From positions 139,460-171,459 of the forward strand of contig NZ_NIDE01000020.1 in NCBI RefSeq assembly GCF_002197845.1: a stretch of 32,000 nucleotides of DNA, given 5' to 3'. Origin of the DNA: Fimbriiglobus ruber (GTDB taxonomy: Bacteria > Planctomycetota > Planctomycetia > Gemmatales > Gemmataceae). The translations under genes and the position numbers were made by a program. A model generated the notes under the pieces. It was not told the DNA's origin, did not search any database, and saw only the letters and a program-made list of their open reading frames with translations. Of this stretch, positions 1 to 32,000 are shown piece after piece (within the stretch, counting starts at the first letter, position 1; each line of letters opens with the position of its first letter).

Positions 1-247
1 TGCCCCATGAGCCGGGACGGTCGGGGGTCCGGTGGGGGCGGGGGAACCGGGGCGGCCGGGGCGACCCCCAGGACGGCCCCGACCGGGCTCCACGCCGTCC
101 CCCGACCGGGCACGCCGGGGTGTCGGGGTGGACAGTCCCGGCCGCCACCCAGGCGGCCACATGGGCGACCGGGTACGGGCCGGTCGGGACCGGGCCGGTC
201 AGCAGCCAGAGCCCCGGGCCGGACTCGTTCGACGGGGTCATGGTCAT
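1..247 (-). pseudogene. 5' part of a GYF_2-like domain protein gene running off the left edge. The reading frame appears broken at a C5 run.
   Basis: Minus-strand ATG at 247 (a second ATG at 241). The translation MTMTPSNESGPGLWLLTGPVPTGPYPVAHVAAWVAAGTVHPDTPACPVGG has strong GC3 bias and fits the GYF_2 pattern (W...GP...l..w...G.i..dT). The expected continuation TAWSPVGAVLGVAPAAPVPPPP lies in another frame after the CCCCC run at 99-103. The ORF is open at the window edge. Confidence 0.35.
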
Positions 248-513
248 CTCCGAGAGGGATCGAGCGATGGACCGGGTGACCGCTCCCTTCGGGGCGGCCG
301 GCGCCGGCCGGTGAGACCGGCCGCGGATCTCTCCGGGGTCCGGCGGCCGTCTGAGTTCGAGACGATGGTTCGGGATCGCAAGCCGGCCGGGCACACACCC
401 GCGCCGGCCGGGGCGTCAAGCGGCCCCGGTCGGAACGGGAACGGGGTTCCCGGCGAGCGGACATTCGGCGACCGCAAGCCGCCGTTGTGCGAATGGCACG
501 CAGGCATTGTCAT

Positions 514-534
514 TTGACACGCAACTAGTGTCAA
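514..534. promoter_or_regulatory. Perfect 7-bp inverted repeat TTGACAC-N7-GTGTCAA, about 30 bp upstream of the XRE gene. Candidate operator.
   Basis: TTGACAC at 514-520 and its exact reverse complement GTGTCAA at 528-534. It lies in the divergent intergenic region between the ATG at 247 (minus) and the ATG at 562 (plus). Confidence 0.35.
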
Positions 535-561
535 GCGGGCCGCAGCGTATGTTCGCCCGGA

Positions 562-864
562 ATGGCCACCAAAGCCCAGCACGGGGACGATTACGCCCGC
601 CTGCCGGGGTTCCTCCGGGACCTCCGGGAGGCGGCCGGGCTGACCCAGCGGGATCTCGGGCGGGCCGTCGGCCGCCCCCAGAGCTGGGTGTATAACTGCG
701 AGACCGGGAACCGACGGGTGGACGTGACCGAGTTCGCCGCCTGGGCAACCGCGTGCGGGGCCGACCCGCGGGTCGCGTTCGCCCGGTTCCTGGACGCCGG
801 AACCCGCCGGCCGGCCCGGCCGTCGCCGGACACCGCCCCGGGCAGCGGACCCGATCCAGGCTAA
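562..864 (+). CDS. XRE-family helix-turn-helix transcriptional regulator (100 aa)
   Basis: ATG at 562. The stretch LRDLREAAGLTQRDLGRAVGRPQSWVYNCETGNRRVDVTEF is a classic HTH_3 pattern. It is followed by a Pro/Gly-rich tail. Confidence 0.85.
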   Translation: MATKAQHGDDYARLPGFLRDLREAAGLTQRDLGRAVGRPQSWVYNCETGNRRVDVTEFAAWATACGADPRVAFARFLDAGTRRPARPSPDTAPGSGPDPG

Positions 865-906
865 CTCACGGGCCATCATGAGTTATGCCCGAAAAGCCGC
901 GAGAAT

Positions 907-1703
907 TTAGGCGCCCGAGGGGGTTCCACGCGCGGGGCTCGCGGGACGGCCGCCCAGGGCCTCCCGCACGAGATCGCGGATGTCGTCCAGGAACCCCTGC
1001 CCGAGCATCCAGTCGAGATACCCCGGGTCGGTGCGGGCGACAGCGGCCAGCGGCCGACCGGCGTGCTTGCCGAACGCGAACGTCACCCGCCCGGCCGCGT
1101 CCCGCCGGAACCGCCGGGCGACGTCGACCTCGACCAGGGTCGCGTGCAGGGCGGCCGGGTCCGGCGGCAGCCCGTACGCCCCGACCTGGACGTCCAGGAC
1201 GGCGGCCGCCGCCCGCACGTCGGCGGCCGCCGCGTGGGCCCGCGGGTGGGCGCGCCCGAGGTAGAACTTGACCGCCGCGGTCAAATCCCGGGGTTCCATC
1301 CGGTGGTACACGGTCAGGGCGTCAAGGACGGCCCGCCCGCCGACCCGGAACGAGACCCCGGCCCGGGCGAACTCGGCGGCCAGGACGGGCAGGTCGAACC
1401 CGGCGATCCGAACCCGGCCAGGTCGGCGTCAACCAGGAAGGCGGCCAGGCTCCGGGCGATCGCCCGGAACGGCGGGGCGGCGGCCACGGCCGCGTCGGTG
1501 ATCCCGTGGACGGCCGTCGCGGCCGGCGGAATCGGCACCCCGGGGCGGACCCGCTGGTGGCACAACTGGGACCGCCCGTCCGGGGCGATCTTGAGAACGG
1601 CGAACTCGACGATCCGGTCCCGGGCCGGGTCGACCCCGGTCGTCTCCAGGTCGAGCACTGCGAGCGGGCGGGCAAGGGTCAGGTGCGAGAACGGGAAATG
1701 CAA
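907..1703 (-). pseudogene. DEDDh (DnaQ-like) 3'-5' exonuclease with a DUF3820-like C-terminal tail, interrupted by a 1-nt frameshift
   Basis: ORF 1314-1703 gives ExoI LDLETTG and HGITD. The rest of the protein (IAGFDLPVLAAEFARAG..., HAAAAD ExoIII, then KHAGRPL..DPGYLDWML) continues into ORF 907-1311 only after a frame change near 1405-1410. That site lies inside the direct repeat GCCGGGTTCG-N4-GCCGGGTTCG. TTG start at 1703 with AGGAG 7 nt upstream. Confidence 0.75.
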
Positions 1704-1936
1704 TCGGATACTCCTGAAAGCCGTCCGGCGCGCACCCCTCCGACGGTGCGGACGAGTGACGAACGATGCCGGATTTCGGTGTGCGAGGCGGGCGGGTGAC
1801 GAAATTCACTCCGCTCCATTTCCCAGCATGGGAATGAGGGGCGCGGGGCGACGCAGTCCGCCGTCCCCGTTCGAACGGTATTCTTTCTGGGATCATGTCC
1901 CCGAACTCGCGGATCAGGGTGGTGTCGACACCCGTC

Positions 1937-3865
1937 TCAATCGGCCGGCGGTTCCTCCTTCGGTTTCCGTTTTCGGTCCCATCGCGACGCGACCGCGGGT
2001 CGCACCTTGAGTTCGCGGTACGGGTCGGTCAAGCCTTCGGCCGCCATCAGCCGAGCGTACGCGTACGCCCGTTTCACGGTCATCCGGTTGATGTCCAGTT
2101 CGGCGGCGATCTCGTTGAGGCTCGCGTCCGGGCGGGCCGCCTTGGCCGCCAGGCACGCCGGCAGGTGACGGACGTGGACGGGCGGTTGGAACAGGTCGAG
2201 CGTCGTCGACGCCTCGAACGGCGGCTCCCCGGGGGCCGCCCAGGCGTCGAACCGGAGGGTGATCGTGGCCCGGGGCCGGATCGCCGGGCGGTCGAGTTGT
2301 TGGACCGGGCGGATGACGAAGACCGGGAGCAACCGCCGCAGGATCTCGGCGAACTCCGCGGAGGTCTCGGCCATTCGCTCGATCGCTTCGTCCAGGCGGG
2401 CGGCCACGTCGGCGGCCGAGGTGAATTCCCCGGCCGCATCGTGCTCCTCGGCCACCCGGGACCGCTCGCCGCGAGCGGCTTGGAGGGCGTCCTGAACCTC
2501 TTTCAACTCGGTCACCAGCGCCTCGAGTTCCCCGCCCAGGCCGATCGCGGTCGCGAGTCGCTTCGCCCGGACCTCGAGATCCGCGATCTGCCCGTCGAGG
2601 GTGTTCCCGGACTTCTGGCGGCGGCGGCGGTGCCGCCCGAACTCGGCCCAGGCGGCGGCCGCGAGGGTCTCCCGAAACCCCGCCTGGTCGCCGATGATGC
2701 TCATGACCCACGGGATCACGACGGCCCGAACCGTAGCGATGTCGACCTGGACGTGATTCCAGCAACTCCGGGTGCTCCCGGCGAGCGTGTTCTGGCAACG
2801 GAGCAACGTGCCGTACTGATACATCCGGCCGCCGCAACACCCGCACGTCGCGCTCTGGCCCGGCCACCGCGTCCGTTTCCGCGGCTGCCGCCAGAGCGGG
2901 TTCTCTTTGCCCGCCCGCTGCCGCTTCGCCGACGCGGTCCGGCGGGCCTCCACGACCTCCAGGACCGCCGCGTGCTCGTCGGGCGTCAGGTGGCCCAATT
3001 CGGGGTACTCTTTCTCCTCGGGCGGGGCCGGGTTCGGGCACGACCGGTGTTTCCCGGTCCCGTACACCATTTTCGTGATGGTCGTCCGGAACCGCCGCCG
3101 CCCGCTCAGGATCGGGTCGCGGAGCAAGTCCTTGACCGTCCGCCCGGTCCACTGCTCGCGGTCCACGTACGCGCCCGGCGAAACCCCGTCCTGGTTCAAC
3201 CGGTCGGCGACCCGCACGTAACTCCACCCCGCGACCACCCACGCGGCCATCTGGCGGATTGTAGCCGTACAGTCCGGCCGCTTGGCGATCCGCAGGCCGA
3301 CCGGACCGAAGGTCCCGCCGGCCGCCTCCTCCCGGGTCAACTTACGGTACCCGTACTTGATCTTGAGGACCATTCCGCCGTGGGCGAACGACGACGTCGC
3401 CTTCCGCCGCACCCGCTGCCGCGCCTCCGGCACCGTCATCCCGTGCCGCAGCGACGCCGTGTGCATCATGACTTCCCAGTTCACGTCGGCCGTGTCAATG
3501 TTGTCGGCGAGCGACACGAACCGGACATCGGCGTCCAGGCACGCCTGGACGAAGCCCCACTGCATGCGGGGGTTCCGGTAGATCTCCCGCAGCTCGGTCA
3601 CGAGGACCAGGTCCCAGTCTCCGGACGTGACGAGTTCGTCGGCCTCGACCATCGTCTGCCGGTCGACGACCCAGCCACTGGCCTGCTCGCCCAACCGCCG
3701 GATCTCGGTCGGACCCGCGTACACCCGCTGTAACCACCGCTCCGCGTCCTCGTGTTGCGAGGTGATACTCGCCATGTCTTGACCGGGGGTCGAGATGCGG
3801 CCCGGGATGATCACCCGTAGGACTTTGTCGGTGCCCCGGGGGACGAGAGGTGTTCCGAGATTCAT
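1937..3865 (-). CDS. Large serine recombinase (642 aa) with an extra C-terminal HTH
   Basis: ATG at 3865 preceded by GAAAGGAGGTG. N-terminal resolvase-type catalytic domain (VLRVIIPGRISTPGQ, with the Ser nucleophile context). Recombinase domain, then a Cys cluster (CGCCGGRMY...C...C, zinc ribbon), a long coiled coil and a terminal SLNEIAAELDINRMTVKRAY helix-turn-helix. The 840-aa version in the ORF track is an upstream extension overlapping the neighbouring gene. Confidence 0.9.
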   Translation of the reverse strand: MNLGTPLVPRGTDKVLRVIIPGRISTPGQDMASITSQHEDAERWLQRVYAGPTEIRRLGEQASGWVVDRQTMVEADELVTSGDWDLVLVTELREIYRNPRMQWGFVQACLDADVRFVSLADNIDTADVNWEVMMHTASLRHGMTVPEARQRVRRKATSSFAHGGMVLKIKYGYRKLTREEAAGGTFGPVGLRIAKRPDCTATIRQMAAWVVAGWSYVRVADRLNQDGVSPGAYVDREQWTGRTVKDLLRDPILSGRRRFRTTITKMVYGTGKHRSCPNPAPPEEKEYPELGHLTPDEHAAVLEVVEARRTASAKRQRAGKENPLWRQPRKRTRWPGQSATCGCCGGRMYQYGTLLRCQNTLAGSTRSCWNHVQVDIATVRAVVIPWVMSIIGDQAGFRETLAAAAWAEFGRHRRRRQKSGNTLDGQIADLEVRAKRLATAIGLGGELEALVTELKEVQDALQAARGERSRVAEEHDAAGEFTSAADVAARLDEAIERMAETSAEFAEILRRLLPVFVIRPVQQLDRPAIRPRATITLRFDAWAAPGEPPFEASTTLDLFQPPVHVRHLPACLAAKAARPDASLNEIAAELDINRMTVKRAYAYARLMAAEGLTDPYRELKVRPAVASRWDRKRKPKEEPPAD

Positions 3866-5217
3866 CGGGCACCTCCTTTCGCGACCCCGGCGGCCCAGGC
3901 GAGCGACGCCGGCCACCGCCGCAGGGCGGCCTCGATCTGCCCCCGCTGGGTCTCCGGTCGGGTGTGCGTGTAATTCGCCGTCATCCCCAGCCCCCCGCCC
4001 GGCGGCCGGTGGCCGAGGGTAATCTGGCGGACCAGGGGGTCGACGTTGGCGTCCTGTAGGAGCGTCGCGAACGTGTGCCGCCACGATTTCGGGCACGTCG
4101 CGTCGGGGCGGCCGAGGGCGGCCATCGTTCGTACGAACGACGCGCGGACATCGTCCGCCCGGACCGCCCCCGCGTCCTTCCAGACAGATCGCGCGACCCG
4201 CAGGGCGTCCGCCCGGGACGCCCCCGATCCGCTGCCCTCTTGCCGCTGGAGGCAGACCCGTTCCAGCTCGCGGTGGTCGCCGCTCAGAGCCGGGGTGGTC
4301 CCGCGCTCGAACGACTCCCGGAGGAAGACCGGACCGGACCGCCGGGGGCCGATCACCCGCCGGAGGACGGCCACCCCCTCGGGGAGAACCGGGACGGACC
4401 GCTCCGACCCCGTCTTGATCCGCCACCCGAGGGCGGTTTTGTTCCGGACGTGCAACCACCCGGCCGCAAGGTCCAGGTCCTCAATGAGCAAGTGGGTCAA
4501 CTCGCCGACCCGGAGCCCGGTCTTGGCCAGCGTGAAATGAATCGGCCCGGCCCACGGGGACGCGGACATCAGGAACGCCAACTCAGTGGCCGCATCGAAC
4601 ACGAAAATCGGTTTCGCATCGGTGATCGTCATCCGGTCGAGCGGGAGTTCGGCGAATGGGTTGCCGGCATACGGCGGCAGGTGCCGCCGCTTGGCCGCGA
4701 ACGCGTACATCGCTCGGCACGTTTCCAGAATAAATTGGACGCCCTTGTCGCGGAGTCGCCTTCGGGCGGTGTTCGGGTGCCCGTTCGGGGCAACCTCGAC
4801 CACCCGCAGGTGGGCGACGAAGCGGTCGGGGTTGACATCGTGGGCCAGCGGCGGGCGGGGTTGGCGGGCGGCGAAGTCGGCCAGGTGACGGGTGGCCGCG
4901 CGATACCGGGTGACGGTCGCCAGCGAGGAGTTGAGAACGTGTTCGTGGTAGATGAGGAATTCGTCCCGCAGCGCCGCCACGCTGACCGGGGTGAACGCCA
5001 ACAGGGTCGGGGCGCCGGCCGCCAACTGGGCGTTGACCTGGGCGGCCACCCGGACGGCCTCGTCCTTCGTCGCGGCGACTTTCCGGCGGACCGGCCGCCC
5101 GGCGTCGCGGTAGTACACCCACCACGCGCCGTGGTGGAAATAGACGGACACCCGGCCGACGCGGTGCCGAGCCGGCCGACCCTTCTTGCGAGACGACACG
5201 ATCACACTCCCGTGCAC
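3862..5217 (-). CDS. Tyrosine recombinase / integrase (451 aa)
   Basis: GTG at 5217. Catalytic signature RVGELTHL (Arg), SWRHTFATLL (H-x-x-R), TLGHRP and MTANYTHT (Tyr). The stop TGA overlaps the serine recombinase start (ATGA at 3862-3865). Confidence 0.9.
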   Translation of the reverse strand: MHGSVIVSSRKKGRPARHRVGRVSVYFHHGAWWVYYRDAGRPVRRKVAATKDEAVRVAAQVNAQLAAGAPTLLAFTPVSVAALRDEFLIYHEHVLNSSLATVTRYRAATRHLADFAARQPRPPLAHDVNPDRFVAHLRVVEVAPNGHPNTARRRLRDKGVQFILETCRAMYAFAAKRRHLPPYAGNPFAELPLDRMTITDAKPIFVFDAATELAFLMSASPWAGPIHFTLAKTGLRVGELTHLLIEDLDLAAGWLHVRNKTALGWRIKTGSERSVPVLPEGVAVLRRVIGPRRSGPVFLRESFERGTTPALSGDHRELERVCLQRQEGSGSGASRADALRVARSVWKDAGAVRADDVRASFVRTMAALGRPDATCPKSWRHTFATLLQDANVDPLVRQITLGHRPPGGGLGMTANYTHTRPETQRGQIEAALRRWPASLAWAAGVAKGGAR

Positions 5218-5240
5218 CGAATGTGCACCGAATGTGCACC
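5212..5240. repeat. 11-bp tandem repeat GTGCACCGAAT x2.6, placing three GTGCAC palindromes 11 bp apart
   Basis: Read directly: gtgcaccgaat (5212-5222), gtgcaccgaat (5223-5233), gtgcacc (5234-5240). The first unit contains the predicted GTG start of the tyrosine recombinase. Confidence 0.85.
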
Positions 5241-5320
5241 AGAGACGTGTCGATGACGGAGGGAAAATGACGCAAGCGATTGGAATTTATCGGCTTACGT
5301 CACGCGAACAGAAAATGAAA

Positions 5321-5408
5321 CGGAGAGGGAGGGATTCGAACCCTCGGTAAGGACAAGCCCTACTCCGGTTTTCAAGACCGGCCCATTAAACCACTCTGGC
5401 ACCTCTCC
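5321..5408 (-). tRNA. tRNA-Ser (anticodon UGA), class II with a long variable arm, no encoded CCA
   Basis: The reverse complement reads GGAGAGGTGCCAGAGTGG...CCGGTCTTGAAAACCGG...GAGGGTTCGAATCCCTCCCTCTCCG. It has a 7-bp acceptor stem, the anticodon loop CT-TGA-AA, a long extra arm, a GTTCGAATC T-loop and discriminator G. Confidence 0.95.
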
Positions 5409-5442
5409 AAATATTGATCTCCTTACGTGTCAACATCTTGCG

Positions 5443-6591
5443 TCATTTGCTCGGATCCTCACTTGTTACTGTTTCGAACGTATGGCAAACCCGTGGCAAA
5501 CCGGAACTAATTGGCTCCACTGGGGCATTGTACATCCCCAGGAAGGCGTCGGTGAGACGGATCTGATCGTTTTGCAGGGCGTGACCGTAGACCCGCAGGA
5601 CCATCGACGGGTCGGAGTGCCCGAGGCGGCGGGCCACGCTCAGAACGTTGGCGCCGCTCGACATAAGGAGGGTGGCTCCTGTGTGGCGCAGTTCGCCCGG
5701 CACCCATCCCTTCAGGCCGGCGGCTGCGGCCAGCACCTTCCACTGCGAAACGAGTCCGTAGTAGGAGATGTGGCCGCGAGACGTACCGGGGAAGATCCAA
5801 TCGGTCGACTTGCAGACCTTGCGGTAGGTGTCCAAAGCCGTAATCGTCGGCATAGTCAGCGGGACGGTACGCCGGCTGAATTCGTTTTTCAGCCCCTTCA
5901 CCTCTCCAGTCTCGGGGCAGATGGCTCTCACGATTTTGATTTGCCGGCCGTCGTAGTCTTCCCAGCGGAGGGCGATCAGTTCTCGGGGTCGCGTACAGCA
6001 CTCCACCCCGAGCCGGACGATGATTCCGAAGTGCGGCCGTTTGGCGAAATCGTCGGCGACTTTCACGAGGCCGACGAACTGCTCCAATGTGAGCGATCGC
6101 CGTTTCGCCCGAACCACCTTCGGGGGCGTGATTTTATCGAGCGTCGAATTCGGTAACGTGGGATGGGAGCGGAGTATCTTCGAGAGCGTGGAGAACGCGC
6201 GGTGCCGCTGGTCGGCGGACTTGCCGGCCTTCATCATGCTCGTCAGCCACTTGCGTACCTTCGCGGCCAGCTCGACATGATCAGCGACGAGACACTTCGC
6301 CAGGTCGGGACGTATCAGCGACTCAATCACTTCCTTGTCTCGGCCGACCGTCTTGGCCTCTACCTGCGTCTCTTGAATCGCAATCCATTCGTCCAGCCAT
6401 TCCCCGAGCGTACCCGAATCCTTTGGCCGGTCGACGTGCTCGCGGATCCACGCCAGGGCATCCGTCTTCCGGTCGAATACCTTGGATCGGCCTGGACCGT
6501 TCGGCCCCGGGAGTTTCGCGCGGAACTGGCCGTCGCCATGCGGTAGGGCAGACCCTTCACCTTGCCCGCGGGAGCCTTTTTTTTTGGCCAC
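5443..6591 (-). CDS. int: Phage-type tyrosine integrase (382 aa)
   Basis: GTG at 6591 with AAGGAG 7 nt upstream. Motifs TRPRELIALRW (Arg), LRHTGATLL (H-x-x-R) and LGHSDPSMVLRVYGH (His..Tyr). Codons 3-5 form an A9 run. Confidence 0.9.
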   Translation of the reverse strand: MAKKKGSRGQGEGSALPHGDGQFRAKLPGPNGPGRSKVFDRKTDALAWIREHVDRPKDSGTLGEWLDEWIAIQETQVEAKTVGRDKEVIESLIRPDLAKCLVADHVELAAKVRKWLTSMMKAGKSADQRHRAFSTLSKILRSHPTLPNSTLDKITPPKVVRAKRRSLTLEQFVGLVKVADDFAKRPHFGIIVRLGVECCTRPRELIALRWEDYDGRQIKIVRAICPETGEVKGLKNEFSRRTVPLTMPTITALDTYRKVCKSTDWIFPGTSRGHISYYGLVSQWKVLAAAAGLKGWVPGELRHTGATLLMSSGANVLSVARRLGHSDPSMVLRVYGHALQNDQIRLTDAFLGMYNAPVEPISSGLPRVCHTFETVTSEDPSK

Positions 6592-6708
6592 GGCGACAGC
6601 TCCTTCGGGGAGTTATTTCGCGGAATCTGATTCAACCGTCTTTGCGAATCCCGGTCAGGCAAGTTTTACTTAAATCACCACTCCATTCCACCCCAGAGAT
6701 TTCGCACC

Positions 6709-6927
6709 GTGAACGCCCAGACCATCCTCATCCGCTGCATCGACGTCGGTTGCGGCACCAACACCGCGACCGTCCGCGATGCCCGCACTGGGCAGACGGT
6801 CAAGATCCGAGACGCGCGACTCGTCACGGGACCGAACGGGTGGTTGTGCGTGGAAGCGGAGATCATGACCGCCGTGGCGAAATCGGCTCTGGTGAAATTG
6901 TCCGACGGTCAAACCATCTGGATCTGA
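6709..6927 (+). CDS. Hypothetical protein (72 aa)
   Basis: GTG start. GC3-rich codons throughout. Divergent from int. No recognisable motif. Confidence 0.55.
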   Translation: MNAQTILIRCIDVGCGTNTATVRDARTGQTVKIRDARLVTGPNGWLCVEAEIMTAVAKSALVKLSDGQTIWI

Positions 6928-6931
6928 AGCC

Positions 6932-7138
6932 ATGTTCAAAGATAAACCACGGCATCTGAAGCTCTTCGTCGCCTCATCCCCGCGTCTCCACCCCATCCTC
7001 CTCTCCGCCCTCCGCGACCTGCTCCTCTCGGGCGACGTGGCCGCCCCGACGGTGTGGGCCGCGATGACGGGGGAGAGTCCGCCGCCAGGGGCGAGACTAG
7101 TGAACCAGGTGAAAAGAATTTCGCGAGAATCGTATTGA
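6932..7138 (+). CDS. Hypothetical protein (68 aa)
   Basis: ATG 4 nt after the preceding stop. Strong GC3 bias (ctc ttc gtc gcc tcc ccg ...). No motif recognised. Confidence 0.45.
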   Translation: MFKDKPRHLKLFVASSPRLHPILLSALRDLLLSGDVAAPTVWAAMTGESPPPGARLVNQVKRISRESY

Positions 7139-7163
7139 CACCTGTTTTATAGGGAGCTAATAT
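7135..7163 (+). promoter_or_regulatory. Sigma-70-type promoter TTGACA-N17-TAATAT
   Basis: TTGACA at 7135-7140, a 17-nt spacer, and TAATAT at 7158-7163, 45 nt before the ATG at 7209. It sits in an AT-rich patch. Confidence 0.5.
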
Positions 7164-7208
7164 TACATGTGTGATGTATGTGGATAACCTTAACCACGGA
7201 GACGAGCC

Positions 7209-7484
7209 ATGACGACCAAGACGACCGCCGCGAACTTGGAAGCCGCCAGCCTGCGGGCAAAACTTTTCGCGATGGTGAACGAGTTCAAGGATTTGGCGTC
7301 TCAGATCAGCAATTCCGAGGCGGGCGATTTTGACTCGCGTTTCGAGGCGGGAAATCAGGCCGATGCGGTGGCCTGCCTGCTGGCAGACGTTCACGGGAAA
7401 ATCAGCGGGTCCGGCCCGAAATACGACCTTTTCATTGACGCGCACCGTGACGATAAGGACCAATCGTTCGCGTTCCAAATCTAA
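7209..7484 (+). CDS. Hypothetical protein (91 aa)
   Basis: ATG preceded by ACGGAGA. Non-repetitive acidic sequence. First gene after the promoter at 7135. Confidence 0.7.
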   Translation: MTTKTTAANLEAASLRAKLFAMVNEFKDLASQISNSEAGDFDSRFEAGNQADAVACLLADVHGKISGSGPKYDLFIDAHRDDKDQSFAFQI

Positions 7485-7503
7485 CCTTGAACCAAGTGAT
7501 CCT

Positions 7504-7905
7504 GTGCCTGATATCCCCCACACCCCCGAGAAGCGTGGCCGCGGTCGCCCCCGGACCCGGCCGGAAGGTGCCAAAGAGCGGAAGGTCTGGCTGACGGACG
7601 AAGAATTTGCGGGCGTACAAAAAGATGCGGCGGCCTTCCGCCTATCAGTCGAGGAACTGGCGAGACGGCGTCTATTGAAGATCCCCGAACTTGACCCCGA
7701 GACACCCATGATTCTCCAAACCTTTCGTCACGGTCGAATCATTGACACCGAGATAGTCGGCTCAACTTGGCAAGCCGCGATACTCGTTCGTCAGCGGATA
7801 CCACCCGCTTCGACGGCGAATGCGGGTTGTGATTTCATTCTGGTGGATGGCAACCAGAAACATTACTGGGCACCCGTCGGCGAATGGGCACCGTTGCCGG
7901 GGTAA
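7504..7905 (+). CDS. Putative ribbon-helix-helix (MobC/CopG-like) DNA-binding protein
   Basis: GRGRPRTRPEGAKERKVWLTDEEFAGVQKDAAAFRLSVEELARRRLL fits the RHH pattern (basic arm, beta strand, two helices). The start is uncertain: GTG at 7504 is the first start after the stop of the preceding gene, while the ORF track starts at 7330, inside that gene. Confidence 0.55.
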   Translation: MPDIPHTPEKRGRGRPRTRPEGAKERKVWLTDEEFAGVQKDAAAFRLSVEELARRRLLKIPELDPETPMILQTFRHGRIIDTEIVGSTWQAAILVRQRIPPASTANAGCDFILVDGNQKHYWAPVGEWAPLPG

Positions 7906-7908
7906 TCT

Positions 7909-8322
7909 GTGAGCGCGCGTCAATCCGCCAACTACACCCACCAACCCGGCGACACCCGCCCGCCCTTCCACGTCGCCGTCATGGCCGAGCCAGGTCTCAC
8001 GATCGATGCAGGCACGCTCTACCGGCGACTCATAATTCTCCTCCGTGACAAGCGACAGACGCACCGGATCAACTTCCACACGATCTTCGGCGAGCCCCTG
8101 AGTGCCACATTGAGCGAGGTAGCTGAGCGGTTCAACGACCGCCCCTCAGCCACGGCGTGCGCGGCCCGCGGCTACTGGCCCGGCCATATGAAGTCGGCCG
8201 TGCGGGTGCTGAGCCTGGTCAACGCGGCGGTGTGGTTCTGCGAGGCAGAGACGGACGGGGCGCGGTGGCTGGTGGATGTGGGGAGGAGGGTTGGGGTGCC
8301 GGTGAGAATCGTGAGGCTATGA
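7909..8322 (+). CDS. Hypothetical protein (137 aa)
   Basis: GTG start 3 nt after the preceding stop. No motif recognised. Confidence 0.6.
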   Translation: MSARQSANYTHQPGDTRPPFHVAVMAEPGLTIDAGTLYRRLIILLRDKRQTHRINFHTIFGEPLSATLSEVAERFNDRPSATACAARGYWPGHMKSAVRVLSLVNAAVWFCEAETDGARWLVDVGRRVGVPVRIVRL

Positions 8323-8402
8323 AATGGCCGGGGCGTCGTGCCAGAGGTTTTTCAGGCCTCCGACACACCGCCCCGTCTTGTCGCAGTCTGAGCAAAGAGA
8401 TC

Positions 8403-8771
8403 TTACTCGGCGGCCGGCGGGGATGTCAACGACTCCCGTCGCTTCGCCCGCTTTCTCTCCAAATACCGCATTAGCCGCTCTGCGTCTTCGGCGGCGGCTT
8501 GTTGGACGGCCACGAGCCGAGCAGAGCAGGCGGCCACCTCGTCCAATTCATCGTCGCACGGTTCTGGGTAGACGGCATCGCGGTCGGCCTCGGCCAATTC
8601 CGCACGGGCTGCTTTATCGCCCAAGTAGGCCACCGACACGCGGACCGCGTCCGAGACCAGTTGGTGCAAACAGAACAAGTCGCGGTGCTTGATCGTTAGC
8701 GTCCACGCGGTCTCGATTATCCGCCGGGCACTTTTCTTTACGTCGGCATCAGTTTCCATTGTCGTGGTCAC
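8403..8771 (-). CDS. Hypothetical protein (about 120 aa)
   Basis: Good GC3 bias. The GTG at 8771 overlaps the upstream stop (GTGA). Alternative ATG at 8759. Confidence 0.7.
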   Translation of the reverse strand: MTTTMETDADVKKSARRIIETAWTLTIKHRDLFCLHQLVSDAVRVSVAYLGDKAARAELAEADRDAVYPEPCDDELDEVAACSARLVAVQQAAAEDAERLMRYLERKRAKRRESLTSPPAAE

Positions 8772-9109
8772 TCCTTGGTGTAAATGGCCTCATCTCGCCC
8801 CAGCTTTACTGCTGCCGCCAGCCACCCCTTCAGCGTTGCGACCCGGTTTTCTTCCGCGGCCAGACTCGCTTCGGCTCGCTCAATGGCTTCCCGCGCGGTG
8901 GGGATCGCGTTTGCTTCGAGGAACCTGATGGCGGACTCGACCGCTTCCTTCGGCGATGCGGACAGGTGCCTCCGCGCCAACGGAACCACCCCGCCGTGTC
9001 CACGCCGTCGGACGAGCACTCGCCTTGTGTCGATGGTGCAGGGGCCGACGTAGTCGTACTCCTCGATGTCGAGAGAGTCGCGGTCGCACCAGTAGAGTTT
9101 CGGGTTCAT
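8768..9109 (-). CDS. Hypothetical protein (113 aa)
   Basis: ATG at 9109 (MNPKLYWCDRD...) with GGAG upstream, just after the stop at 9118. The 240-aa ORF-track version is an R/G-rich upstream extension overlapping the next gene. Confidence 0.7.
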   Translation of the reverse strand: MNPKLYWCDRDSLDIEEYDYVGPCTIDTRRVLVRRRGHGGVVPLARRHLSASPKEAVESAIRFLEANAIPTAREAIERAEASLAAEENRVATLKGWLAAAVKLGRDEAIYTKE

Positions 9110-9117
9110 CGTCGCGA

Positions 9118-9534
9118 TCACTCCTTCGGAGCCAACAATTCCGCCGCCCGCTCGAACGCCGGCAGCATCTTGACGCTGATATTCACGATCGCGTCCGCCA
9201 TAATCTGAGTGCTCCCGGTCACCGTGACGGGCACCATGACGGCATGTTGTGTCGGCCAACCTAGACGGTGCCGGTCGGCGAACGGCCGGAGGGCGGCTTC
9301 CAACTCCGCGACCCGCTTCTTCATCGCCCGGTTCTCGAATAACTTCTGAGCGTCGTATACCAGCCGATCCAAACTCTCCTCGATCGCGTCCCAATCCGCG
9401 TCCCGACCGTTGAACGGTTGGAGCGGGGTGTGGTACTGCTCGATGCCCTTGATCCGACGTTTCTGCATCCAGTCGATCACGACGAGCCACAGGTCGGGGC
9501 CGTCGTTGGGGACGGGCGGGGGTTGCTCACTCAC
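9118..9534 (-). CDS. Phage protein with an NTP-pyrophosphohydrolase-related (DUF550/MazG-like) N-terminal pattern
   Basis: WMQKRRIKGIEQYHTPLQPFNGRDADWDAIEESLDRLVYDAQ resembles the G..kYG.pL.p.NGRD...Da.eE..D...Y signature. I chose the GTG at 9534 because it forms a GTGA overlap with the stop of the upstream zinc-ribbon gene. Alternative starts are 9555, 9570 and 9630. Confidence 0.6.
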   Translation of the reverse strand: MSEQPPPVPNDGPDLWLVVIDWMQKRRIKGIEQYHTPLQPFNGRDADWDAIEESLDRLVYDAQKLFENRAMKKRVAELEAALRPFADRHRLGWPTQHAVMVPVTVTGSTQIMADAIVNISVKMLPAFERAAELLAPKE

Positions 9535-9743
9535 CGGCTCACCGCCTGCCCGCATCTGTGACACGTCCATCGGTTCATCCAATTCGGGGTAGGGTCGGAT
9601 TTGACAACACCAATGCGACAGGCGGGGCACCTGAGAAACCCATTACACTCGCCGCGGCAGCACCAGCCGTCCACCAGGACGCCGCTCGGTTGCTTGCAGC
9701 GGGCGCAGATCATTGGGGTGTAGGGCGGGGGCTGGTCAGGCAT
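9531..9743 (-). CDS. Small Cys-rich zinc-ribbon protein (70 aa)
   Basis: ATG at 9743, 5 nt after the upstream stop. The sequence contains CARCK..., CCRGEC, CPACR and CHRCG, i.e. four CxxC-type pairs. Confidence 0.65.
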   Translation of the reverse strand: MPDQPPPYTPMICARCKQPSGVLVDGWCCRGECNGFLRCPACRIGVVKSDPTPNWMNRWTCHRCGQAVSR

Positions 9744-10428
9744 GGGCGGCGGTCTCCGCGGGGGCGGGCAAGGGGGGAAGGCCGGCGGCATCGCGGGCGA
9801 ATGAGACAAACGCGCCCCGGATCGCCACGACTAGCCGCGATAAGTTGGCCGATTCCATTGACTCGGGAGACATCCGCTCCAACAGACACGGTGGCAGGCT
9901 AGAGGAAATCGCCCACCTCGACGTTGTCGGTTCCCACCTTATAAAAGAGAGGGCATTATCAATCTCAATCGTTTCGATTGGATGGCGGCTGAAAATCCGG
10001 TCAGCATTCAGGATCAACGCTACAAGAGAACCACTGATATACCAGACAAACCCTCGTTCCCATTTCTGGACCCCTGGTGTGTCGTAAGGCTGCCAAAAAC
10101 CATTTAGCGACATCCTCGACCCGAACCACGAACCGTCAATTTTTTGCACAGGGCACCACGAAAAATTGCGACCATCGGTTTCGCTCATCGGTGAAGCCCA
10201 TTTCTTCCGATTTCTGCGAAAAAGCTGACTGACACTCTTCCTGATGGAGATCCGGCGGAAGTCATTCAATCCTGAGGCTGATGATTCGATTTGATAACGA
10301 ATCAGCCTCGCTCTGTCCACGCTCTCCCGATCCCCCTGTTCCTCCAGCCAATCCGCCATCACGAGCCGCGGCAGGTCGTCGGCCGGGGTCTCCAGGATCG
10401 CGCGGAGGAGGGATTCGCCGGCGGTCAT
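9736..10428 (-). CDS. TIGR02996-domain protein (230 aa)
   Basis: The N-terminus MTAGESLLRAILETPADDLPRLVMADWLEEQGDRESVDRARLIRYQ matches the TIGR02996 pattern of the Gemmata/Myxococcus paralogous family. The C-terminal part is unassigned. Confidence 0.8.
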   Translation of the reverse strand: MTAGESLLRAILETPADDLPRLVMADWLEEQGDRESVDRARLIRYQIESSASGLNDFRRISIRKSVSQLFRRNRKKWASPMSETDGRNFSWCPVQKIDGSWFGSRMSLNGFWQPYDTPGVQKWERGFVWYISGSLVALILNADRIFSRHPIETIEIDNALSFIRWEPTTSRWAISSSLPPCLLERMSPESMESANLSRLVVAIRGAFVSFARDAAGLPPLPAPAETAAHA

Positions 10429-10432
10429 ACGC

Positions 10433-10627
10433 TCACGCCCTCATCTGTCCCTGTGTCACCCGACATATCTCCCCCGATTGCCCACTTCTGACGATAGTCG
10501 CAGTCGGGGCATACCCACCCTTTGCGAGTCGGCACCAACAGGCCGTGCCGAGAATCGTTTCCGCATGTGTATCAGCACCGCGGCCAGGAACGCCCGGGTG
10601 CGGGCGGCGATGCCGTAGTCTAGACAA
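10433..10627 (-). CDS. Possible small ORF (64 aa)
   Basis: It exactly fills the gap between two confident genes (TTG start overlapping the upstream stop; its own stop lies 4 nt before the next ATG). The sequence is Arg/Gly-rich, so support is weak. Confidence 0.3.
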   Translation of the reverse strand: MSRLRHRRPHPGVPGRGADTHAETILGTACWCRLAKGGYAPTATIVRSGQSGEICRVTQGQMRA

Positions 10628-10898
10628 GACGATCCGGTGTTATTCGGTCGTGAAACACCTGCTTCGCCCACGCCCCGGCACCCTGGTAAGCGACGACCAG
10701 TGCGGGTCGGCCGGTGTGATCGCAGAACAGGTAGCCCTTCACTTCGCCGTCTTCCGCCTTGCGAAGTCCAGTCGGGCGGAACCGTACTTTGGTGCCGATC
10801 GGGTACAGTCGTTTCAAGATTCGCTGCACGTTCTTGTTGATGCGCCCGACGTTATTGCACCGCTCGATTATGTCTGCGCGTGAGGCAGTGTGGGTCAT
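10620..10898 (-). CDS. Hypothetical protein (92 aa)
   Basis: The ATG at 10898 forms an ATGA overlap with the upstream gene. Balanced composition. Confidence 0.7.
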   Translation of the reverse strand: MTHTASRADIIERCNNVGRINKNVQRILKRLYPIGTKVRFRPTGLRKAEDGEVKGYLFCDHTGRPALVVAYQGAGAWAKQVFHDRITPDRLV

Positions 10899-11368
10899 TT
10901 CTTACCCTTCTTTGCAGGTGACGACTCGTCACCTACCGGCCTTGGTGGGTCGAGTAAGCTACAGATCGGCAACCGGAGGGCTTCTTCGATTCGCAACAGC
11001 GAAAGAATGCTCACCAAATGTCGGCCCCGCTCCATCCTTGAAAGGTGCGTGTTCCTGATCCCCACGACAGCAGCCAAGTCCTTTTGGGCAACGCCTGCCG
11101 CTGAGCGAGCAGCACGCACCGCGGCGCCGACATCCCGAGCCAATCCGGAAACATCTCCCCGCGGGGATCGCGTCGCAGACCCGTGGCACTTCCGACATAG
11201 CGTTTCACAGACGCCGGGTGCCAAACTGTATCCACTCCCCGGCACCGTCCGGTGAACATCCAGCCCACGGCCTTCTGTGGCCCGGTGGTCGTCTTGAGAT
11301 ACCCCGCACTTCAGACACCGATGGCCATCACGTTTGCGAACCGCTTCTTTCACGTCGGATTCGGTCAT
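10895..11368 (-). CDS. HNH endonuclease domain fused to an XRE-type HTH domain (157 aa)
   Basis: N-terminal RDGHRCLKCG...LDVHRTVP...ETLCRKCHG is the HNH pattern (Cys pairs flanking the His and a beta-beta-alpha fold). C-terminal VGAAVRAARSAAGVAQKDLAAVVGIRNTHLSRMERGRHLVSILSLLRIEEAL is an HTH_3 pattern. Confidence 0.85.
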   Translation of the reverse strand: MTESDVKEAVRKRDGHRCLKCGVSQDDHRATEGRGLDVHRTVPGSGYSLAPGVCETLCRKCHGSATRSPRGDVSGLARDVGAAVRAARSAAGVAQKDLAAVVGIRNTHLSRMERGRHLVSILSLLRIEEALRLPICSLLDPPRPVGDESSPAKKGKK

Positions 11369-11604
11369 GTGCCGTCCTTCGGGGGCCAGTACCCCCGCTT
11401 GTTCAGGTACTCCTCGAGCGCGTCCCGCAATACCGACGATTCGGTCGGCTGCGGGCGAGTCTCATCCACATACTTGTCCAGCGCCTGAAACAGCTTCGGG
11501 TCGGCGTGAAACGCCTTCCGCGGCTGCTTGTGGCGGTCTTCGCCCTTGGACCGTTTGCTGTCGGGGTTTACGCGGGGGCCGGGCTTCTTTTTGTTCGGTG
11601 GCAT
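11365..11604 (-). CDS. Ribbon-helix-helix (CopG/Arc-like) protein
   Basis: A basic N-terminus is followed by KAFHADPKLFQALDKYVDETRPQPTESSVLRDALEEYL. The stop overlaps the HNH-XRE start (ATGA at 11365-11368). Possible starts are ATG at 11604, ATG at 11616, or the start at 11643. Confidence 0.75.
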   Translation of the reverse strand: MPPNKKKPGPRVNPDSKRSKGEDRHKQPRKAFHADPKLFQALDKYVDETRPQPTESSVLRDALEEYLNKRGYWPPKDGT

Positions 11605-11711
11605 AGTGCCGCGCATTTTACGACTGCCCCCGTGTACCAACAACTACGCTCACCACTATACTACCGGGTATGTGGTGTTTGTGCAAGTGCGAATTAATTT
11701 GCAACGTGGTG

Positions 11712-11740
11712 TTGACACGCCGGACAACGCCGACTAATAT
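11712..11740 (+). promoter_or_regulatory. Sigma-70-type promoter TTGACA-N17-TAATAT, with the same hexamers as at 7135
   Basis: TTGACA at 11712-11717, a 17-nt spacer, and TAATAT at 11735-11740, 46 nt before the ATG at 11787. It lies in the divergent region shared with the RHH operon. An adjacent imperfect palindrome TGCAA-N12-TTGCA (11682-11703) is centred on AATTAATT. Confidence 0.5.
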
Positions 11741-11786
11741 ACGTCCATCGGCCTGAGACGCGACGACCGCCACCCCGGAGACGACC

Positions 11787-12047
11787 ATGACGACCGCGAC
11801 CAAACGGGAAGCCTCCTTGGGGATCACGCTCCGGACTTGGCGGCTATACGATGTGGCCCGCCGGTGCGTGTTCAACGAGTCTGGAGGGGCGTTAGAGATC
11901 GGTGGGATTGCGGTCGGCTACGATGACACGGAAGGCCAGTATGCGATTGTGCTAAGCCGCAAAGATGGCAAGAGGCCGACCAAGGGCGACGTGTCGTGGG
12001 CAAAAGTATTTATCAACGGCGTGGCCGCTGCTTTTCAAACACTGTGA
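11787..12047 (+). CDS. Hypothetical protein (86 aa)
   Basis: ATG with GGAG upstream. First gene of the plus-strand block. Confidence 0.7.
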   Translation: MTTATKREASLGITLRTWRLYDVARRCVFNESGGALEIGGIAVGYDDTEGQYAIVLSRKDGKRPTKGDVSWAKVFINGVAAAFQTL

Positions 12048-12056
12048 GGGGCTGAA

Positions 12057-12320
12057 GTGGCACGCACAGCGTATGCAATCTGTGACACAAATTCAGACGA
12101 ATTGATGGAGCGGTACAACAAGGACGATCCGTTTAATCCGGGGTATTGGACAGGCGAGTCATCGCCAGAGGATCTGGTTGTGTTCGAAACCAAGGAGGCG
12201 GCCGAAAAAGTAGTGGCGTCACTGGTCGAATCTCTGAACAAGACGGGCGAAGACACCACGGGACTTGAGATCATTGAAGTTGAGCGGGTGATGACATGGG
12301 CGTACCAACGAGTAGCCTGA
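12057..12320 (+). CDS. Hypothetical acidic protein (87 aa)
   Basis: GTG start 9 nt after the preceding stop. Non-repetitive sequence. Confidence 0.65.
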   Translation: MARTAYAICDTNSDELMERYNKDDPFNPGYWTGESSPEDLVVFETKEAAEKVVASLVESLNKTGEDTTGLEIIEVERVMTWAYQRVA

Positions 12321-12321
12321 C

Positions 12322-12351
12322 CTCGCGGCCCCGCCCCCTGACCGCCGCGAG
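12322..12351 (+). terminator. GC-rich stem-loop directly after the stop at 12320
   Basis: CTCGCGGC (12322-12329) pairs perfectly with GCCGCGAG (12344-12351), leaving a 14-nt loop. No U-tract follows, so the terminator function is uncertain. Confidence 0.3.
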
Positions 12352-12380
12352 CCCGCCGGGAACCCGAAGGAGAATGAGGG

Positions 12381-12617
12381 ATGACGACCGACGCACAGCG
12401 TCGACCAGACGTGCTACTCGTGATGAAACAGGTCGACGGCGGCCGGGCCGCAATCGGGCTGATCGAATGCCCACACTGCGGCGAGACGCACTACACGACG
12501 CACATCGAGTGCGGGGAGCGGACCGTGTATTGTGGCGTCAAAGCGGCTGAAGTAGACCAGTACAGGACTATTCGGCCGGACGGGTACGGCACCGTGGTTG
12601 TGAAACAAATTATTTAG
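12381..12617 (+). CDS. Small zinc-ribbon-like protein (78 aa)
   Basis: AAGGAG upstream of the ATG. Contains CPHCGETHYTTHIECGERTVYCG. Confidence 0.7.
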   Translation: MTTDAQRRPDVLLVMKQVDGGRAAIGLIECPHCGETHYTTHIECGERTVYCGVKAAEVDQYRTIRPDGYGTVVVKQII

Positions 12618-12628
12618 GAGCCTGACCC

Positions 12629-12928
12629 ATGAATCTCTCAACCGCCGTCCGCTCCCACCTCATCCAACACATGCCAACCGCCGCTGTCGCCTCCGGACTC
12701 GCCAGCCAGGTCGACCACTCGGCATGGGCCGCCGAGATGACCCAGAGGTTCCCGCTGGCCGTGCGGCCGGTGGACCACAGCGTGCCGGGGCTGACGCGGT
12801 GGTTGGGGGAGCGGGGCGTTGCCGCCGGCCCCGAGTGGGTGAAGGCACTCCGGGGTGAGTGGATGAAGGAGCGAATGCGGGCGATGCTGGATGCGGAGTG
12901 GGTGAGGCGGACACAGGTGGAGGGTTGA
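12629..12928 (+). CDS. Hypothetical protein (99 aa)
   Basis: AGGAG upstream of the ATG. No motif recognised. Confidence 0.65.
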   Translation: MNLSTAVRSHLIQHMPTAAVASGLASQVDHSAWAAEMTQRFPLAVRPVDHSVPGLTRWLGERGVAAGPEWVKALRGEWMKERMRAMLDAEWVRRTQVEG

Positions 12929-12929
12929 T

Positions 12930-13664
12930 ATGCGACTGCGGTACGTGACACTGACCGGGGCCGACGAATCGGTGCCCCCGGCCGACCTGTACAGACTGTC
13001 TGCGGAATACCCATTCGTAGAGTGGGGTATCCTGTTCTCGCGGAAGCGGACCGGGTACGAGGCCCGTTACCCCGGGTGGCCGTGGGTGCGGTCGTTAGCG
13101 TCGTTATTGCACCAATATCCCAAGGTAGATTCTCGATTAAACTTGTCCGCCCACTTATGCGGGGGGTGGGTCGACTATGCCGCCAGCGGCCTTCTGTCGG
13201 CATTCACAGGGCACATGGAGGCGGAGACGTTCCGGCGGTTTCAACTGAATCTCGGCGACAAGGTCGCCGACGCCTTACAGAACAGGAAGTTATTCGAAGG
13301 GATCGGCAAAATCCGGCGGAACGCCAAGATTATTTTCGGGGGTGACTATTCCGGGGTGCCGCCAGACAACGACTATCTGCTCGACGGCGATATTTACCCG
13401 CTCGTTGATGCTTCGGGCGGCCGGGGGATTTCTCCGGAAGAGGGGCCGGCGCCCATCGCCCGATCGACGGGGTACGCCGGTGGCATCGGCCCTGCCAACG
13501 TGGCCGGTGTTCTCCACAAATTGAAGCAAGTTGTCGGCATTACGGACACGATCTGGATCGACATGGAGTCGAGTTTGCGGACGAAAACCAGCAATGGTGA
13601 CGTGTTCGACCTAGATAAGTGTGAAGCGGTCTTGGAAGCCTGCAAACCGTTCGTGGGAGCGTAA
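12930..13664 (+). CDS. TrpF/PRAI-like (phosphoribosylanthranilate isomerase family) TIM-barrel protein (244 aa)
   Basis: The motifs occur in the same order as in TrpF. YVTLTGADE corresponds to KICGIT. VEWGILFSRK corresponds to GFIF..S.R. LSAHLCG corresponds to VQLHG. PLVDASGGRG corresponds to LLD..GGTG. GYAGGIGPANV corresponds to LAGGL.PENV. IWIDMESSLR...FDLDKCEAVLEA corresponds to GVDVSSGVE...KD..KI..F. Confidence 0.6.
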   Translation: MRLRYVTLTGADESVPPADLYRLSAEYPFVEWGILFSRKRTGYEARYPGWPWVRSLASLLHQYPKVDSRLNLSAHLCGGWVDYAASGLLSAFTGHMEAETFRRFQLNLGDKVADALQNRKLFEGIGKIRRNAKIIFGGDYSGVPPDNDYLLDGDIYPLVDASGGRGISPEEGPAPIARSTGYAGGIGPANVAGVLHKLKQVVGITDTIWIDMESSLRTKTSNGDVFDLDKCEAVLEACKPFVGA

Positions 13665-13668
13665 CGCG

Positions 13669-14013
13669 ATGCCAACCAGTCATACAGGCGGCGTCTGGGA
13701 AGCGGCCATCGACCCGGACGACGACATTGGGCAGAACATCCCGATCGAGGCGAACGGGGCACCGATTGCCGAAGTATTAGGGTCCGACAACTTCCCATGC
13801 TTGGACCCTGACGAAGATGACTTTGAAGCAATCCACGCGGAAGCCGCTGCCACAGCCCGGCTCATCGCCACCGACGGACTCTTCCTCGCCGAAGAGATCC
13901 TGCAAGCCTTGGGGCACCGCAACGGCCGCGAGGTGTCGGACGTGACGCGGCAGGAGATGGAGCCGATCCGCAAGTTGGCGGCGGCCCTGGTGGCGAAGGG
14001 TAAGGGGGAGTGA
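13669..14013 (+). CDS. Hypothetical acidic protein (114 aa)
   Basis: ATG at 13669, 4 nt after the PRAI-like stop. The ORF-track start at 13621 would overlap the upstream gene. Confidence 0.65.
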   Translation: MPTSHTGGVWEAAIDPDDDIGQNIPIEANGAPIAEVLGSDNFPCLDPDEDDFEAIHAEAAATARLIATDGLFLAEEILQALGHRNGREVSDVTRQEMEPIRKLAAALVAKGKGE

Positions 14014-14019
14014 CCGACG

Positions 14020-14268
14020 ATGATCGAACTGACATGCCGCCACTGCCTCCGTGAGCGGGTGACGCGACCCCGCGGGCTCTGCTGGGTTTGCTACTACACC
14101 CCGGGCGTCAGGGATCGATATGACCCCAAGAATCACCGGCCCGAGAACGATCGGCCCCTAGGTGAGCCAACAGCGACACAGCCCGGGACACCAGAGCGGA
14201 TGGCGGTCTTGGAGGAGCGGGCGAACAAGGGTTTGAGGCTGTACCATCCGGACGACGCGAAGGAGTAA
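14020..14268 (+). CDS. Small zinc-ribbon protein (82 aa)
   Basis: Contains CRHC...RGLCWVC (CxxC-N11-CxxC). Confidence 0.65.
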   Translation: MIELTCRHCLRERVTRPRGLCWVCYYTPGVRDRYDPKNHRPENDRPLGEPTATQPGTPERMAVLEERANKGLRLYHPDDAKE

Positions 14269-14273
14269 CCGAC

Positions 14274-14525
14274 ATGGCCCGCGAAGGTGTCTGTATTGAG
14301 TGCCATAAAGAGAAGTTGTTGGTCCGTGGCACCTGTCTGGATTGCTGGCCGGAACGCCGGCGGCAGAACGTCGCGTATGAGCAAGGCACGCAGGCCGCTC
14401 ACGACGACACAATGAACAACCCCTACGACCAAGAGACGGATTACAACGTCTTTTACTCTTGGGAGTTCGGGTATTCGGACGAGAGGGAGCGGATGGAGCG
14501 GCAGAGACTTCAGGAGAAGCACTGA
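14274..14525 (+). CDS. Small zinc-ribbon protein (83 aa), similar in layout to the preceding gene
   Basis: Contains CIEC...RGTCLDC, with the same C..C-N-RG.C..C spacing as 14020-14268. Confidence 0.65.
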   Translation: MAREGVCIECHKEKLLVRGTCLDCWPERRRQNVAYEQGTQAAHDDTMNNPYDQETDYNVFYSWEFGYSDERERMERQRLQEKH

Positions 14526-14704
14526 TGCCCCCGACTGTCGCCCAGATCGACGTCCTCGCCCAATGGCTCAGTGTGGCCGCCGGCACACCGAGTTCCAAAC
14601 GTGAGCCGTATATTCGTCAGGCCCAAGCGTTGCTGACCGACCCACCGGCCGTGATGGTGGAAGCGATCCGGGCGCGAGTAACACAGATCAAGGAGTCCCA
14701 ATGA
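14525..14704 (+). CDS. Hypothetical protein (59 aa)
   Basis: The ATG overlaps the previous stop (TGATG at 14523-14527). Its own stop overlaps the next start (ATGA at 14701-14704). Confidence 0.55.
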   Translation: MPPTVAQIDVLAQWLSVAAGTPSSKREPYIRQAQALLTDPPAVMVEAIRARVTQIKESQ

Positions 14705-15138
14705 TCGACGCTGACAGACTCGACGACACCAGACGCGGGATCGAGAACCTGATCGACCACGCGGCCCGGCTCGGGAACGAGTTCACAGGGCCTCACGAGG
14801 GCGAGCCGGCCGAAGTGGCGAACATTTATTGGGCTTTGGACCGGGCGCGGAAGGAACTCCTCACGGCGTTTAACGGTTGCCACTCGCTGATGGTCGAAGC
14901 GCTGGCTCGTTCCGAGGCCGAGGCCCTGGCCGAGATCTCCCGACTGTGGTGTACGCGGCCAGGGCGCGAGCCGCTGCTCAGGAAAATCACGGACGGAGCA
15001 TACCCACGGTGCATGGTTGGATACACGCTCGCACCGGACGACCCGCACGTAGGCAATCATACCGAGCGGTGGCTCGGGTTCGGTGCTCGGACTTATATGG
15101 GGGCGGTCGCCGAAGCTGTTCGACAAGGTCTTAAGTAA
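14701..15138 (+). CDS. Hypothetical protein (145 aa)
   Basis: ATGA-coupled start. Balanced composition. Confidence 0.7.
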   Translation: MIDADRLDDTRRGIENLIDHAARLGNEFTGPHEGEPAEVANIYWALDRARKELLTAFNGCHSLMVEALARSEAEALAEISRLWCTRPGREPLLRKITDGAYPRCMVGYTLAPDDPHVGNHTERWLGFGARTYMGAVAEAVRQGLK

Positions 15139-15209
15139 ACCGAAAATGTCGGGGCGGCTTCGCAGCGTGCGTGGCCGCAGTTACAGGGTGATAGCGAGGG
15201 GATCTGACG

Positions 15210-15653
15210 ATGCCGATCGATCCTGAAGAACTGAGCCGTGGTCTGGCCGAGATGGGCCAAAATCTCCAACGGGAGATGTCCGACGCTCGGGGAGCCAAAA
15301 AGCATACCCAGCGTGCATTACTCGCAACCGACGTCAGCGGCGGGGCGGTCGTGCTGGCCACCGACGGGCAGGGGATCGCGTTGATGTGCCACGAGGAAGG
15401 CACGAACGCGGAGGGTTGGGGGCTCGTCAGGGGTCGCGATACTCCTACGCCCGGACTCTACTTGTGGGAAGGGTACTCGCGGGTCATTGGTGGCCGCCCA
15501 CCGAATGATTTTGAGTACGAAACGTATTGGTACGGCACTTGTCGACCGGTCGCCCCTGAAGAAATCGCTGCGCTGTACGCGATGATGCCACCGCCCGAAA
15601 CAGAAATCGACGGTCCGGACGGTCCGGACGATACGGACAAGAACGGCTATTGA
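15210..15653 (+). CDS. Hypothetical protein (147 aa)
   Basis: GAGGGGA upstream of the ATG. No motif recognised. Confidence 0.7.
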   Translation: MPIDPEELSRGLAEMGQNLQREMSDARGAKKHTQRALLATDVSGGAVVLATDGQGIALMCHEEGTNAEGWGLVRGRDTPTPGLYLWEGYSRVIGGRPPNDFEYETYWYGTCRPVAPEEIAALYAMMPPPETEIDGPDGPDDTDKNGY

Positions 15654-15656
15654 GGA

Positions 15657-15944
15657 ATGACGATGCCAACCGAAGCGACTGATTGGGAAGGGCGGCCGGT
15701 GCCCGCAGATGAGTCGCCGGACACGCGAATCAATGTGTGGCAAATTAGCCCCCATCCGACCGACCCCGCCTACGATTTTTATGTGGAGCGGAGTTGGCAA
15801 GCCATGCTCAAGTACATGAGAAGCGGTTTCGAAGGGCTATTAGAGCGGCACGAATTCGTTGATGGCAAGAATGACGCGCTCGATATTAAGGTCGAGCTTG
15901 TGGAAATGACGTTGAGCGAATACGACGACATTATTAACGCTTAG
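15657..15944 (+). CDS. Hypothetical acidic protein (95 aa)
   Basis: ATG 3 nt after the preceding stop. Confidence 0.7.
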   Translation: MTMPTEATDWEGRPVPADESPDTRINVWQISPHPTDPAYDFYVERSWQAMLKYMRSGFEGLLERHEFVDGKNDALDIKVELVEMTLSEYDDIINA

Positions 15945-16186
15945 CAATCCTTTACCCCTTACCTTATCGCCCGACCCGCGCCCACGCCCCGGGCCTAACC
16001 CTCAGACGGCTTGTGTCATGAAGACGACTTTGGCTTCGACTGCGGTAGTATCCATACTCGGGGCCAGCTCCGAGTTGGCCAAGATGCTGAACGAGCCATC
16101 GGGGCATGGAAGGCCGCGATGGTAGGGGTGTTCCTGATCGTGTGCGTGATGTGCGAGAGACGGGCGGGGAAAGGGACAGTGCCATC

Positions 16187-16639
16187 GTGAACGAAGAGGC
16201 CGCGTTCAACGCGTGGCTCGACGCCAACCCGCACGACTCGGTGGCCCGGGGCGCGTACGCCGACTGGCTCCGGGAACAGGATGACCCGAGATGCGACTGG
16301 TACGAGCTGGCAAGTCGGACAGGGCGGGTGCCGACAAACAGCGGGCACAAACCTTCCGTTTGGTTTCGCTGGTATTGGTTGGAAATCATGGCAGAGTCGC
16401 CACTGTTTAAATTCGTTGAACACTGCAGGCTGCCTTGGGAATTTCTGCAAAATGACCAAATTCATCTGAGCACTTTTATTTCTCGTCAAGCCGCGGAAGA
16501 CGCCTGTGCCAACGCCTTCGCCTCCCTCCCCGCCGAGGGCCAGGCCGCCGTGGAAGCGGAGATTCGGGGTATTGGGAGCGGACGCGGGGAACTCAGGGGG
16601 TGCAGACGTGAGCGAATAGGAGCGGCTACCACTGACTGA
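16187..16639 (+). CDS. TIGR02996-domain protein (about 150 aa), second paralogue in the element
   Basis: NEEAAFNAWLDANPHDSVARGAYADWLREQDDPR matches the TIGR02996 pattern. I chose the GTG at 16187 because GC3 bias begins there and family members start just before this motif. The ORF-track start is 16106. The 3' end overlaps phoH convergently by 14 nt. Confidence 0.7.
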   Translation: MNEEAAFNAWLDANPHDSVARGAYADWLREQDDPRCDWYELASRTGRVPTNSGHKPSVWFRWYWLEIMAESPLFKFVEHCRLPWEFLQNDQIHLSTFISRQAAEDACANAFASLPAEGQAAVEAEIRGIGSGRGELRGCRRERIGAATTD

Positions 16640-17357
16640 CCACCTGCTGGACCAGCGGGCTCCGCACGATGTCCGCCGGTCCCAACCGCACGTGACCCAT
16701 GAGGCCGCCCCGCAGACGCTCCACGGCCCGCGGGAGGCCCGGCAACAACCTCGCGGGCAAGTCGGTTTGTTCCAGATCCCCGGTAACAATAACCCGCGTG
16801 CCGTCGCCGGGTCGCGTGAGCAGCATGAACATCTGCTGCTCCGTCGCGTTCTGCCCCTCGTCCAGAATCACGCACGCACCTCGCAGCGTCGACCCCCGCA
16901 GGTATTGGAGCGGGGAGATTATCACCTGCCGCGACTCAATCAGCCGGTCCATTGCCGCCCCCGTCTCATCTCCCAGATACTCGCAGAGGGCGTCGAGGAG
17001 CGGGGCGAAGTACGGGCCGACCTTCTCGCCGAGATCCCCCTTGTGGTAGCCCAATTCGCCGCCACACGTCACAGTTGGGCGGACGAGTACGATGCGGCGA
17101 ATCTCGCCCCGTTGGAGTTGCTGGAGGGCGTGCGATGCCGCAAGGAACGTCTTGCCCGTGCCGGCCGGTCCGGTGACGAATAGGAGTTGATAATCGGGGT
17201 TGCGGAGGGCGGCTAAATAGGGCCGTTGGCCGGGGGTTCGGGCCGTCAATTGCGGAAGTGGCTTTGGCTGAGCTGCGGGGGCGATTTTAGGGGCTTTTGA
17301 CTTCCGCGGTGGGCGGGGCATGGGTGGTCGCCGTGGGGTGGGCGGGACTCTCGACAC
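16626..17357 (-). CDS. phoH: PhoH-like ATPase (243 aa)
   Basis: Walker A FVTGPAGTGKT. RIVLVRPTVTCGGELGYHKGDLGEKVGPY. Walker B CVILDEGQN. Also VIVTGDLEQTDLP. Alternative start ATG at 17321. Confidence 0.9.
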   Translation of the reverse strand: MSRVPPTPRRPPMPRPPRKSKAPKIAPAAQPKPLPQLTARTPGQRPYLAALRNPDYQLLFVTGPAGTGKTFLAASHALQQLQRGEIRRIVLVRPTVTCGGELGYHKGDLGEKVGPYFAPLLDALCEYLGDETGAAMDRLIESRQVIISPLQYLRGSTLRGACVILDEGQNATEQQMFMLLTRPGDGTRVIVTGDLEQTDLPARLLPGLPRAVERLRGGLMGHVRLGPADIVRSPLVQQVVSQW

Positions 17358-17373
17358 GTCCGGCGGAGCGACG

Positions 17374-17592
17374 TCACTCTCTCCGATAAGCTGCTGCCGG
17401 CCCGCTCCACACCTCGCGGTACACCTTGACGCTCCCGCCCCGCCCGTTAACCCGCGAAGCCACGTATTCGGCCTGAGCCTTCGTGGGGCTCAGGCTCTCG
17501 GGGAAGCGGTCGTCTGGGCCGGGGCAGGTGAACGGCTCGCCGTGCTTGTCGGTGCCTTCGACGACCCACCGTTCGGCCGATTTCGGTCTCAT
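17374..17592 (-). CDS. Hypothetical protein (72 aa)
   Basis: The ATG at 17592 forms an ATGA overlap with the upstream gene. Sequence begins MRPKSAERWVVEGTDKHGEPFTCPGPDD... The longer ORF-track version (to 17784) is R/G-rich and overlaps. Confidence 0.65.
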   Translation of the reverse strand: MRPKSAERWVVEGTDKHGEPFTCPGPDDRFPESLSPTKAQAEYVASRVNGRGGSVKVYREVWSGPAAAYRRE

Positions 17593-17897
17593 GACTGTGA
17601 CCCCTCCCCACTCGTATCCTTTGCTGGCCCCGGCACCTCCGGCGGTCCGTCCATCCCGCTGATCCCGCCGCCCTGGACGAGCGTGCCGTCGTTGAAGTCC
17701 GCACTGGCGTTGCTGACGACGGGGAACGGTCCGTCGCCCGGCTGCTGAATGTCCGTGCCGATGCCGCCGATGGGAGGTGCCCAACCCCTCATGTCGAGCA
17801 TCTTCACGCCGGGCAGCAGCTTGTCGTCGTCAGCCGTGGCGACTGGCGTCAGGGTGATGACGGCGTGGCAGTGGGGGCAGCGGATGGAGTTGGGCAT
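17589..17897 (-). CDS. Hypothetical protein with an N-terminal CxxC (102 aa)
   Basis: ATG at 17897 preceded by GAGGTG. Sequence begins MPNSIRCPHCHAVITL... Confidence 0.65.
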   Translation of the reverse strand: MPNSIRCPHCHAVITLTPVATADDDKLLPGVKMLDMRGWAPPIGGIGTDIQQPGDGPFPVVSNASADFNDGTLVQGGGISGMDGPPEVPGPAKDTSGEGSQS

Positions 17898-17907
17898 GGC
17901 GGGCACC

Positions 17908-18069
17908 TCACTTGACCCCAAGAATAGACGTCACGCCCCGAACTAAGATCCAACACGTACCAATGAAAGTGCCGATCACCAACGCCGTCAGGGTCAACGA
18001 ACCCAGCAAGGCCACTAAGCACCCATGCGTACCATTGTGCTCGTAGATCTCGGCTGGCGTCTGGTCCAT
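17908..18069 (-). CDS. Small single-pass membrane protein (53 aa), below the ORF-track length cut-off
   Basis: My own translation is MDQTPAEIYEHNGTHGCLVALLGSLTLTALVIGTFIGTCWILVRGVTSILGVK. It contains one long hydrophobic helix and fills the gap between neighbouring genes. Confidence 0.5.
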   Translation of the reverse strand: MDQTPAEIYEHNGTHGCLVALLGSLTLTALVIGTFIGTCWILVRGVTSILGVK

Positions 18070-18079
18070 CCGCACCGGT

Positions 18080-18307
18080 CTACCCTCGCGCCAAGAACCC
18101 CTTCACCGCGACATTGATCGGCATCACTATCCCGTTTAATCGGCACGGCTCGTTGCCATCTCGCTGGCCGCCGAACTCCAGGGTCTTCACCGTGGCGCCG
18201 TCGATCCCGGGGCGGTGCGTGATCGTGAACGAGTCCTCGCCGTAGTAGCCGAGGTCGTTGGCCGCGGTGACGAAGGCGGTCAGCGGGACGATGAGGCGGT
18301 CTTCCAT
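18080..18307 (-). CDS. Hypothetical protein (75 aa)
   Basis: Very strong GC3 bias. No SD or motif recognised. Confidence 0.65.
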   Translation of the reverse strand: MEDRLIVPLTAFVTAANDLGYYGEDSFTITHRPGIDGATVKTLEFGGQRDGNEPCRLNGIVMPINVAVKGFLARG

Positions 18308-18325
18308 CGGAGGAGTCCTGTGGGG

Positions 18326-18988
18326 TTACGCGGCGGAGGTATCCATCGCGTTGACAATGGTCATCCCGTCCGGCCGAATCCGGATCACTTGGCCACGGAT
18401 CATGGTTCCGGATTCTCTGAACCCGTCGGCACGACTGTAAGTGATGCTCAGTACGTCGTCTTGCGCCTTGCCGAGCATTCCCATGATTTGGCCGTAATCC
18501 AGGAACAGGCTGTTCCATTTCACAAGGCGGCCGTTGAGCCGGATTTCATATTCTTGGGGCTTCGGAACGGCGGCCTGCATCACGGCACCCGGCATGGCGA
18601 CGCCTTCCAGTTTCGCGCTCAGCGACTGTCCGATGTCTGACCAGTCCACATATGGTCGCTTCCCGACAGCGTGAACTAGTGGGCACCCGTAAGCCGCATC
18701 GTCGATGTAAACTTGTGCGTACGCCTTCGGTGAGTCGGTCCAGGACTTTTGCAGCGGATTCACGTTGACCGCCCAGAACTCCAGGCCTTGTGACCGACAG
18801 TATTCGACTGCATCGCTAAGCGGGTTCGTACCGTCATCGCGACCGTCGCTCCGCATCGTCCACAAGATCAACGTGGCGCCCAGACTCTGGAGATGTAGGA
18901 GTGTTTCGATCGCCTTGGGAACGGGAGCCCCGACTCTTGGGAATTCGTGTTCCACGATTGTGCCGTCGAAATCAACGCAAATGATCAC
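18326..18988 (-). CDS. HAD-superfamily phosphatase domain fused to a C-terminal multiubiquitin-like beta-grasp domain
   Basis: IICVDFDGTIV carries the DxDxT nucleophile motif, followed by LILWTMRS and YIDDAA. The C-terminal EYEIRLNGRLVKWNSLFLDYGQIMGMLGKAQDDVLSITYSRADGFRESGTMIRGQVIRIRPDGMTIVNAMDTSAA fits the Multi_ubiq pattern (I.vNGr..w....isy.qi..la....y.vtY.r.....G.l..G..v.i.dGM.f.v..T..S). I prefer the GTG at 18988, because the ORF-track start at 19063 is a TTG inside a hairpin loop. Confidence 0.7.
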   Translation of the reverse strand: MIICVDFDGTIVEHEFPRVGAPVPKAIETLLHLQSLGATLILWTMRSDGRDDGTNPLSDAVEYCRSQGLEFWAVNVNPLQKSWTDSPKAYAQVYIDDAAYGCPLVHAVGKRPYVDWSDIGQSLSAKLEGVAMPGAVMQAAVPKPQEYEIRLNGRLVKWNSLFLDYGQIMGMLGKAQDDVLSITYSRADGFRESGTMIRGQVIRIRPDGMTIVNAMDTSAA

Positions 18989-19021
18989 GGGGTATTCCGG
19001 TAAGAGGTAAGGGGCAAGTTT

Positions 19022-19072
19022 GGGGAGCCTCCGTGCTCCCCGGGTCCGCGCCCCGGGCGACAAAGGGCGCGG
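19022..19072 (-). terminator. Two tandem GC-rich hairpins downstream of gene 19080-19391
   Basis: CCGCGCCC (19046-19053) pairs with GGGCGCGG (19065-19072). GGGGAGC (19022-19028) pairs with GCTCCCC (19035-19041). No U-tract follows. Confidence 0.35.
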
Positions 19073-19079
19073 GAGCGAA

Positions 19080-19391
19080 TCAGCTGCCTTCGAGTGCTTG
19101 GAAGTCGGCCAGCACCTTTGCGGCGTTGGCCCCTTCGGTGCCGATCGTTGCGAGGATCTGGGCCACGTTTTGCGACGTGATCGCCCCGTACACGGCTATC
19201 CCACCACCGATCAGTGCGGACACGTCGGCGGGAAGCGGGCTATCGCCGAGTTTCGTCAGGTCTGCCACGATCAGAGCGAACAGGCCGGCCGGGTCCGAAG
19301 CGTACTGACTGATGAGGGCCAGGACCGCCGACCAATTGAAGGTCGGGATGGTAAAGACGGTCAGGCTCGCGGGTAAAGCGGTCAGAGTCAC
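19080..19391 (-). CDS. Hydrophobic/membrane-associated protein (103 aa)
   Basis: GTG start. Hydrophobic segments LTVFTIPTFNWSAVLALI, AGLFALIVADL and ALIGGGIAVYGAI. Confidence 0.6.
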   Translation of the reverse strand: MTLTALPASLTVFTIPTFNWSAVLALISQYASDPAGLFALIVADLTKLGDSPLPADVSALIGGGIAVYGAITSQNVAQILATIGTEGANAAKVLADFQALEGS

Positions 19392-19434
19392 AGGTCAAGT
19401 CTCCGTTGAGTGAGTCGGGGTCAGGGGAGGAGGT

Positions 19435-19453
19435 GGCCCCCACGCAGGGGGCC
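19435..19453 (-). terminator. Perfect 7-bp hairpin immediately after the protease stop codon
   Basis: GGCCCCC (19435-19441) and GGGGGCC (19447-19453) with a 5-nt loop. No U-tract. Confidence 0.35.
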
Positions 19454-19460
19454 GGGGATG

Positions 19461-20651
19461 CTACGGCTTCAGGACCGGGGTGTACCCGCCCGGGACGGTC
19501 ACGGTTTTCTTGTCGAGGTCGATGGTGATGGACCCGGCGGCCGGGGTCGGCGGATTGGGAGCCGGGGGCACGGGTGGAACCGGCGGGGTAGGGCCGGGCG
19601 GCACAGGAGCCGTCCCGTTAATCTTCGCCCACGCCGCCGCGTAACCGATCTGGGCCGAGTTGCGGGCGATCCGCATGCAACCCTTCTCGCCCCAGGACTC
19701 GTTCCAATGGTTTTGCATGATCCAGCACGGAGGGGAAGTCGTATCGTCCCATCCGAGCAGGTTGACGGCGTGGTCCACGTCGCCAGCGGTCAGCGGCGGG
19801 CCGGTGAAAATCCCACTGGAGTAGGCCATGAAATTATCGTCTGCCGCCACGCAGACCGAGATTTGCCCATAGGCCAGAATCGCATCCTTGACGCTCTGCT
19901 CATCCGGAATCGTGGAATCGCTGCCGACGTACCCATGCGCATCGATCTTGTGGGTTCCTGCCGCCCCGCTGCACTGGCCGACCGCGCCGTTGTAGGGCGA
20001 CTGGGTCGCGTCGTTGTCGGTGTTCCCGAGCAACCATTCCATTACGTCGGACGGGAACCCACCGTCGCAACCGCCCGTGTTCGAACACGCCAGCGTGTGG
20101 GCGTAGGACCATGTCACCGTGTTCTTGACTCCGGCCTTCTTCTCAGCCGACATACAGGCCTTGTCTGCCGAGAAGTTGTAGCAGTCGCCGCACTGCATCT
20201 GATCATCAACATCTGTCGCAAAGCCGAGCGGCCGAATGTCGTATTGGGCTTGCGTGGCTCGCGGCAGGACGGGCCGGTAAGGGGCTTTCGCCTTGATCCG
20301 CTCGTGCAAGTTCGCGGGCAGTTTCAAGCCCTTGACGGACCTGGAAGCGGCCTTGAACGACTCCTTGCCGATCTGGTGGTTTGTGAACCCGGCCTTCAGG
20401 TGAATCTCGTGGCTCAGGGCTTCGAGCTGGGCCACCTTGTCGAACACGGGCGACCGCTTCGTCTTGAATTTGTGGCCGTTGGACTTCAGGTGGGCGTCGA
20501 TCGCCGCGAGGCGGGCATCGGCCGGATGAGTCTTCGCAGCGGCGGCCACGGCCGGAGGAGTCACCAGGTTGCTCACAGTCGCTGCGGACACCGCCGCAAT
20601 GACGACCGCGATCGCGCTGATGCCGATCAATAGGTAGGAAACTTTTCGCAA
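19461..20651 (-). CDS. Papain-family (peptidase C1) cysteine protease with an N-terminal signal anchor and a Pro-rich C-terminal linker
   Basis: DQMQCGDCYNFSA (Gln oxyanion residue plus catalytic Cys). GGCDGGF. DHAVNLLGWDD (catalytic His). WIMQNHWNESWGEKGCMRI (Asn/Trp). The N-terminus MRKVSYLLIGISAIAVVIAAVSAATVS is an Ala/Ser/Gly-rich helix. The tail contains PVPPGPTPPVPPVPPAPNPPTP. I chose the TTG at 20651 (GGAG 6 nt upstream, no overlap). The ORF-track start at 20762 overlaps the upstream gene by 82 nt. Confidence 0.85.
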   Translation of the reverse strand: MRKVSYLLIGISAIAVVIAAVSAATVSNLVTPPAVAAAAKTHPADARLAAIDAHLKSNGHKFKTKRSPVFDKVAQLEALSHEIHLKAGFTNHQIGKESFKAASRSVKGLKLPANLHERIKAKAPYRPVLPRATQAQYDIRPLGFATDVDDQMQCGDCYNFSADKACMSAEKKAGVKNTVTWSYAHTLACSNTGGCDGGFPSDVMEWLLGNTDNDATQSPYNGAVGQCSGAAGTHKIDAHGYVGSDSTIPDEQSVKDAILAYGQISVCVAADDNFMAYSSGIFTGPPLTAGDVDHAVNLLGWDDTTSPPCWIMQNHWNESWGEKGCMRIARNSAQIGYAAAWAKINGTAPVPPGPTPPVPPVPPAPNPPTPAAGSITIDLDKKTVTVPGGYTPVLKP

Positions 20652-20680
20652 AGTCGCACTCCGAACAGGTAAAGGGTCTC

Positions 20681-21127
20681 TCACTTTTTCGCCACCAACC
20701 GCGGCTTCCGCCGCTCCAACTCGTTCGGCACGTCGCTCGCGTATAGCGGCATGATCTGCCACAGTGGGATCTCGTCGGGGGTCAGCATCCCCGCCGCCCG
20801 CAACTCATCCTCAAGAACCCGCCGCCGGTCGCACGCATCCCAGAACCGCGTCGCATGTTCCGGGAGCCGTTCCCGCCCGCACATCGCCATCCATGCCGAC
20901 AACCGCACCCCGCCGTCTACGAGCCACGGGCACCGACCTGCCGCGATCCGCCCCGCCCGGTAGGCCCGCTCCGGGTCGTCGCTCACGTCCAACGCCGCGG
21001 CCAGGGTGCCCAGCGGGGAGGAGCGGAGGCGGGCGTCGGCCCGGTCCCTGACGGTCCAGTTGGGGGACGCGAGGGCGGAGAGGCTGGGGCCGTAGAGGAT
21101 GGCGAGGAGGAGGCGGGCGAGGATCAC
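20681..21127 (-). CDS. Secreted hypothetical protein (148 aa)
   Basis: The GTG at 21127 forms a GTGA overlap with the upstream stop. Signal-peptide-like MILARLLLAILYGPSLSALASP. Confidence 0.65.
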   Translation of the reverse strand: MILARLLLAILYGPSLSALASPNWTVRDRADARLRSSPLGTLAAALDVSDDPERAYRAGRIAAGRCPWLVDGGVRLSAWMAMCGRERLPEHATRFWDACDRRRVLEDELRAAGMLTPDEIPLWQIMPLYASDVPNELERRKPRLVAKK

Positions 21128-21519
21128 GCAACATCCCCCATGGCGTGAGACGGCCGGGTGGTTGCCCCGTACGCCGACGGTTGCCCCTCGCTCTTAACTT
21201 CGTAAAAGGCGAACGGCAGCCTGCCGGTGTGCTTAACGCTCTTGTCGGCGGTGCCCAGAATTATGGCCGAGCAGTCCCAAAAAGTCGGCCCGTGGTGCGG
21301 ACTCGTTGGGTCGTCATGGGCTGGGTCGTAGGCCAATCCCGCACCGCACGAGCAACGGCTGTGCGCCGCGTAGACGAGGCGATCCGCGAGGGGCTTCGCC
21401 TTCGTCTCGGCTTCCCGAATCGCAGTCGCCTTCTTCCGCAGTTCGGCAGCCTCAGCTTCCAACCCCTCGGCTGAAGCGATAAGAAATTCGTACCCTTGTT
21501 GCGGGCCAAGTTTTCCCAT
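21124..21519 (-). CDS. Hypothetical protein (131 aa)
   Basis: ATG at 21519 with AGGAG upstream. N-terminal coiled-coil-like segment, then HSRCSCG...FWDC. Confidence 0.65.
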   Translation of the reverse strand: MGKLGPQQGYEFLIASAEGLEAEAAELRKKATAIREAETKAKPLADRLVYAAHSRCSCGAGLAYDPAHDDPTSPHHGPTFWDCSAIILGTADKSVKHTGRLPFAFYEVKSEGQPSAYGATTRPSHAMGDVA

Positions 21520-21521
21520 GT

Positions 21522-21722
21522 CTATCGCTCCTGTTGGACGGCCCTGTAGAGGTTCGGCAGAGCCCTCCGGTAACCGACACACTCGTCGCAGTCTCTCGTA
21601 AACGTGTCGGCGTCGAAAGTTCCCGGCTCACCGCAAGACGGGCAGATGTCGTCACGGCCCGATTTGGACACCCAAATCCTGTTGCCGAAACAGTCGTCGA
21701 TTTGCTCGATGTCGCTGCTCAT
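21522..21722 (-). CDS. Small zinc-ribbon protein (66 aa)
   Basis: Contains CPSCG ... CDEC. ATGA-coupled start at 21719-21722. Confidence 0.65.
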   Translation of the reverse strand: MSSDIEQIDDCFGNRIWVSKSGRDDICPSCGEPGTFDADTFTRDCDECVGYRRALPNLYRAVQQER

Positions 21723-21976
21723 TTGTACCCCTTCGCCTTACGCCGTTTGGCCACCCGCTTCTCGAACGCCCGGCGATCCGACGCGTTGTGCGGCCGTCGC
21801 CTCAGTTCGAGCCGATCCCGAGCGTCCTGTTCGGCTTGCGTCTTGAGCGTCTGAAACTCCTCGAACCACCGCGGCCGGCAAACGAGATGCAGCGAACGTA
21901 TCCCGGCCTCGCTGTGAGGTGGGACACAGTCGGCACGGCCGCACAACGGGCAATACGTGACGGTCGTGCCTACCAT
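21719..21976 (-). CDS. Small Cys-containing basic protein (85 aa)
   Basis: ATG at 21976 with GGAGGTG upstream. MVGTTVTYCPLCGRADC..., then a lysine/arginine-rich C-terminus. Confidence 0.6.
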   Translation of the reverse strand: MVGTTVTYCPLCGRADCVPPHSEAGIRSLHLVCRPRWFEEFQTLKTQAEQDARDRLELRRRPHNASDRRAFEKRVAKRRKAKGYK

Positions 21977-22065
21977 CGTCGCCACCTCCGCCAGACCCAC
22001 CGCGCCCCGCACATCGCGAGGACGGTCAGAGCCCACACCGACGTCAGGGTGAGGAACAGGGTCAC
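21970..22065 (-). CDS. Possible 31-aa membrane peptide
   Basis: The GTG forms a GTGA overlap with the upstream stop. MTLFLTLTSVWALTVLAMCGARWVWRRWRRW is one TM helix followed by an Arg/Trp tail. It overlaps the next start by 7 nt. It is too short to be sure. Confidence 0.3.
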   Translation of the reverse strand: MTLFLTLTSVWALTVLAMCGARWVWRRWRRW

Positions 22066-22331
22066 CCGAAGCACACCGCGAGGTACGCGAGACAGCCGAG
22101 TACGATCGCCCAGACAAATGCCGGCCAGAAGTCTCGCCAAGGGAACGGCTCGGGGGCCGTGTCTCGCTGCGATTGCCGGGCCGATATCGCCATGAACCAG
22201 GCATCTAGCCTCTGCTGGCAGGCGGCGCACGTTCTGTCGAAATGGATGCCGCTAGCGTGGTGATCCCGGTGGCAACCACAGGGGTAATCCTCCGAGCGAA
22301 CGACCGCCCCCGGTGAAATTAGGACTGCCAT
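22062..22331 (-). CDS. Tail-anchored membrane protein with a Cys/His-rich N-terminus (89 aa)
   Basis: ATG at 22331 with GGAGGGA upstream. YPCGCHRDHH...CAAC, then a C-terminal TM helix FWPAFVWAIVLGCLAYLAVCF. Confidence 0.6.
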   Translation of the reverse strand: MAVLISPGAVVRSEDYPCGCHRDHHASGIHFDRTCAACQQRLDAWFMAISARQSQRDTAPEPFPWRDFWPAFVWAIVLGCLAYLAVCFG

Positions 22332-22399
22332 CACTTCCCTCCGAGTCGTGCCCGCAACTCCGCGATTTGCTCGCCCTGCGAGACCGTGGCCGCCGTTTC

Positions 22400-22846
22400 T
22401 TAGGGTCGCGGAATCATCACAGACCCCGCCCGCAACTCGCGGACGAGCGAGTCGATCGCGGCCCGCGTGTTGCCCATCTCGTGGACGATCTGGTCGTCCT
22501 TCACCTGGAGTGCCCGGGTGGCATCTGTCAGGGCTCGAATCTCCTCGCGGATGAGTTGCCGGTCCTCACGCGCGGCCGTCGACGCATCCCGCTGGTTCAT
22601 GAAGAACAAGCCGATGATCACCATCATCGCCGTGGCGTTCCCGATGGTCGCCATGAGTCCCTTCATGCCCATCCCGCCGAGTTCGCCGGCTACGCTTTTG
22701 GCCACGGCAACGCCCGTAGCGGTCCCCGTGGCAATCGCGGCCGTCATCGCGGTCCCCGGCTTAACTTGGTCGAGGGGTGGCCCGGTACGCCGGTCGGGGC
22801 CGCTGTACGGCTCGTGGGCGGCGGCGGTATCTGTGGCGGCACTCAT
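22400..22846 (-). CDS. Membrane protein with a C-terminal coiled coil (148 aa)
   Basis: ATG at 22846 with GGAG 8 nt upstream. Gly/Ala-rich hydrophobic segments (GLMATIGNATAMMVIIGLFFM) are followed by REDRQLIREEIRALTDATRALQVKDDQIV. Confidence 0.65.
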   Translation of the reverse strand: MSAATDTAAAHEPYSGPDRRTGPPLDQVKPGTAMTAAIATGTATGVAVAKSVAGELGGMGMKGLMATIGNATAMMVIIGLFFMNQRDASTAAREDRQLIREEIRALTDATRALQVKDDQIVHEMGNTRAAIDSLVRELRAGSVMIPRP

Positions 22847-22886
22847 TGGTGGGGCTCCGTCGTGTCGGGGCGAACTGGGCGGGTGC

Positions 22887-23435
22887 TTACTCCGAAACGA
22901 AGTCGGCTTTGACCGCCGCCCCGTCCTTGTCGGCCCGCGGGTACAGCGTGACTTCCAGAGACCGGACCGCTTGTGCCCCGGCAACTTCCGCCCGGGTGGC
23001 GGGCTTGCCGTTGAGCGTGATCTTCGACTCCGGATCTTTGAAAACGACGGGGAACGTCACCCCCTGATCCTGGTAGCTGAGGGTGAGCAGCAGGGTCGAT
23101 TGAAATGCGAAGTCGTTGACCACGACCATGCTAACAACCGTACCGTGCTCCTTGGGGCGAGGCATGGCCTTCGGGGCCGGCGAGGGCTGCACTGCATCGT
23201 GGATGAACTCCCACCGCCGCAATTCCTGGTGGAATCGGTAATGGCCCGTCACGCCCTTCGGGGGCACCGGCAGGGTCGACACGGCGGGGGCGGCCGGGTA
23301 CGCGACCTGATGGAAGGCCGGGGCGGCTGAGGGTGCGAATTGCGGGGCCGGACACCCGAGCGGGCCACATTGGGCCGAGGCGAGTCCGGCCGACGTCAGG
23401 GCGAGAATCGACGTGAGTAAAAGCTTCTTCCGCAT
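22887..23435 (-). CDS. Secreted protein (182 aa)
   Basis: GGGAGG upstream of the ATG. Signal peptide MRKKLLLTSILALTSAGLASA-QC. A Pro/Ala-rich linker is followed by a beta-rich domain. Confidence 0.75.
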   Translation of the reverse strand: MRKKLLLTSILALTSAGLASAQCGPLGCPAPQFAPSAAPAFHQVAYPAAPAVSTLPVPPKGVTGHYRFHQELRRWEFIHDAVQPSPAPKAMPRPKEHGTVVSMVVVNDFAFQSTLLLTLSYQDQGVTFPVVFKDPESKITLNGKPATRAEVAGAQAVRSLEVTLYPRADKDGAAVKADFVSE

Positions 23436-23479
23436 CTCTGCCTCCCGTTAGGGTGTCTCATCGTGGGCGACACCACCGC

Positions 23480-23506
23480 ACTCTACCGCGGCCCGTTGCC
23501 TGAGTG
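23480..23506 (-). promoter_or_regulatory. Candidate promoter CACTCAGGCAACG-N8-TAGAGT (read on the minus strand), 44 nt upstream of the ATG at 23435
   Basis: The motif lies at 23494-23506 and the hexamer at 23480-23485. The architecture and the spacing to the start codon match the site upstream of the sigma-factor gene. Confidence 0.5.
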
Positions 23507-23571
23507 AGTGCTTCTCCCCCGGCAGATCGCACCGGAAGGGGCTAACGGAGAAGGTGCGATGCGGCGGGGAA

Positions 23572-23790
23572 CTAGCCTTCGAGATTCGCTTGCACGAAGC
23601 ACGGGGCACAGATCGGCCGACCGTGGGTAAACGTCCACAGGAGTCCCACGACATCCTCACAGCCATGAAGCCGCCGTTCGGAGTCGCGTGAGACGAGATC
23701 GCCGCAGACGTGACAATTGCAGACGAGCAGGGCATCGGGGAGGAGGTCGAGCATGTCACCGTCGGTCAGGTCGGGCGGGTCGGAAGTCAT
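23572..23790 (-). CDS. Small Cys-rich protein (72 aa)
   Basis: Contains CNCHVCG ... C ... CAPC. ATGA-coupled start at 23787-23790. Confidence 0.6.
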   Translation of the reverse strand: MTSDPPDLTDGDMLDLLPDALLVCNCHVCGDLVSRDSERRLHGCEDVVGLLWTFTHGRPICAPCFVQANLEG

Positions 23791-24032
23791 TGCTGCCCCA
23801 GCGGGAAGGGTTCGGTGCCGTCGTCCACAGGCGCGTCAGTCCGGAGCGTCTTGTAGATCCATCCATACCCGTTGAGATGTTCGAGGCTGAAATCCGAGAG
23901 AAGTGGGTCGTCAGTCTCGCCCTGGATCGCGATCGCCATCACCGCCGGGTCGCCACGCCACGCTTCCCAGAACCTGACGTACCGCCAGGACGCAATGCTC
24001 AGAACCATGCGGTGGAACGCGGCGAGAGTCAC
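23787..24032 (-). CDS. Hypothetical protein (81 aa)
   Basis: The GTG at 24032 forms a GTGA overlap with the upstream stop. Confidence 0.55.
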   Translation of the reverse strand: MTLAAFHRMVLSIASWRYVRFWEAWRGDPAVMAIAIQGETDDPLLSDFSLEHLNGYGWIYKTLRTDAPVDDGTEPFPLGQQ

Positions 24033-24145
24033 GGGTGGGCACCCCGGAGGAGGAACAGGACGTACAGACTGAGGCCCATGATGGCGGCCAGAGCGCCGCC
24101 GGAAGCGACGACACCAAGCCAGAAGGCGAAGCGGGCACCGGCCAT
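24029..24145 (-). CDS. 38-aa hydrophobic peptide
   Basis: The ATG at 24145 overlaps the upstream stop (TGATG). Sequence MAGARFAFWLGVVASGGALAAIMGLSLYVLFLLRGAHP. Confidence 0.45.
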   Translation of the reverse strand: MAGARFAFWLGVVASGGALAAIMGLSLYVLFLLRGAHP

Positions 24146-24366
24146 CAGGGGCACACGTGTTGAGGAATAAAAAAGTGCCCCGCCAAAGCGCCCATCGCGA
24201 ACACGAACGTAATGAGCAGCCACAGTTTGCGACTACTCCAAGCCATGATCTGGTAGGAAATCGTTGCGTTGTTCCCCCAGATCCGGTACGCGAGGTAGTC
24301 GTACAGGAGGATCGCGGGGGCCGCGAGGACGATCAGGATTAGGGTCAGAGTTTCGCCGGTGTTCAT
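24145..24366 (-). CDS. Holin-like protein with two transmembrane helices (73 aa)
   Basis: GAGAGG upstream of the ATG. TM1 is LTLILIVLAAPAILLYDYLAY and TM2 is LWLLITFVFAMGALAGHFF. It lies directly after the tail-fibre genes, the usual holin position. Confidence 0.6.
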   Translation of the reverse strand: MNTGETLTLILIVLAAPAILLYDYLAYRIWGNNATISYQIMAWSSRKLWLLITFVFAMGALAGHFFIPQHVCP

Positions 24367-24376
24367 GTGATACCTC

Positions 24377-24904
24377 TCATGTCGTCAGGGGATCGCCTGC
24401 CCCGGCCGCCAACAGCCCGAGCGTGGTGGTGACGATCGTGGCCTGGTCGAGCCTTGCTCCGCACTGAGCGGCCACGGTCGCGGGGTCGGTCGCACCGGCG
24501 ATGCCGCCCGGTCCGCGGTTCGCTGCAATTTGGGCGGTGATCGCAGCGGCAGTGGGCATGGCCACGTTGGCCGCCGCCGCGATCAATTGGAGGGTCGCCC
24601 AGAGCCCTTCGGCCACGTCGTTCACCCGGTAGTGGAGGGCCGCGTCCCCGGCCCTGGCCCCCGTTGCGGTCGGTGAGACGCCGCCGAGCATGTCCGCCTG
24701 GGCCGACTGCGTTAGCCACGTCGTCGTTGCCGCGGTCAAGTCGCCGACCGTGTCCGGCAGCGGTCCGCCGATCTGGGGCGGCGGCCCCGACCAATAAAAT
24801 ACCTGATACCCGGGGTACAAAGCCGGGTTAACGGTGGTGTCATCGTGAGTCGCAAATATGCTCCCCGTAACGCCGTCCGCGTTGATGGACGCGACAATTT
24901 GCAT
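24377..24904 (-). CDS. Hypothetical protein adjacent to the tail fibres (175 aa)
   Basis: The ATG at 24904 overlaps the upstream stop (TGATG). Ala/Thr/Gly-rich. Its position suggests a fibre accessory or assembly role, but I recognised no motif. Confidence 0.6.
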   Translation of the reverse strand: MQIVASINADGVTGSIFATHDDTTVNPALYPGYQVFYWSGPPPQIGGPLPDTVGDLTAATTTWLTQSAQADMLGGVSPTATGARAGDAALHYRVNDVAEGLWATLQLIAAAANVAMPTAAAITAQIAANRGPGGIAGATDPATVAAQCGARLDQATIVTTTLGLLAAGAGDPLTT

Positions 24905-26604
24905 CACAGTGCCCGGAAGTTCGTGAGTTTCGGGTAAGCCGTGTACGACCCGCTGCCGAGGTAGTACCACCCGCACCCGGCCGACAGCAGCGTGTTCGCG
25001 TAGGTCGAGTCAGTGGCTGTTATGATCGTGGTCCCGTCGAGCTGGACCGTGATAGATGAACCCAACATGATCACGGTCAGAGTGTGTGTGGCGCTCGCGG
25101 CCCACGAGAAGGTGTAGGCGGTCCCGAGTACCGTCGCCGCGTTGGACACGAACTTTTGTAGGGTGACTTTCCCCGTGTTCGTGTCATAGGCCACCTGATA
25201 CCCGTTCTGGTTGATCGTGCCGGTCCCGAGGCGAGTCCAGATCTCGCCGGCCCAACTGCCCGACGCCGGGGCCGTAAAGTCGCATGAAATCGTGTAATCG
25301 CCCTTCCCCAGGTTCATGTAGCAGATCGTGTTGCCGCTACTCGCCCCGGCTTGAATCAGAGCGTTACCACTAATCTGTCCAGTCCCGCCGACGATTGACC
25401 ACGCCGGCCCCCACGTAGGGGTGTGAGCGGTGATATTCGTACTCGTGGTGTCGATAAAAGCGTCATACGCCGTCATCCCGTTGAACCCGGGACCAGACAC
25501 TAAAGCGCCATAGTTACTAACGATACCGAGCGGCGGACTGAACAGTGCCGTGTTGCCGACATTGACGGCGGTCAATGGGTAGGTACACGCTGCTACGGTG
25601 ACTTTGGCTCCCTGTTGCGACAATACGACCTGAGAATTCCCGTAGAACTGGACCGCTTGAAGTAACGCTTCCCCGCCATACGCCGCACTGACCGCGGCCG
25701 AGGTGCAGTAGGTAATGAGGCCGCCGAAAAGCTGGACGTGGCCCATGCCGGCCGTCAGGTCGATTCCAGCCCCGCAGGCGCTGATACTGAGTCCGGTATT
25801 TGATGAAAAAAAGAATCCGGGTCCATACGTCCGGACTCCGATCGTACACCCGGTGATAGAAATGGTCCCGGAGGTGTTGAGTTCGCCGTCCCCGATTTGG
25901 GCGCCGGTCGTGAGGTTTTCAATCGTGCATGCCGTTATTGTCGTTCGGGACCGTCCCGTCTGGTTGATGCCGGTCTGACCATTGATCGTCGTGCCGTTAA
26001 TTGTGAGATTGGAAACCGTCAATCTCACGTTGTCGGCCGCCACGGTGATGCAAGTGGCCGACGCCGCAACAGTCAATATTGTACTGCTGCCATTAATAAT
26101 CAGACTGCCGCTTTGCGGTCCATTGATCGTGACCGCCGTGTTGGCGAAAGTCTGACTCGCCAGAGCCAGCGTCACGCTATTCGTCGGCGCGACTTCGCAA
26201 TCTCGACAGAATAGTAACGCGTTGGCGATCGTCGTGAACCGGGACGACGTGCCGACCGCCAGGGATACGTTGGCCGCGACGAACCACAGTTTCCAGTACG
26301 TGTAGGCGTCGGTCGTCGGGTCGTTACCCGTGGTCGAGGCGATGCACTGGTAGTAGTTCCCGTCACTCCCGATGACGACGGCTCCGGCCCCGTAGGTCGT
26401 CGTTGACAAGTAAGTTGCTAGACCGTCTTGCAACAGTGCGAACGTCCCGGCCTTGTCCGGGAGCGTAAATGTGCGAGCAGCCGTCAACCCTGTGGGGTCC
26501 ACCACAGCGAGCCCGAGTTCCAAAGCATCGGTGCCCGACTGGAACTCGTCCGACGCGAGAGTCGACGAGTCTCGGTAGAGCGGGCTGCGAGGGGTGCCGG
26601 CCAC
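24904..26604 (-). CDS. Tail fibre/tailspike with a parallel beta-helix middle part and a lectin-like C-terminal domain (566 aa)
   Basis: GTG at 26604. Repetitive T/S/G/N-rich rungs (LTVSNLTINGTTINGQTGINQTG..ITACTIENLTTGAQIG..ISITGCTIG...) are typical of pectate-lyase-like beta-helices. YYQCIASTTGNDPTTDAYTYWKLW is a fibre-type motif. The C-terminal ~180 aa is a beta-sandwich-like sequence. Confidence 0.8.
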   Translation of the reverse strand: MAGTPRSPLYRDSSTLASDEFQSGTDALELGLAVVDPTGLTAARTFTLPDKAGTFALLQDGLATYLSTTTYGAGAVVIGSDGNYYQCIASTTGNDPTTDAYTYWKLWFVAANVSLAVGTSSRFTTIANALLFCRDCEVAPTNSVTLALASQTFANTAVTINGPQSGSLIINGSSTILTVAASATCITVAADNVRLTVSNLTINGTTINGQTGINQTGRSRTTITACTIENLTTGAQIGDGELNTSGTISITGCTIGVRTYGPGFFFSSNTGLSISACGAGIDLTAGMGHVQLFGGLITYCTSAAVSAAYGGEALLQAVQFYGNSQVVLSQQGAKVTVAACTYPLTAVNVGNTALFSPPLGIVSNYGALVSGPGFNGMTAYDAFIDTTSTNITAHTPTWGPAWSIVGGTGQISGNALIQAGASSGNTICYMNLGKGDYTISCDFTAPASGSWAGEIWTRLGTGTINQNGYQVAYDTNTGKVTLQKFVSNAATVLGTAYTFSWAASATHTLTVIMLGSSITVQLDGTTIITATDSTYANTLLSAGCGWYYLGSGSYTAYPKLTNFRAL

Positions 26605-26608
26605 TTAA

Positions 26609-27235
26609 TCACCCCGCCGTCTTGATCGGCGTTTGTGGCTGGAACTGGACCTGCGTTGCAGAGAGGGCCACGCCCAACACCTGGGCCGTCTGCCCCGCGG
26701 TGTACGTCGGGATCGTGGTGGTCCCCACCCCAGCCGTGGCATTCGAGAGGACAACCGTGCTCCCGGGCGTCATCCCGGACACGTTCGAGTTGATCCCGCT
26801 CATGTAGATCGTGTTGGCGGCCGGCGACGTCGACGCTGTAGTAACGTAGCCGTGTGCCCATTTCCCGTTCGTCGTCCCGTCCGCTTTCTGGATTGTCGCG
26901 ACCCCGGAATTGCTCCAGACATGAACCCACGCCCCGGCCGCCAGAGTGTCCGACGTGGGCAACGAAATCGTGTCCGGTCCGACGCCAGTCGGGAGGACGG
27001 TAACGTCGAGTTGGCCCCCGGAATTCAGTAACGGGATCTTTCCCGAACTCCCCGCGCCGGCACTGACAATCGTCGTGTTGAGCAGCGACGTGTCGACCTG
27101 GGCCGACGAATTTAGGGCGACGGGATTGCCAGCTACGGCCTGGGTGTCTGTCGACAATTGGGCCGGGCGAATGTCGTCCAAAATCCCGGTCGTCGGGTCT
27201 CGCCCGGCGAGCATGGTTGCCGTGGAGCTTGACAT
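26609..27235 (-). CDS. Tail-fibre protein (208 aa)
   Basis: GSSGKIPLLNSGGQLDVTVLP is the common fibre N-terminal motif (G.ip.Ln..G.ld...lP). The rest is T/S/A/G-rich. Confidence 0.75.
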   Translation of the reverse strand: MSSSTATMLAGRDPTTGILDDIRPAQLSTDTQAVAGNPVALNSSAQVDTSLLNTTIVSAGAGSSGKIPLLNSGGQLDVTVLPTGVGPDTISLPTSDTLAAGAWVHVWSNSGVATIQKADGTTNGKWAHGYVTTASTSPAANTIYMSGINSNVSGMTPGSTVVLSNATAGVGTTTIPTYTAGQTAQVLGVALSATQVQFQPQTPIKTAG

Positions 27236-27238
27236 TAT

Positions 27239-27799
27239 TTACACCGCGAGGGTTATTGGGGGTTGTGGGTCTATGAACACCGTCTGGGCACCGATTGCGT
27301 ATCCAACAACGAGCGAAAACACGGATGACGGAGCAGTCGGCGGGCTCTGGGTCAACGCCCCTGCCACACCCAGAAAGACTGGACCTAGAGACCAATTCCA
27401 ACTCGGCTCCGTGACAGGTCCGTAAGCCGTCACGTTCACGGTTTCTCCCATGGCCGCCGCACTCGCCGATAACCCGTATGCTTGCGAAAGACTCCCGGTC
27501 TGAGTCGCGTCGGCGTAGACCAAGCCGGTGGCAGTAAGCCGAACAACTCGTTGCCCCCCGATATCGACGGCCGCAATCGCGGTGTACCCGTTCGATCCAC
27601 CTTGCGGGCCGACGGGTCCCTGCTTCCCCTGCGGCCCCTGTCTCCCCGGAGCCAATACATACCTCGGGTCGCTGCGCACCACGACCGCCGGCCCGGCCAC
27701 AACAATCGCATTCTGCGGGGCAGCCGACTCGATCGACTCTTGCGCCACGCCCGCGATCACTTGCGGCTGCTCCTCCGCAATCAGTTCGGGGCCGCTCAT
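27239..27799 (-). CDS. Collagen-like-repeat tail-fibre protein (186 aa)
   Basis: A G-x-y run, GRQGPQGKQGPVGPQGG, is followed by a fibre-like C-terminal domain. ATGA-coupled start at 27796-27799. Confidence 0.75.
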   Translation of the reverse strand: MSGPELIAEEQPQVIAGVAQESIESAAPQNAIVVAGPAVVVRSDPRYVLAPGRQGPQGKQGPVGPQGGSNGYTAIAAVDIGGQRVVRLTATGLVYADATQTGSLSQAYGLSASAAAMGETVNVTAYGPVTEPSWNWSLGPVFLGVAGALTQSPPTAPSSVFSLVVGYAIGAQTVFIDPQPPITLAV

Positions 27800-28203
27800 G
27801 GGGGTGCGATCCTCCCCCGGAACGCCGTCATGGACCCATACGCCAACGGGGTCGCCGTCCCTAGCGGGTCAATCGTGTTGAGGGACGGGTTGTAGATGTT
27901 GAGTTGGTACGTCAGCACGACGCACGTCTGCCCAGCCGCCAAGAGCCCACCTGTCTGGATGCCCCACGTCGTGGCTTGCGCGACCGTCCAGTTAATCGCC
28001 CCCGTCGATCCGAGGGTCGCGATGGTCGGCGGGTCTGTTTCGGTCGACAGCGTGAATACGGTGCCACCGCCGCACGGGGCGATCGCCGTGAGGGTCGCCT
28101 TCCACCCCGTCAGGTCGATAGCATTGCCGTTCGGGTCGACGTAAATAACGCCGTCCTCGTACGTCCCGCCGCAAACGAACGAAGTGTCATACTCGACGGC
28201 CAC
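27796..28203 (-). CDS. Small beta-rich tail-associated protein (about 135 aa)
   Basis: GTG at 28203 with GAGGTG 6 nt upstream (alternatives 28209 and 28212). AVEYDTSFVCGGTYEDGVIYVDPNGNAIDLTGWKATLTA... The 372-aa ORF-track version overlaps the upstream gene in another frame. Confidence 0.6.
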   Translation of the reverse strand: MAVEYDTSFVCGGTYEDGVIYVDPNGNAIDLTGWKATLTAIAPCGGGTVFTLSTETDPPTIATLGSTGAINWTVAQATTWGIQTGGLLAAGQTCVVLTYQLNIYNPSLNTIDPLGTATPLAYGSMTAFRGRIAPP

Positions 28204-28249
28204 GGGCAACACCTCAGTTTGTGCCGGGAACGTGCCGCCCGTTCGGGAA

Positions 28250-28954
28250 CTACGCCGCCACCAACCGCCCCTCCTCCTCCACGTCAGCCGTCGAAGACGC
28301 GGCGCGACGATACACCAGCGGGGCGATCGGCTCGAATAGCCCCAGCCGGCGCCACACCGCGTAATGAGCCAATGCCGCTTCCTTGGAAATGAAGAGGCTG
28401 CACGGCACCGGCTGGACCGCGCGGGAATACCGCCCGTGCTCCCCCCGCGGGTGGTCCAACGGCTGATACCCCCGAGAGACGGGCGGCAGTACGACTTGCG
28501 GCACCCCCCAGACATGAGCCACCAGCCGGAAGCCCCGCTTCGCCAGAACCTTCCGGCCCCGCTCATTGCAAACCACAACATCCGGGTTACCCCGCACCCG
28601 TTGAATCTCGTAGGTGCAGATCTCCCGGCCCCGATACACGGCCACCCAGTTCGGCCCGTAGTGATACCGGCACCAAAGGACGAGGGCATTGACGGCCGCG
28701 ATAACGCTGGGGTAAGTGCCGAACTTCTTCTTGGTGAAAGGGTCGGCCACGCGGAAGGTGGTGCCCTCCGGACGCCGGTAGATGTGGTGGTATCCGATGT
28801 CCGCAATGGGATCTGAGTTGCGGAACTCGTCCCGCTCGGCCTGCGTGATGCGTGCGTTGCCTGAGTGAGCCAATGAATACGACGACACGTCCGCACCCCC
28901 GTGATAGAATTCACGTGAGGCGGTTGCGTTGGGCCGGGGGAACTTGTCCGGCAA
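28250..28954 (-). CDS. Hypothetical protein with two AP2-like DNA-binding-domain patterns (234 aa)
   Basis: TTG at 28954 with GGGGGAGAG upstream. GYHHIYRRPEGTTFRV...KKKFGTYPSVIAAVNALVLWCRYHYG and a second ...SLFISKEAALAHYAVWRRLG loosely fit the AP2 pattern Y.GV....f.a.......LG.f.t.eeAa.aY. This is a weak call. Confidence 0.6.
   Translation of the reverse strand: MPDKFPRPNATASREFYHGGADVSSYSLAHSGNARITQAERDEFRNSDPIADIGYHHIYRRPEGTTFRVADPFTKKKFGTYPSVIAAVNALVLWCRYHYGPNWVAVYRGREICTYEIQRVRGNPDVVVCNERGRKVLAKRGFRLVAHVWGVPQVVLPPVSRGYQPLDHPRGEHGRYSRAVQPVPCSLFISKEAALAHYAVWRRLGLFEPIAPLVYRRAASSTADVEEEGRLVAA
28855..28867 (-). promoter_or_regulatory. Third copy of the 13-mer CACTCAGGCAACG, inside the 5' part of CDS 28250-28954, with no TAGART hexamer
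   Basis: An exact 13/13 match on the same strand as the other two copies. It is followed by CACGCATC-ACGCAG rather than N8-TAGART. Confidence 0.3.
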
Positions 28955-29008
28955 AGACTCTCCCCCGGCCTCTCTTCTTGTCCCGTGATTATGTTTGCGA
29001 GGTGGGAA

Positions 29009-29617
29009 CTACCGCTCCCCGTCGTCCGTCATGTGCTCCCTGAGCATCCCCACCGCCTCGCCCATCAACTGATCCACTCGCCCCTGCGTCAGTCCCATGA
29101 TCGTCGCCGTCGTCTTCTTGCTGGCCGGGTCGCCACCGATGCCGGCCCGCAGTTTCACGACCGTTCGATGCGGCTCCGGGAGATATCGAACTGCCTCGCG
29201 CAACTGAACCATCTCCCCCGCCGCGTCCAGCTCCGCTTCGCCGCTCGCCCGCTGGTCGGCTAGCCCTTCCCACCCGTCGTCGTCGTCCTTCGTCTCGACA
29301 AACTGTTTGCCTGTTCGATCGTAGAACCTGACCAGTTCGACGATGGCCCCGCGGATAAACTTTGCCGCGTAGGTGTCGACCGTCTCGCCCCACCCCGGCT
29401 GCCAAGTCGCCGCCGCCTCGCACACCGCCTGAAGCACCGCCGCATTGACTTCGTCCCGCCGAAAGTGCCAGTGCGGGGCGTAGACCATTGCCGCGACCTT
29501 GGGTGCCAGCATCTTCAGAATGGCCAGCGGCTCGGGATAGCGGCGGTAGAAGTCCAAGACGAGCTGTTGCTGGTGCTCGCTGAGGGTCGGCGTGGGGCGT
29601 GGCGGGGGCGTGTCCAC
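29009..29617 (-). CDS. Sigma-70-family (ECF-like, regions 2 and 4) RNA polymerase sigma factor (202 aa)
   Basis: Region-2-like VNAAVLQAVCEAAATW...TYAAKFIRGAIVELVRF. Region-4 LPEPHRTVVKLRAGIGG...TTATIMGLTQGRVDQLMGEAVGMLREHM (HTH). GTG start at 29617. Confidence 0.8.
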   Translation of the reverse strand: MDTPPPRPTPTLSEHQQQLVLDFYRRYPEPLAILKMLAPKVAAMVYAPHWHFRRDEVNAAVLQAVCEAAATWQPGWGETVDTYAAKFIRGAIVELVRFYDRTGKQFVETKDDDDGWEGLADQRASGEAELDAAGEMVQLREAVRYLPEPHRTVVKLRAGIGGDPASKKTTATIMGLTQGRVDQLMGEAVGMLREHMTDDGER

Positions 29618-29661
29618 CAGTGGGTGGGACTCCGGACGGGGATAGTTTCGCGTGTTGGTGG

Positions 29662-29688
29662 ATTCTAGCGTGGGGCGTTGCCTGAGTG
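29662..29688 (-). promoter_or_regulatory. Candidate promoter CACTCAGGCAACG-N8-TAGAAT (read on the minus strand), 44 nt upstream of the sigma-factor start
   Basis: The motif lies at 29676-29688 and the hexamer at 29662-29667, in the 76-bp intergenic region upstream of 29617. Confidence 0.5.
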
Positions 29689-29693
29689 GCTAA

Positions 29694-30077
29694 TCAATCT
29701 TTCGTCCATCCTGCAATCTCGGCTTCGAGTCGCCTTGTTATCGCGTCCCGCTCACTCTCGGGCGTGACCATCTGGATTCGCAAAATCAGGTTCCGCGCGA
29801 CCCGCTCCTCCAACGTCGCCCCGGGGTAGTAGTTGTAAACCGAGTCCGGCACGGCCGGCGGGACGGCGTTGAGTAACCGCATTTCGCGGACGCCTTCCGC
29901 CAACGTCAGGTGCCCGGCGCGAACATCCTCGATCACTTTCGTCCGCGCGGGATCTTTGGCCACGAGCGGCGACGGCGGATGAGTGGGCTCTGTGTCGACC
30001 CCGTTGCCGCCGGGAGGAGGGCAGGAGTTCACGACCGCTACCAGAACGACGGCCACCACGATCAGTACGCTGGCCAT
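29694..30077 (-). CDS. Membrane-anchored or lipoprotein-like protein (127 aa)
   Basis: ATG at 30077. MASVLIVVAVVLVAVVNSCPPPGG is a hydrophobic leader ending in Cys (non-canonical lipobox). The ORF-track start is 30137. Confidence 0.6.
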   Translation of the reverse strand: MASVLIVVAVVLVAVVNSCPPPGGNGVDTEPTHPPSPLVAKDPARTKVIEDVRAGHLTLAEGVREMRLLNAVPPAVPDSVYNYYPGATLEERVARNLILRIQMVTPESERDAITRRLEAEIAGWTKD

Positions 30078-30180
30078 CCTCACGCCGTTGGTAGTCACGT
30101 TCGGGCCTGCCGGGGCGAAACTACGGTGCAAACACACCCAGATATTCGCCGCCGGTAGGTGGACATTTGGATCTGCCAGT

Positions 30181-32000
30181 TTATGCCTTCCCCCATTTCC
30201 CCAGCGGGCAGGCTTCCTGCGGATACCACACCTTTCCCGGCTGGTCCTCCTTTTGCCCGGGTGCGAACCCCGCCGGCTTCACGTCGAGCGGACACCCGCA
30301 CTGTGAGCAGCGGTCGTCCTTCCCGCGGGCCGGGCAGATGAGACACAGCGAGTACCGCTCCTTCGCCTTATCCTCGCTGACGAAATGAGAGCCGCCCAAC
30401 CAGTGCCGCACCTTTGCGGCCCCGAAGTTCGCGATCTGCCGGGCGACGTTTGGAAGGTCCGGCTTGTCCTCGGGCCGACACCCGAGAACCATCAGCCCGT
30501 GATTGTTCTCGTACGATTCGAGGACCGTCCACTCCCGATGACTTTCCATGAACTTCGCGAGACCGGCCACGACACCAGGACCGCCGTCGTCCCCCTTGAC
30601 GCCGAACGTGTTGGCGTCCGTACAGTGGACGACGATGTACCGGGAGACCGCGCCGGCCAGTCGGTCAAGGGTCTGGTGGACGGCCGATGCCGTGTGGTGG
30701 GTGTCGAGGAACAGGAGGTCGGTCGGCTCAATCTTTGCCCGGTCGAGATTCGTCACGTCGACCGTCAGCCCCCGGAATCCCGCCTCCCCGCGTTCGGCTG
30801 TGGCACTCTGCCAGTCGGGCTTGACCGCCGTGAAGTAGCTGCAAAACCGCTTGGCCTTGCTCGCTGCGAGAGCCGCGAACGCAGGGGGCTTGAACCACGC
30901 CGATACCTCCGTCACGTGGTCGCACTTGTCGGCCAGTGCCTTCAGCCGCTCTACATGCTCGTGGAAGTCGCTCGGAGTCGCCTTTGCCACAGCGTACAGG
31001 TCCACCAGCGGGGGTGCCTTCGACGTCTGCCCGCACGGGACACACCCAGCGGCAGGCTCTGTCGCTTTCGGCTTCACTACCTCGGCCGGGAACCAGTTCG
31101 GCGCCGGCCCCCAGAACTTGTGATCCGTGATCGGTCGGCCGCTCAGTTGCCCGCTCTTGGCCTCGTAGCAGACGGCCGCGTGCCCTGTGAACACCCCGGG
31201 GGTGTTGACGTGGATGGATGGGGGGCAATTGGGATCAACGGTCAGGCGGACCCACTTCGAGCGGTCACCGTCGTGGTCCGGTTCGAGGATGACGGACCGG
31301 CCGCCCTCCCCCTCCTTGGCCGCCCGCTCCAGGTTCCGGAGGGCAACGCCGGTCCGCATCGTCAGTTGGTGCAACGGCTCGTGACGCTCCTTGACCGCGA
31401 GCCAACCGGTTTCGTTGAGTCCTTCGTAGTTCAGGTTGCTGATGACCGGAGATTCAGGGTTCCTCGCGAGGGCATCCCCGATCCGGTCGAAGTACCCAGG
31501 CGGGTAAAGGACATCGTGTTCGAGGAAGACAATGGCGTCGAACTCAATCGGCCCCTGAACAAGAATGGCCTGTTTGATCTGCTTGACGATGGTAGCGTGG
31601 GAGCGGGTTCGATCCTTCACATCCAAGGTCGTGTTGATAAACGGGTTGCCGGGAATTACCCCCCAATCGCACGTTGAAACAAAAACCTCGTGCCGCCCCC
31701 GCTCGTTGGACTCATCGGCCGCCCGCTTGATCGTCGCGAGGGACCGCTGAAGCAACGCGACCGGCTTCGTGTTGTCCGAGTACCAGACCCCCAGAAGCCG
31801 TTGCTTCTTGATTGGCAACGCCCGTTGGCCGAACGGCTGGATCTTCTCGGCCTGAACTGCAACTTGCTCGAACTGCAGCCGCGGGAACGCCGAATGATTG
31901 CCTGCTAGCAGCGACGGTGAGCCGCTGTTGACGTGCGCCGTCCAAACCTGCTCCGTCGCCTCGATCCCCAATTCCCGGTGCCCGATCAGGAGGTTCCTGA
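30181..32000 (-). CDS. Large multidomain protein: GT-A-like N-terminal region, Methyltransf_24-like SAM methyltransferase domain and a Cys-rich C-terminal module. The 5' end may lie outside the window.
   Basis: The frame stays open from the TTG at 31971 to the window edge. AIVFLEHDVLYPPGYF is a glycosyltransferase-like acidic motif (tentative). TPSDFHEHVERLKALADKCDHVTEVS...DLLFLDTHHTASAVHQTLDRLAGAVSRYIVVHCT...NNHGLMVL fits the SDI.EHL..L / D.lFiDt.H.y / i.hDt pattern. The C-terminus is CLICP...CSQCGCPLDVK...CPLGKWG. Confidence 0.75.
   Translation of the reverse strand, partial: RNLLIGHRELGIEATEQVWTAHVNSGSPSLLAGNHSAFPRLQFEQVAVQAEKIQPFGQRALPIKKQRLLGVWYSDNTKPVALLQRSLATIKRAADESNERGRHEVFVSTCDWGVIPGNPFINTTLDVKDRTRSHATIVKQIKQAILVQGPIEFDAIVFLEHDVLYPPGYFDRIGDALARNPESPVISNLNYEGLNETGWLAVKERHEPLHQLTMRTGVALRNLERAAKEGEGGRSVILEPDHDGDRSKWVRLTVDPNCPPSIHVNTPGVFTGHAAVCYEAKSGQLSGRPITDHKFWGPAPNWFPAEVVKPKATEPAAGCVPCGQTSKAPPLVDLYAVAKATPSDFHEHVERLKALADKCDHVTEVSAWFKPPAFAALAASKAKRFCSYFTAVKPDWQSATAERGEAGFRGLTVDVTNLDRAKIEPTDLLFLDTHHTASAVHQTLDRLAGAVSRYIVVHCTDANTFGVKGDDGGPGVVAGLAKFMESHREWTVLESYENNHGLMVLGCRPEDKPDLPNVARQIANFGAAKVRHWLGGSHFVSEDKAKERYSLCLICPARGKDDRCSQCGCPLDVKPAGFAPGQKEDQPGKVWYPQEACPLGKWGKA

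Follow-up and report, generated by a model that had tools for sequence, protein, structure and literature searches.

A tyrosine integrase at tRNA-Ser and a translationally coupled large serine recombinase: a proposed dual-recombinase island in Fimbriiglobus ruber and related Planctomycetota

In this study, we asked why two site-specific recombinases of unrelated mechanism are encoded as a single unit beside a tRNA gene in Fimbriiglobus ruber, and what each enzyme might contribute to the DNA that it accompanies. The window, the whole 32,000-nt stretch that was analysed, holds a single tRNA according to ARAGORN, tRNA-Ser(tga), which is followed on the minus strand by a tyrosine recombinase (3862-5199, or from 5217) and then by a large serine recombinase (LSR; 1937-3865), whose reading frame stays open upstream to 4459 in the ORF listing. 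We favour, at somewhat better than even chances, the explanation that positions 1-5337 would form the left (attL, tRNA-proximal) end of a mobile island belonging to a family spread through Planctomycetota, a composite in which a tyrosine integrase acts at tRNA-Ser and a coupled LSR heads the cargo. The tyrosine enzyme would be a lambda-type integrase that recognizes the final ~17-25 nt of tRNA-Ser as its core site, and the features on which this explanation draws are collected in Table 1.

Table 1. Features of the tRNA-proximal island end in the F. ruber window.
Feature	Position	Strand	Description
tRNA-Ser (anticodon UGA)	5320..5409	-	Integration target, intact; ARAGORN
Probable att identity segment, GAATCCCTCCCTCTCCG	5321..5337	-	T-loop 3' half, T-stem 3' strand, acceptor 3' strand, discriminator
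Terminator-like hairpin and U-run	5263..5303	-	Element-supplied, directly after tRNA
GGTGCAC, three direct copies, 11-nt period	5212..5240	-	+80, +91 and +102 from tRNA end, just before start codon
Tyrosine integrase, 445 aa	3862..5199	-	N-terminal beta-sheet, core-binding and catalytic domains; longest ORF from GTG 5217
Shine-Dalgarno for LSR, GAAAGGAGGTG	3870..3880	-	Within last integrase codons (..KGGAR*)
LSR, 642 aa	1937..3865	-	Catalytic (Ser25), recombinase, zinc ribbon, coiled coil, C-terminal extra ~515-610, ASRW tail
DEDDh/RNase_T-type exonuclease with ExoX-like C-terminus	907..1703	-	First visible cargo; two ORFs
XRE-type HTH protein	562..864	+	High-GC island interior; Pfam HTH_31, 57.9 bits

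The sequence-only reading had recognized the classic layout of an island end, a tRNA followed by an integrase, and a survey of relatives of the tyrosine enzyme in 80 genome loci bears this out. The relatives lie nearly always 90-190 nt downstream of tRNA-Ser, with any of the four anticodons. A full tRNA-Ser occupies the equivalent position in 58 of the 80 loci (gga 20, gct 18, cga 13, tga 7); when only loci with enough upstream DNA are counted, the full tRNA stands 90-190 nt upstream in 57 of 70. Another 12 loci carry upstream of the integrase only a 17-25 nt fragment of the tRNA 3' end, and these partial-tRNA junctions fit tandem-array junctions or unrecombined attP sites equally well. In the window the adjacency to the tRNA holds, but the distance is 120 nt when taken from the start at GTG 5199, and not the 102 nt (about 100 bp) first read. 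Among near-identical elements at different tRNA-Ser isoacceptors, identity begins only at the acceptor 3' strand, and 5321-5337 is the probable att identity segment, within which the crossover is predicted to fall. Since this core segment is common to all four isoacceptors, any tRNA-Ser would be usable. A repeat of this tRNA 3' segment that could serve as attR was absent from the 11 kb downstream in all of ~57 loci and from the available 5.3 kb of the window, which counts against the favoured explanation as regards the presumed extent of the island and its presumed competence for excision.

Between the tRNA and the integrase lie two further conserved features. The hairpin folds as RNA with -17.6 kcal/mol (z = -4.15), and counterparts whose stem reads CGYAAG are found at the matching position after the tRNA in other loci. 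A search for the triple GGTGCAC pattern matches twice, in overlapping positions, where 0.02 matches would be expected; with the whole layout turning up in dozens of unrelated contigs as well, chance is a poor explanation of the arrangement. At least three GTGCA repeats are present in 31 of 59 loci, mostly at the same offsets. A distant integrase clade instead carries TTTGT(G/A)GCG three times at the equivalent position, so the repeat motif covaries with the enzyme. We propose that the integrase binds the GGTGCAC repeats as putative arm-type (P' arm) sites. They overlap the expression signals and ribosome-binding region of the integrase itself, and binding there could therefore permit autoregulation. 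Upon integration, the element would rebuild the tRNA end and add a terminator and the three arm-type repeats, 80-108 nt from the crossover.

The tyrosine integrase, which is 100% identical to F. ruber protein P0115, probably starts at GTG 5199, as indicated by that NCBI protein, by the MSSRKK N-termini of its homologues and by a GGGAG 7 nt upstream. It matches Pfam PF00589 Phage_integrase (43.9 bits, cut-off 27.1) and the PHROG integrase phrog_1 (E 2.5e-31); no named NCBIfam family matched at cut-off. Residues R236, K268, K377, R380, H403 and Y416 are invariant across 22 family members. Both recombinases had been said to keep their catalytic signatures and both do keep their catalytic residues, but the HxxR box is in fact KxxR in the integrase family (K377-S-W-R380), with an invariant Lys and no His-II. 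The His position of this box is known to tolerate substitutions in active enzymes. An AlphaFold model (pLDDT 74) contains strands at 17-48, and residues 17-66 form a sheet of four strands with a helix; Foldseek matches the model to full-length lambda Int (414-425 columns aligned) and to Tn1549 Int. This N-terminal domain is a candidate for binding the putative arm-type repeats. A role for the integrase at tRNA-Ser is well supported.

The LSR is likewise intact. It is 100% identical to F. ruber P0001, and Pfam confirms above cut-off the resolvase N-domain and recombinase domain read from the sequence (Resolvase PF00239, 42.6 bits, cut-off 23.3; Recombinase PF07508, 35.4 bits, cut-off 21.1). R23 and S25 are invariant in an alignment of 39 sequences, as are C341, C344, C357 and C368 and the C-terminal P623, R628 and W629 within the family. 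The zinc ribbon and coiled coil claimed for the enzyme draw no Zn_ribbon_recom match in Pfam, but are indicated by the four invariant Cys and by an AlphaFold model (pLDDT 85.7; beta-hairpins 347-357, helices 395-477) whose best Foldseek matches are full-length serine integrases of the PhiC31/Bxb1 type (E 1e-16 to 1e-11). The extra C-terminal HTH that had been noticed corresponds to a conserved beta/helical, HTH-like region at ~515-610, with weak, sub-threshold Pfam matches to HTH_23/Sigma70_r4 at residues 577-604. We infer, here and below, the reaction that the LSR catalyses; no convincing inverted repeats were seen at the ends of L139, an element that lacks the tyrosine integrase, and neither an att site nor a directionality factor (RDF) for the LSR was found.

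The two genes are joined as tightly as first described. The integrase stop TGA (3862-3864) and the LSR start ATG (3863-3865) overlap in ATGA at 3862-3865, read directly as ...GAAAGGAGGTGCCCGATGAATCTC, and the strong Shine-Dalgarno reported inside the end of the first gene is where it was said to be. An overlap or embedded Shine-Dalgarno is present in 13 of 20 orthologous SerA-type genome loci (gap -14 to +23 nt), where GGAGG is supplied by Gly-Gly codons; most integrase family members end in such codons, and an equivalent geometry joins the integrase to another LSR subtype in L038 and L039. In ~37 of 44 close-clade loci (~84%), the gene directly downstream of the integrase encodes an LSR. When metagenome loci were chosen via the serine enzyme alone, a tyrosine integrase adjoined SerA in 21 of 48, rising to 9-10 of 11 where SerA is at least 50% identical to that of the window. 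The Tyr-LSR pairing therefore recurs across Planctomycetota and is not peculiar to this genome, and no element boundary between the two genes is visible in the lineage of the F. ruber window; the counter-evidence that the first reading had named against itself did not materialise. Neither enzyme strictly needs the other, since an adjacent LSR is missing from ~16% of close relatives, and roughly one in four SerA homologues has no tyrosine integrase nearby.

Such coupling would be accounted for if the LSR were an accessory of the integrase life cycle that resolves tandem arrays or circle multimers, or controls directionality. We consider this improbable. The partial-tRNA junctions are compatible with tandem arrays, and a special interaction might be made through the conserved HTH-like region and ASRW tail; however, the zinc ribbon and coiled coil belong to an integrase/transposase architecture and not to that of a small resolvase, each enzyme occurs without the other, and exchangeable LSR subtypes speak against a specific partner interaction. 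Nor did we find evidence for the fixed division of labour suggested earlier, with one enzyme for integration and the other for inversion or resolution.

A more serious alternative, although still a doubtful one, is that independent elements are nested, with the LSR and cargo inserted at or just after the integrase 3' end; the recombinases would then be functionally unrelated, and their coupling a by-product of where the insertion fell, fixed afterwards by descent. LSR and cargo do constitute a semi-independent module that is found alone, inverted, duplicated or swapped for other LSR subtypes, and the view of a single dedicated operon is for this reason only partial. L139 and L140 contain an LSR, SerA and cargo at a non-tRNA site, with no tyrosine integrase, tRNA or att. 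In L026 and L138, LSR and cargo are inverted on the opposite side of an attP-like site. The slot behind a well conserved integrase is filled by no fewer than four LSR subtypes, 25-58% identical, and four to five loci (including L012, L013, L046 and L085) have an extra LSR-only insert of 2.43-2.51 kb between Tyr and SerA, a pattern more suggestive of modules being inserted or swapped than of a machine with two set enzymes. Cargo of 82-84% nucleotide identity is joined to LSRs of different types, together with a remnant of the SerA C-terminus, some loci have the tyrosine integrase only, and SerA is truncated in L044. Against nesting, the overlap with its embedded Shine-Dalgarno leaves no room for a noncoding att site of 40-50 bp and is conserved as Tyr identity falls from 72% to 47%. 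The same geometry is met with a second LSR subtype, and Gly-Gly codons double as a Shine-Dalgarno at most integrase ends. The two enzymes also co-diverge (Mantel r = 0.82 overall, 0.79 within SerA, p < 0.001) and move jointly between tRNA isoacceptors, although vertical descent shared since one nesting event could be another source of the correlation.

In the composite island that we favour, the LSR would be co-transcribed with and translationally coupled to the integrase and would head a variable, often defence-type cargo. The tyrosine integrase would dock or excise the whole island at tRNA-Ser, and the LSR would offer the cargo a second, tRNA-independent route, either by integration elsewhere or by inversion or exchange relative to the att-integrase cassette. 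A stronger version, which we think rather unlikely, is a two-tier platform in which the tyrosine enzyme anchors a small att-integrase cassette at any tRNA-Ser and one or more co-expressed LSRs capture, invert or swap LSR-led defence cargo modules beside it. It would account for the various LSR subtypes behind one integrase, for the mirror-image arrangement of LSR and cargo around the attP-like site and for lone LSR-cargo modules, and would amount to a recombinase-borne analogue of cassette exchange. The locus does not fit an integron-like cassette platform; no attI/attC-like array was found.

The element family is mobile, since near-identical copies occur beside different tRNA-Ser isoacceptors, each with its own surroundings. 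The element in L012 (gct) is 98-99% identical to those in L011 and L013 (tga) from the acceptor strand through the tyrosine integrase and two LSR genes and beyond, whereas the upstream flanks are unrelated; L019 (cga) and L033 (gga), within one genome, have Tyr, LSR and 390 bp in common at 86%. It had been suggested that the pair is an old or domesticated module of host-like composition. The composition is not host-like: GC is 0.69-0.74 over 1-5000 (0.70-0.74 for the pair) and 0.57-0.67 over 5400-32000 (~0.62). An old module that serves the host, with integration left to one enzyme and inversion or resolution to the other, is largely refuted and in our estimate very improbable. In its favour, the block in L021, L025 and L028, from different Gimesia species, stands at the same tRNA-Ser(gga) and the upstream flanks are syntenic, so that some copies are stably inherited. 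Yet the element is 89.7% similar between L025 and L028 and the flanks 75%, several copies per genome lie at different isoacceptors (L019/L033, L022/L028), elements 98-99% identical stand in unrelated contexts, and the cargo is variable and of defence type.

Much of this anatomy is shared with lambda/P4-type tRNA islands, prophages and tycheposons: an integrase beside an intact tRNA 3' end with a short identity segment, partial tRNA copies at junctions, variable and often defensive cargo, a correspondence of integrase clade and tRNA type, and a heterobivalent architecture with arm-type repeats, putative in the present case. Here, by contrast, one integrase clade serves all four tRNA-Ser isoacceptors, the three arm repeats stand at a fixed distance and overlap the integrase ribosome-binding region, and HxxR is replaced by KxxR. 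Tycheposons, to which we liken these islands by layout and cargo, use a tyrosine recombinase or, in rare cases, an LSR (Hackl et al., bioRxiv 10.1101/2020.12.28.424599), whereas most members of the present family couple the integrase translationally to an LSR. The LSR itself has the domain order, catalytic Ser and full-length structural match of known LSRs (PhiC31, Bxb1, A118/LI; TnpX/TndX; SCCmec CcrAB), but is only 13-15% identical to solved ones, has the extra HTH-like region and ASRW tail, and sits behind, and coupled to, a tyrosine integrase. Related loci with two tandem LSR paralogues are reminiscent of CcrA/CcrB; the window has one LSR. Modules of the RIT and Tn554 type also place several recombinase genes in one overlapping operon at a mobile-element end, yet all of theirs are tyrosine recombinases and the two families here are mechanistically unrelated. 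With one tyrosine and one serine enzyme, the locus is neither a RIT element nor a CcrAB pair.

Both recombinase classes also meet on some integrative and conjugative elements (ICEs), for which the usual interpretation is module accretion. The combination is rare, in 6 of 199 ICEs, and is regarded there as a composite or incidental occurrence (Cury et al. 2017, bioRxiv 10.1101/135814). These composites resemble the present islands in having both enzyme classes on one integrated element, but here the pairing is lineage-wide, adjacent, on the same strand, translationally coupled, co-diverging and moving as one. A phylum-wide lineage keeping both chemistries in one translationally coupled unit is not described in the literature that we searched; taken singly, tRNA-targeting islands and serine integrases belong to textbook knowledge. 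The family offers a natural integrase that accepts four tRNA-Ser isoacceptors via a 17-25 bp core with readable, putative arm sites, as well as a divergent set of LSRs with an additional DNA-binding-like domain, whose substrates could be found by comparing the observed arrangements. If it is true that the LSR exchanges modules beside a tyrosine-integrase anchor, islands would be assembled on a principle that is new.

Mobile elements of Planctomycetota are, to our knowledge, hardly characterised, and the family opens a way to follow defence cargo (CRISPR-Cas, STAND NTPases, ubiquitin-like systems) as it is shuffled within the phylum. Its cargo includes type I-C CRISPR-Cas, an nSTAND NTPase, and ThiS/ThiF/JAB with an AAA ATPase. 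In the window, the exonuclease has a GC of 0.73-0.75 and is possibly split by a frameshift, with RNase_T (Pfam) on 1314-1703, ExoX-like_C on 907-1311 and PADLOC matches to DEDDh / PDC-S48. In Gimesia only, a 55-bp direct repeat, which may simply be a repeated promoter, bounds variable inserts of 0.7-2.4 kb downstream of the LSR.

We conclude that the two-gene block beside tRNA-Ser is the attL end, that is, the tRNA-side boundary, of a family of mobile islands, and that its co-translated large serine recombinase (LSR) is conserved, intact and semi-autonomous. If only slightly, we favour a composite dual-recombinase module, in which the tyrosine recombinase (Tyr, the integrase) would dock the island at tRNA-Ser and the LSR would reroute or rearrange its cargo part. 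Confidence in the integrase half of this proposal is high; the role given to the LSR is tentative.

A sequence-only reading had placed a tyrosine and a serine recombinase gene in tandem here, and since the open reading frames, a tRNA search, direct reading of the junction and the Pfam domains (Phage_integrase on Tyr; Resolvase and Recombinase on the LSR) all agree with it, its coordinates and its two-recombinase description are right. At the junction, GAAAGGAGGTGCCCGATGAATCTC, the Tyr stop codon (TGA, 3862-3864) and the LSR start codon (ATG, 3863-3865) share the bases ATGA; the last codons of Tyr contain the Shine-Dalgarno sequence (SD) of the LSR (3870-3880). The placement of Tyr holds, but its true start is most likely GTG 5199 rather than the ORF start at 5217; it yields the 445 aa of the NCBI protein, GGGAG lies 7 nt upstream, and the resulting N-terminus agrees with homologues. 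The catalytic signature R..HxxR..Y also needs amending in its HxxR part, as the box reads KSWR with an invariant Lys. Between 1600 and 5480, we found no minus-strand terminator between the two genes and no sigma-70-like sites; this is weak evidence, as planctomycete promoters fall outside the scope of the scan.

Features of the tRNA-Ser locus and its flanks in the window
Feature	Position	Strand	Remarks
DEDDh/RNase_T exonuclease, ExoX-like C-terminus	907-1311	-	cargo; second of two ORFs
DEDDh/RNase_T exonuclease, N-terminal domain	1314-1703	-	cargo; first of two ORFs
LSR	1937-3865	-	642 aa; ATG start at 3865; long open frame extends upstream of true start
Tyr, longest ORF	3862-5217	-	same strand as tRNA, downstream of its 3' end
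Three GGTGCAC repeats	5212-5240	-	+80, +91 and +102 from tRNA end; SD and start codon directly after
Terminator-like hairpin with U-run	5267-5303	-	element-supplied, directly after tRNA; z = -4.15
tRNA-Ser(UGA)	5320-5409	-	sole tRNA gene of the window
Second, unrelated tyrosine integrase	5443-6591	-	382 aa; ends 34 nt from tRNA 5' end
PhoH-like	16626-17357
Papain-like protease	19461-20762
Tail-fibre-like	24904-26604
Sigma-like	29009-29617

The pairing of the two genes is real and more general than had been supposed. An LSR lies directly behind the integrase in about 37 of the 44 close-clade loci with enough downstream sequence. For SerA, the LSR subtype orthologous to that of the window (35-58% identity), the gap to Tyr is -14 to +23 nt in 13 of 20 loci, and in these same 13 GGAGG is encoded as the integrase C-terminal Gly-Gly. 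The ATGA overlap itself recurs in three loci (L084, L014 and L015), and the ATGA/SD geometry is also found with a different LSR subtype (L038/L039). Sampling from the LSR side, where the integrase was not a selection criterion, gave 48 informative metagenome loci: the integrase is immediately upstream of SerA in 21 and within 2.5 kb in 5, another LSR is upstream in 10, and 12 have no integrase. Among the metagenome loci whose SerA is at least 50% identical to that of the window, coupling is seen in 9-10 of 11. Tyr and LSR identities, compared pair by pair, correlate (Mantel r = 0.82 overall, 0.79 for SerA and 0.96 for another subtype; all p < 0.001), and in recently moved elements (loci L012/L011/L013 and L019/L033) the integrase and the LSR(s) travel together. 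Because the pair is recurrent, coupled and co-moving across genome and metagenome loci, it is not a pairing unique to this genome with an element boundary between its genes, an outcome that the sequence-only reading had allowed for. Both recombinase classes have been reported in 6 of 199 ICEs, read as composite elements (Cury et al. 2017, bioRxiv 10.1101/135814); in the literature on Tyr-LSR operons we found general statements only and no description of a conserved, coupled unit. Separately, locus L082 (6314-7702) carries a different, distantly related tyrosine recombinase of 462 aa, followed by an LSR and then a SerA-type LSR; tRNA and GGTGCAC repeats are both absent. The Tyr-then-LSR order thus recurs with another integrase family.

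The second gene encodes a bona fide large serine recombinase whose C-terminal extension is specific to its family. R23 and S25 do not vary across the family, the structure model (pLDDT 85.7) comprises a catalytic domain, a long helix, a recombinase domain, zinc-ribbon hairpins and a coiled coil (395-477), and the best Foldseek matches are full-length PhiC31/Bxb1-type serine integrases (E 4e-16 to 3e-11). The enzyme is probably active, to judge from these residues and the model. Its zinc ribbon has no Pfam match but is backed by four invariant Cys and the structure model. Of the extra C-terminal helix-turn-helix (HTH) claimed earlier, the extra region is borne out by the model as a beta/helical segment past the coiled coil (~515-610), but the HTH matches within it (577-604) are weak. 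The tail is conserved, with P623, R628 and W629 invariant. Its motif DPYREL..P..ASRW (window 1940-2030) is common to the SerA subtype, and a member of the L012-type LSRs in locus L085 (1568-3658) has a similar AASRW tail; the ASRW-type tail may be an interaction motif. That the LSR is an accessory or resolution factor to the integrase seems improbable. Terminal inverted repeats of the Tyr-less locus L139, examined as LSR att sites, gave no convincing pair.

We gathered 80 genome loci with an integrase alignment, F. ruber itself not among them, and 58 have a complete same-strand tRNA-Ser, typically 90-190 nt upstream of the integrase, with all four anticodons in use (gga 20, gct 18, cga 13, tga 7). 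Where the upstream sequence exceeded 300 nt (n = 70), a full tRNA is present in 57, only the last 17-25 nt of the tRNA in 12 (GAATCC...CCTCTCCGC), and neither in 1. Locus L012 (gct) is 98-99% identical to L011 and L013 (both tga) over at least 7 kb from the tRNA acceptor 3' strand onward, with unrelated upstream flanks and different tRNA bodies, and a single genome carries two copies, L019 (cga) and L033 (gga), that share this breakpoint. Because the homology breakpoints lie there, the crossover region would be in the 3'-terminal part of the tRNA that is common to all isoacceptors, and this shared segment in turn accounts for the relaxed choice of isoacceptor. On these comparisons the integrase family is demonstrably mobile, and Tyr can be classed as a tRNA-Ser-specific island integrase. 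Tyrosine-recombinase islands with tRNA specificity and partial tRNAs are known, and a few tycheposons use an LSR instead (bioRxiv 10.1101/2020.12.28.424599); for tRNA-Ser islands of Planctomycetes and for DUF1257/DUF2997 elements, the literature search returned general statements only. Exact and mismatch-tolerant searches for attR, a second tRNA 3' copy at the far end, found nothing above chance in the window and about 57 loci (to 11 kb).

The GGTGCAC repeats past the tRNA are putative arm-type sites of a heterobivalent integrase, overlapping its own expression signals. The repeat pattern matches twice in the window against 0.02 expected, and at least three repeats occur in 31 of 59 loci, mostly at the window's offsets. 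In a distant integrase clade (43-50% identity), three TTTGT(G/A)GCG repeats (TTTGTGGCG x3) take their place, and repeat sequence and enzyme thus covary. As modelled by AlphaFold (pLDDT 74), Tyr has an N-terminal four-stranded sheet and helix followed by core-binding and catalytic domains, and Foldseek aligns it with full-length lambda integrase and Tn1549 Int over 414-425 columns. In the loci of the distant clade (L052-L080), the repeats lie ~78-110 nt past the tRNA-Ser end, often within an inverted repeat (CTTTCAGAG ... CTCTGAAAG) that could form an RNA hairpin hiding the ribosome-binding site.

The LSR part is modular. No fewer than four LSR subtypes (25-58% identical to that of the window) occur directly after an integrase that is itself much better conserved, and loci L012, L013, L046 and L085 have an extra LSR gene of 2.43-2.51 kb between the integrase and SerA. 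Loci L139 (7623-21000) and L140 carry two tandem LSR paralogues (one SerA) with DUF1257/DUF2997/AAA/ThiF cargo, inserted between housekeeping-type genes; tyrosine integrase, tRNA and att core are all absent. The element seems to exist here in an LSR-only form, and its tandem paralogues recall CcrAB pairs. Membership of the RIT or Ccr systems is ruled out for the window's pair by its enzyme content. Loci L026 (1-12900) and L138 (1-17600) are mirror images: an LSR and cargo lie inverted to the left of a partial-tRNA site that is set between P-arm-like and GGTGCAC repeats, and to its right follow the integrase, LSR(s) and the same cargo. The cargo copies of L138 are 82-84% identical at the DNA level and joined to different LSR subtypes, with a SerA C-terminal remnant beside the left LSR. 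Structurally, the partial-tRNA junction is equivalent to an attP, the junction of the unintegrated element, and can mean either an unrecombined attP, the element having been inserted by other means, or the junction of a tandem array. Pure nesting of elements, without functional linkage, has to be weighed with this modularity on one side and the coupled, co-moving pairs on the other, and we consider it rather unlikely. Gimesia islands (L020, L021, L022, L025 and L028) carry, some 250 bp past the LSR, direct repeats of a ~55-bp motif (CTAAATTTTGGCCCAAATCGTGTCATAATAGATAGGGG...), all on the same strand (13609-13660 in L028; 3781, 6148 and 6282 in L022), and variable inserts 0.7-2.4 kb long are delimited by them. 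The motif may be either a promoter present in several copies or a site of recombination; as a cassette site it was rejected, being restricted to that lineage, promoter-like in appearance and absent from the window.

The suggestion that the pair is an old or domesticated host module of host-like GC is contradicted by both composition and mobility, and we regard domestication as very improbable: GC is 0.69-0.74 over window 1-5000, versus 0.57-0.67 in the remaining 27 kb. Tyr and LSR are both 100% identical to Fimbriiglobus ruber database proteins on one 614-kb contig. The LSR has 114 detectable relatives (38-59% identity) and Tyr at least 1000, the best 120 at 62-73%; at least 13 pairs of Tyr and LSR matches lie on equal-sized contigs, and named relatives of both are from Planctomycetota in nearly every case. 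A viral origin of the module was considered and rejected; in the viral collection IMG/VR, the module is present in one contig only. An independent short-read assembly (L081, Logan contig ERR3330974_917, 3770 bp) runs from inside the tRNA to 311 bp beyond the LSR, stopping either side of the two-gene block; repeats or differences between strains at the borders of the block may be the cause.

Cargo behind the LSR varies, with an IS110 element and type I-C CRISPR-Cas in L083 and an nSTAND NTPase of 1525 aa in L084. A recurrent block comprises DUF1257, DUF2997, an AAA ATPase, and ThiS-like, ThiF/E2-like and JAB proteins, with weak PADLOC matches. In the window, the visible cargo is an XRE-type regulator and an exonuclease whose split across 907-1703 marks a frameshift, pseudogenization or an error of sequencing; the GC of this cargo is still 0.73-0.75, and the island extends leftward out of the window. 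Beyond the 5' end of the tRNA, the second integrase leads a stretch of 26 kb or more (6600-32000) that is lower in GC (~0.62) and has phage-like genes. The tRNA appears to be sandwiched between two foreign elements, and could represent the attR of a prophage bearing a full-length tRNA-Ser; it is unusual for an integrase to lie 5' of an intact tRNA.

Follow-up and report, generated by a model that had tools for sequence, protein, structure and literature searches.

In Fimbriiglobus ruber, a host identified by a protein in NCBI with 100% identity, an integrated element of phage origin encodes a papain-family (C1A) cysteine protease whose lineage is found in this analysis only on phage-like DNA. 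Judged by gene neighbourhoods, the enzyme may be an exported accessory factor that degrades envelope proteins at virion release alongside a peptidoglycan hydrolase, a tentative reading that we rate somewhat below an even chance. The window, the whole 32,000-nucleotide stretch analysed, covers the element from 5.4 to 32 kb, and the element extends past position 32000. An integrase at its left edge marks it as temperate. Searches for att sites and the remainder of the element found neither, so the prophage may be defective. Most of the element's proteins are ORFans.

Table 1. Features of the protease locus and its surroundings (window positions)
Feature	Position	Strand	Description
tRNA-Ser	5320-5409		34 nt from the tyrosine integrase
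Tyrosine integrase	5443-6591	-	left edge of the protease-bearing element
PhoH	16626-17321	-	downstream of the run, same strand
g220	18326-18988	-	HAD-like; downstream of the run; phrog_1238, 'moron/AMG' category
g103	19080-19391	-	103 aa, Ala/Leu-rich
C1A cysteine protease	19461-20684	-	407 aa (GTG start, 20684) or 396 aa (TTG start, 20651)
g148b	20681-21127	-	predicted exported ORFan; signal-peptide-like N-terminus
g131	21124-21519	-	large, strongly conserved family; invariant C56, C58, C83, H97
g66	21522-21722	-	acidic, Zn-ribbon-like (CxxC ... CxxC)
g85	21719-21976	-	Zn-ribbon-like CxxC...C N-terminus; very basic tail (20 K+R)
g89	22062-22331	-	tail-anchored, Cys/His-rich, 6 Cys; predicted C-terminal TM 71-89
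g148cc	22400-22846	-	predicted TM 64-82, then charged helical tail
g182	22887-23435	-	predicted secreted; signal peptide, Pro-rich linker, C-terminal region of about 100 aa
Promoter-like motif	23490-23506	-	CACTCAGGCAACG, 8 nt, then TAGAGT; lies within the 136-nt gap preceding g182
g72	23572-23790	-	72 aa, 6 Cys, Zn-ribbon-like pattern, no TM
g81	23787-24032	-	81 aa, acidic, no TM
g38	24029-24145	-	38-aa hydrophobic peptide
g73	24145-24366	-	73 aa, two predicted TM (7-25, 49-67); holin-like by topology only
g175	24377-24904	-	immediately downstream of g566
g566	24904-26604	-	fibre-like context gene
g208	26609-27235	-	fibre-like context gene
g186	27239-27799	-	fibre-like, upstream of the run
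Sigma factor	29009-29617	-	phage-borne, Sigma70_r4

The protease matches Pfam PF00112 (Peptidase_C1) at E 1.1e-37 (130.7 bits; cut-off 20.7). Its best match among solved structures is actinidin (E 8.6e-29); cathepsins match too, and procathepsin alignments extend into the pro-region. The protein comprises a signal anchor (residues 16-38; hydropathy transmembrane (TM) segment 19-37), a pro-region (about 39-140) in which Pfam detects no canonical I29 propeptide, a catalytic domain (about 146-356), a Pro-rich linker (357-382) and a 25-aa tail. The Gln-Cys-His-Asn-Trp set is complete, with catalytic residues that are invariant across relatives (codons: Gln162, 20199-20201; Cys168, 20181-20183; His305, 19770-19772; Asn325, 19710-19712), and the enzyme is apparently catalytically competent. 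Hydropathy predicts that the signal anchor places it on the periplasmic side, and an N-terminal signal peptide, TM segment or lipobox occurs in all eight aligned proteins and in nearly all phage homologues inspected. An earlier note on this DNA had proposed a membrane-anchored C1 protease, which these results bear out. It had also likened the N-terminus to the signal-anchor-release (SAR) domains of some endolysins. In enzymes of this type, for example P1 Lyz and phage 21 R, an N-terminal TM segment containing Ala, Ser and Gly keeps the exported protein attached to the membrane. The window protease has a comparable tether, but its catalytic domain is not muralytic, and its TM segment is the most hydrophobic of the gene run (Kyte-Doolittle 2.46). 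Because its relatives carry ordinary cleavable signal peptides or lipoboxes, a conserved SAR mechanism with release on depolarisation is unlikely.

The protease gene lies in a run of 13 co-directional minus-strand genes (19080-24366), many of them overlapping, on which open-reading-frame listing, GC3 frame analysis and gene calling carried out independently on an identical Logan contig all agree. The order is g73, g38, g81, g72, g182, g148cc, g89, g85, g66, g131, g148b, protease and g103, and at 6 of the 12 junctions the neighbouring genes share 1 or 4 nt. The tightly coupled run proposed earlier is thus real, with 13 genes instead of about 15; the 31-aa TM peptide with an RW tail drops out, as it is not called by the gene caller, fails the GC3 frame filter and overlaps the start of g85. 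The upstream genes are fibre-like, as had been supposed: the last 110 residues of g186 align with phage structural or neck-fibre proteins (3e-14), the block at 24904-27799 matches phrog_4368 (2.6e-17 and 2.7e-10), and g566 gives weak matches only, to tail-fibre and beta-helix proteins (phrog_2282 tail fibre, 1.6e-4).

Some genes of the run encode membrane or exported proteins, as predicted by Kyte-Doolittle hydropathy. The proposed two TM segments of g73 are recovered, as is the hydrophobic character of g38, which is called as a gene on the Logan contig, starts with an ATG that overlaps the stop of g73 and has a single long hydrophobic stretch. The holin likeness of g73 is topological: it matches no Pfam or PHROG holin family and has no tblastn match among 50,697 phage records. 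Signal-peptide-like N-termini, which the earlier note gave for two proteins, are predicted for g182 (MRKKLLLTSILALTSAGLASA/QC) and g148b (MILARLLLAILYGPSLSALA/SP). The former lacks a canonical lipobox (ASAQ/C) and has no match in Pfam, PHROG, PDB-sequence or phage searches; the sole match of the latter among 5.8 G proteins is itself, and a full HMMER search of 1.84 G representatives returns one weak repeat-type match. The tail-anchored Cys/His protein is g89. In g148cc, the TM segment and charged helical tail described earlier are present and in layout alone resemble an i-spanin or single-TM holin, but a spanin family match is lacking (Pfam Phage_lysis (Rz), 13.6 bits, below the cut-off of 25.4, E 0.082; no match in the phage search). 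No segment of g103, taken earlier for a hydrophobic protein, reaches the TM threshold.

The intervening genes are of another kind. The products of g72, g85 and g66 are Cys-rich and Zn-ribbon-like with no TM segments, and g85 looks nucleic-acid binding rather than envelope-related. The g131 family has 226 homologues at 55-70% identity and no Pfam match, and one member, in phage locus L235, lies between ParB/acetyltransferase and AAA ATPase genes. An AF2 model of g131 (pLDDT 88.5) combines a long helix with a small beta domain and matches no PDB fold at E below 1; it is not a known muralytic fold. With Zn-ribbon-type genes in its middle and a g131 family that neighbours DNA-metabolism genes in another phage, the run does not form a single functional module. 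The lysis module proposed earlier is a heterogeneous set, and its predicted membrane and exported proteins match none of the holin, spanin or SAR families, which they resemble in topology alone.

The relatives of the protease place it among phages. The five nearest in the databases lie on contigs with terminase, HNH, methylase, helicase or Gp49 genes, and a neighbour-joining tree puts the protease in a seven-member clade confined to phage-like contigs, in agreement with reciprocal BLAST. These are not ordinary host proteases free of phage association, the outcome that would have told against the earlier note. The layout of the window recurs in distant relatives: in L004, L088/L089 and L003, large fibre-sized or beta-helix proteins are followed by small one- or two-TM proteins and the protease, and small TM proteins also adjoin it in L086 and L087. 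In two further phage lineages, both outside the clade of the window protease, exported C1 proteases adjoin an endolysin. In L010, L013, L017, L019 and L025, whose proteases are less than 60% identical to each other except for L010 and L017 (66%), the gene directly upstream of the protease encodes Amidase_2; L021 has its Amidase_2 gene four genes upstream. A 79-aa holin-like TM protein and a GH24 lysozyme follow the protease in L033. Where an endolysin is visible in these other lineages, the protease accompanies it and does not replace it.

This coexistence favours an accessory role in release, and a search for defence systems, which gave no match, counts in the same direction. The entry role also raised earlier is unlikely: virions are assembled in the cytoplasm, and Sec export would keep the protein out of them. 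The HAD-like and PhoH genes just downstream, which share the interval 16626-18988 on the minus strand with four small genes, are of auxiliary or 'moron' type and count against a lysis factor.

Such neighbours fit a second reading, doubtful but the closest contender, in which the protease is secreted cargo (a moron, lysogenic-conversion or exclusion factor) that benefits the lysogen and has no part in envelope rupture. It could break down protein outside the cell, of use to a hydrolytic planctomycete, or clip surface proteins or receptors and so prevent both superinfection and the re-adsorption of progeny to debris. The element is temperate, and secreted cargo genes of temperate phages tend to adjoin lysis genes, so adjacency to lysis genes does not discriminate. 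Staphylococcal exfoliative toxin A of phiETA is an example, a secreted protease encoded on a temperate phage beside the amidase/lysis region, although that toxin is a serine protease that acts on an animal, whereas the window protease is embedded in an operon and belongs to a phage-only clade. C1 homologues of comparable identity (33-38%) are also widespread among cellular genomes. The position of the protease varies among phages, as expected of mobile cargo: in L002, L006, L007 and L008/L009 it lies near terminase or portal-sized genes and not behind tail genes (terminase confirmed by Pfam in L002 and L008), and in L086 and L087 it lies among small ORFans. Moreover, the promoter-like motif upstream of g182 recurs, followed by TAGAAT, upstream of the sigma-factor gene (29672-29688) and not at the fibre genes, so expression could be non-late. 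Against cargo, the protease is translationally coupled to two upstream genes (an ATGA overlap and the GTGA at which the g148b stop overlaps its GTG start) and its GC and GC3 match those of its neighbours, which argues against recent insertion. The amidase, protease and secreted-protein order is kept across lineages down to 43-52% protease identity, which points to a core rather than sporadic function, and the L033 gene sits between the tail and holin-like genes, not behind the lysis cassette.

It is improbable that the protease instead works in the periplasm to process phage or host proteins, such as g182, g148b or components of a surface structure, or that it is a decaying gene with no present role in a defective prophage. 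Its coupling to g148b, probable co-transcription with g182 and the lack of terminase, portal and capsid genes inside the window fit such readings, as does the failure to find the rest of the element. However, the catalytic residues are all intact, GC3 is high as is typical of a gene under selection, and the protease is kept across many unrelated phage backbones that lack g182 and g148b.

Least probable, and very unlikely, is that the protease is the principal lysin of this phage group, triggered by the membrane proteins g73 and g38, either because the planctomycete wall depends enough on protein for a broad protease to suffice or because this C1 enzyme attacks the peptide stems of peptidoglycan, like other members of clan CA (CHAP, NlpC/P60, PeiW). 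As noted earlier, Pfam and PHROGs find no muralytic domain in the called genes from 5.4 to 32 kb (26.6 kb of an element that continues past position 32000), and none was found in L002, L003 and L086-L089 over about 10 kb to each side of the protease, or among the ORFs scanned in L004, L005, L006 and L022, several of which have small TM proteins beside it. Fold searches add uncultured-phage C1-fold proteins, one annotated 'Peptidoglycan binding-like', and a weak match to a mycobacteriophage Lysin A. But these contigs and the element are seen in part and consist mainly of ORFans among which a novel hydrolase could hide, a recognisable endolysin beside a phage C1 protease always means coexistence, no C1 ORF examined has a cell-wall-binding motif, and C1A enzymes are not known to cleave D-amino-acid or isopeptide bonds. 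Historical reports describe planctomycete walls as protein-rich (PMC12673574); the same review, citing Jeske et al. 2015, states that planctomycetes including Gemmata do have peptidoglycan.

Several known systems offer partial parallels to an accessory envelope protease. PeiW and PeiP belong to a different family from C1A in MEROPS. Like the window protease, these pseudomurein endoisopeptidases of methanogen viruses (PMC4592898, PMC2989375) are virus-encoded cysteine peptidases, and they serve as lytic enzymes for an unusual host wall; they carry wall-binding repeats and cut a defined pseudomurein isopeptide bond, whereas the window enzyme, a papain homologue, lacks a wall-binding domain. Baculovirus V-CATH, a viral cathepsin of family C1A, liquefies the host together with a chitinase (PMC3783443); made as a zymogen, it acts late on host structural material so that progeny escape. 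Viral cathepsins were also among the fold-search matches of the window protease. It differs in belonging to a eukaryotic virus, in acting on tissue rather than a bacterial envelope, in its canonical I29 propeptide and in its chitinase partner, which is absent from the window. Closest in proposed role are mycobacteriophage LysB, the spanins (Rz/Rz1) and disruptin (phiKT gp28). These accessory lysis proteins, whose genes lie within or next to the lysis cassette, remove a layer outside the peptidoglycan as a third factor, after or alongside holin and endolysin (PMC8309991; bioRxiv 10.1101/515445). LysB is likewise an enzyme and cuts a covalent tether; none of the three is a protease or shares sequence or fold kinship with the window enzyme, whose function is inferred from neighbourhoods in other phages alone.

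Taken as such an accessory enzyme, the protease would be made during lytic growth and exported before it is needed, restrained by its membrane tether, its pro-region or both. Its partner hydrolase would be unrecognisable among the ORFans or encoded beyond position 32000. At the end of infection, the protease would cleave envelope proteins, either outer-membrane-to-wall tethers or a protein-rich wall layer, completing envelope breakdown and freeing the virions. It may thus act in this planctomycete as an 'extra-layer' lysis factor, functionally like LysB, spanins or disruptin.

The protease near the end of the gene run belongs, as the earlier note had proposed, to the papain family (C1), and within it to subfamily C1A, matching PF00112 at E 1.1e-37 with 130.7 bits (cut-off 20.7) over profile positions 4-211 of 220. 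Its best sequence match among solved structures is actinidin (E 8.6e-29), and 146 PDB sequences fall below E 1e-10. Residues Q162, C168, H305, N325 and W327 are invariant in an alignment of eight sequences (A1), with codons verified, and the whole protein is 100% identical to the F. ruber NCBI protein annotated 'FB22 precursor'. Translation most likely starts at the GTG at 20684, which overlaps the stop codon of g148b as GTGA (window genes are named by protein length in residues; g148b is an exported ORFan); the gene caller's start is a TTG at 20651. The enzyme begins with a signal anchor and a pro-region; after the catalytic domain, a Pro-rich linker (PVPPGPTPPVPPVPPAPNPP) leads to a tail of 25 residues. 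The pro-region, about 100 residues ahead of the mature 'LP..(F/Y)D.R' start, has no Pfam match to the I29 propeptide (PF08246) up to E 0.1, yet phmmer aligns it with procathepsins K and L as far as query residues 73-94. An AF2 model from eight sequences (mean pLDDT 59) renders it helical at pLDDT below 50, too low for an I29 fold call. Judged from sequence, synthesis as a zymogen is plausible.

The transmembrane (TM) segment, residues 19-37, contains 10/19 (53%) Gly, Ala, Ser or Thr, yet no other TM segment of the run is as hydrophobic (mean hydropathy 2.46). In contrast to SAR endolysins, to which the N-terminus was likened previously, the catalytic domain is Peptidase_C1 rather than muralytic. 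Because the relatives carry cleavable signal peptides or lipoboxes, the conserved feature is export, not SAR-type release. A role in phage entry, also raised at that stage, is unlikely since the protein is Sec-exported.

The relatives of the enzyme point to a phage lineage. The five nearest proteins in a collection of 5.8 billion (29-37% identity) all lie on phage-like contigs, which carry terminase, HNH endonuclease, DNA methylase, helicase or Gp49. At least 480 C1 relatives are present in IMG/VR; many of them come from giant viruses, several dozen lie on phage-sized contigs, and GTDB genomes add hundreds more at similar identity. A neighbour-joining tree built on 73 catalytic domains groups the window protein with L004, L005, L006, L002, L003 and L086 (L numbers denote loci on other, phage-like contigs) in a clade whose seven members all come from phage or viral contigs. 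Reciprocal BLAST backs a high-GC clade A, which includes the window protein, and a separate low-GC clade B. Given these nearest relatives and the phage-only clade, the phage association stands, and the homologues are not simply ordinary secreted host proteases.

Isolated phages, represented by 50,697 deposited records, contain no homologue of the window, clade B or L033 proteases; the matches among deposited records are a few unannotated faecal-metagenome fragments. Among viral structure models, a search finds cathepsins of giant viruses, baculoviruses and ascoviruses, along with several C1 proteins of uncultured phages; one of these bears the annotation 'Peptidoglycan binding-like'. When all window proteins are compared with about 235 loci by tblastn and phmmer, only the protease, a HAD-like domain, PhoH, a Zn-ribbon protein in L087 and a few scattered matches appear, and no window gene besides the protease and this 82-aa Zn-ribbon is common to the clade phages. 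The Zn-ribbon protein is 44% identical to L087 12731-12970; shared in addition to the protease, it gives a hint that L087 and the element are distantly related.

Gene neighbourhoods connect phage C1 proteases with lysis enzymes in other lineages. In clade B, an Amidase_2 endolysin gene lies directly upstream of the protease (L010, L013, L017, L019 and L025; Pfam 1e-16 to 1e-18), and the four loci with gene maps (L010, L013, L017 and L025) also encode, downstream of it, a conserved secreted protein (254-273 aa), a synteny kept where the proteases are only 43-52% identical. In L021, the amidase is four genes from the protease. L033 shows the order tail-sized genes, protease, 79-aa TM protein and GH24 lysozyme (4e-36). 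Across 24 protease clusters, Amidase_2 is the commonest Pfam family within three genes of the protease, with four members; since these four come from one lineage, the independent support amounts to two lineages. The full block in the four mapped loci, at about 3.5-7.2 kb in L010, consists of a RuvC-like gene, two small genes, Amidase_2, a lipoprotein-type C1 protease and the secreted protein, which has no family; it belongs to a lineage of low-GC, uncultured phages, and the genes around it include no recognised holin or spanin.

Clade A presents a window-like order in L004, L088/L089 and L003: large proteins (with a weak Beta_helix match in L003), next small proteins with one or two TM segments, and finally the protease. 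In L002, L006, L007 and L008/L009, the protease lies near terminase genes (Pfam-confirmed in L002 and L008) or portal-sized genes. No Pfam muralytic domain occurs within about 10 kb on each side of the protease in L002, L003 and L086-L089, or among the scanned ORFs of L004, L005, L006 and L022. L004, the closest relative, carries a protease with C1 plus PKD domains, followed by a gene (L004 11803-13473) whose 556-aa product contains an FG-GAP repeat, weakly matches a trypsin-like peptidase (E 0.0067) and may be a second exported protease. A glycosyltransferase-plus-methyltransferase architecture apparently common to window protein g596 and a 675-aa protein of L004 was dropped, as the sequences have no similarity. 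Directly after the protease in L008/L009 (L008 10806-11021) is a gene whose 71-aa product, through its lipobox (LSSC) and Pro-rich mature part, resembles an o-spanin in layout only.

Within the window itself, Pfam and PHROG scans of the called genes at 5.4-32 kb bear out the earlier observation that no endolysin is recognisable. The domains sought were lysozyme, transglycosylase, amidase, CHAP, NlpC/P60 and M15/M23, and none was found in any definable gene at 16.6-32 kb. Pre-computed Pfam matches for 40-odd genes at 5.4-24.7 kb comprise integrase, PhoH and Peptidase_C1 only, and local Amidase_2 and GH24 profiles return nothing in six-frame ORFs of at least 30 aa. This absence applies to the window only, and the element extends beyond position 32000. 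The window contains no second att copy (the tRNA 3' half is not repeated, and no convincing long direct repeat was found) and no terminase, portal or capsid gene, so the element continues past its end.

Fimbriiglobus ruber is a planctomycete of the family Gemmataceae, and the genes from about 32000 down to 16600 lie on the minus strand. The protease-bearing element adjoins tRNA-Ser on its 5' side, which is unusual; a different mobile element, with a GC content of 0.70-0.74, occupies window 1-5320 on the 3' side, the canonical one. A Logan contig ends at 5366, inside the tRNA, so this left-hand element probably has the 3' half of the tRNA as its att repeat. Short-read assemblies break repeatedly in the fibre-like genes (one contig ends at 24668, another is only 1890 bp long), which suggests related fibre genes elsewhere in the F. 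ruber genome, for example in other prophages. Relatives of window protein g566 are absent from IMG/VR and deposited phages. The first 127 residues of g220 recur widely in uncultured phages (66 IMG/VR loci, 37-61% identity); its last 90 match only Multiubiquitin, and that weakly (E 0.021).

Features of the window and their positions
Feature	Position	Strand	Details
HTH_31 regulator, left-hand element	562-864		
Large serine recombinase, left-hand element	1937-4459	minus	Resolvase + Recombinase domains; ORF overlaps integrase ORF by ~600 nt
Tyrosine integrase, left-hand element	3862-5217	minus	
tRNA-Ser(tga)	5320-5409	minus	
Tyrosine integrase, protease-bearing element	5443-6591	minus	
82-aa Zn-ribbon protein	14020-14268		
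g220	18326-18988		HAD-like; phrog_1238
Protease	19461-20684	minus	407 aa
g131	21124-21519		
Promoter-like motif, 13 nt, CACTCAGGCAACG	23490-23506	minus	~55 nt upstream of g182; then N8 + TAGAGT
Stretch of assembly breaks across the fibre-like genes	24668-28200		
Third copy of CACTCAGGCAACG	28851-28867		Within g234 coding sequence; no TAGA element
Sigma factor, element-encoded	29009-29617	minus	Sigma70_r4 3.8e-6; phrog_351 2e-8; just upstream of fibre-like genes
Identical 13-nt motif CACTCAGGCAACG	29672-29688	minus	~55 nt upstream of sigma-factor gene; then N8 + TAGAAT

The ORF listing, third-position GC and independently made gene calls on Logan contig ERR3330974_315, identical to window 5366-24668, agree on 13 genes in the run at 19080-24366. 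Their order is g73, g38, g81, g72, g182, g148cc, g89, g85, g66, g131, g148b, protease and g103, and 6 of the 12 junctions overlap by 1-4 nt. Hydropathy, the basis of all topology calls here, largely confirms the layouts described before. It gives g73 two TM segments and g38 a single long hydrophobic stretch; the N-termini of g182 and g148b resemble signal peptides, g148cc combines a TM segment with a charged helix, and g89 is anchored at its C-terminus. A 31-aa peptide with an 'RW' tail finds no support, and g103, previously called hydrophobic, has no segment above the TM threshold.

The run is not a single lysis module; it is split by the genes g72, g85 and g66, the family context of g131 and a promoter-like motif before g182. 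The first three products are Cys-rich and Zn-ribbon-like and lack a TM segment, with a very basic tail in g85. As the only small protein with a conserved Cys/His cluster, g131 represents a family of about 120 aa with at least 226 members at 55-70% identity, invariant C56/C58/C83/H97, a WDCS motif and no Pfam family. AlphaFold predicts its structure with confidence (pLDDT 88.5), and the model has no counterpart among solved folds. On a 114-kb phage contig among loci L235-L239, a gene of this family lies between two ParB-like genes, an acetyltransferase and an AAA ATPase, and the family looks like an uncharacterised phage Zn protein. The 136-nt gap upstream of g182 holds CACTCAGGCAACG-N8-TAGAGT, which may represent a promoter common to g182 and the sigma-factor gene. 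Together with the Zn-ribbon genes and the g131 context, the motif suggests two transcription units, one running from the fibre genes through g72 and the other from g182 through the protease, perhaps beyond. A promoter and terminator scan gave fewer sites than in shuffled sequence and is hence uninformative. The protease lies within an operon and resembles neighbouring genes in composition; downstream of the run, on the same strand, are the HAD-like gene, whose PHROG falls in the 'moron/AMG' category, and PhoH.

The small genes give no match to a known holin or spanin family above cut-off. By hydropathy, g73 (two TM segments) and g38 (one) are small membrane proteins of the kind expected of holins. 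Neither matches a holin family in Pfam, PHROG or a tblastn search of the 50,697 phage records, the holin-type charged C-terminal tail is absent (g73 ends ...FFIPQHVCP), and the adjacent g81 and g72 have no muralytic domain. The candidate i-spanin g148cc was rejected on account of a TM segment at residues 64-82, not at the N-terminus, and the lack of a PHROG match; its Rz-type score is likewise too low (Pfam Phage_lysis, 13.6 bits against a cut-off of 25.4, E 0.082). As an o-spanin, g182 fails for want of a canonical lipobox (...LASAQ|C, with Gln at -1) and through its position upstream, not downstream, of g148cc. PDB sequence searches with g148b, g131 and g182 are empty or return noise; g148b yields no homologues for an alignment, and it and g182 are ORFans. 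An anti-phage defence system has no PADLOC support among ten proteins scanned, where the sole match is a weak one of LeoBC to the TM/coil region of g148cc (E 0.0019).

Overall, the observation in the earlier note stands, and its interpretation survives in part: a phage-borne exported protease and a window without a recognisable endolysin, not a single module. The protease is a phage-lineage exported C1A enzyme plausibly linked to lysis. The reading favoured here, tentatively and at somewhat less than even odds, is that of an exported accessory factor that would attack envelope proteins at the end of infection. It is the most economical one because a lysis enzyme is the recurring annotated neighbour and the protease accompanies it where visible, and because the enzyme is always exported and, in the window, is embedded in an operon with the composition of its neighbours. 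In role, such a factor would be analogous to LysB, spanins and disruptin, and in enzyme family to baculovirus V-CATH.

A possible but less likely explanation is that the protease is secreted cargo on a temperate phage. Such cargo typically adjoins lysis genes too, and the explanation keeps its standing because the position of the protease varies among phages, auxiliary genes lie downstream of it, and the g182 gap shares its promoter-like motif with the sigma gene. It is improbable that an exported papain-family protease serves phages of planctomycetes and similar hosts as their main or indispensable lytic enzyme, breaking a protein-dependent wall layer or cutting peptidoglycan peptide stems with a C1 fold. 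Lysis by protease with no muralytic enzyme at all, the strongest claim made earlier, is likewise improbable: it gains a little from the endolysin-free neighbourhoods across clade A, but these genomes are ORFan-rich and seen in part, and planctomycetes do have peptidoglycan, as stated in a 2025 review (PMC12673574).

That century review of planctomycetes mentions phages once (PMC12673574). Because the deposited records of isolated phages contain no homologue, the role of these phage proteases has never been examined so far. What the planctomycete envelope consists of has been a matter of dispute for decades, and to our knowledge the biology of planctomycete phages is almost unexplored. If the protease were cargo, it would represent a new class of phage-borne secreted protease in environmental bacteria. 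If it proved to be a main or indispensable lytic enzyme, a protease-based lysis system would replace or equal the classical endolysin, and the question of what holds the planctomycete envelope together would be reopened. If the accessory reading is correct and these enzymes are release factors, the protease would join spanins, LysB and disruptin on the short list of 'extra-layer' lysis tools, catalytic Cys168 would offer a testable handle in relatives with genetic tools, and structurally essential proteins in the planctomycete envelope would be indicated.

Follow-up and report, generated by a model that had tools for sequence, protein, structure and literature searches.

A prophage-specific class of putative late promoters in Fimbriiglobus ruber and two candidate sigma factors that may read it

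Introduction

In the transcription cascade of Bacillus phage SPO1, gp28 serves the middle genes and gp33/gp34 the late ones, redirecting the host core enzyme to phage-specific bipartite promoters. The middle promoters of T4 combine a MotA box at -30 with a sigma-70 -10 element and are used together with AsiA. Other promoter types are also well defined: those of group 3 (FliA/WhiG-type) sigma factors have short spacers and extended -35 and -10 elements (TAAAGTTT-N11-GCCGATAA), those of ECF (group 4) factors have a -35 element with AAC, followed after 16-17 nt by a CGT-type -10, and those of sigma-54 have GG at -24 and GC at -12, at a fixed 10-nt spacing. To our knowledge, almost nothing is known about the control of transcription in phages of Planctomycetota, and we know of no previous description of such a late promoter class for planctomycete phages. 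Closest to the locus presented here are two virulent podoviruses with one sigma factor each, whose early genes are expressed from host sigma-70 promoters: Salmonella phage 7-11, with the sigma factor gp47 and eight bipartite late promoters (consensus GTAAtg-N16-aCTA, with a classical 16-nt spacer), and phiEco32, with gp36 and 6 highly similar late promoters (PMC8948821).

The DNA analyzed in this work is a stretch of 32,000 nucleotides from Fimbriiglobus ruber, referred to below as the window (coordinates with the prefix C20 are those of the whole contig). An earlier note on it had pointed out a repeated 13-bp motif, one copy of which precedes a sigma factor gene, and had proposed a dedicated late promoter class read by that factor, with positive autoregulation.

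Results

Of a 95.4-kb prophage that has integrated at a tRNA-Ser gene (C20:144869-240277), only the left third falls within the window; structural genes, a CI-like repressor and an early operon were identified in this prophage. The tRNA gene was the sole match in Rfam, and the 43 nt at its 5' end occur again at C20:240235-240277, where the prophage ends on the right. The following elements belong to the left end and to the early region:

5320-5409, minus strand: tRNA-Ser(TGA), left prophage end
5443-6591, minus strand: prophage tyrosine integrase (Pfam Phage_integrase, E 1e-19)
7135-7163, plus strand: host-type promoter TTGACA-N17-TAATAT, heading an early plus-strand block
11712-11740, plus strand: second host-type promoter TTGACA-N17-TAATAT

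Early genes use host-type TTGACA-N17-TAnnnT promoters instead of the motif described below, and the contrast drawn in the earlier note between the motif and these two TTGACA promoters holds. The tRNA promoters of the host read TTGACA-N16-17-TAAnAT and lack a G at -14.

The three exact copies of the 13-mer CACTCAGGCAACG that had been reported are real; all lie on the minus strand (23494-23506, 28855-28867 and 29676-29688), and 100 shuffles gave 0 exact matches, in agreement with the expectation that chance repeats would be far below one. At the two intergenic copies, 8 nt separate the 13-mer from TAGAGT or TAGAAT, and exactly 44 nt lie between this hexamer and ATG 23435 or GTG 29617, respectively. 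The features concerned are:

23480-23507, minus strand: motif promoter of the signal-peptide protein gene (TCACTCAGGCAACG, 8 nt, TAGAGT; ATG 44 nt downstream; 37.3 bits with the weight matrix)
22887-23435, minus strand: 182-aa protein whose N-terminus resembles a signal peptide; its gene is the first one behind the 23480-23507 promoter
23519-23532, minus strand: 14-mer GTGCGATCTGCCGG, 12 nt upstream of the 13-mer
28855-28867, minus strand: orphan 13-mer without a -10 hexamer, within the 5' coding portion of the gene that follows sigA (identity to the 23494 copy over 15 nt)
28250-28954, minus strand: orphan ORF of 234 aa (212 aa in the database version), immediately downstream of sigA
29009-29617, minus strand: sigA, a 202-aa sigma-70-family protein with sigma2, a disordered linker and sigma4, lacking sigma3
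29662-29689, minus strand: motif promoter of the sigA gene (CCACTCAGGCAACG, 8 nt, TAGAAT; GTG 44 nt downstream; 39.1 bits with the weight matrix)
30181-32000, minus strand: 3' part of a late gene encoding 835 aa, which continues beyond the window

ATG 23435 is preceded by GGGAGG, and a Pfam search with the 182-aa protein gave no family. The exact 14-mer GTGCGATCTGCCGG also precedes three further motif promoters, one at C20:178392 and both copies on C9. Upstream of the 835-aa gene, the next motif promoter is located outside the window (C20:174199-174226). As the earlier note had stated, the third 13-mer is located inside a coding sequence, in the 5' portion of ORF 28250-28954, and no TAnnnT hexamer accompanies it; it may represent an operator or else a promoter that has decayed. 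For the protein encoded by this ORF no homologues were found, nor any Pfam (E up to 10) or PHROG family, and the leads to AP2 obtained from the Atlas are weak (cosine 0.84, TM 0.29). Its AF2 model has a pLDDT of 35, too low to establish a fold; the protein is a candidate DNA-binding protein. A degenerate version of the motif, suggested at 19399-19413, was discarded: the stretch reads CACTCAACGG, has no hexamer and fails to reach 14 bits when scanned with the weight matrix.

The 13-mer forms the upstream half of a putative bipartite promoter. The genome-wide signal of the full promoter is SASTCAGGCAACG(S)-N5-G-N-TAGRAT, that is, the consensus S-A-S-T-C-A-G-G-C-A-A-C-G-(S), followed by five variable bases, a G that is invariant at -14, a single further base, and TAGRAT occupying -12 to -7. 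The conserved block of 14 bp spans -33 to -20 (the 13-mer -33 to -21), is near-invariant and asymmetric, and overlaps the spacer. T-12, A-11 and T-7 are as invariant as G-14; the A at -32 and the G at -14 are found at all sites, even though the search pattern included neither. If a 17-nt spacer is assumed, the -35 window in the two promoters of the window is GCCACT or CTCACT, matching the (G/C)(C/T)CACT given previously, and across the sites it reads nYSAST, instead of the TTGACA-like hexamer at 16-18 nt from TAnnnT that a host primary sigma factor would be expected to use.

Two further promoter types were considered and rejected. An ECF promoter does not fit, with GGCAAC only 9 nt from TAGRAT and no conserved CGT at the expected place, nor does a sigma-54 promoter, the positions 10-11 nt after GG falling in the variable spacer.

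When the 12.4-Mb genome was scanned with the weight matrix, 18 sites scored 32-40 bits and the next best 17.9 bits, leaving a gap of 14 bits between the motif sites and anything else in the genome. All but one of these 18, plus one site with a 7-nt spacer, fall in the 55-kb morphogenesis/lysis region of the prophage, where all sites are located between C20:162939 and 218497. The genome-wide search that had been proposed as a check gave 12 exact 13-mers in 12.4 Mb, nine of them within C20:162953-211626, and for this reason the motif does not qualify as a repeat common in the genome. Among the 10-mers of the element, TCAGGCAACG is the most strongly over-represented. The sites are strictly co-oriented with the downstream genes, 15 sharing the minus strand with the late genes and three lying on the plus strand before plus-strand genes, and two divergent intergenic regions carry back-to-back pairs. 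In a region that is only 19% non-coding, 15 of the 18 sites lie outside the rough gene calls (P ~7e-9). Start codons follow the hexamer after 33-52 nt at nine sites at least, and at some sites the distance to the next called gene is 250-390 nt. About 18 copies stand in front of practically all transcription units in the 55-kb region for packaging, head, tail, fibre and lysis. No second bipartite promoter class was found within the prophage.

The motif is almost confined to the prophage, where it lies upstream of late genes and is co-oriented with them, as in a phage late-promoter regulon. Since the sites are sharply defined, intergenic, co-oriented with genes, clustered in the late region and absent as a cluster elsewhere, their sequences strongly support a dedicated, element-specific late promoter class.

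The product of ORF 29009-29617 had been taken for a sigma factor, and this identity was corroborated by Pfam Sigma70_r4, by profile matches to PDB entries and by Foldseek; its gene sits 44 nt behind a motif promoter. Its region 4 domain was recognized with E 3.8e-6 (26.8 bits vs a cut-off of 24.1), and in the AF2 model (pLDDT 86) residues 123-201 are helical, with pLDDT >90. Alone, sigA matches Pfam r2 weakly (E 0.16), and region 2, the domain that serves core binding and -10 recognition, is recovered by the family profile, by a paralogue on C19 that passes the r2 cut-off, and by Foldseek. With the family profile, positions 10-200 could be aligned to RpoS, SigA and FliA (PDB sigma factors, E 1e-42 to 1e-25), and the top Foldseek matches of the model are all sigma factors. 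In an alignment, the region 4 recognition helix of sigA is the non-canonical TQGRVDQL, in which the R-E-R-x-R-Q residues that canonically read TTGACA have been lost, vs SRERVRQL in the second sigma factor of the prophage. As a sigma factor, sigA is predicted to bind core RNA polymerase and to direct initiation. A word-based homologue search with the sigma protein returned only the protein itself, and an exhaustive one gave 179 distant matches (best 39%), among which no relatives were close enough for a covariation test; the contigs that carry these distant homologues are short, have 70-78% GC and contain no repeated promoter-like motif.

The second sigma gene lies outside the window, on the minus strand:

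C20:220551-221243: sigB, second sigma gene of the prophage

Among the regulators of the minus-strand early operon, which starts opposite the CI-like repressor, sigB comes last. Immediately behind the sigB-198aa-303aa genes follows the first motif promoter (C20:218470-218497), a lambda-Q-like location for sigB. The protein passes the NCBIfam cut-off for the sigma-70 superfamily (53.3 vs 42.9 bits), and its region 4 helix SRERVRQL is of the canonical RpoD/RpoS type, which reads a TTGACA-like -35. Both sigA and sigB are sigma factors, and pairs of sigma genes are also present in related elements (the C19 island and the metagenomic contig L026). None of the large ORFs was found to encode a phage RNA polymerase.

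Outside the prophage, two small elements on C9 carry the identical promoter (C9:238793-238820 and 335715-335741), each combining a primase with an ECF-like sigma factor behind it. A regulator common to them and the prophage was sought and none was found, only a methylase being shared. That this promoter recurs on two small elements unrelated to the prophage is a hint of cross-talk among mobile elements. Motif clusters were found neither in 150 genomes of the family (at most one match per genome) nor, with the strict pattern, in IMG/VR (7 singletons); among the matches listed for the genome and metagenome collections, the motif appeared only as singletons in unrelated, mostly low-GC DNA. A search for related prophages through the capsid protein gave homologues of 32-39% identity in 103 of 252 family genomes, none of them close.

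Discussion

The part of the earlier proposal that stands is a dedicated late promoter class, in view of the 18 co-oriented, intergenic sites of the late region; naming one particular, autoregulating sigma factor as the reader is only partly supported, given the existence of a second sigma gene and a block from -33 to -20 that is not a simple -35 hexamer. Firing of the sites, its timing and the protein that reads them are what we infer from the sequences. Our preferred reading, which we hold tentatively and at rather less than even confidence, is a phage-private promoter class used by the host core polymerase with a phage sigma factor, with sigA as the preferred and self-amplifying reader. The likeliest mechanism would have the host core RNA polymerase carry a phage-encoded sigma-70-family factor, with SASTCA as the hexamer located where a -35 element with a 15-nt spacer would sit and GGCAACG as an additional conserved block in the spacer. 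Preference is given to sigA because its region 4 helix has lost the residues that read TTGACA; because its own gene sits behind a motif promoter it would amplify itself, which makes positive autoregulation plausible, the first molecules coming from read-through or via sigB made at the end of the early operon. Against sigA as the reader, it is sigB that holds the late-gene switch position, so that sigA alone would need another route to its first expression, and the 14-bp block is longer than one sigma4 helix-turn-helix normally contacts. In addition, T-12, A-11, T-7 and G-14 are the signature of a primary sigma factor at extended -10 promoters, sigA has no domain 3, the domain that normally reads -14, and its C19 paralogue has a different recognition helix and yet motif-like sites 6.5 kb away.

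In a rival reading, sigB, made from the early operon, would switch on all 18 promoters including that of sigA. The latter would then be produced late and serve a different purpose, for instance at a few very late promoters, in reinforcement, or by competing with the host sigma factor. The bootstrapping problem would be solved in this way, and the place of sigB, comparable to that of lambda Q, its passing of the superfamily cut-off and the recurrence of sigma gene pairs agree with this; we nevertheless regard it as doubtful, as the helix of sigB suits a TTGACA-like -35 where the motif has SASTCA or GGCAAC, and no separate class was detected for sigA to read. It is unlikely, if slightly less readily dismissed than the readings that follow, that the host primary sigma factor reads the extended -10 (G-N-TAGRAT) while a phage DNA-binding protein on the 13-mer replaces the -35 contact, as T4 MotA/AsiA do. 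The invariant -10 positions and G-14, the TAnnnT -10 elements of the host, and the asymmetric block of 13-14 bp, which overlaps the spacer normally beyond the reach of sigma4, would fit such an activator, and so would the orphan 13-mer inside the gene adjoining sigA, together with the weak AP2-like leads for its protein. The activator could be ORF 28250-28954, whose own 5' end holds a lone 13-mer, or some other small protein of the phage; this ORF, however, has no homologue or confident fold, no AsiA- or MotA-like protein was detected (most small ORFs being unannotated), and two phage sigma factors would be left without a task. Quite improbable as a joint proposal is that the 14-bp block is where a separate phage protein docks, or a sigma factor without domain 3 that contacts the spacer, as an independently evolved MotA-like replacement of -35 recognition, and that the C9 elements are satellites sensing the late switch of their helper. 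That the sites are cis elements for recombination, replication, packaging or antiterminator loading, and not promoters, could be argued from those placed 250-390 nt from the next called gene, but seems very improbable in light of TAnnnT at a fixed spacing with G at -14, the strict co-orientation, the back-to-back pairs in divergent regions and the many sites 33-52 nt before start codons; besides, 18 dispersed copies are a poor fit for pac, cos, ori or a single Q-type site.

The regulon is defined by sequence alone: 18 promoters above 32 bits, no look-alikes in the 12.4-Mb host genome, and two candidate cognate sigma factors. Genetic tools for Planctomycetota are scarce (PMC11958385). If the pairing of sigma factor and promoter is confirmed, it could provide an orthogonal switch for these bacteria, as well as a clean system to study how a sigma factor devoid of domain 3 reads a promoter with a block extending into the spacer.

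What emerges is phage regulation of a known kind. As with gp47 of 7-11 and gp36 of phiEco32, there is a sigma-70-family protein with region 4, a small set of near-alike promoters before late genes, and host-type early promoters; unlike them, the phage is temperate and of 95 kb, with two sigma genes and 18 sites, and the reader is predicted from sequence. A further difference from 7-11 is that a contiguous 14-bp block runs into the spacer, the -10 being TAGRAT with G at -14. FliA/WhiG-type factors (group 3) are the best single-sequence matches of sigA in PDB and NCBIfam, but sigA is far under the subfamily cut-offs (33.7 vs 189.6 bits) and lacks domain 3, and the motif is unrelated in sequence to their promoters. 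With the T4 middle promoters the sites share a phage-specific upstream box in place of the -35, near a host-like TAnnnT -10 and in many copies, although the box is longer here and, at 8 nt, closer to the hexamer, no MotA/AsiA homologue was identified, and the phage has its own sigma factors. The prophage resembles SPO1 in having more than one phage sigma factor, and differs from it in that one promoter class is detectable instead of two distinct ones, the sequence relationship between both systems being that of the sigma-70 family and going no further.

Probable late promoter motif of the prophage

Three exact copies of the 13-mer CACTCAGGCAACG are present in the window, all on the minus strand (at 23494, 28855 and 29676), and the repeat is beyond chance, with no exact match in 100 dinucleotide-preserving shuffles. 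As the earlier note had described, after the 13-mers at 29676 and 23494 come 8 nt, TAGAAT or TAGAGT, and then exactly 44 nt to the GTG at 29617 or the ATG at 23435, and the copy at 28855 lies without hexamer within the 5' part of ORF 28250-28954. The degenerate copy proposed near 19399 proved to be no site in a weight-matrix scan.

A search allowing mismatches defined the motif core as TCAGGCAACG, preceded by S-A-S. This is the most over-represented 10-mer of the prophage (19 copies) and, followed at 7-8 nt by TAnnnT, it occurs at 18 sites in C20:162939-218493 and at only two others in the host genome (12.36 Mb, GC roughly 64%), both on contig C9. In the hexamer-aligned sites the hexamer reads T-A-G-R-A-T and position -20 holds C or G; A-32 and G-14, which the search pattern did not include, are invariant. 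A weight matrix was derived from the 17 sites whose spacer is 8 nt long and applied to the entire genome on both strands; 18 sites scored 32-40 bits and the next best 17.9 bits, so that the class is discrete. Extended beyond the window, as the earlier note had proposed, the search thus found sites concentrated in the prophage and not a common genomic repeat. The prophage showed no other bipartite class that includes a TAnnnT hexamer. The motif pattern gave at most one match per genome in 150 other family genomes, the strict pattern gave seven single matches in IMG/VR, and among the matches listed the genome and metagenome collections held unrelated single matches only.

Organization of the prophage and placement of the sites

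The window corresponds to C20:139460-171459 and covers only the left third of the prophage. The 5' 43 nt of a tRNA-Ser (window 5366-5408) recur with three mismatches at C20:240235-240277 and, since this repeat marks the right end, the element measures 95.4 kb. Structural genes were assigned by PHROG matches.

Window 5320-5409: tRNA-Ser, intact, left prophage end
Window 5443-6591: tyrosine integrase, adjoining the tRNA-Ser
Window 24904-26604: fibre-like protein
C20:181141-183297: tape measure
C20:192150-193613 (L002:691-2154): major head protein
C20:200835-201980: protease
C20:201977-205702 (L002:10518-14243): portal
C20:213804-215453: large terminase
C20:220551-221243 (L003:9092-9784), minus strand: second sigma-70-family gene, named sigB, 230 aa, closing the early operon immediately ahead of the first motif promoter

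Prophage end repeats usually copy the 3' part of a tRNA, whereas the repeat here is the 5' half; a different integrase island occupies the 3' side of the same tRNA-Ser (window 1937-5217). The portal protein (1241 aa) carries a fused C-terminal 2'-5' RNA ligase-like domain. The major head protein has homologues (32-39% identity) in 103 of 252 family genomes, usually one per genome, which suggests a widespread conserved phage-derived element in the family.

In the right arm (C20:218.5-240 kb) a CI-like S24 repressor is encoded on the plus strand, and a long minus-strand early operon runs opposite to it, including Bro-N, CsrA, PAPS-reductase-like, prim-pol, DUF5131, DNA methylase, dCTP deaminase and HTH proteins. 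The CsrA homologue lies at C20:236713-237057 (L045:5254-5598), and in the metagenomic contig L024 a CsrA gene also comes after a sigma homologue.

Fifteen of the 18 prophage sites share the minus strand with the late genes, and each of the three on the plus strand precedes plus-strand genes; two back-to-back pairs occupy divergent intergenic regions (C20:187339-187408 and C20:211612-211681). The first site starts at the stop codon that closes the final gene of the sigB operon, and the last stands before the lysis-side genes of the window. According to rough codon-usage gene calls, 15 hexamers lie outside genes, with only 19% of the region non-coding (P about 7e-9); the other three sit in ORFs that the longest-start call has probably made too long. 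In at least nine sites the hexamer is followed at 33-52 nt by a start codon. At C20:189733-189767 the ATG comes after 6 nt (TATGAT-CCTCCC-ATG), and this promoter (C20:189740) may give a leaderless transcript. The early plus-strand blocks of the window bear the different promoter type noted earlier, TTGACA-N17-TAATAT, and host tRNA genes have the same type, TTGACA-N16-17-TAAnAT, which stands 11-15 nt ahead of the mature 5' end and lacks G at -14.

Related elements and repeats

Two elements about 92% identical (C9:235982-241641 and C9:332901-339100; L046 and L047) each contain a divergent promoter pair. On one side an exact motif promoter precedes genes for a 118-aa protein, an ECF-like sigma factor (180 aa, frameshifted in one element) and an NrS-1-type primase; on the other, the degenerate copy xCAGGCAACG-N8-TATCCT precedes a ParB-methylase and small proteins. 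A third, partial copy is located at C10:92995-94960. The elements may be satellites that respond to the prophage; no regulator common to them and the prophage was found. The exact 14-mer GTGCGATCTGCCGG precedes four motif promoters by 8-12 nt (window 23519-23532, C20:178379-178392, and C9 near 238840 and 335760), with one more copy at C4:707696, against a chance expectation of about 0.2 copies per genome. A 127-nt inverted repeat (C20:175489-175615 and C20:180968-181094; L001:4030-4156 and 9509-9635), 98% identical over 65 nt, consists of a motif promoter and a conserved leader of about 100 nt. The two copies are 5.3 kb apart, and the membrane-like genes that follow them (171 and 198 aa) have the leader and the final ~60 nt in common, with a diverged middle. 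The arrangement may represent a pair of cassettes or a segment able to invert.

Candidate readers of the probable late promoters

In Pfam the product of sigA (window 29009-29617) matches region 4 above threshold, and a profile of the 52 members of its family matches RpoS, SigA, RpoD and FliA chains over both domains (E 1e-42 to 1e-25). Its AlphaFold model (pLDDT 86) comprises sigma2 (residues 14-102), a disordered linker (103-122) and sigma4 (123-201), with no domain 3, and every top Foldseek match is a sigma factor. SigB exceeds the NCBIfam sigma-70 superfamily cut-off, has an RpoS/RpoD-like region 4, and is a distant paralogue of SigA (25% identity). Paired sigma genes also occur elsewhere: an island with integrases on contig C19 contains a sigA-like gene (36% identity), a 160-aa gene and a sigB-like gene in tandem (C19:335457-337498; L044:15457-17498), and the metagenomic contig L026 has the same layout. 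Three motif-like sites (C19:329050-329286) lie 6.5 kb from the C19 sigma genes, beside a truncated dnaN-like start.

The earlier proposal of a dedicated phage late promoter class is strongly supported by discrete sites before late genes, and we consider it very likely that these are real phage-specific late promoters, as predicted from sequence. That a phage sigma factor reads them is probable; the choice of sigA, with self-amplification, holds in part and is put forward tentatively, alongside two rivals. With TAGRAT placed at -12 to -7, the conserved block extends from -33 to -20. It can be read as a -35 element with a 15-nt spacer, where SASTCA would take the place of TTGACA and GGCAACG, at -27 to -21, would be a conserved part of the spacer; one C19 site has TTGACA in the SASTCA position, immediately followed by GGCAACG. 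The region 4.2 residues of sigma-70 that contact TTGACA are well established, and the aligned recognition helix of SigB (SRERVRQL) matches them. As SigB keeps these residues and SigA has TQGRVDQL, we infer that a non-TTGACA upstream element would suit SigA better, and reading by SigB seems unlikely, even though sigB is placed where the late-gene switch is expected and, as the switch, would also account for the first production of SigA.

The length of the -33 to -20 block and the invariant G-14, T-12, A-11 and T-7 would also be expected if the host primary sigma factor read an extended -10 and a separate phage activator bound the 13-mer, a reading that we regard as rather unlikely. It resembles T4 middle promoters, in which a phage protein occupies the upstream box next to an extended -10. 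ORF 28250-28954, adjoining sigA, could encode the activator, as it bears the lone 13-mer at its own 5' end; a search for homologues found none and structure prediction gave no usable model, so that it stays a candidate for a 13-mer-binding protein.

To our knowledge, such promoters have no earlier description in a planctomycete phage. Returning to a phage sigma factor as the reader, the prophage promoters, known here from sequence alone, would be of the same kind as their closest documented parallels, the late promoters that depend on sigma factors in phages 7-11 and phiEco32 (PMC8948821).
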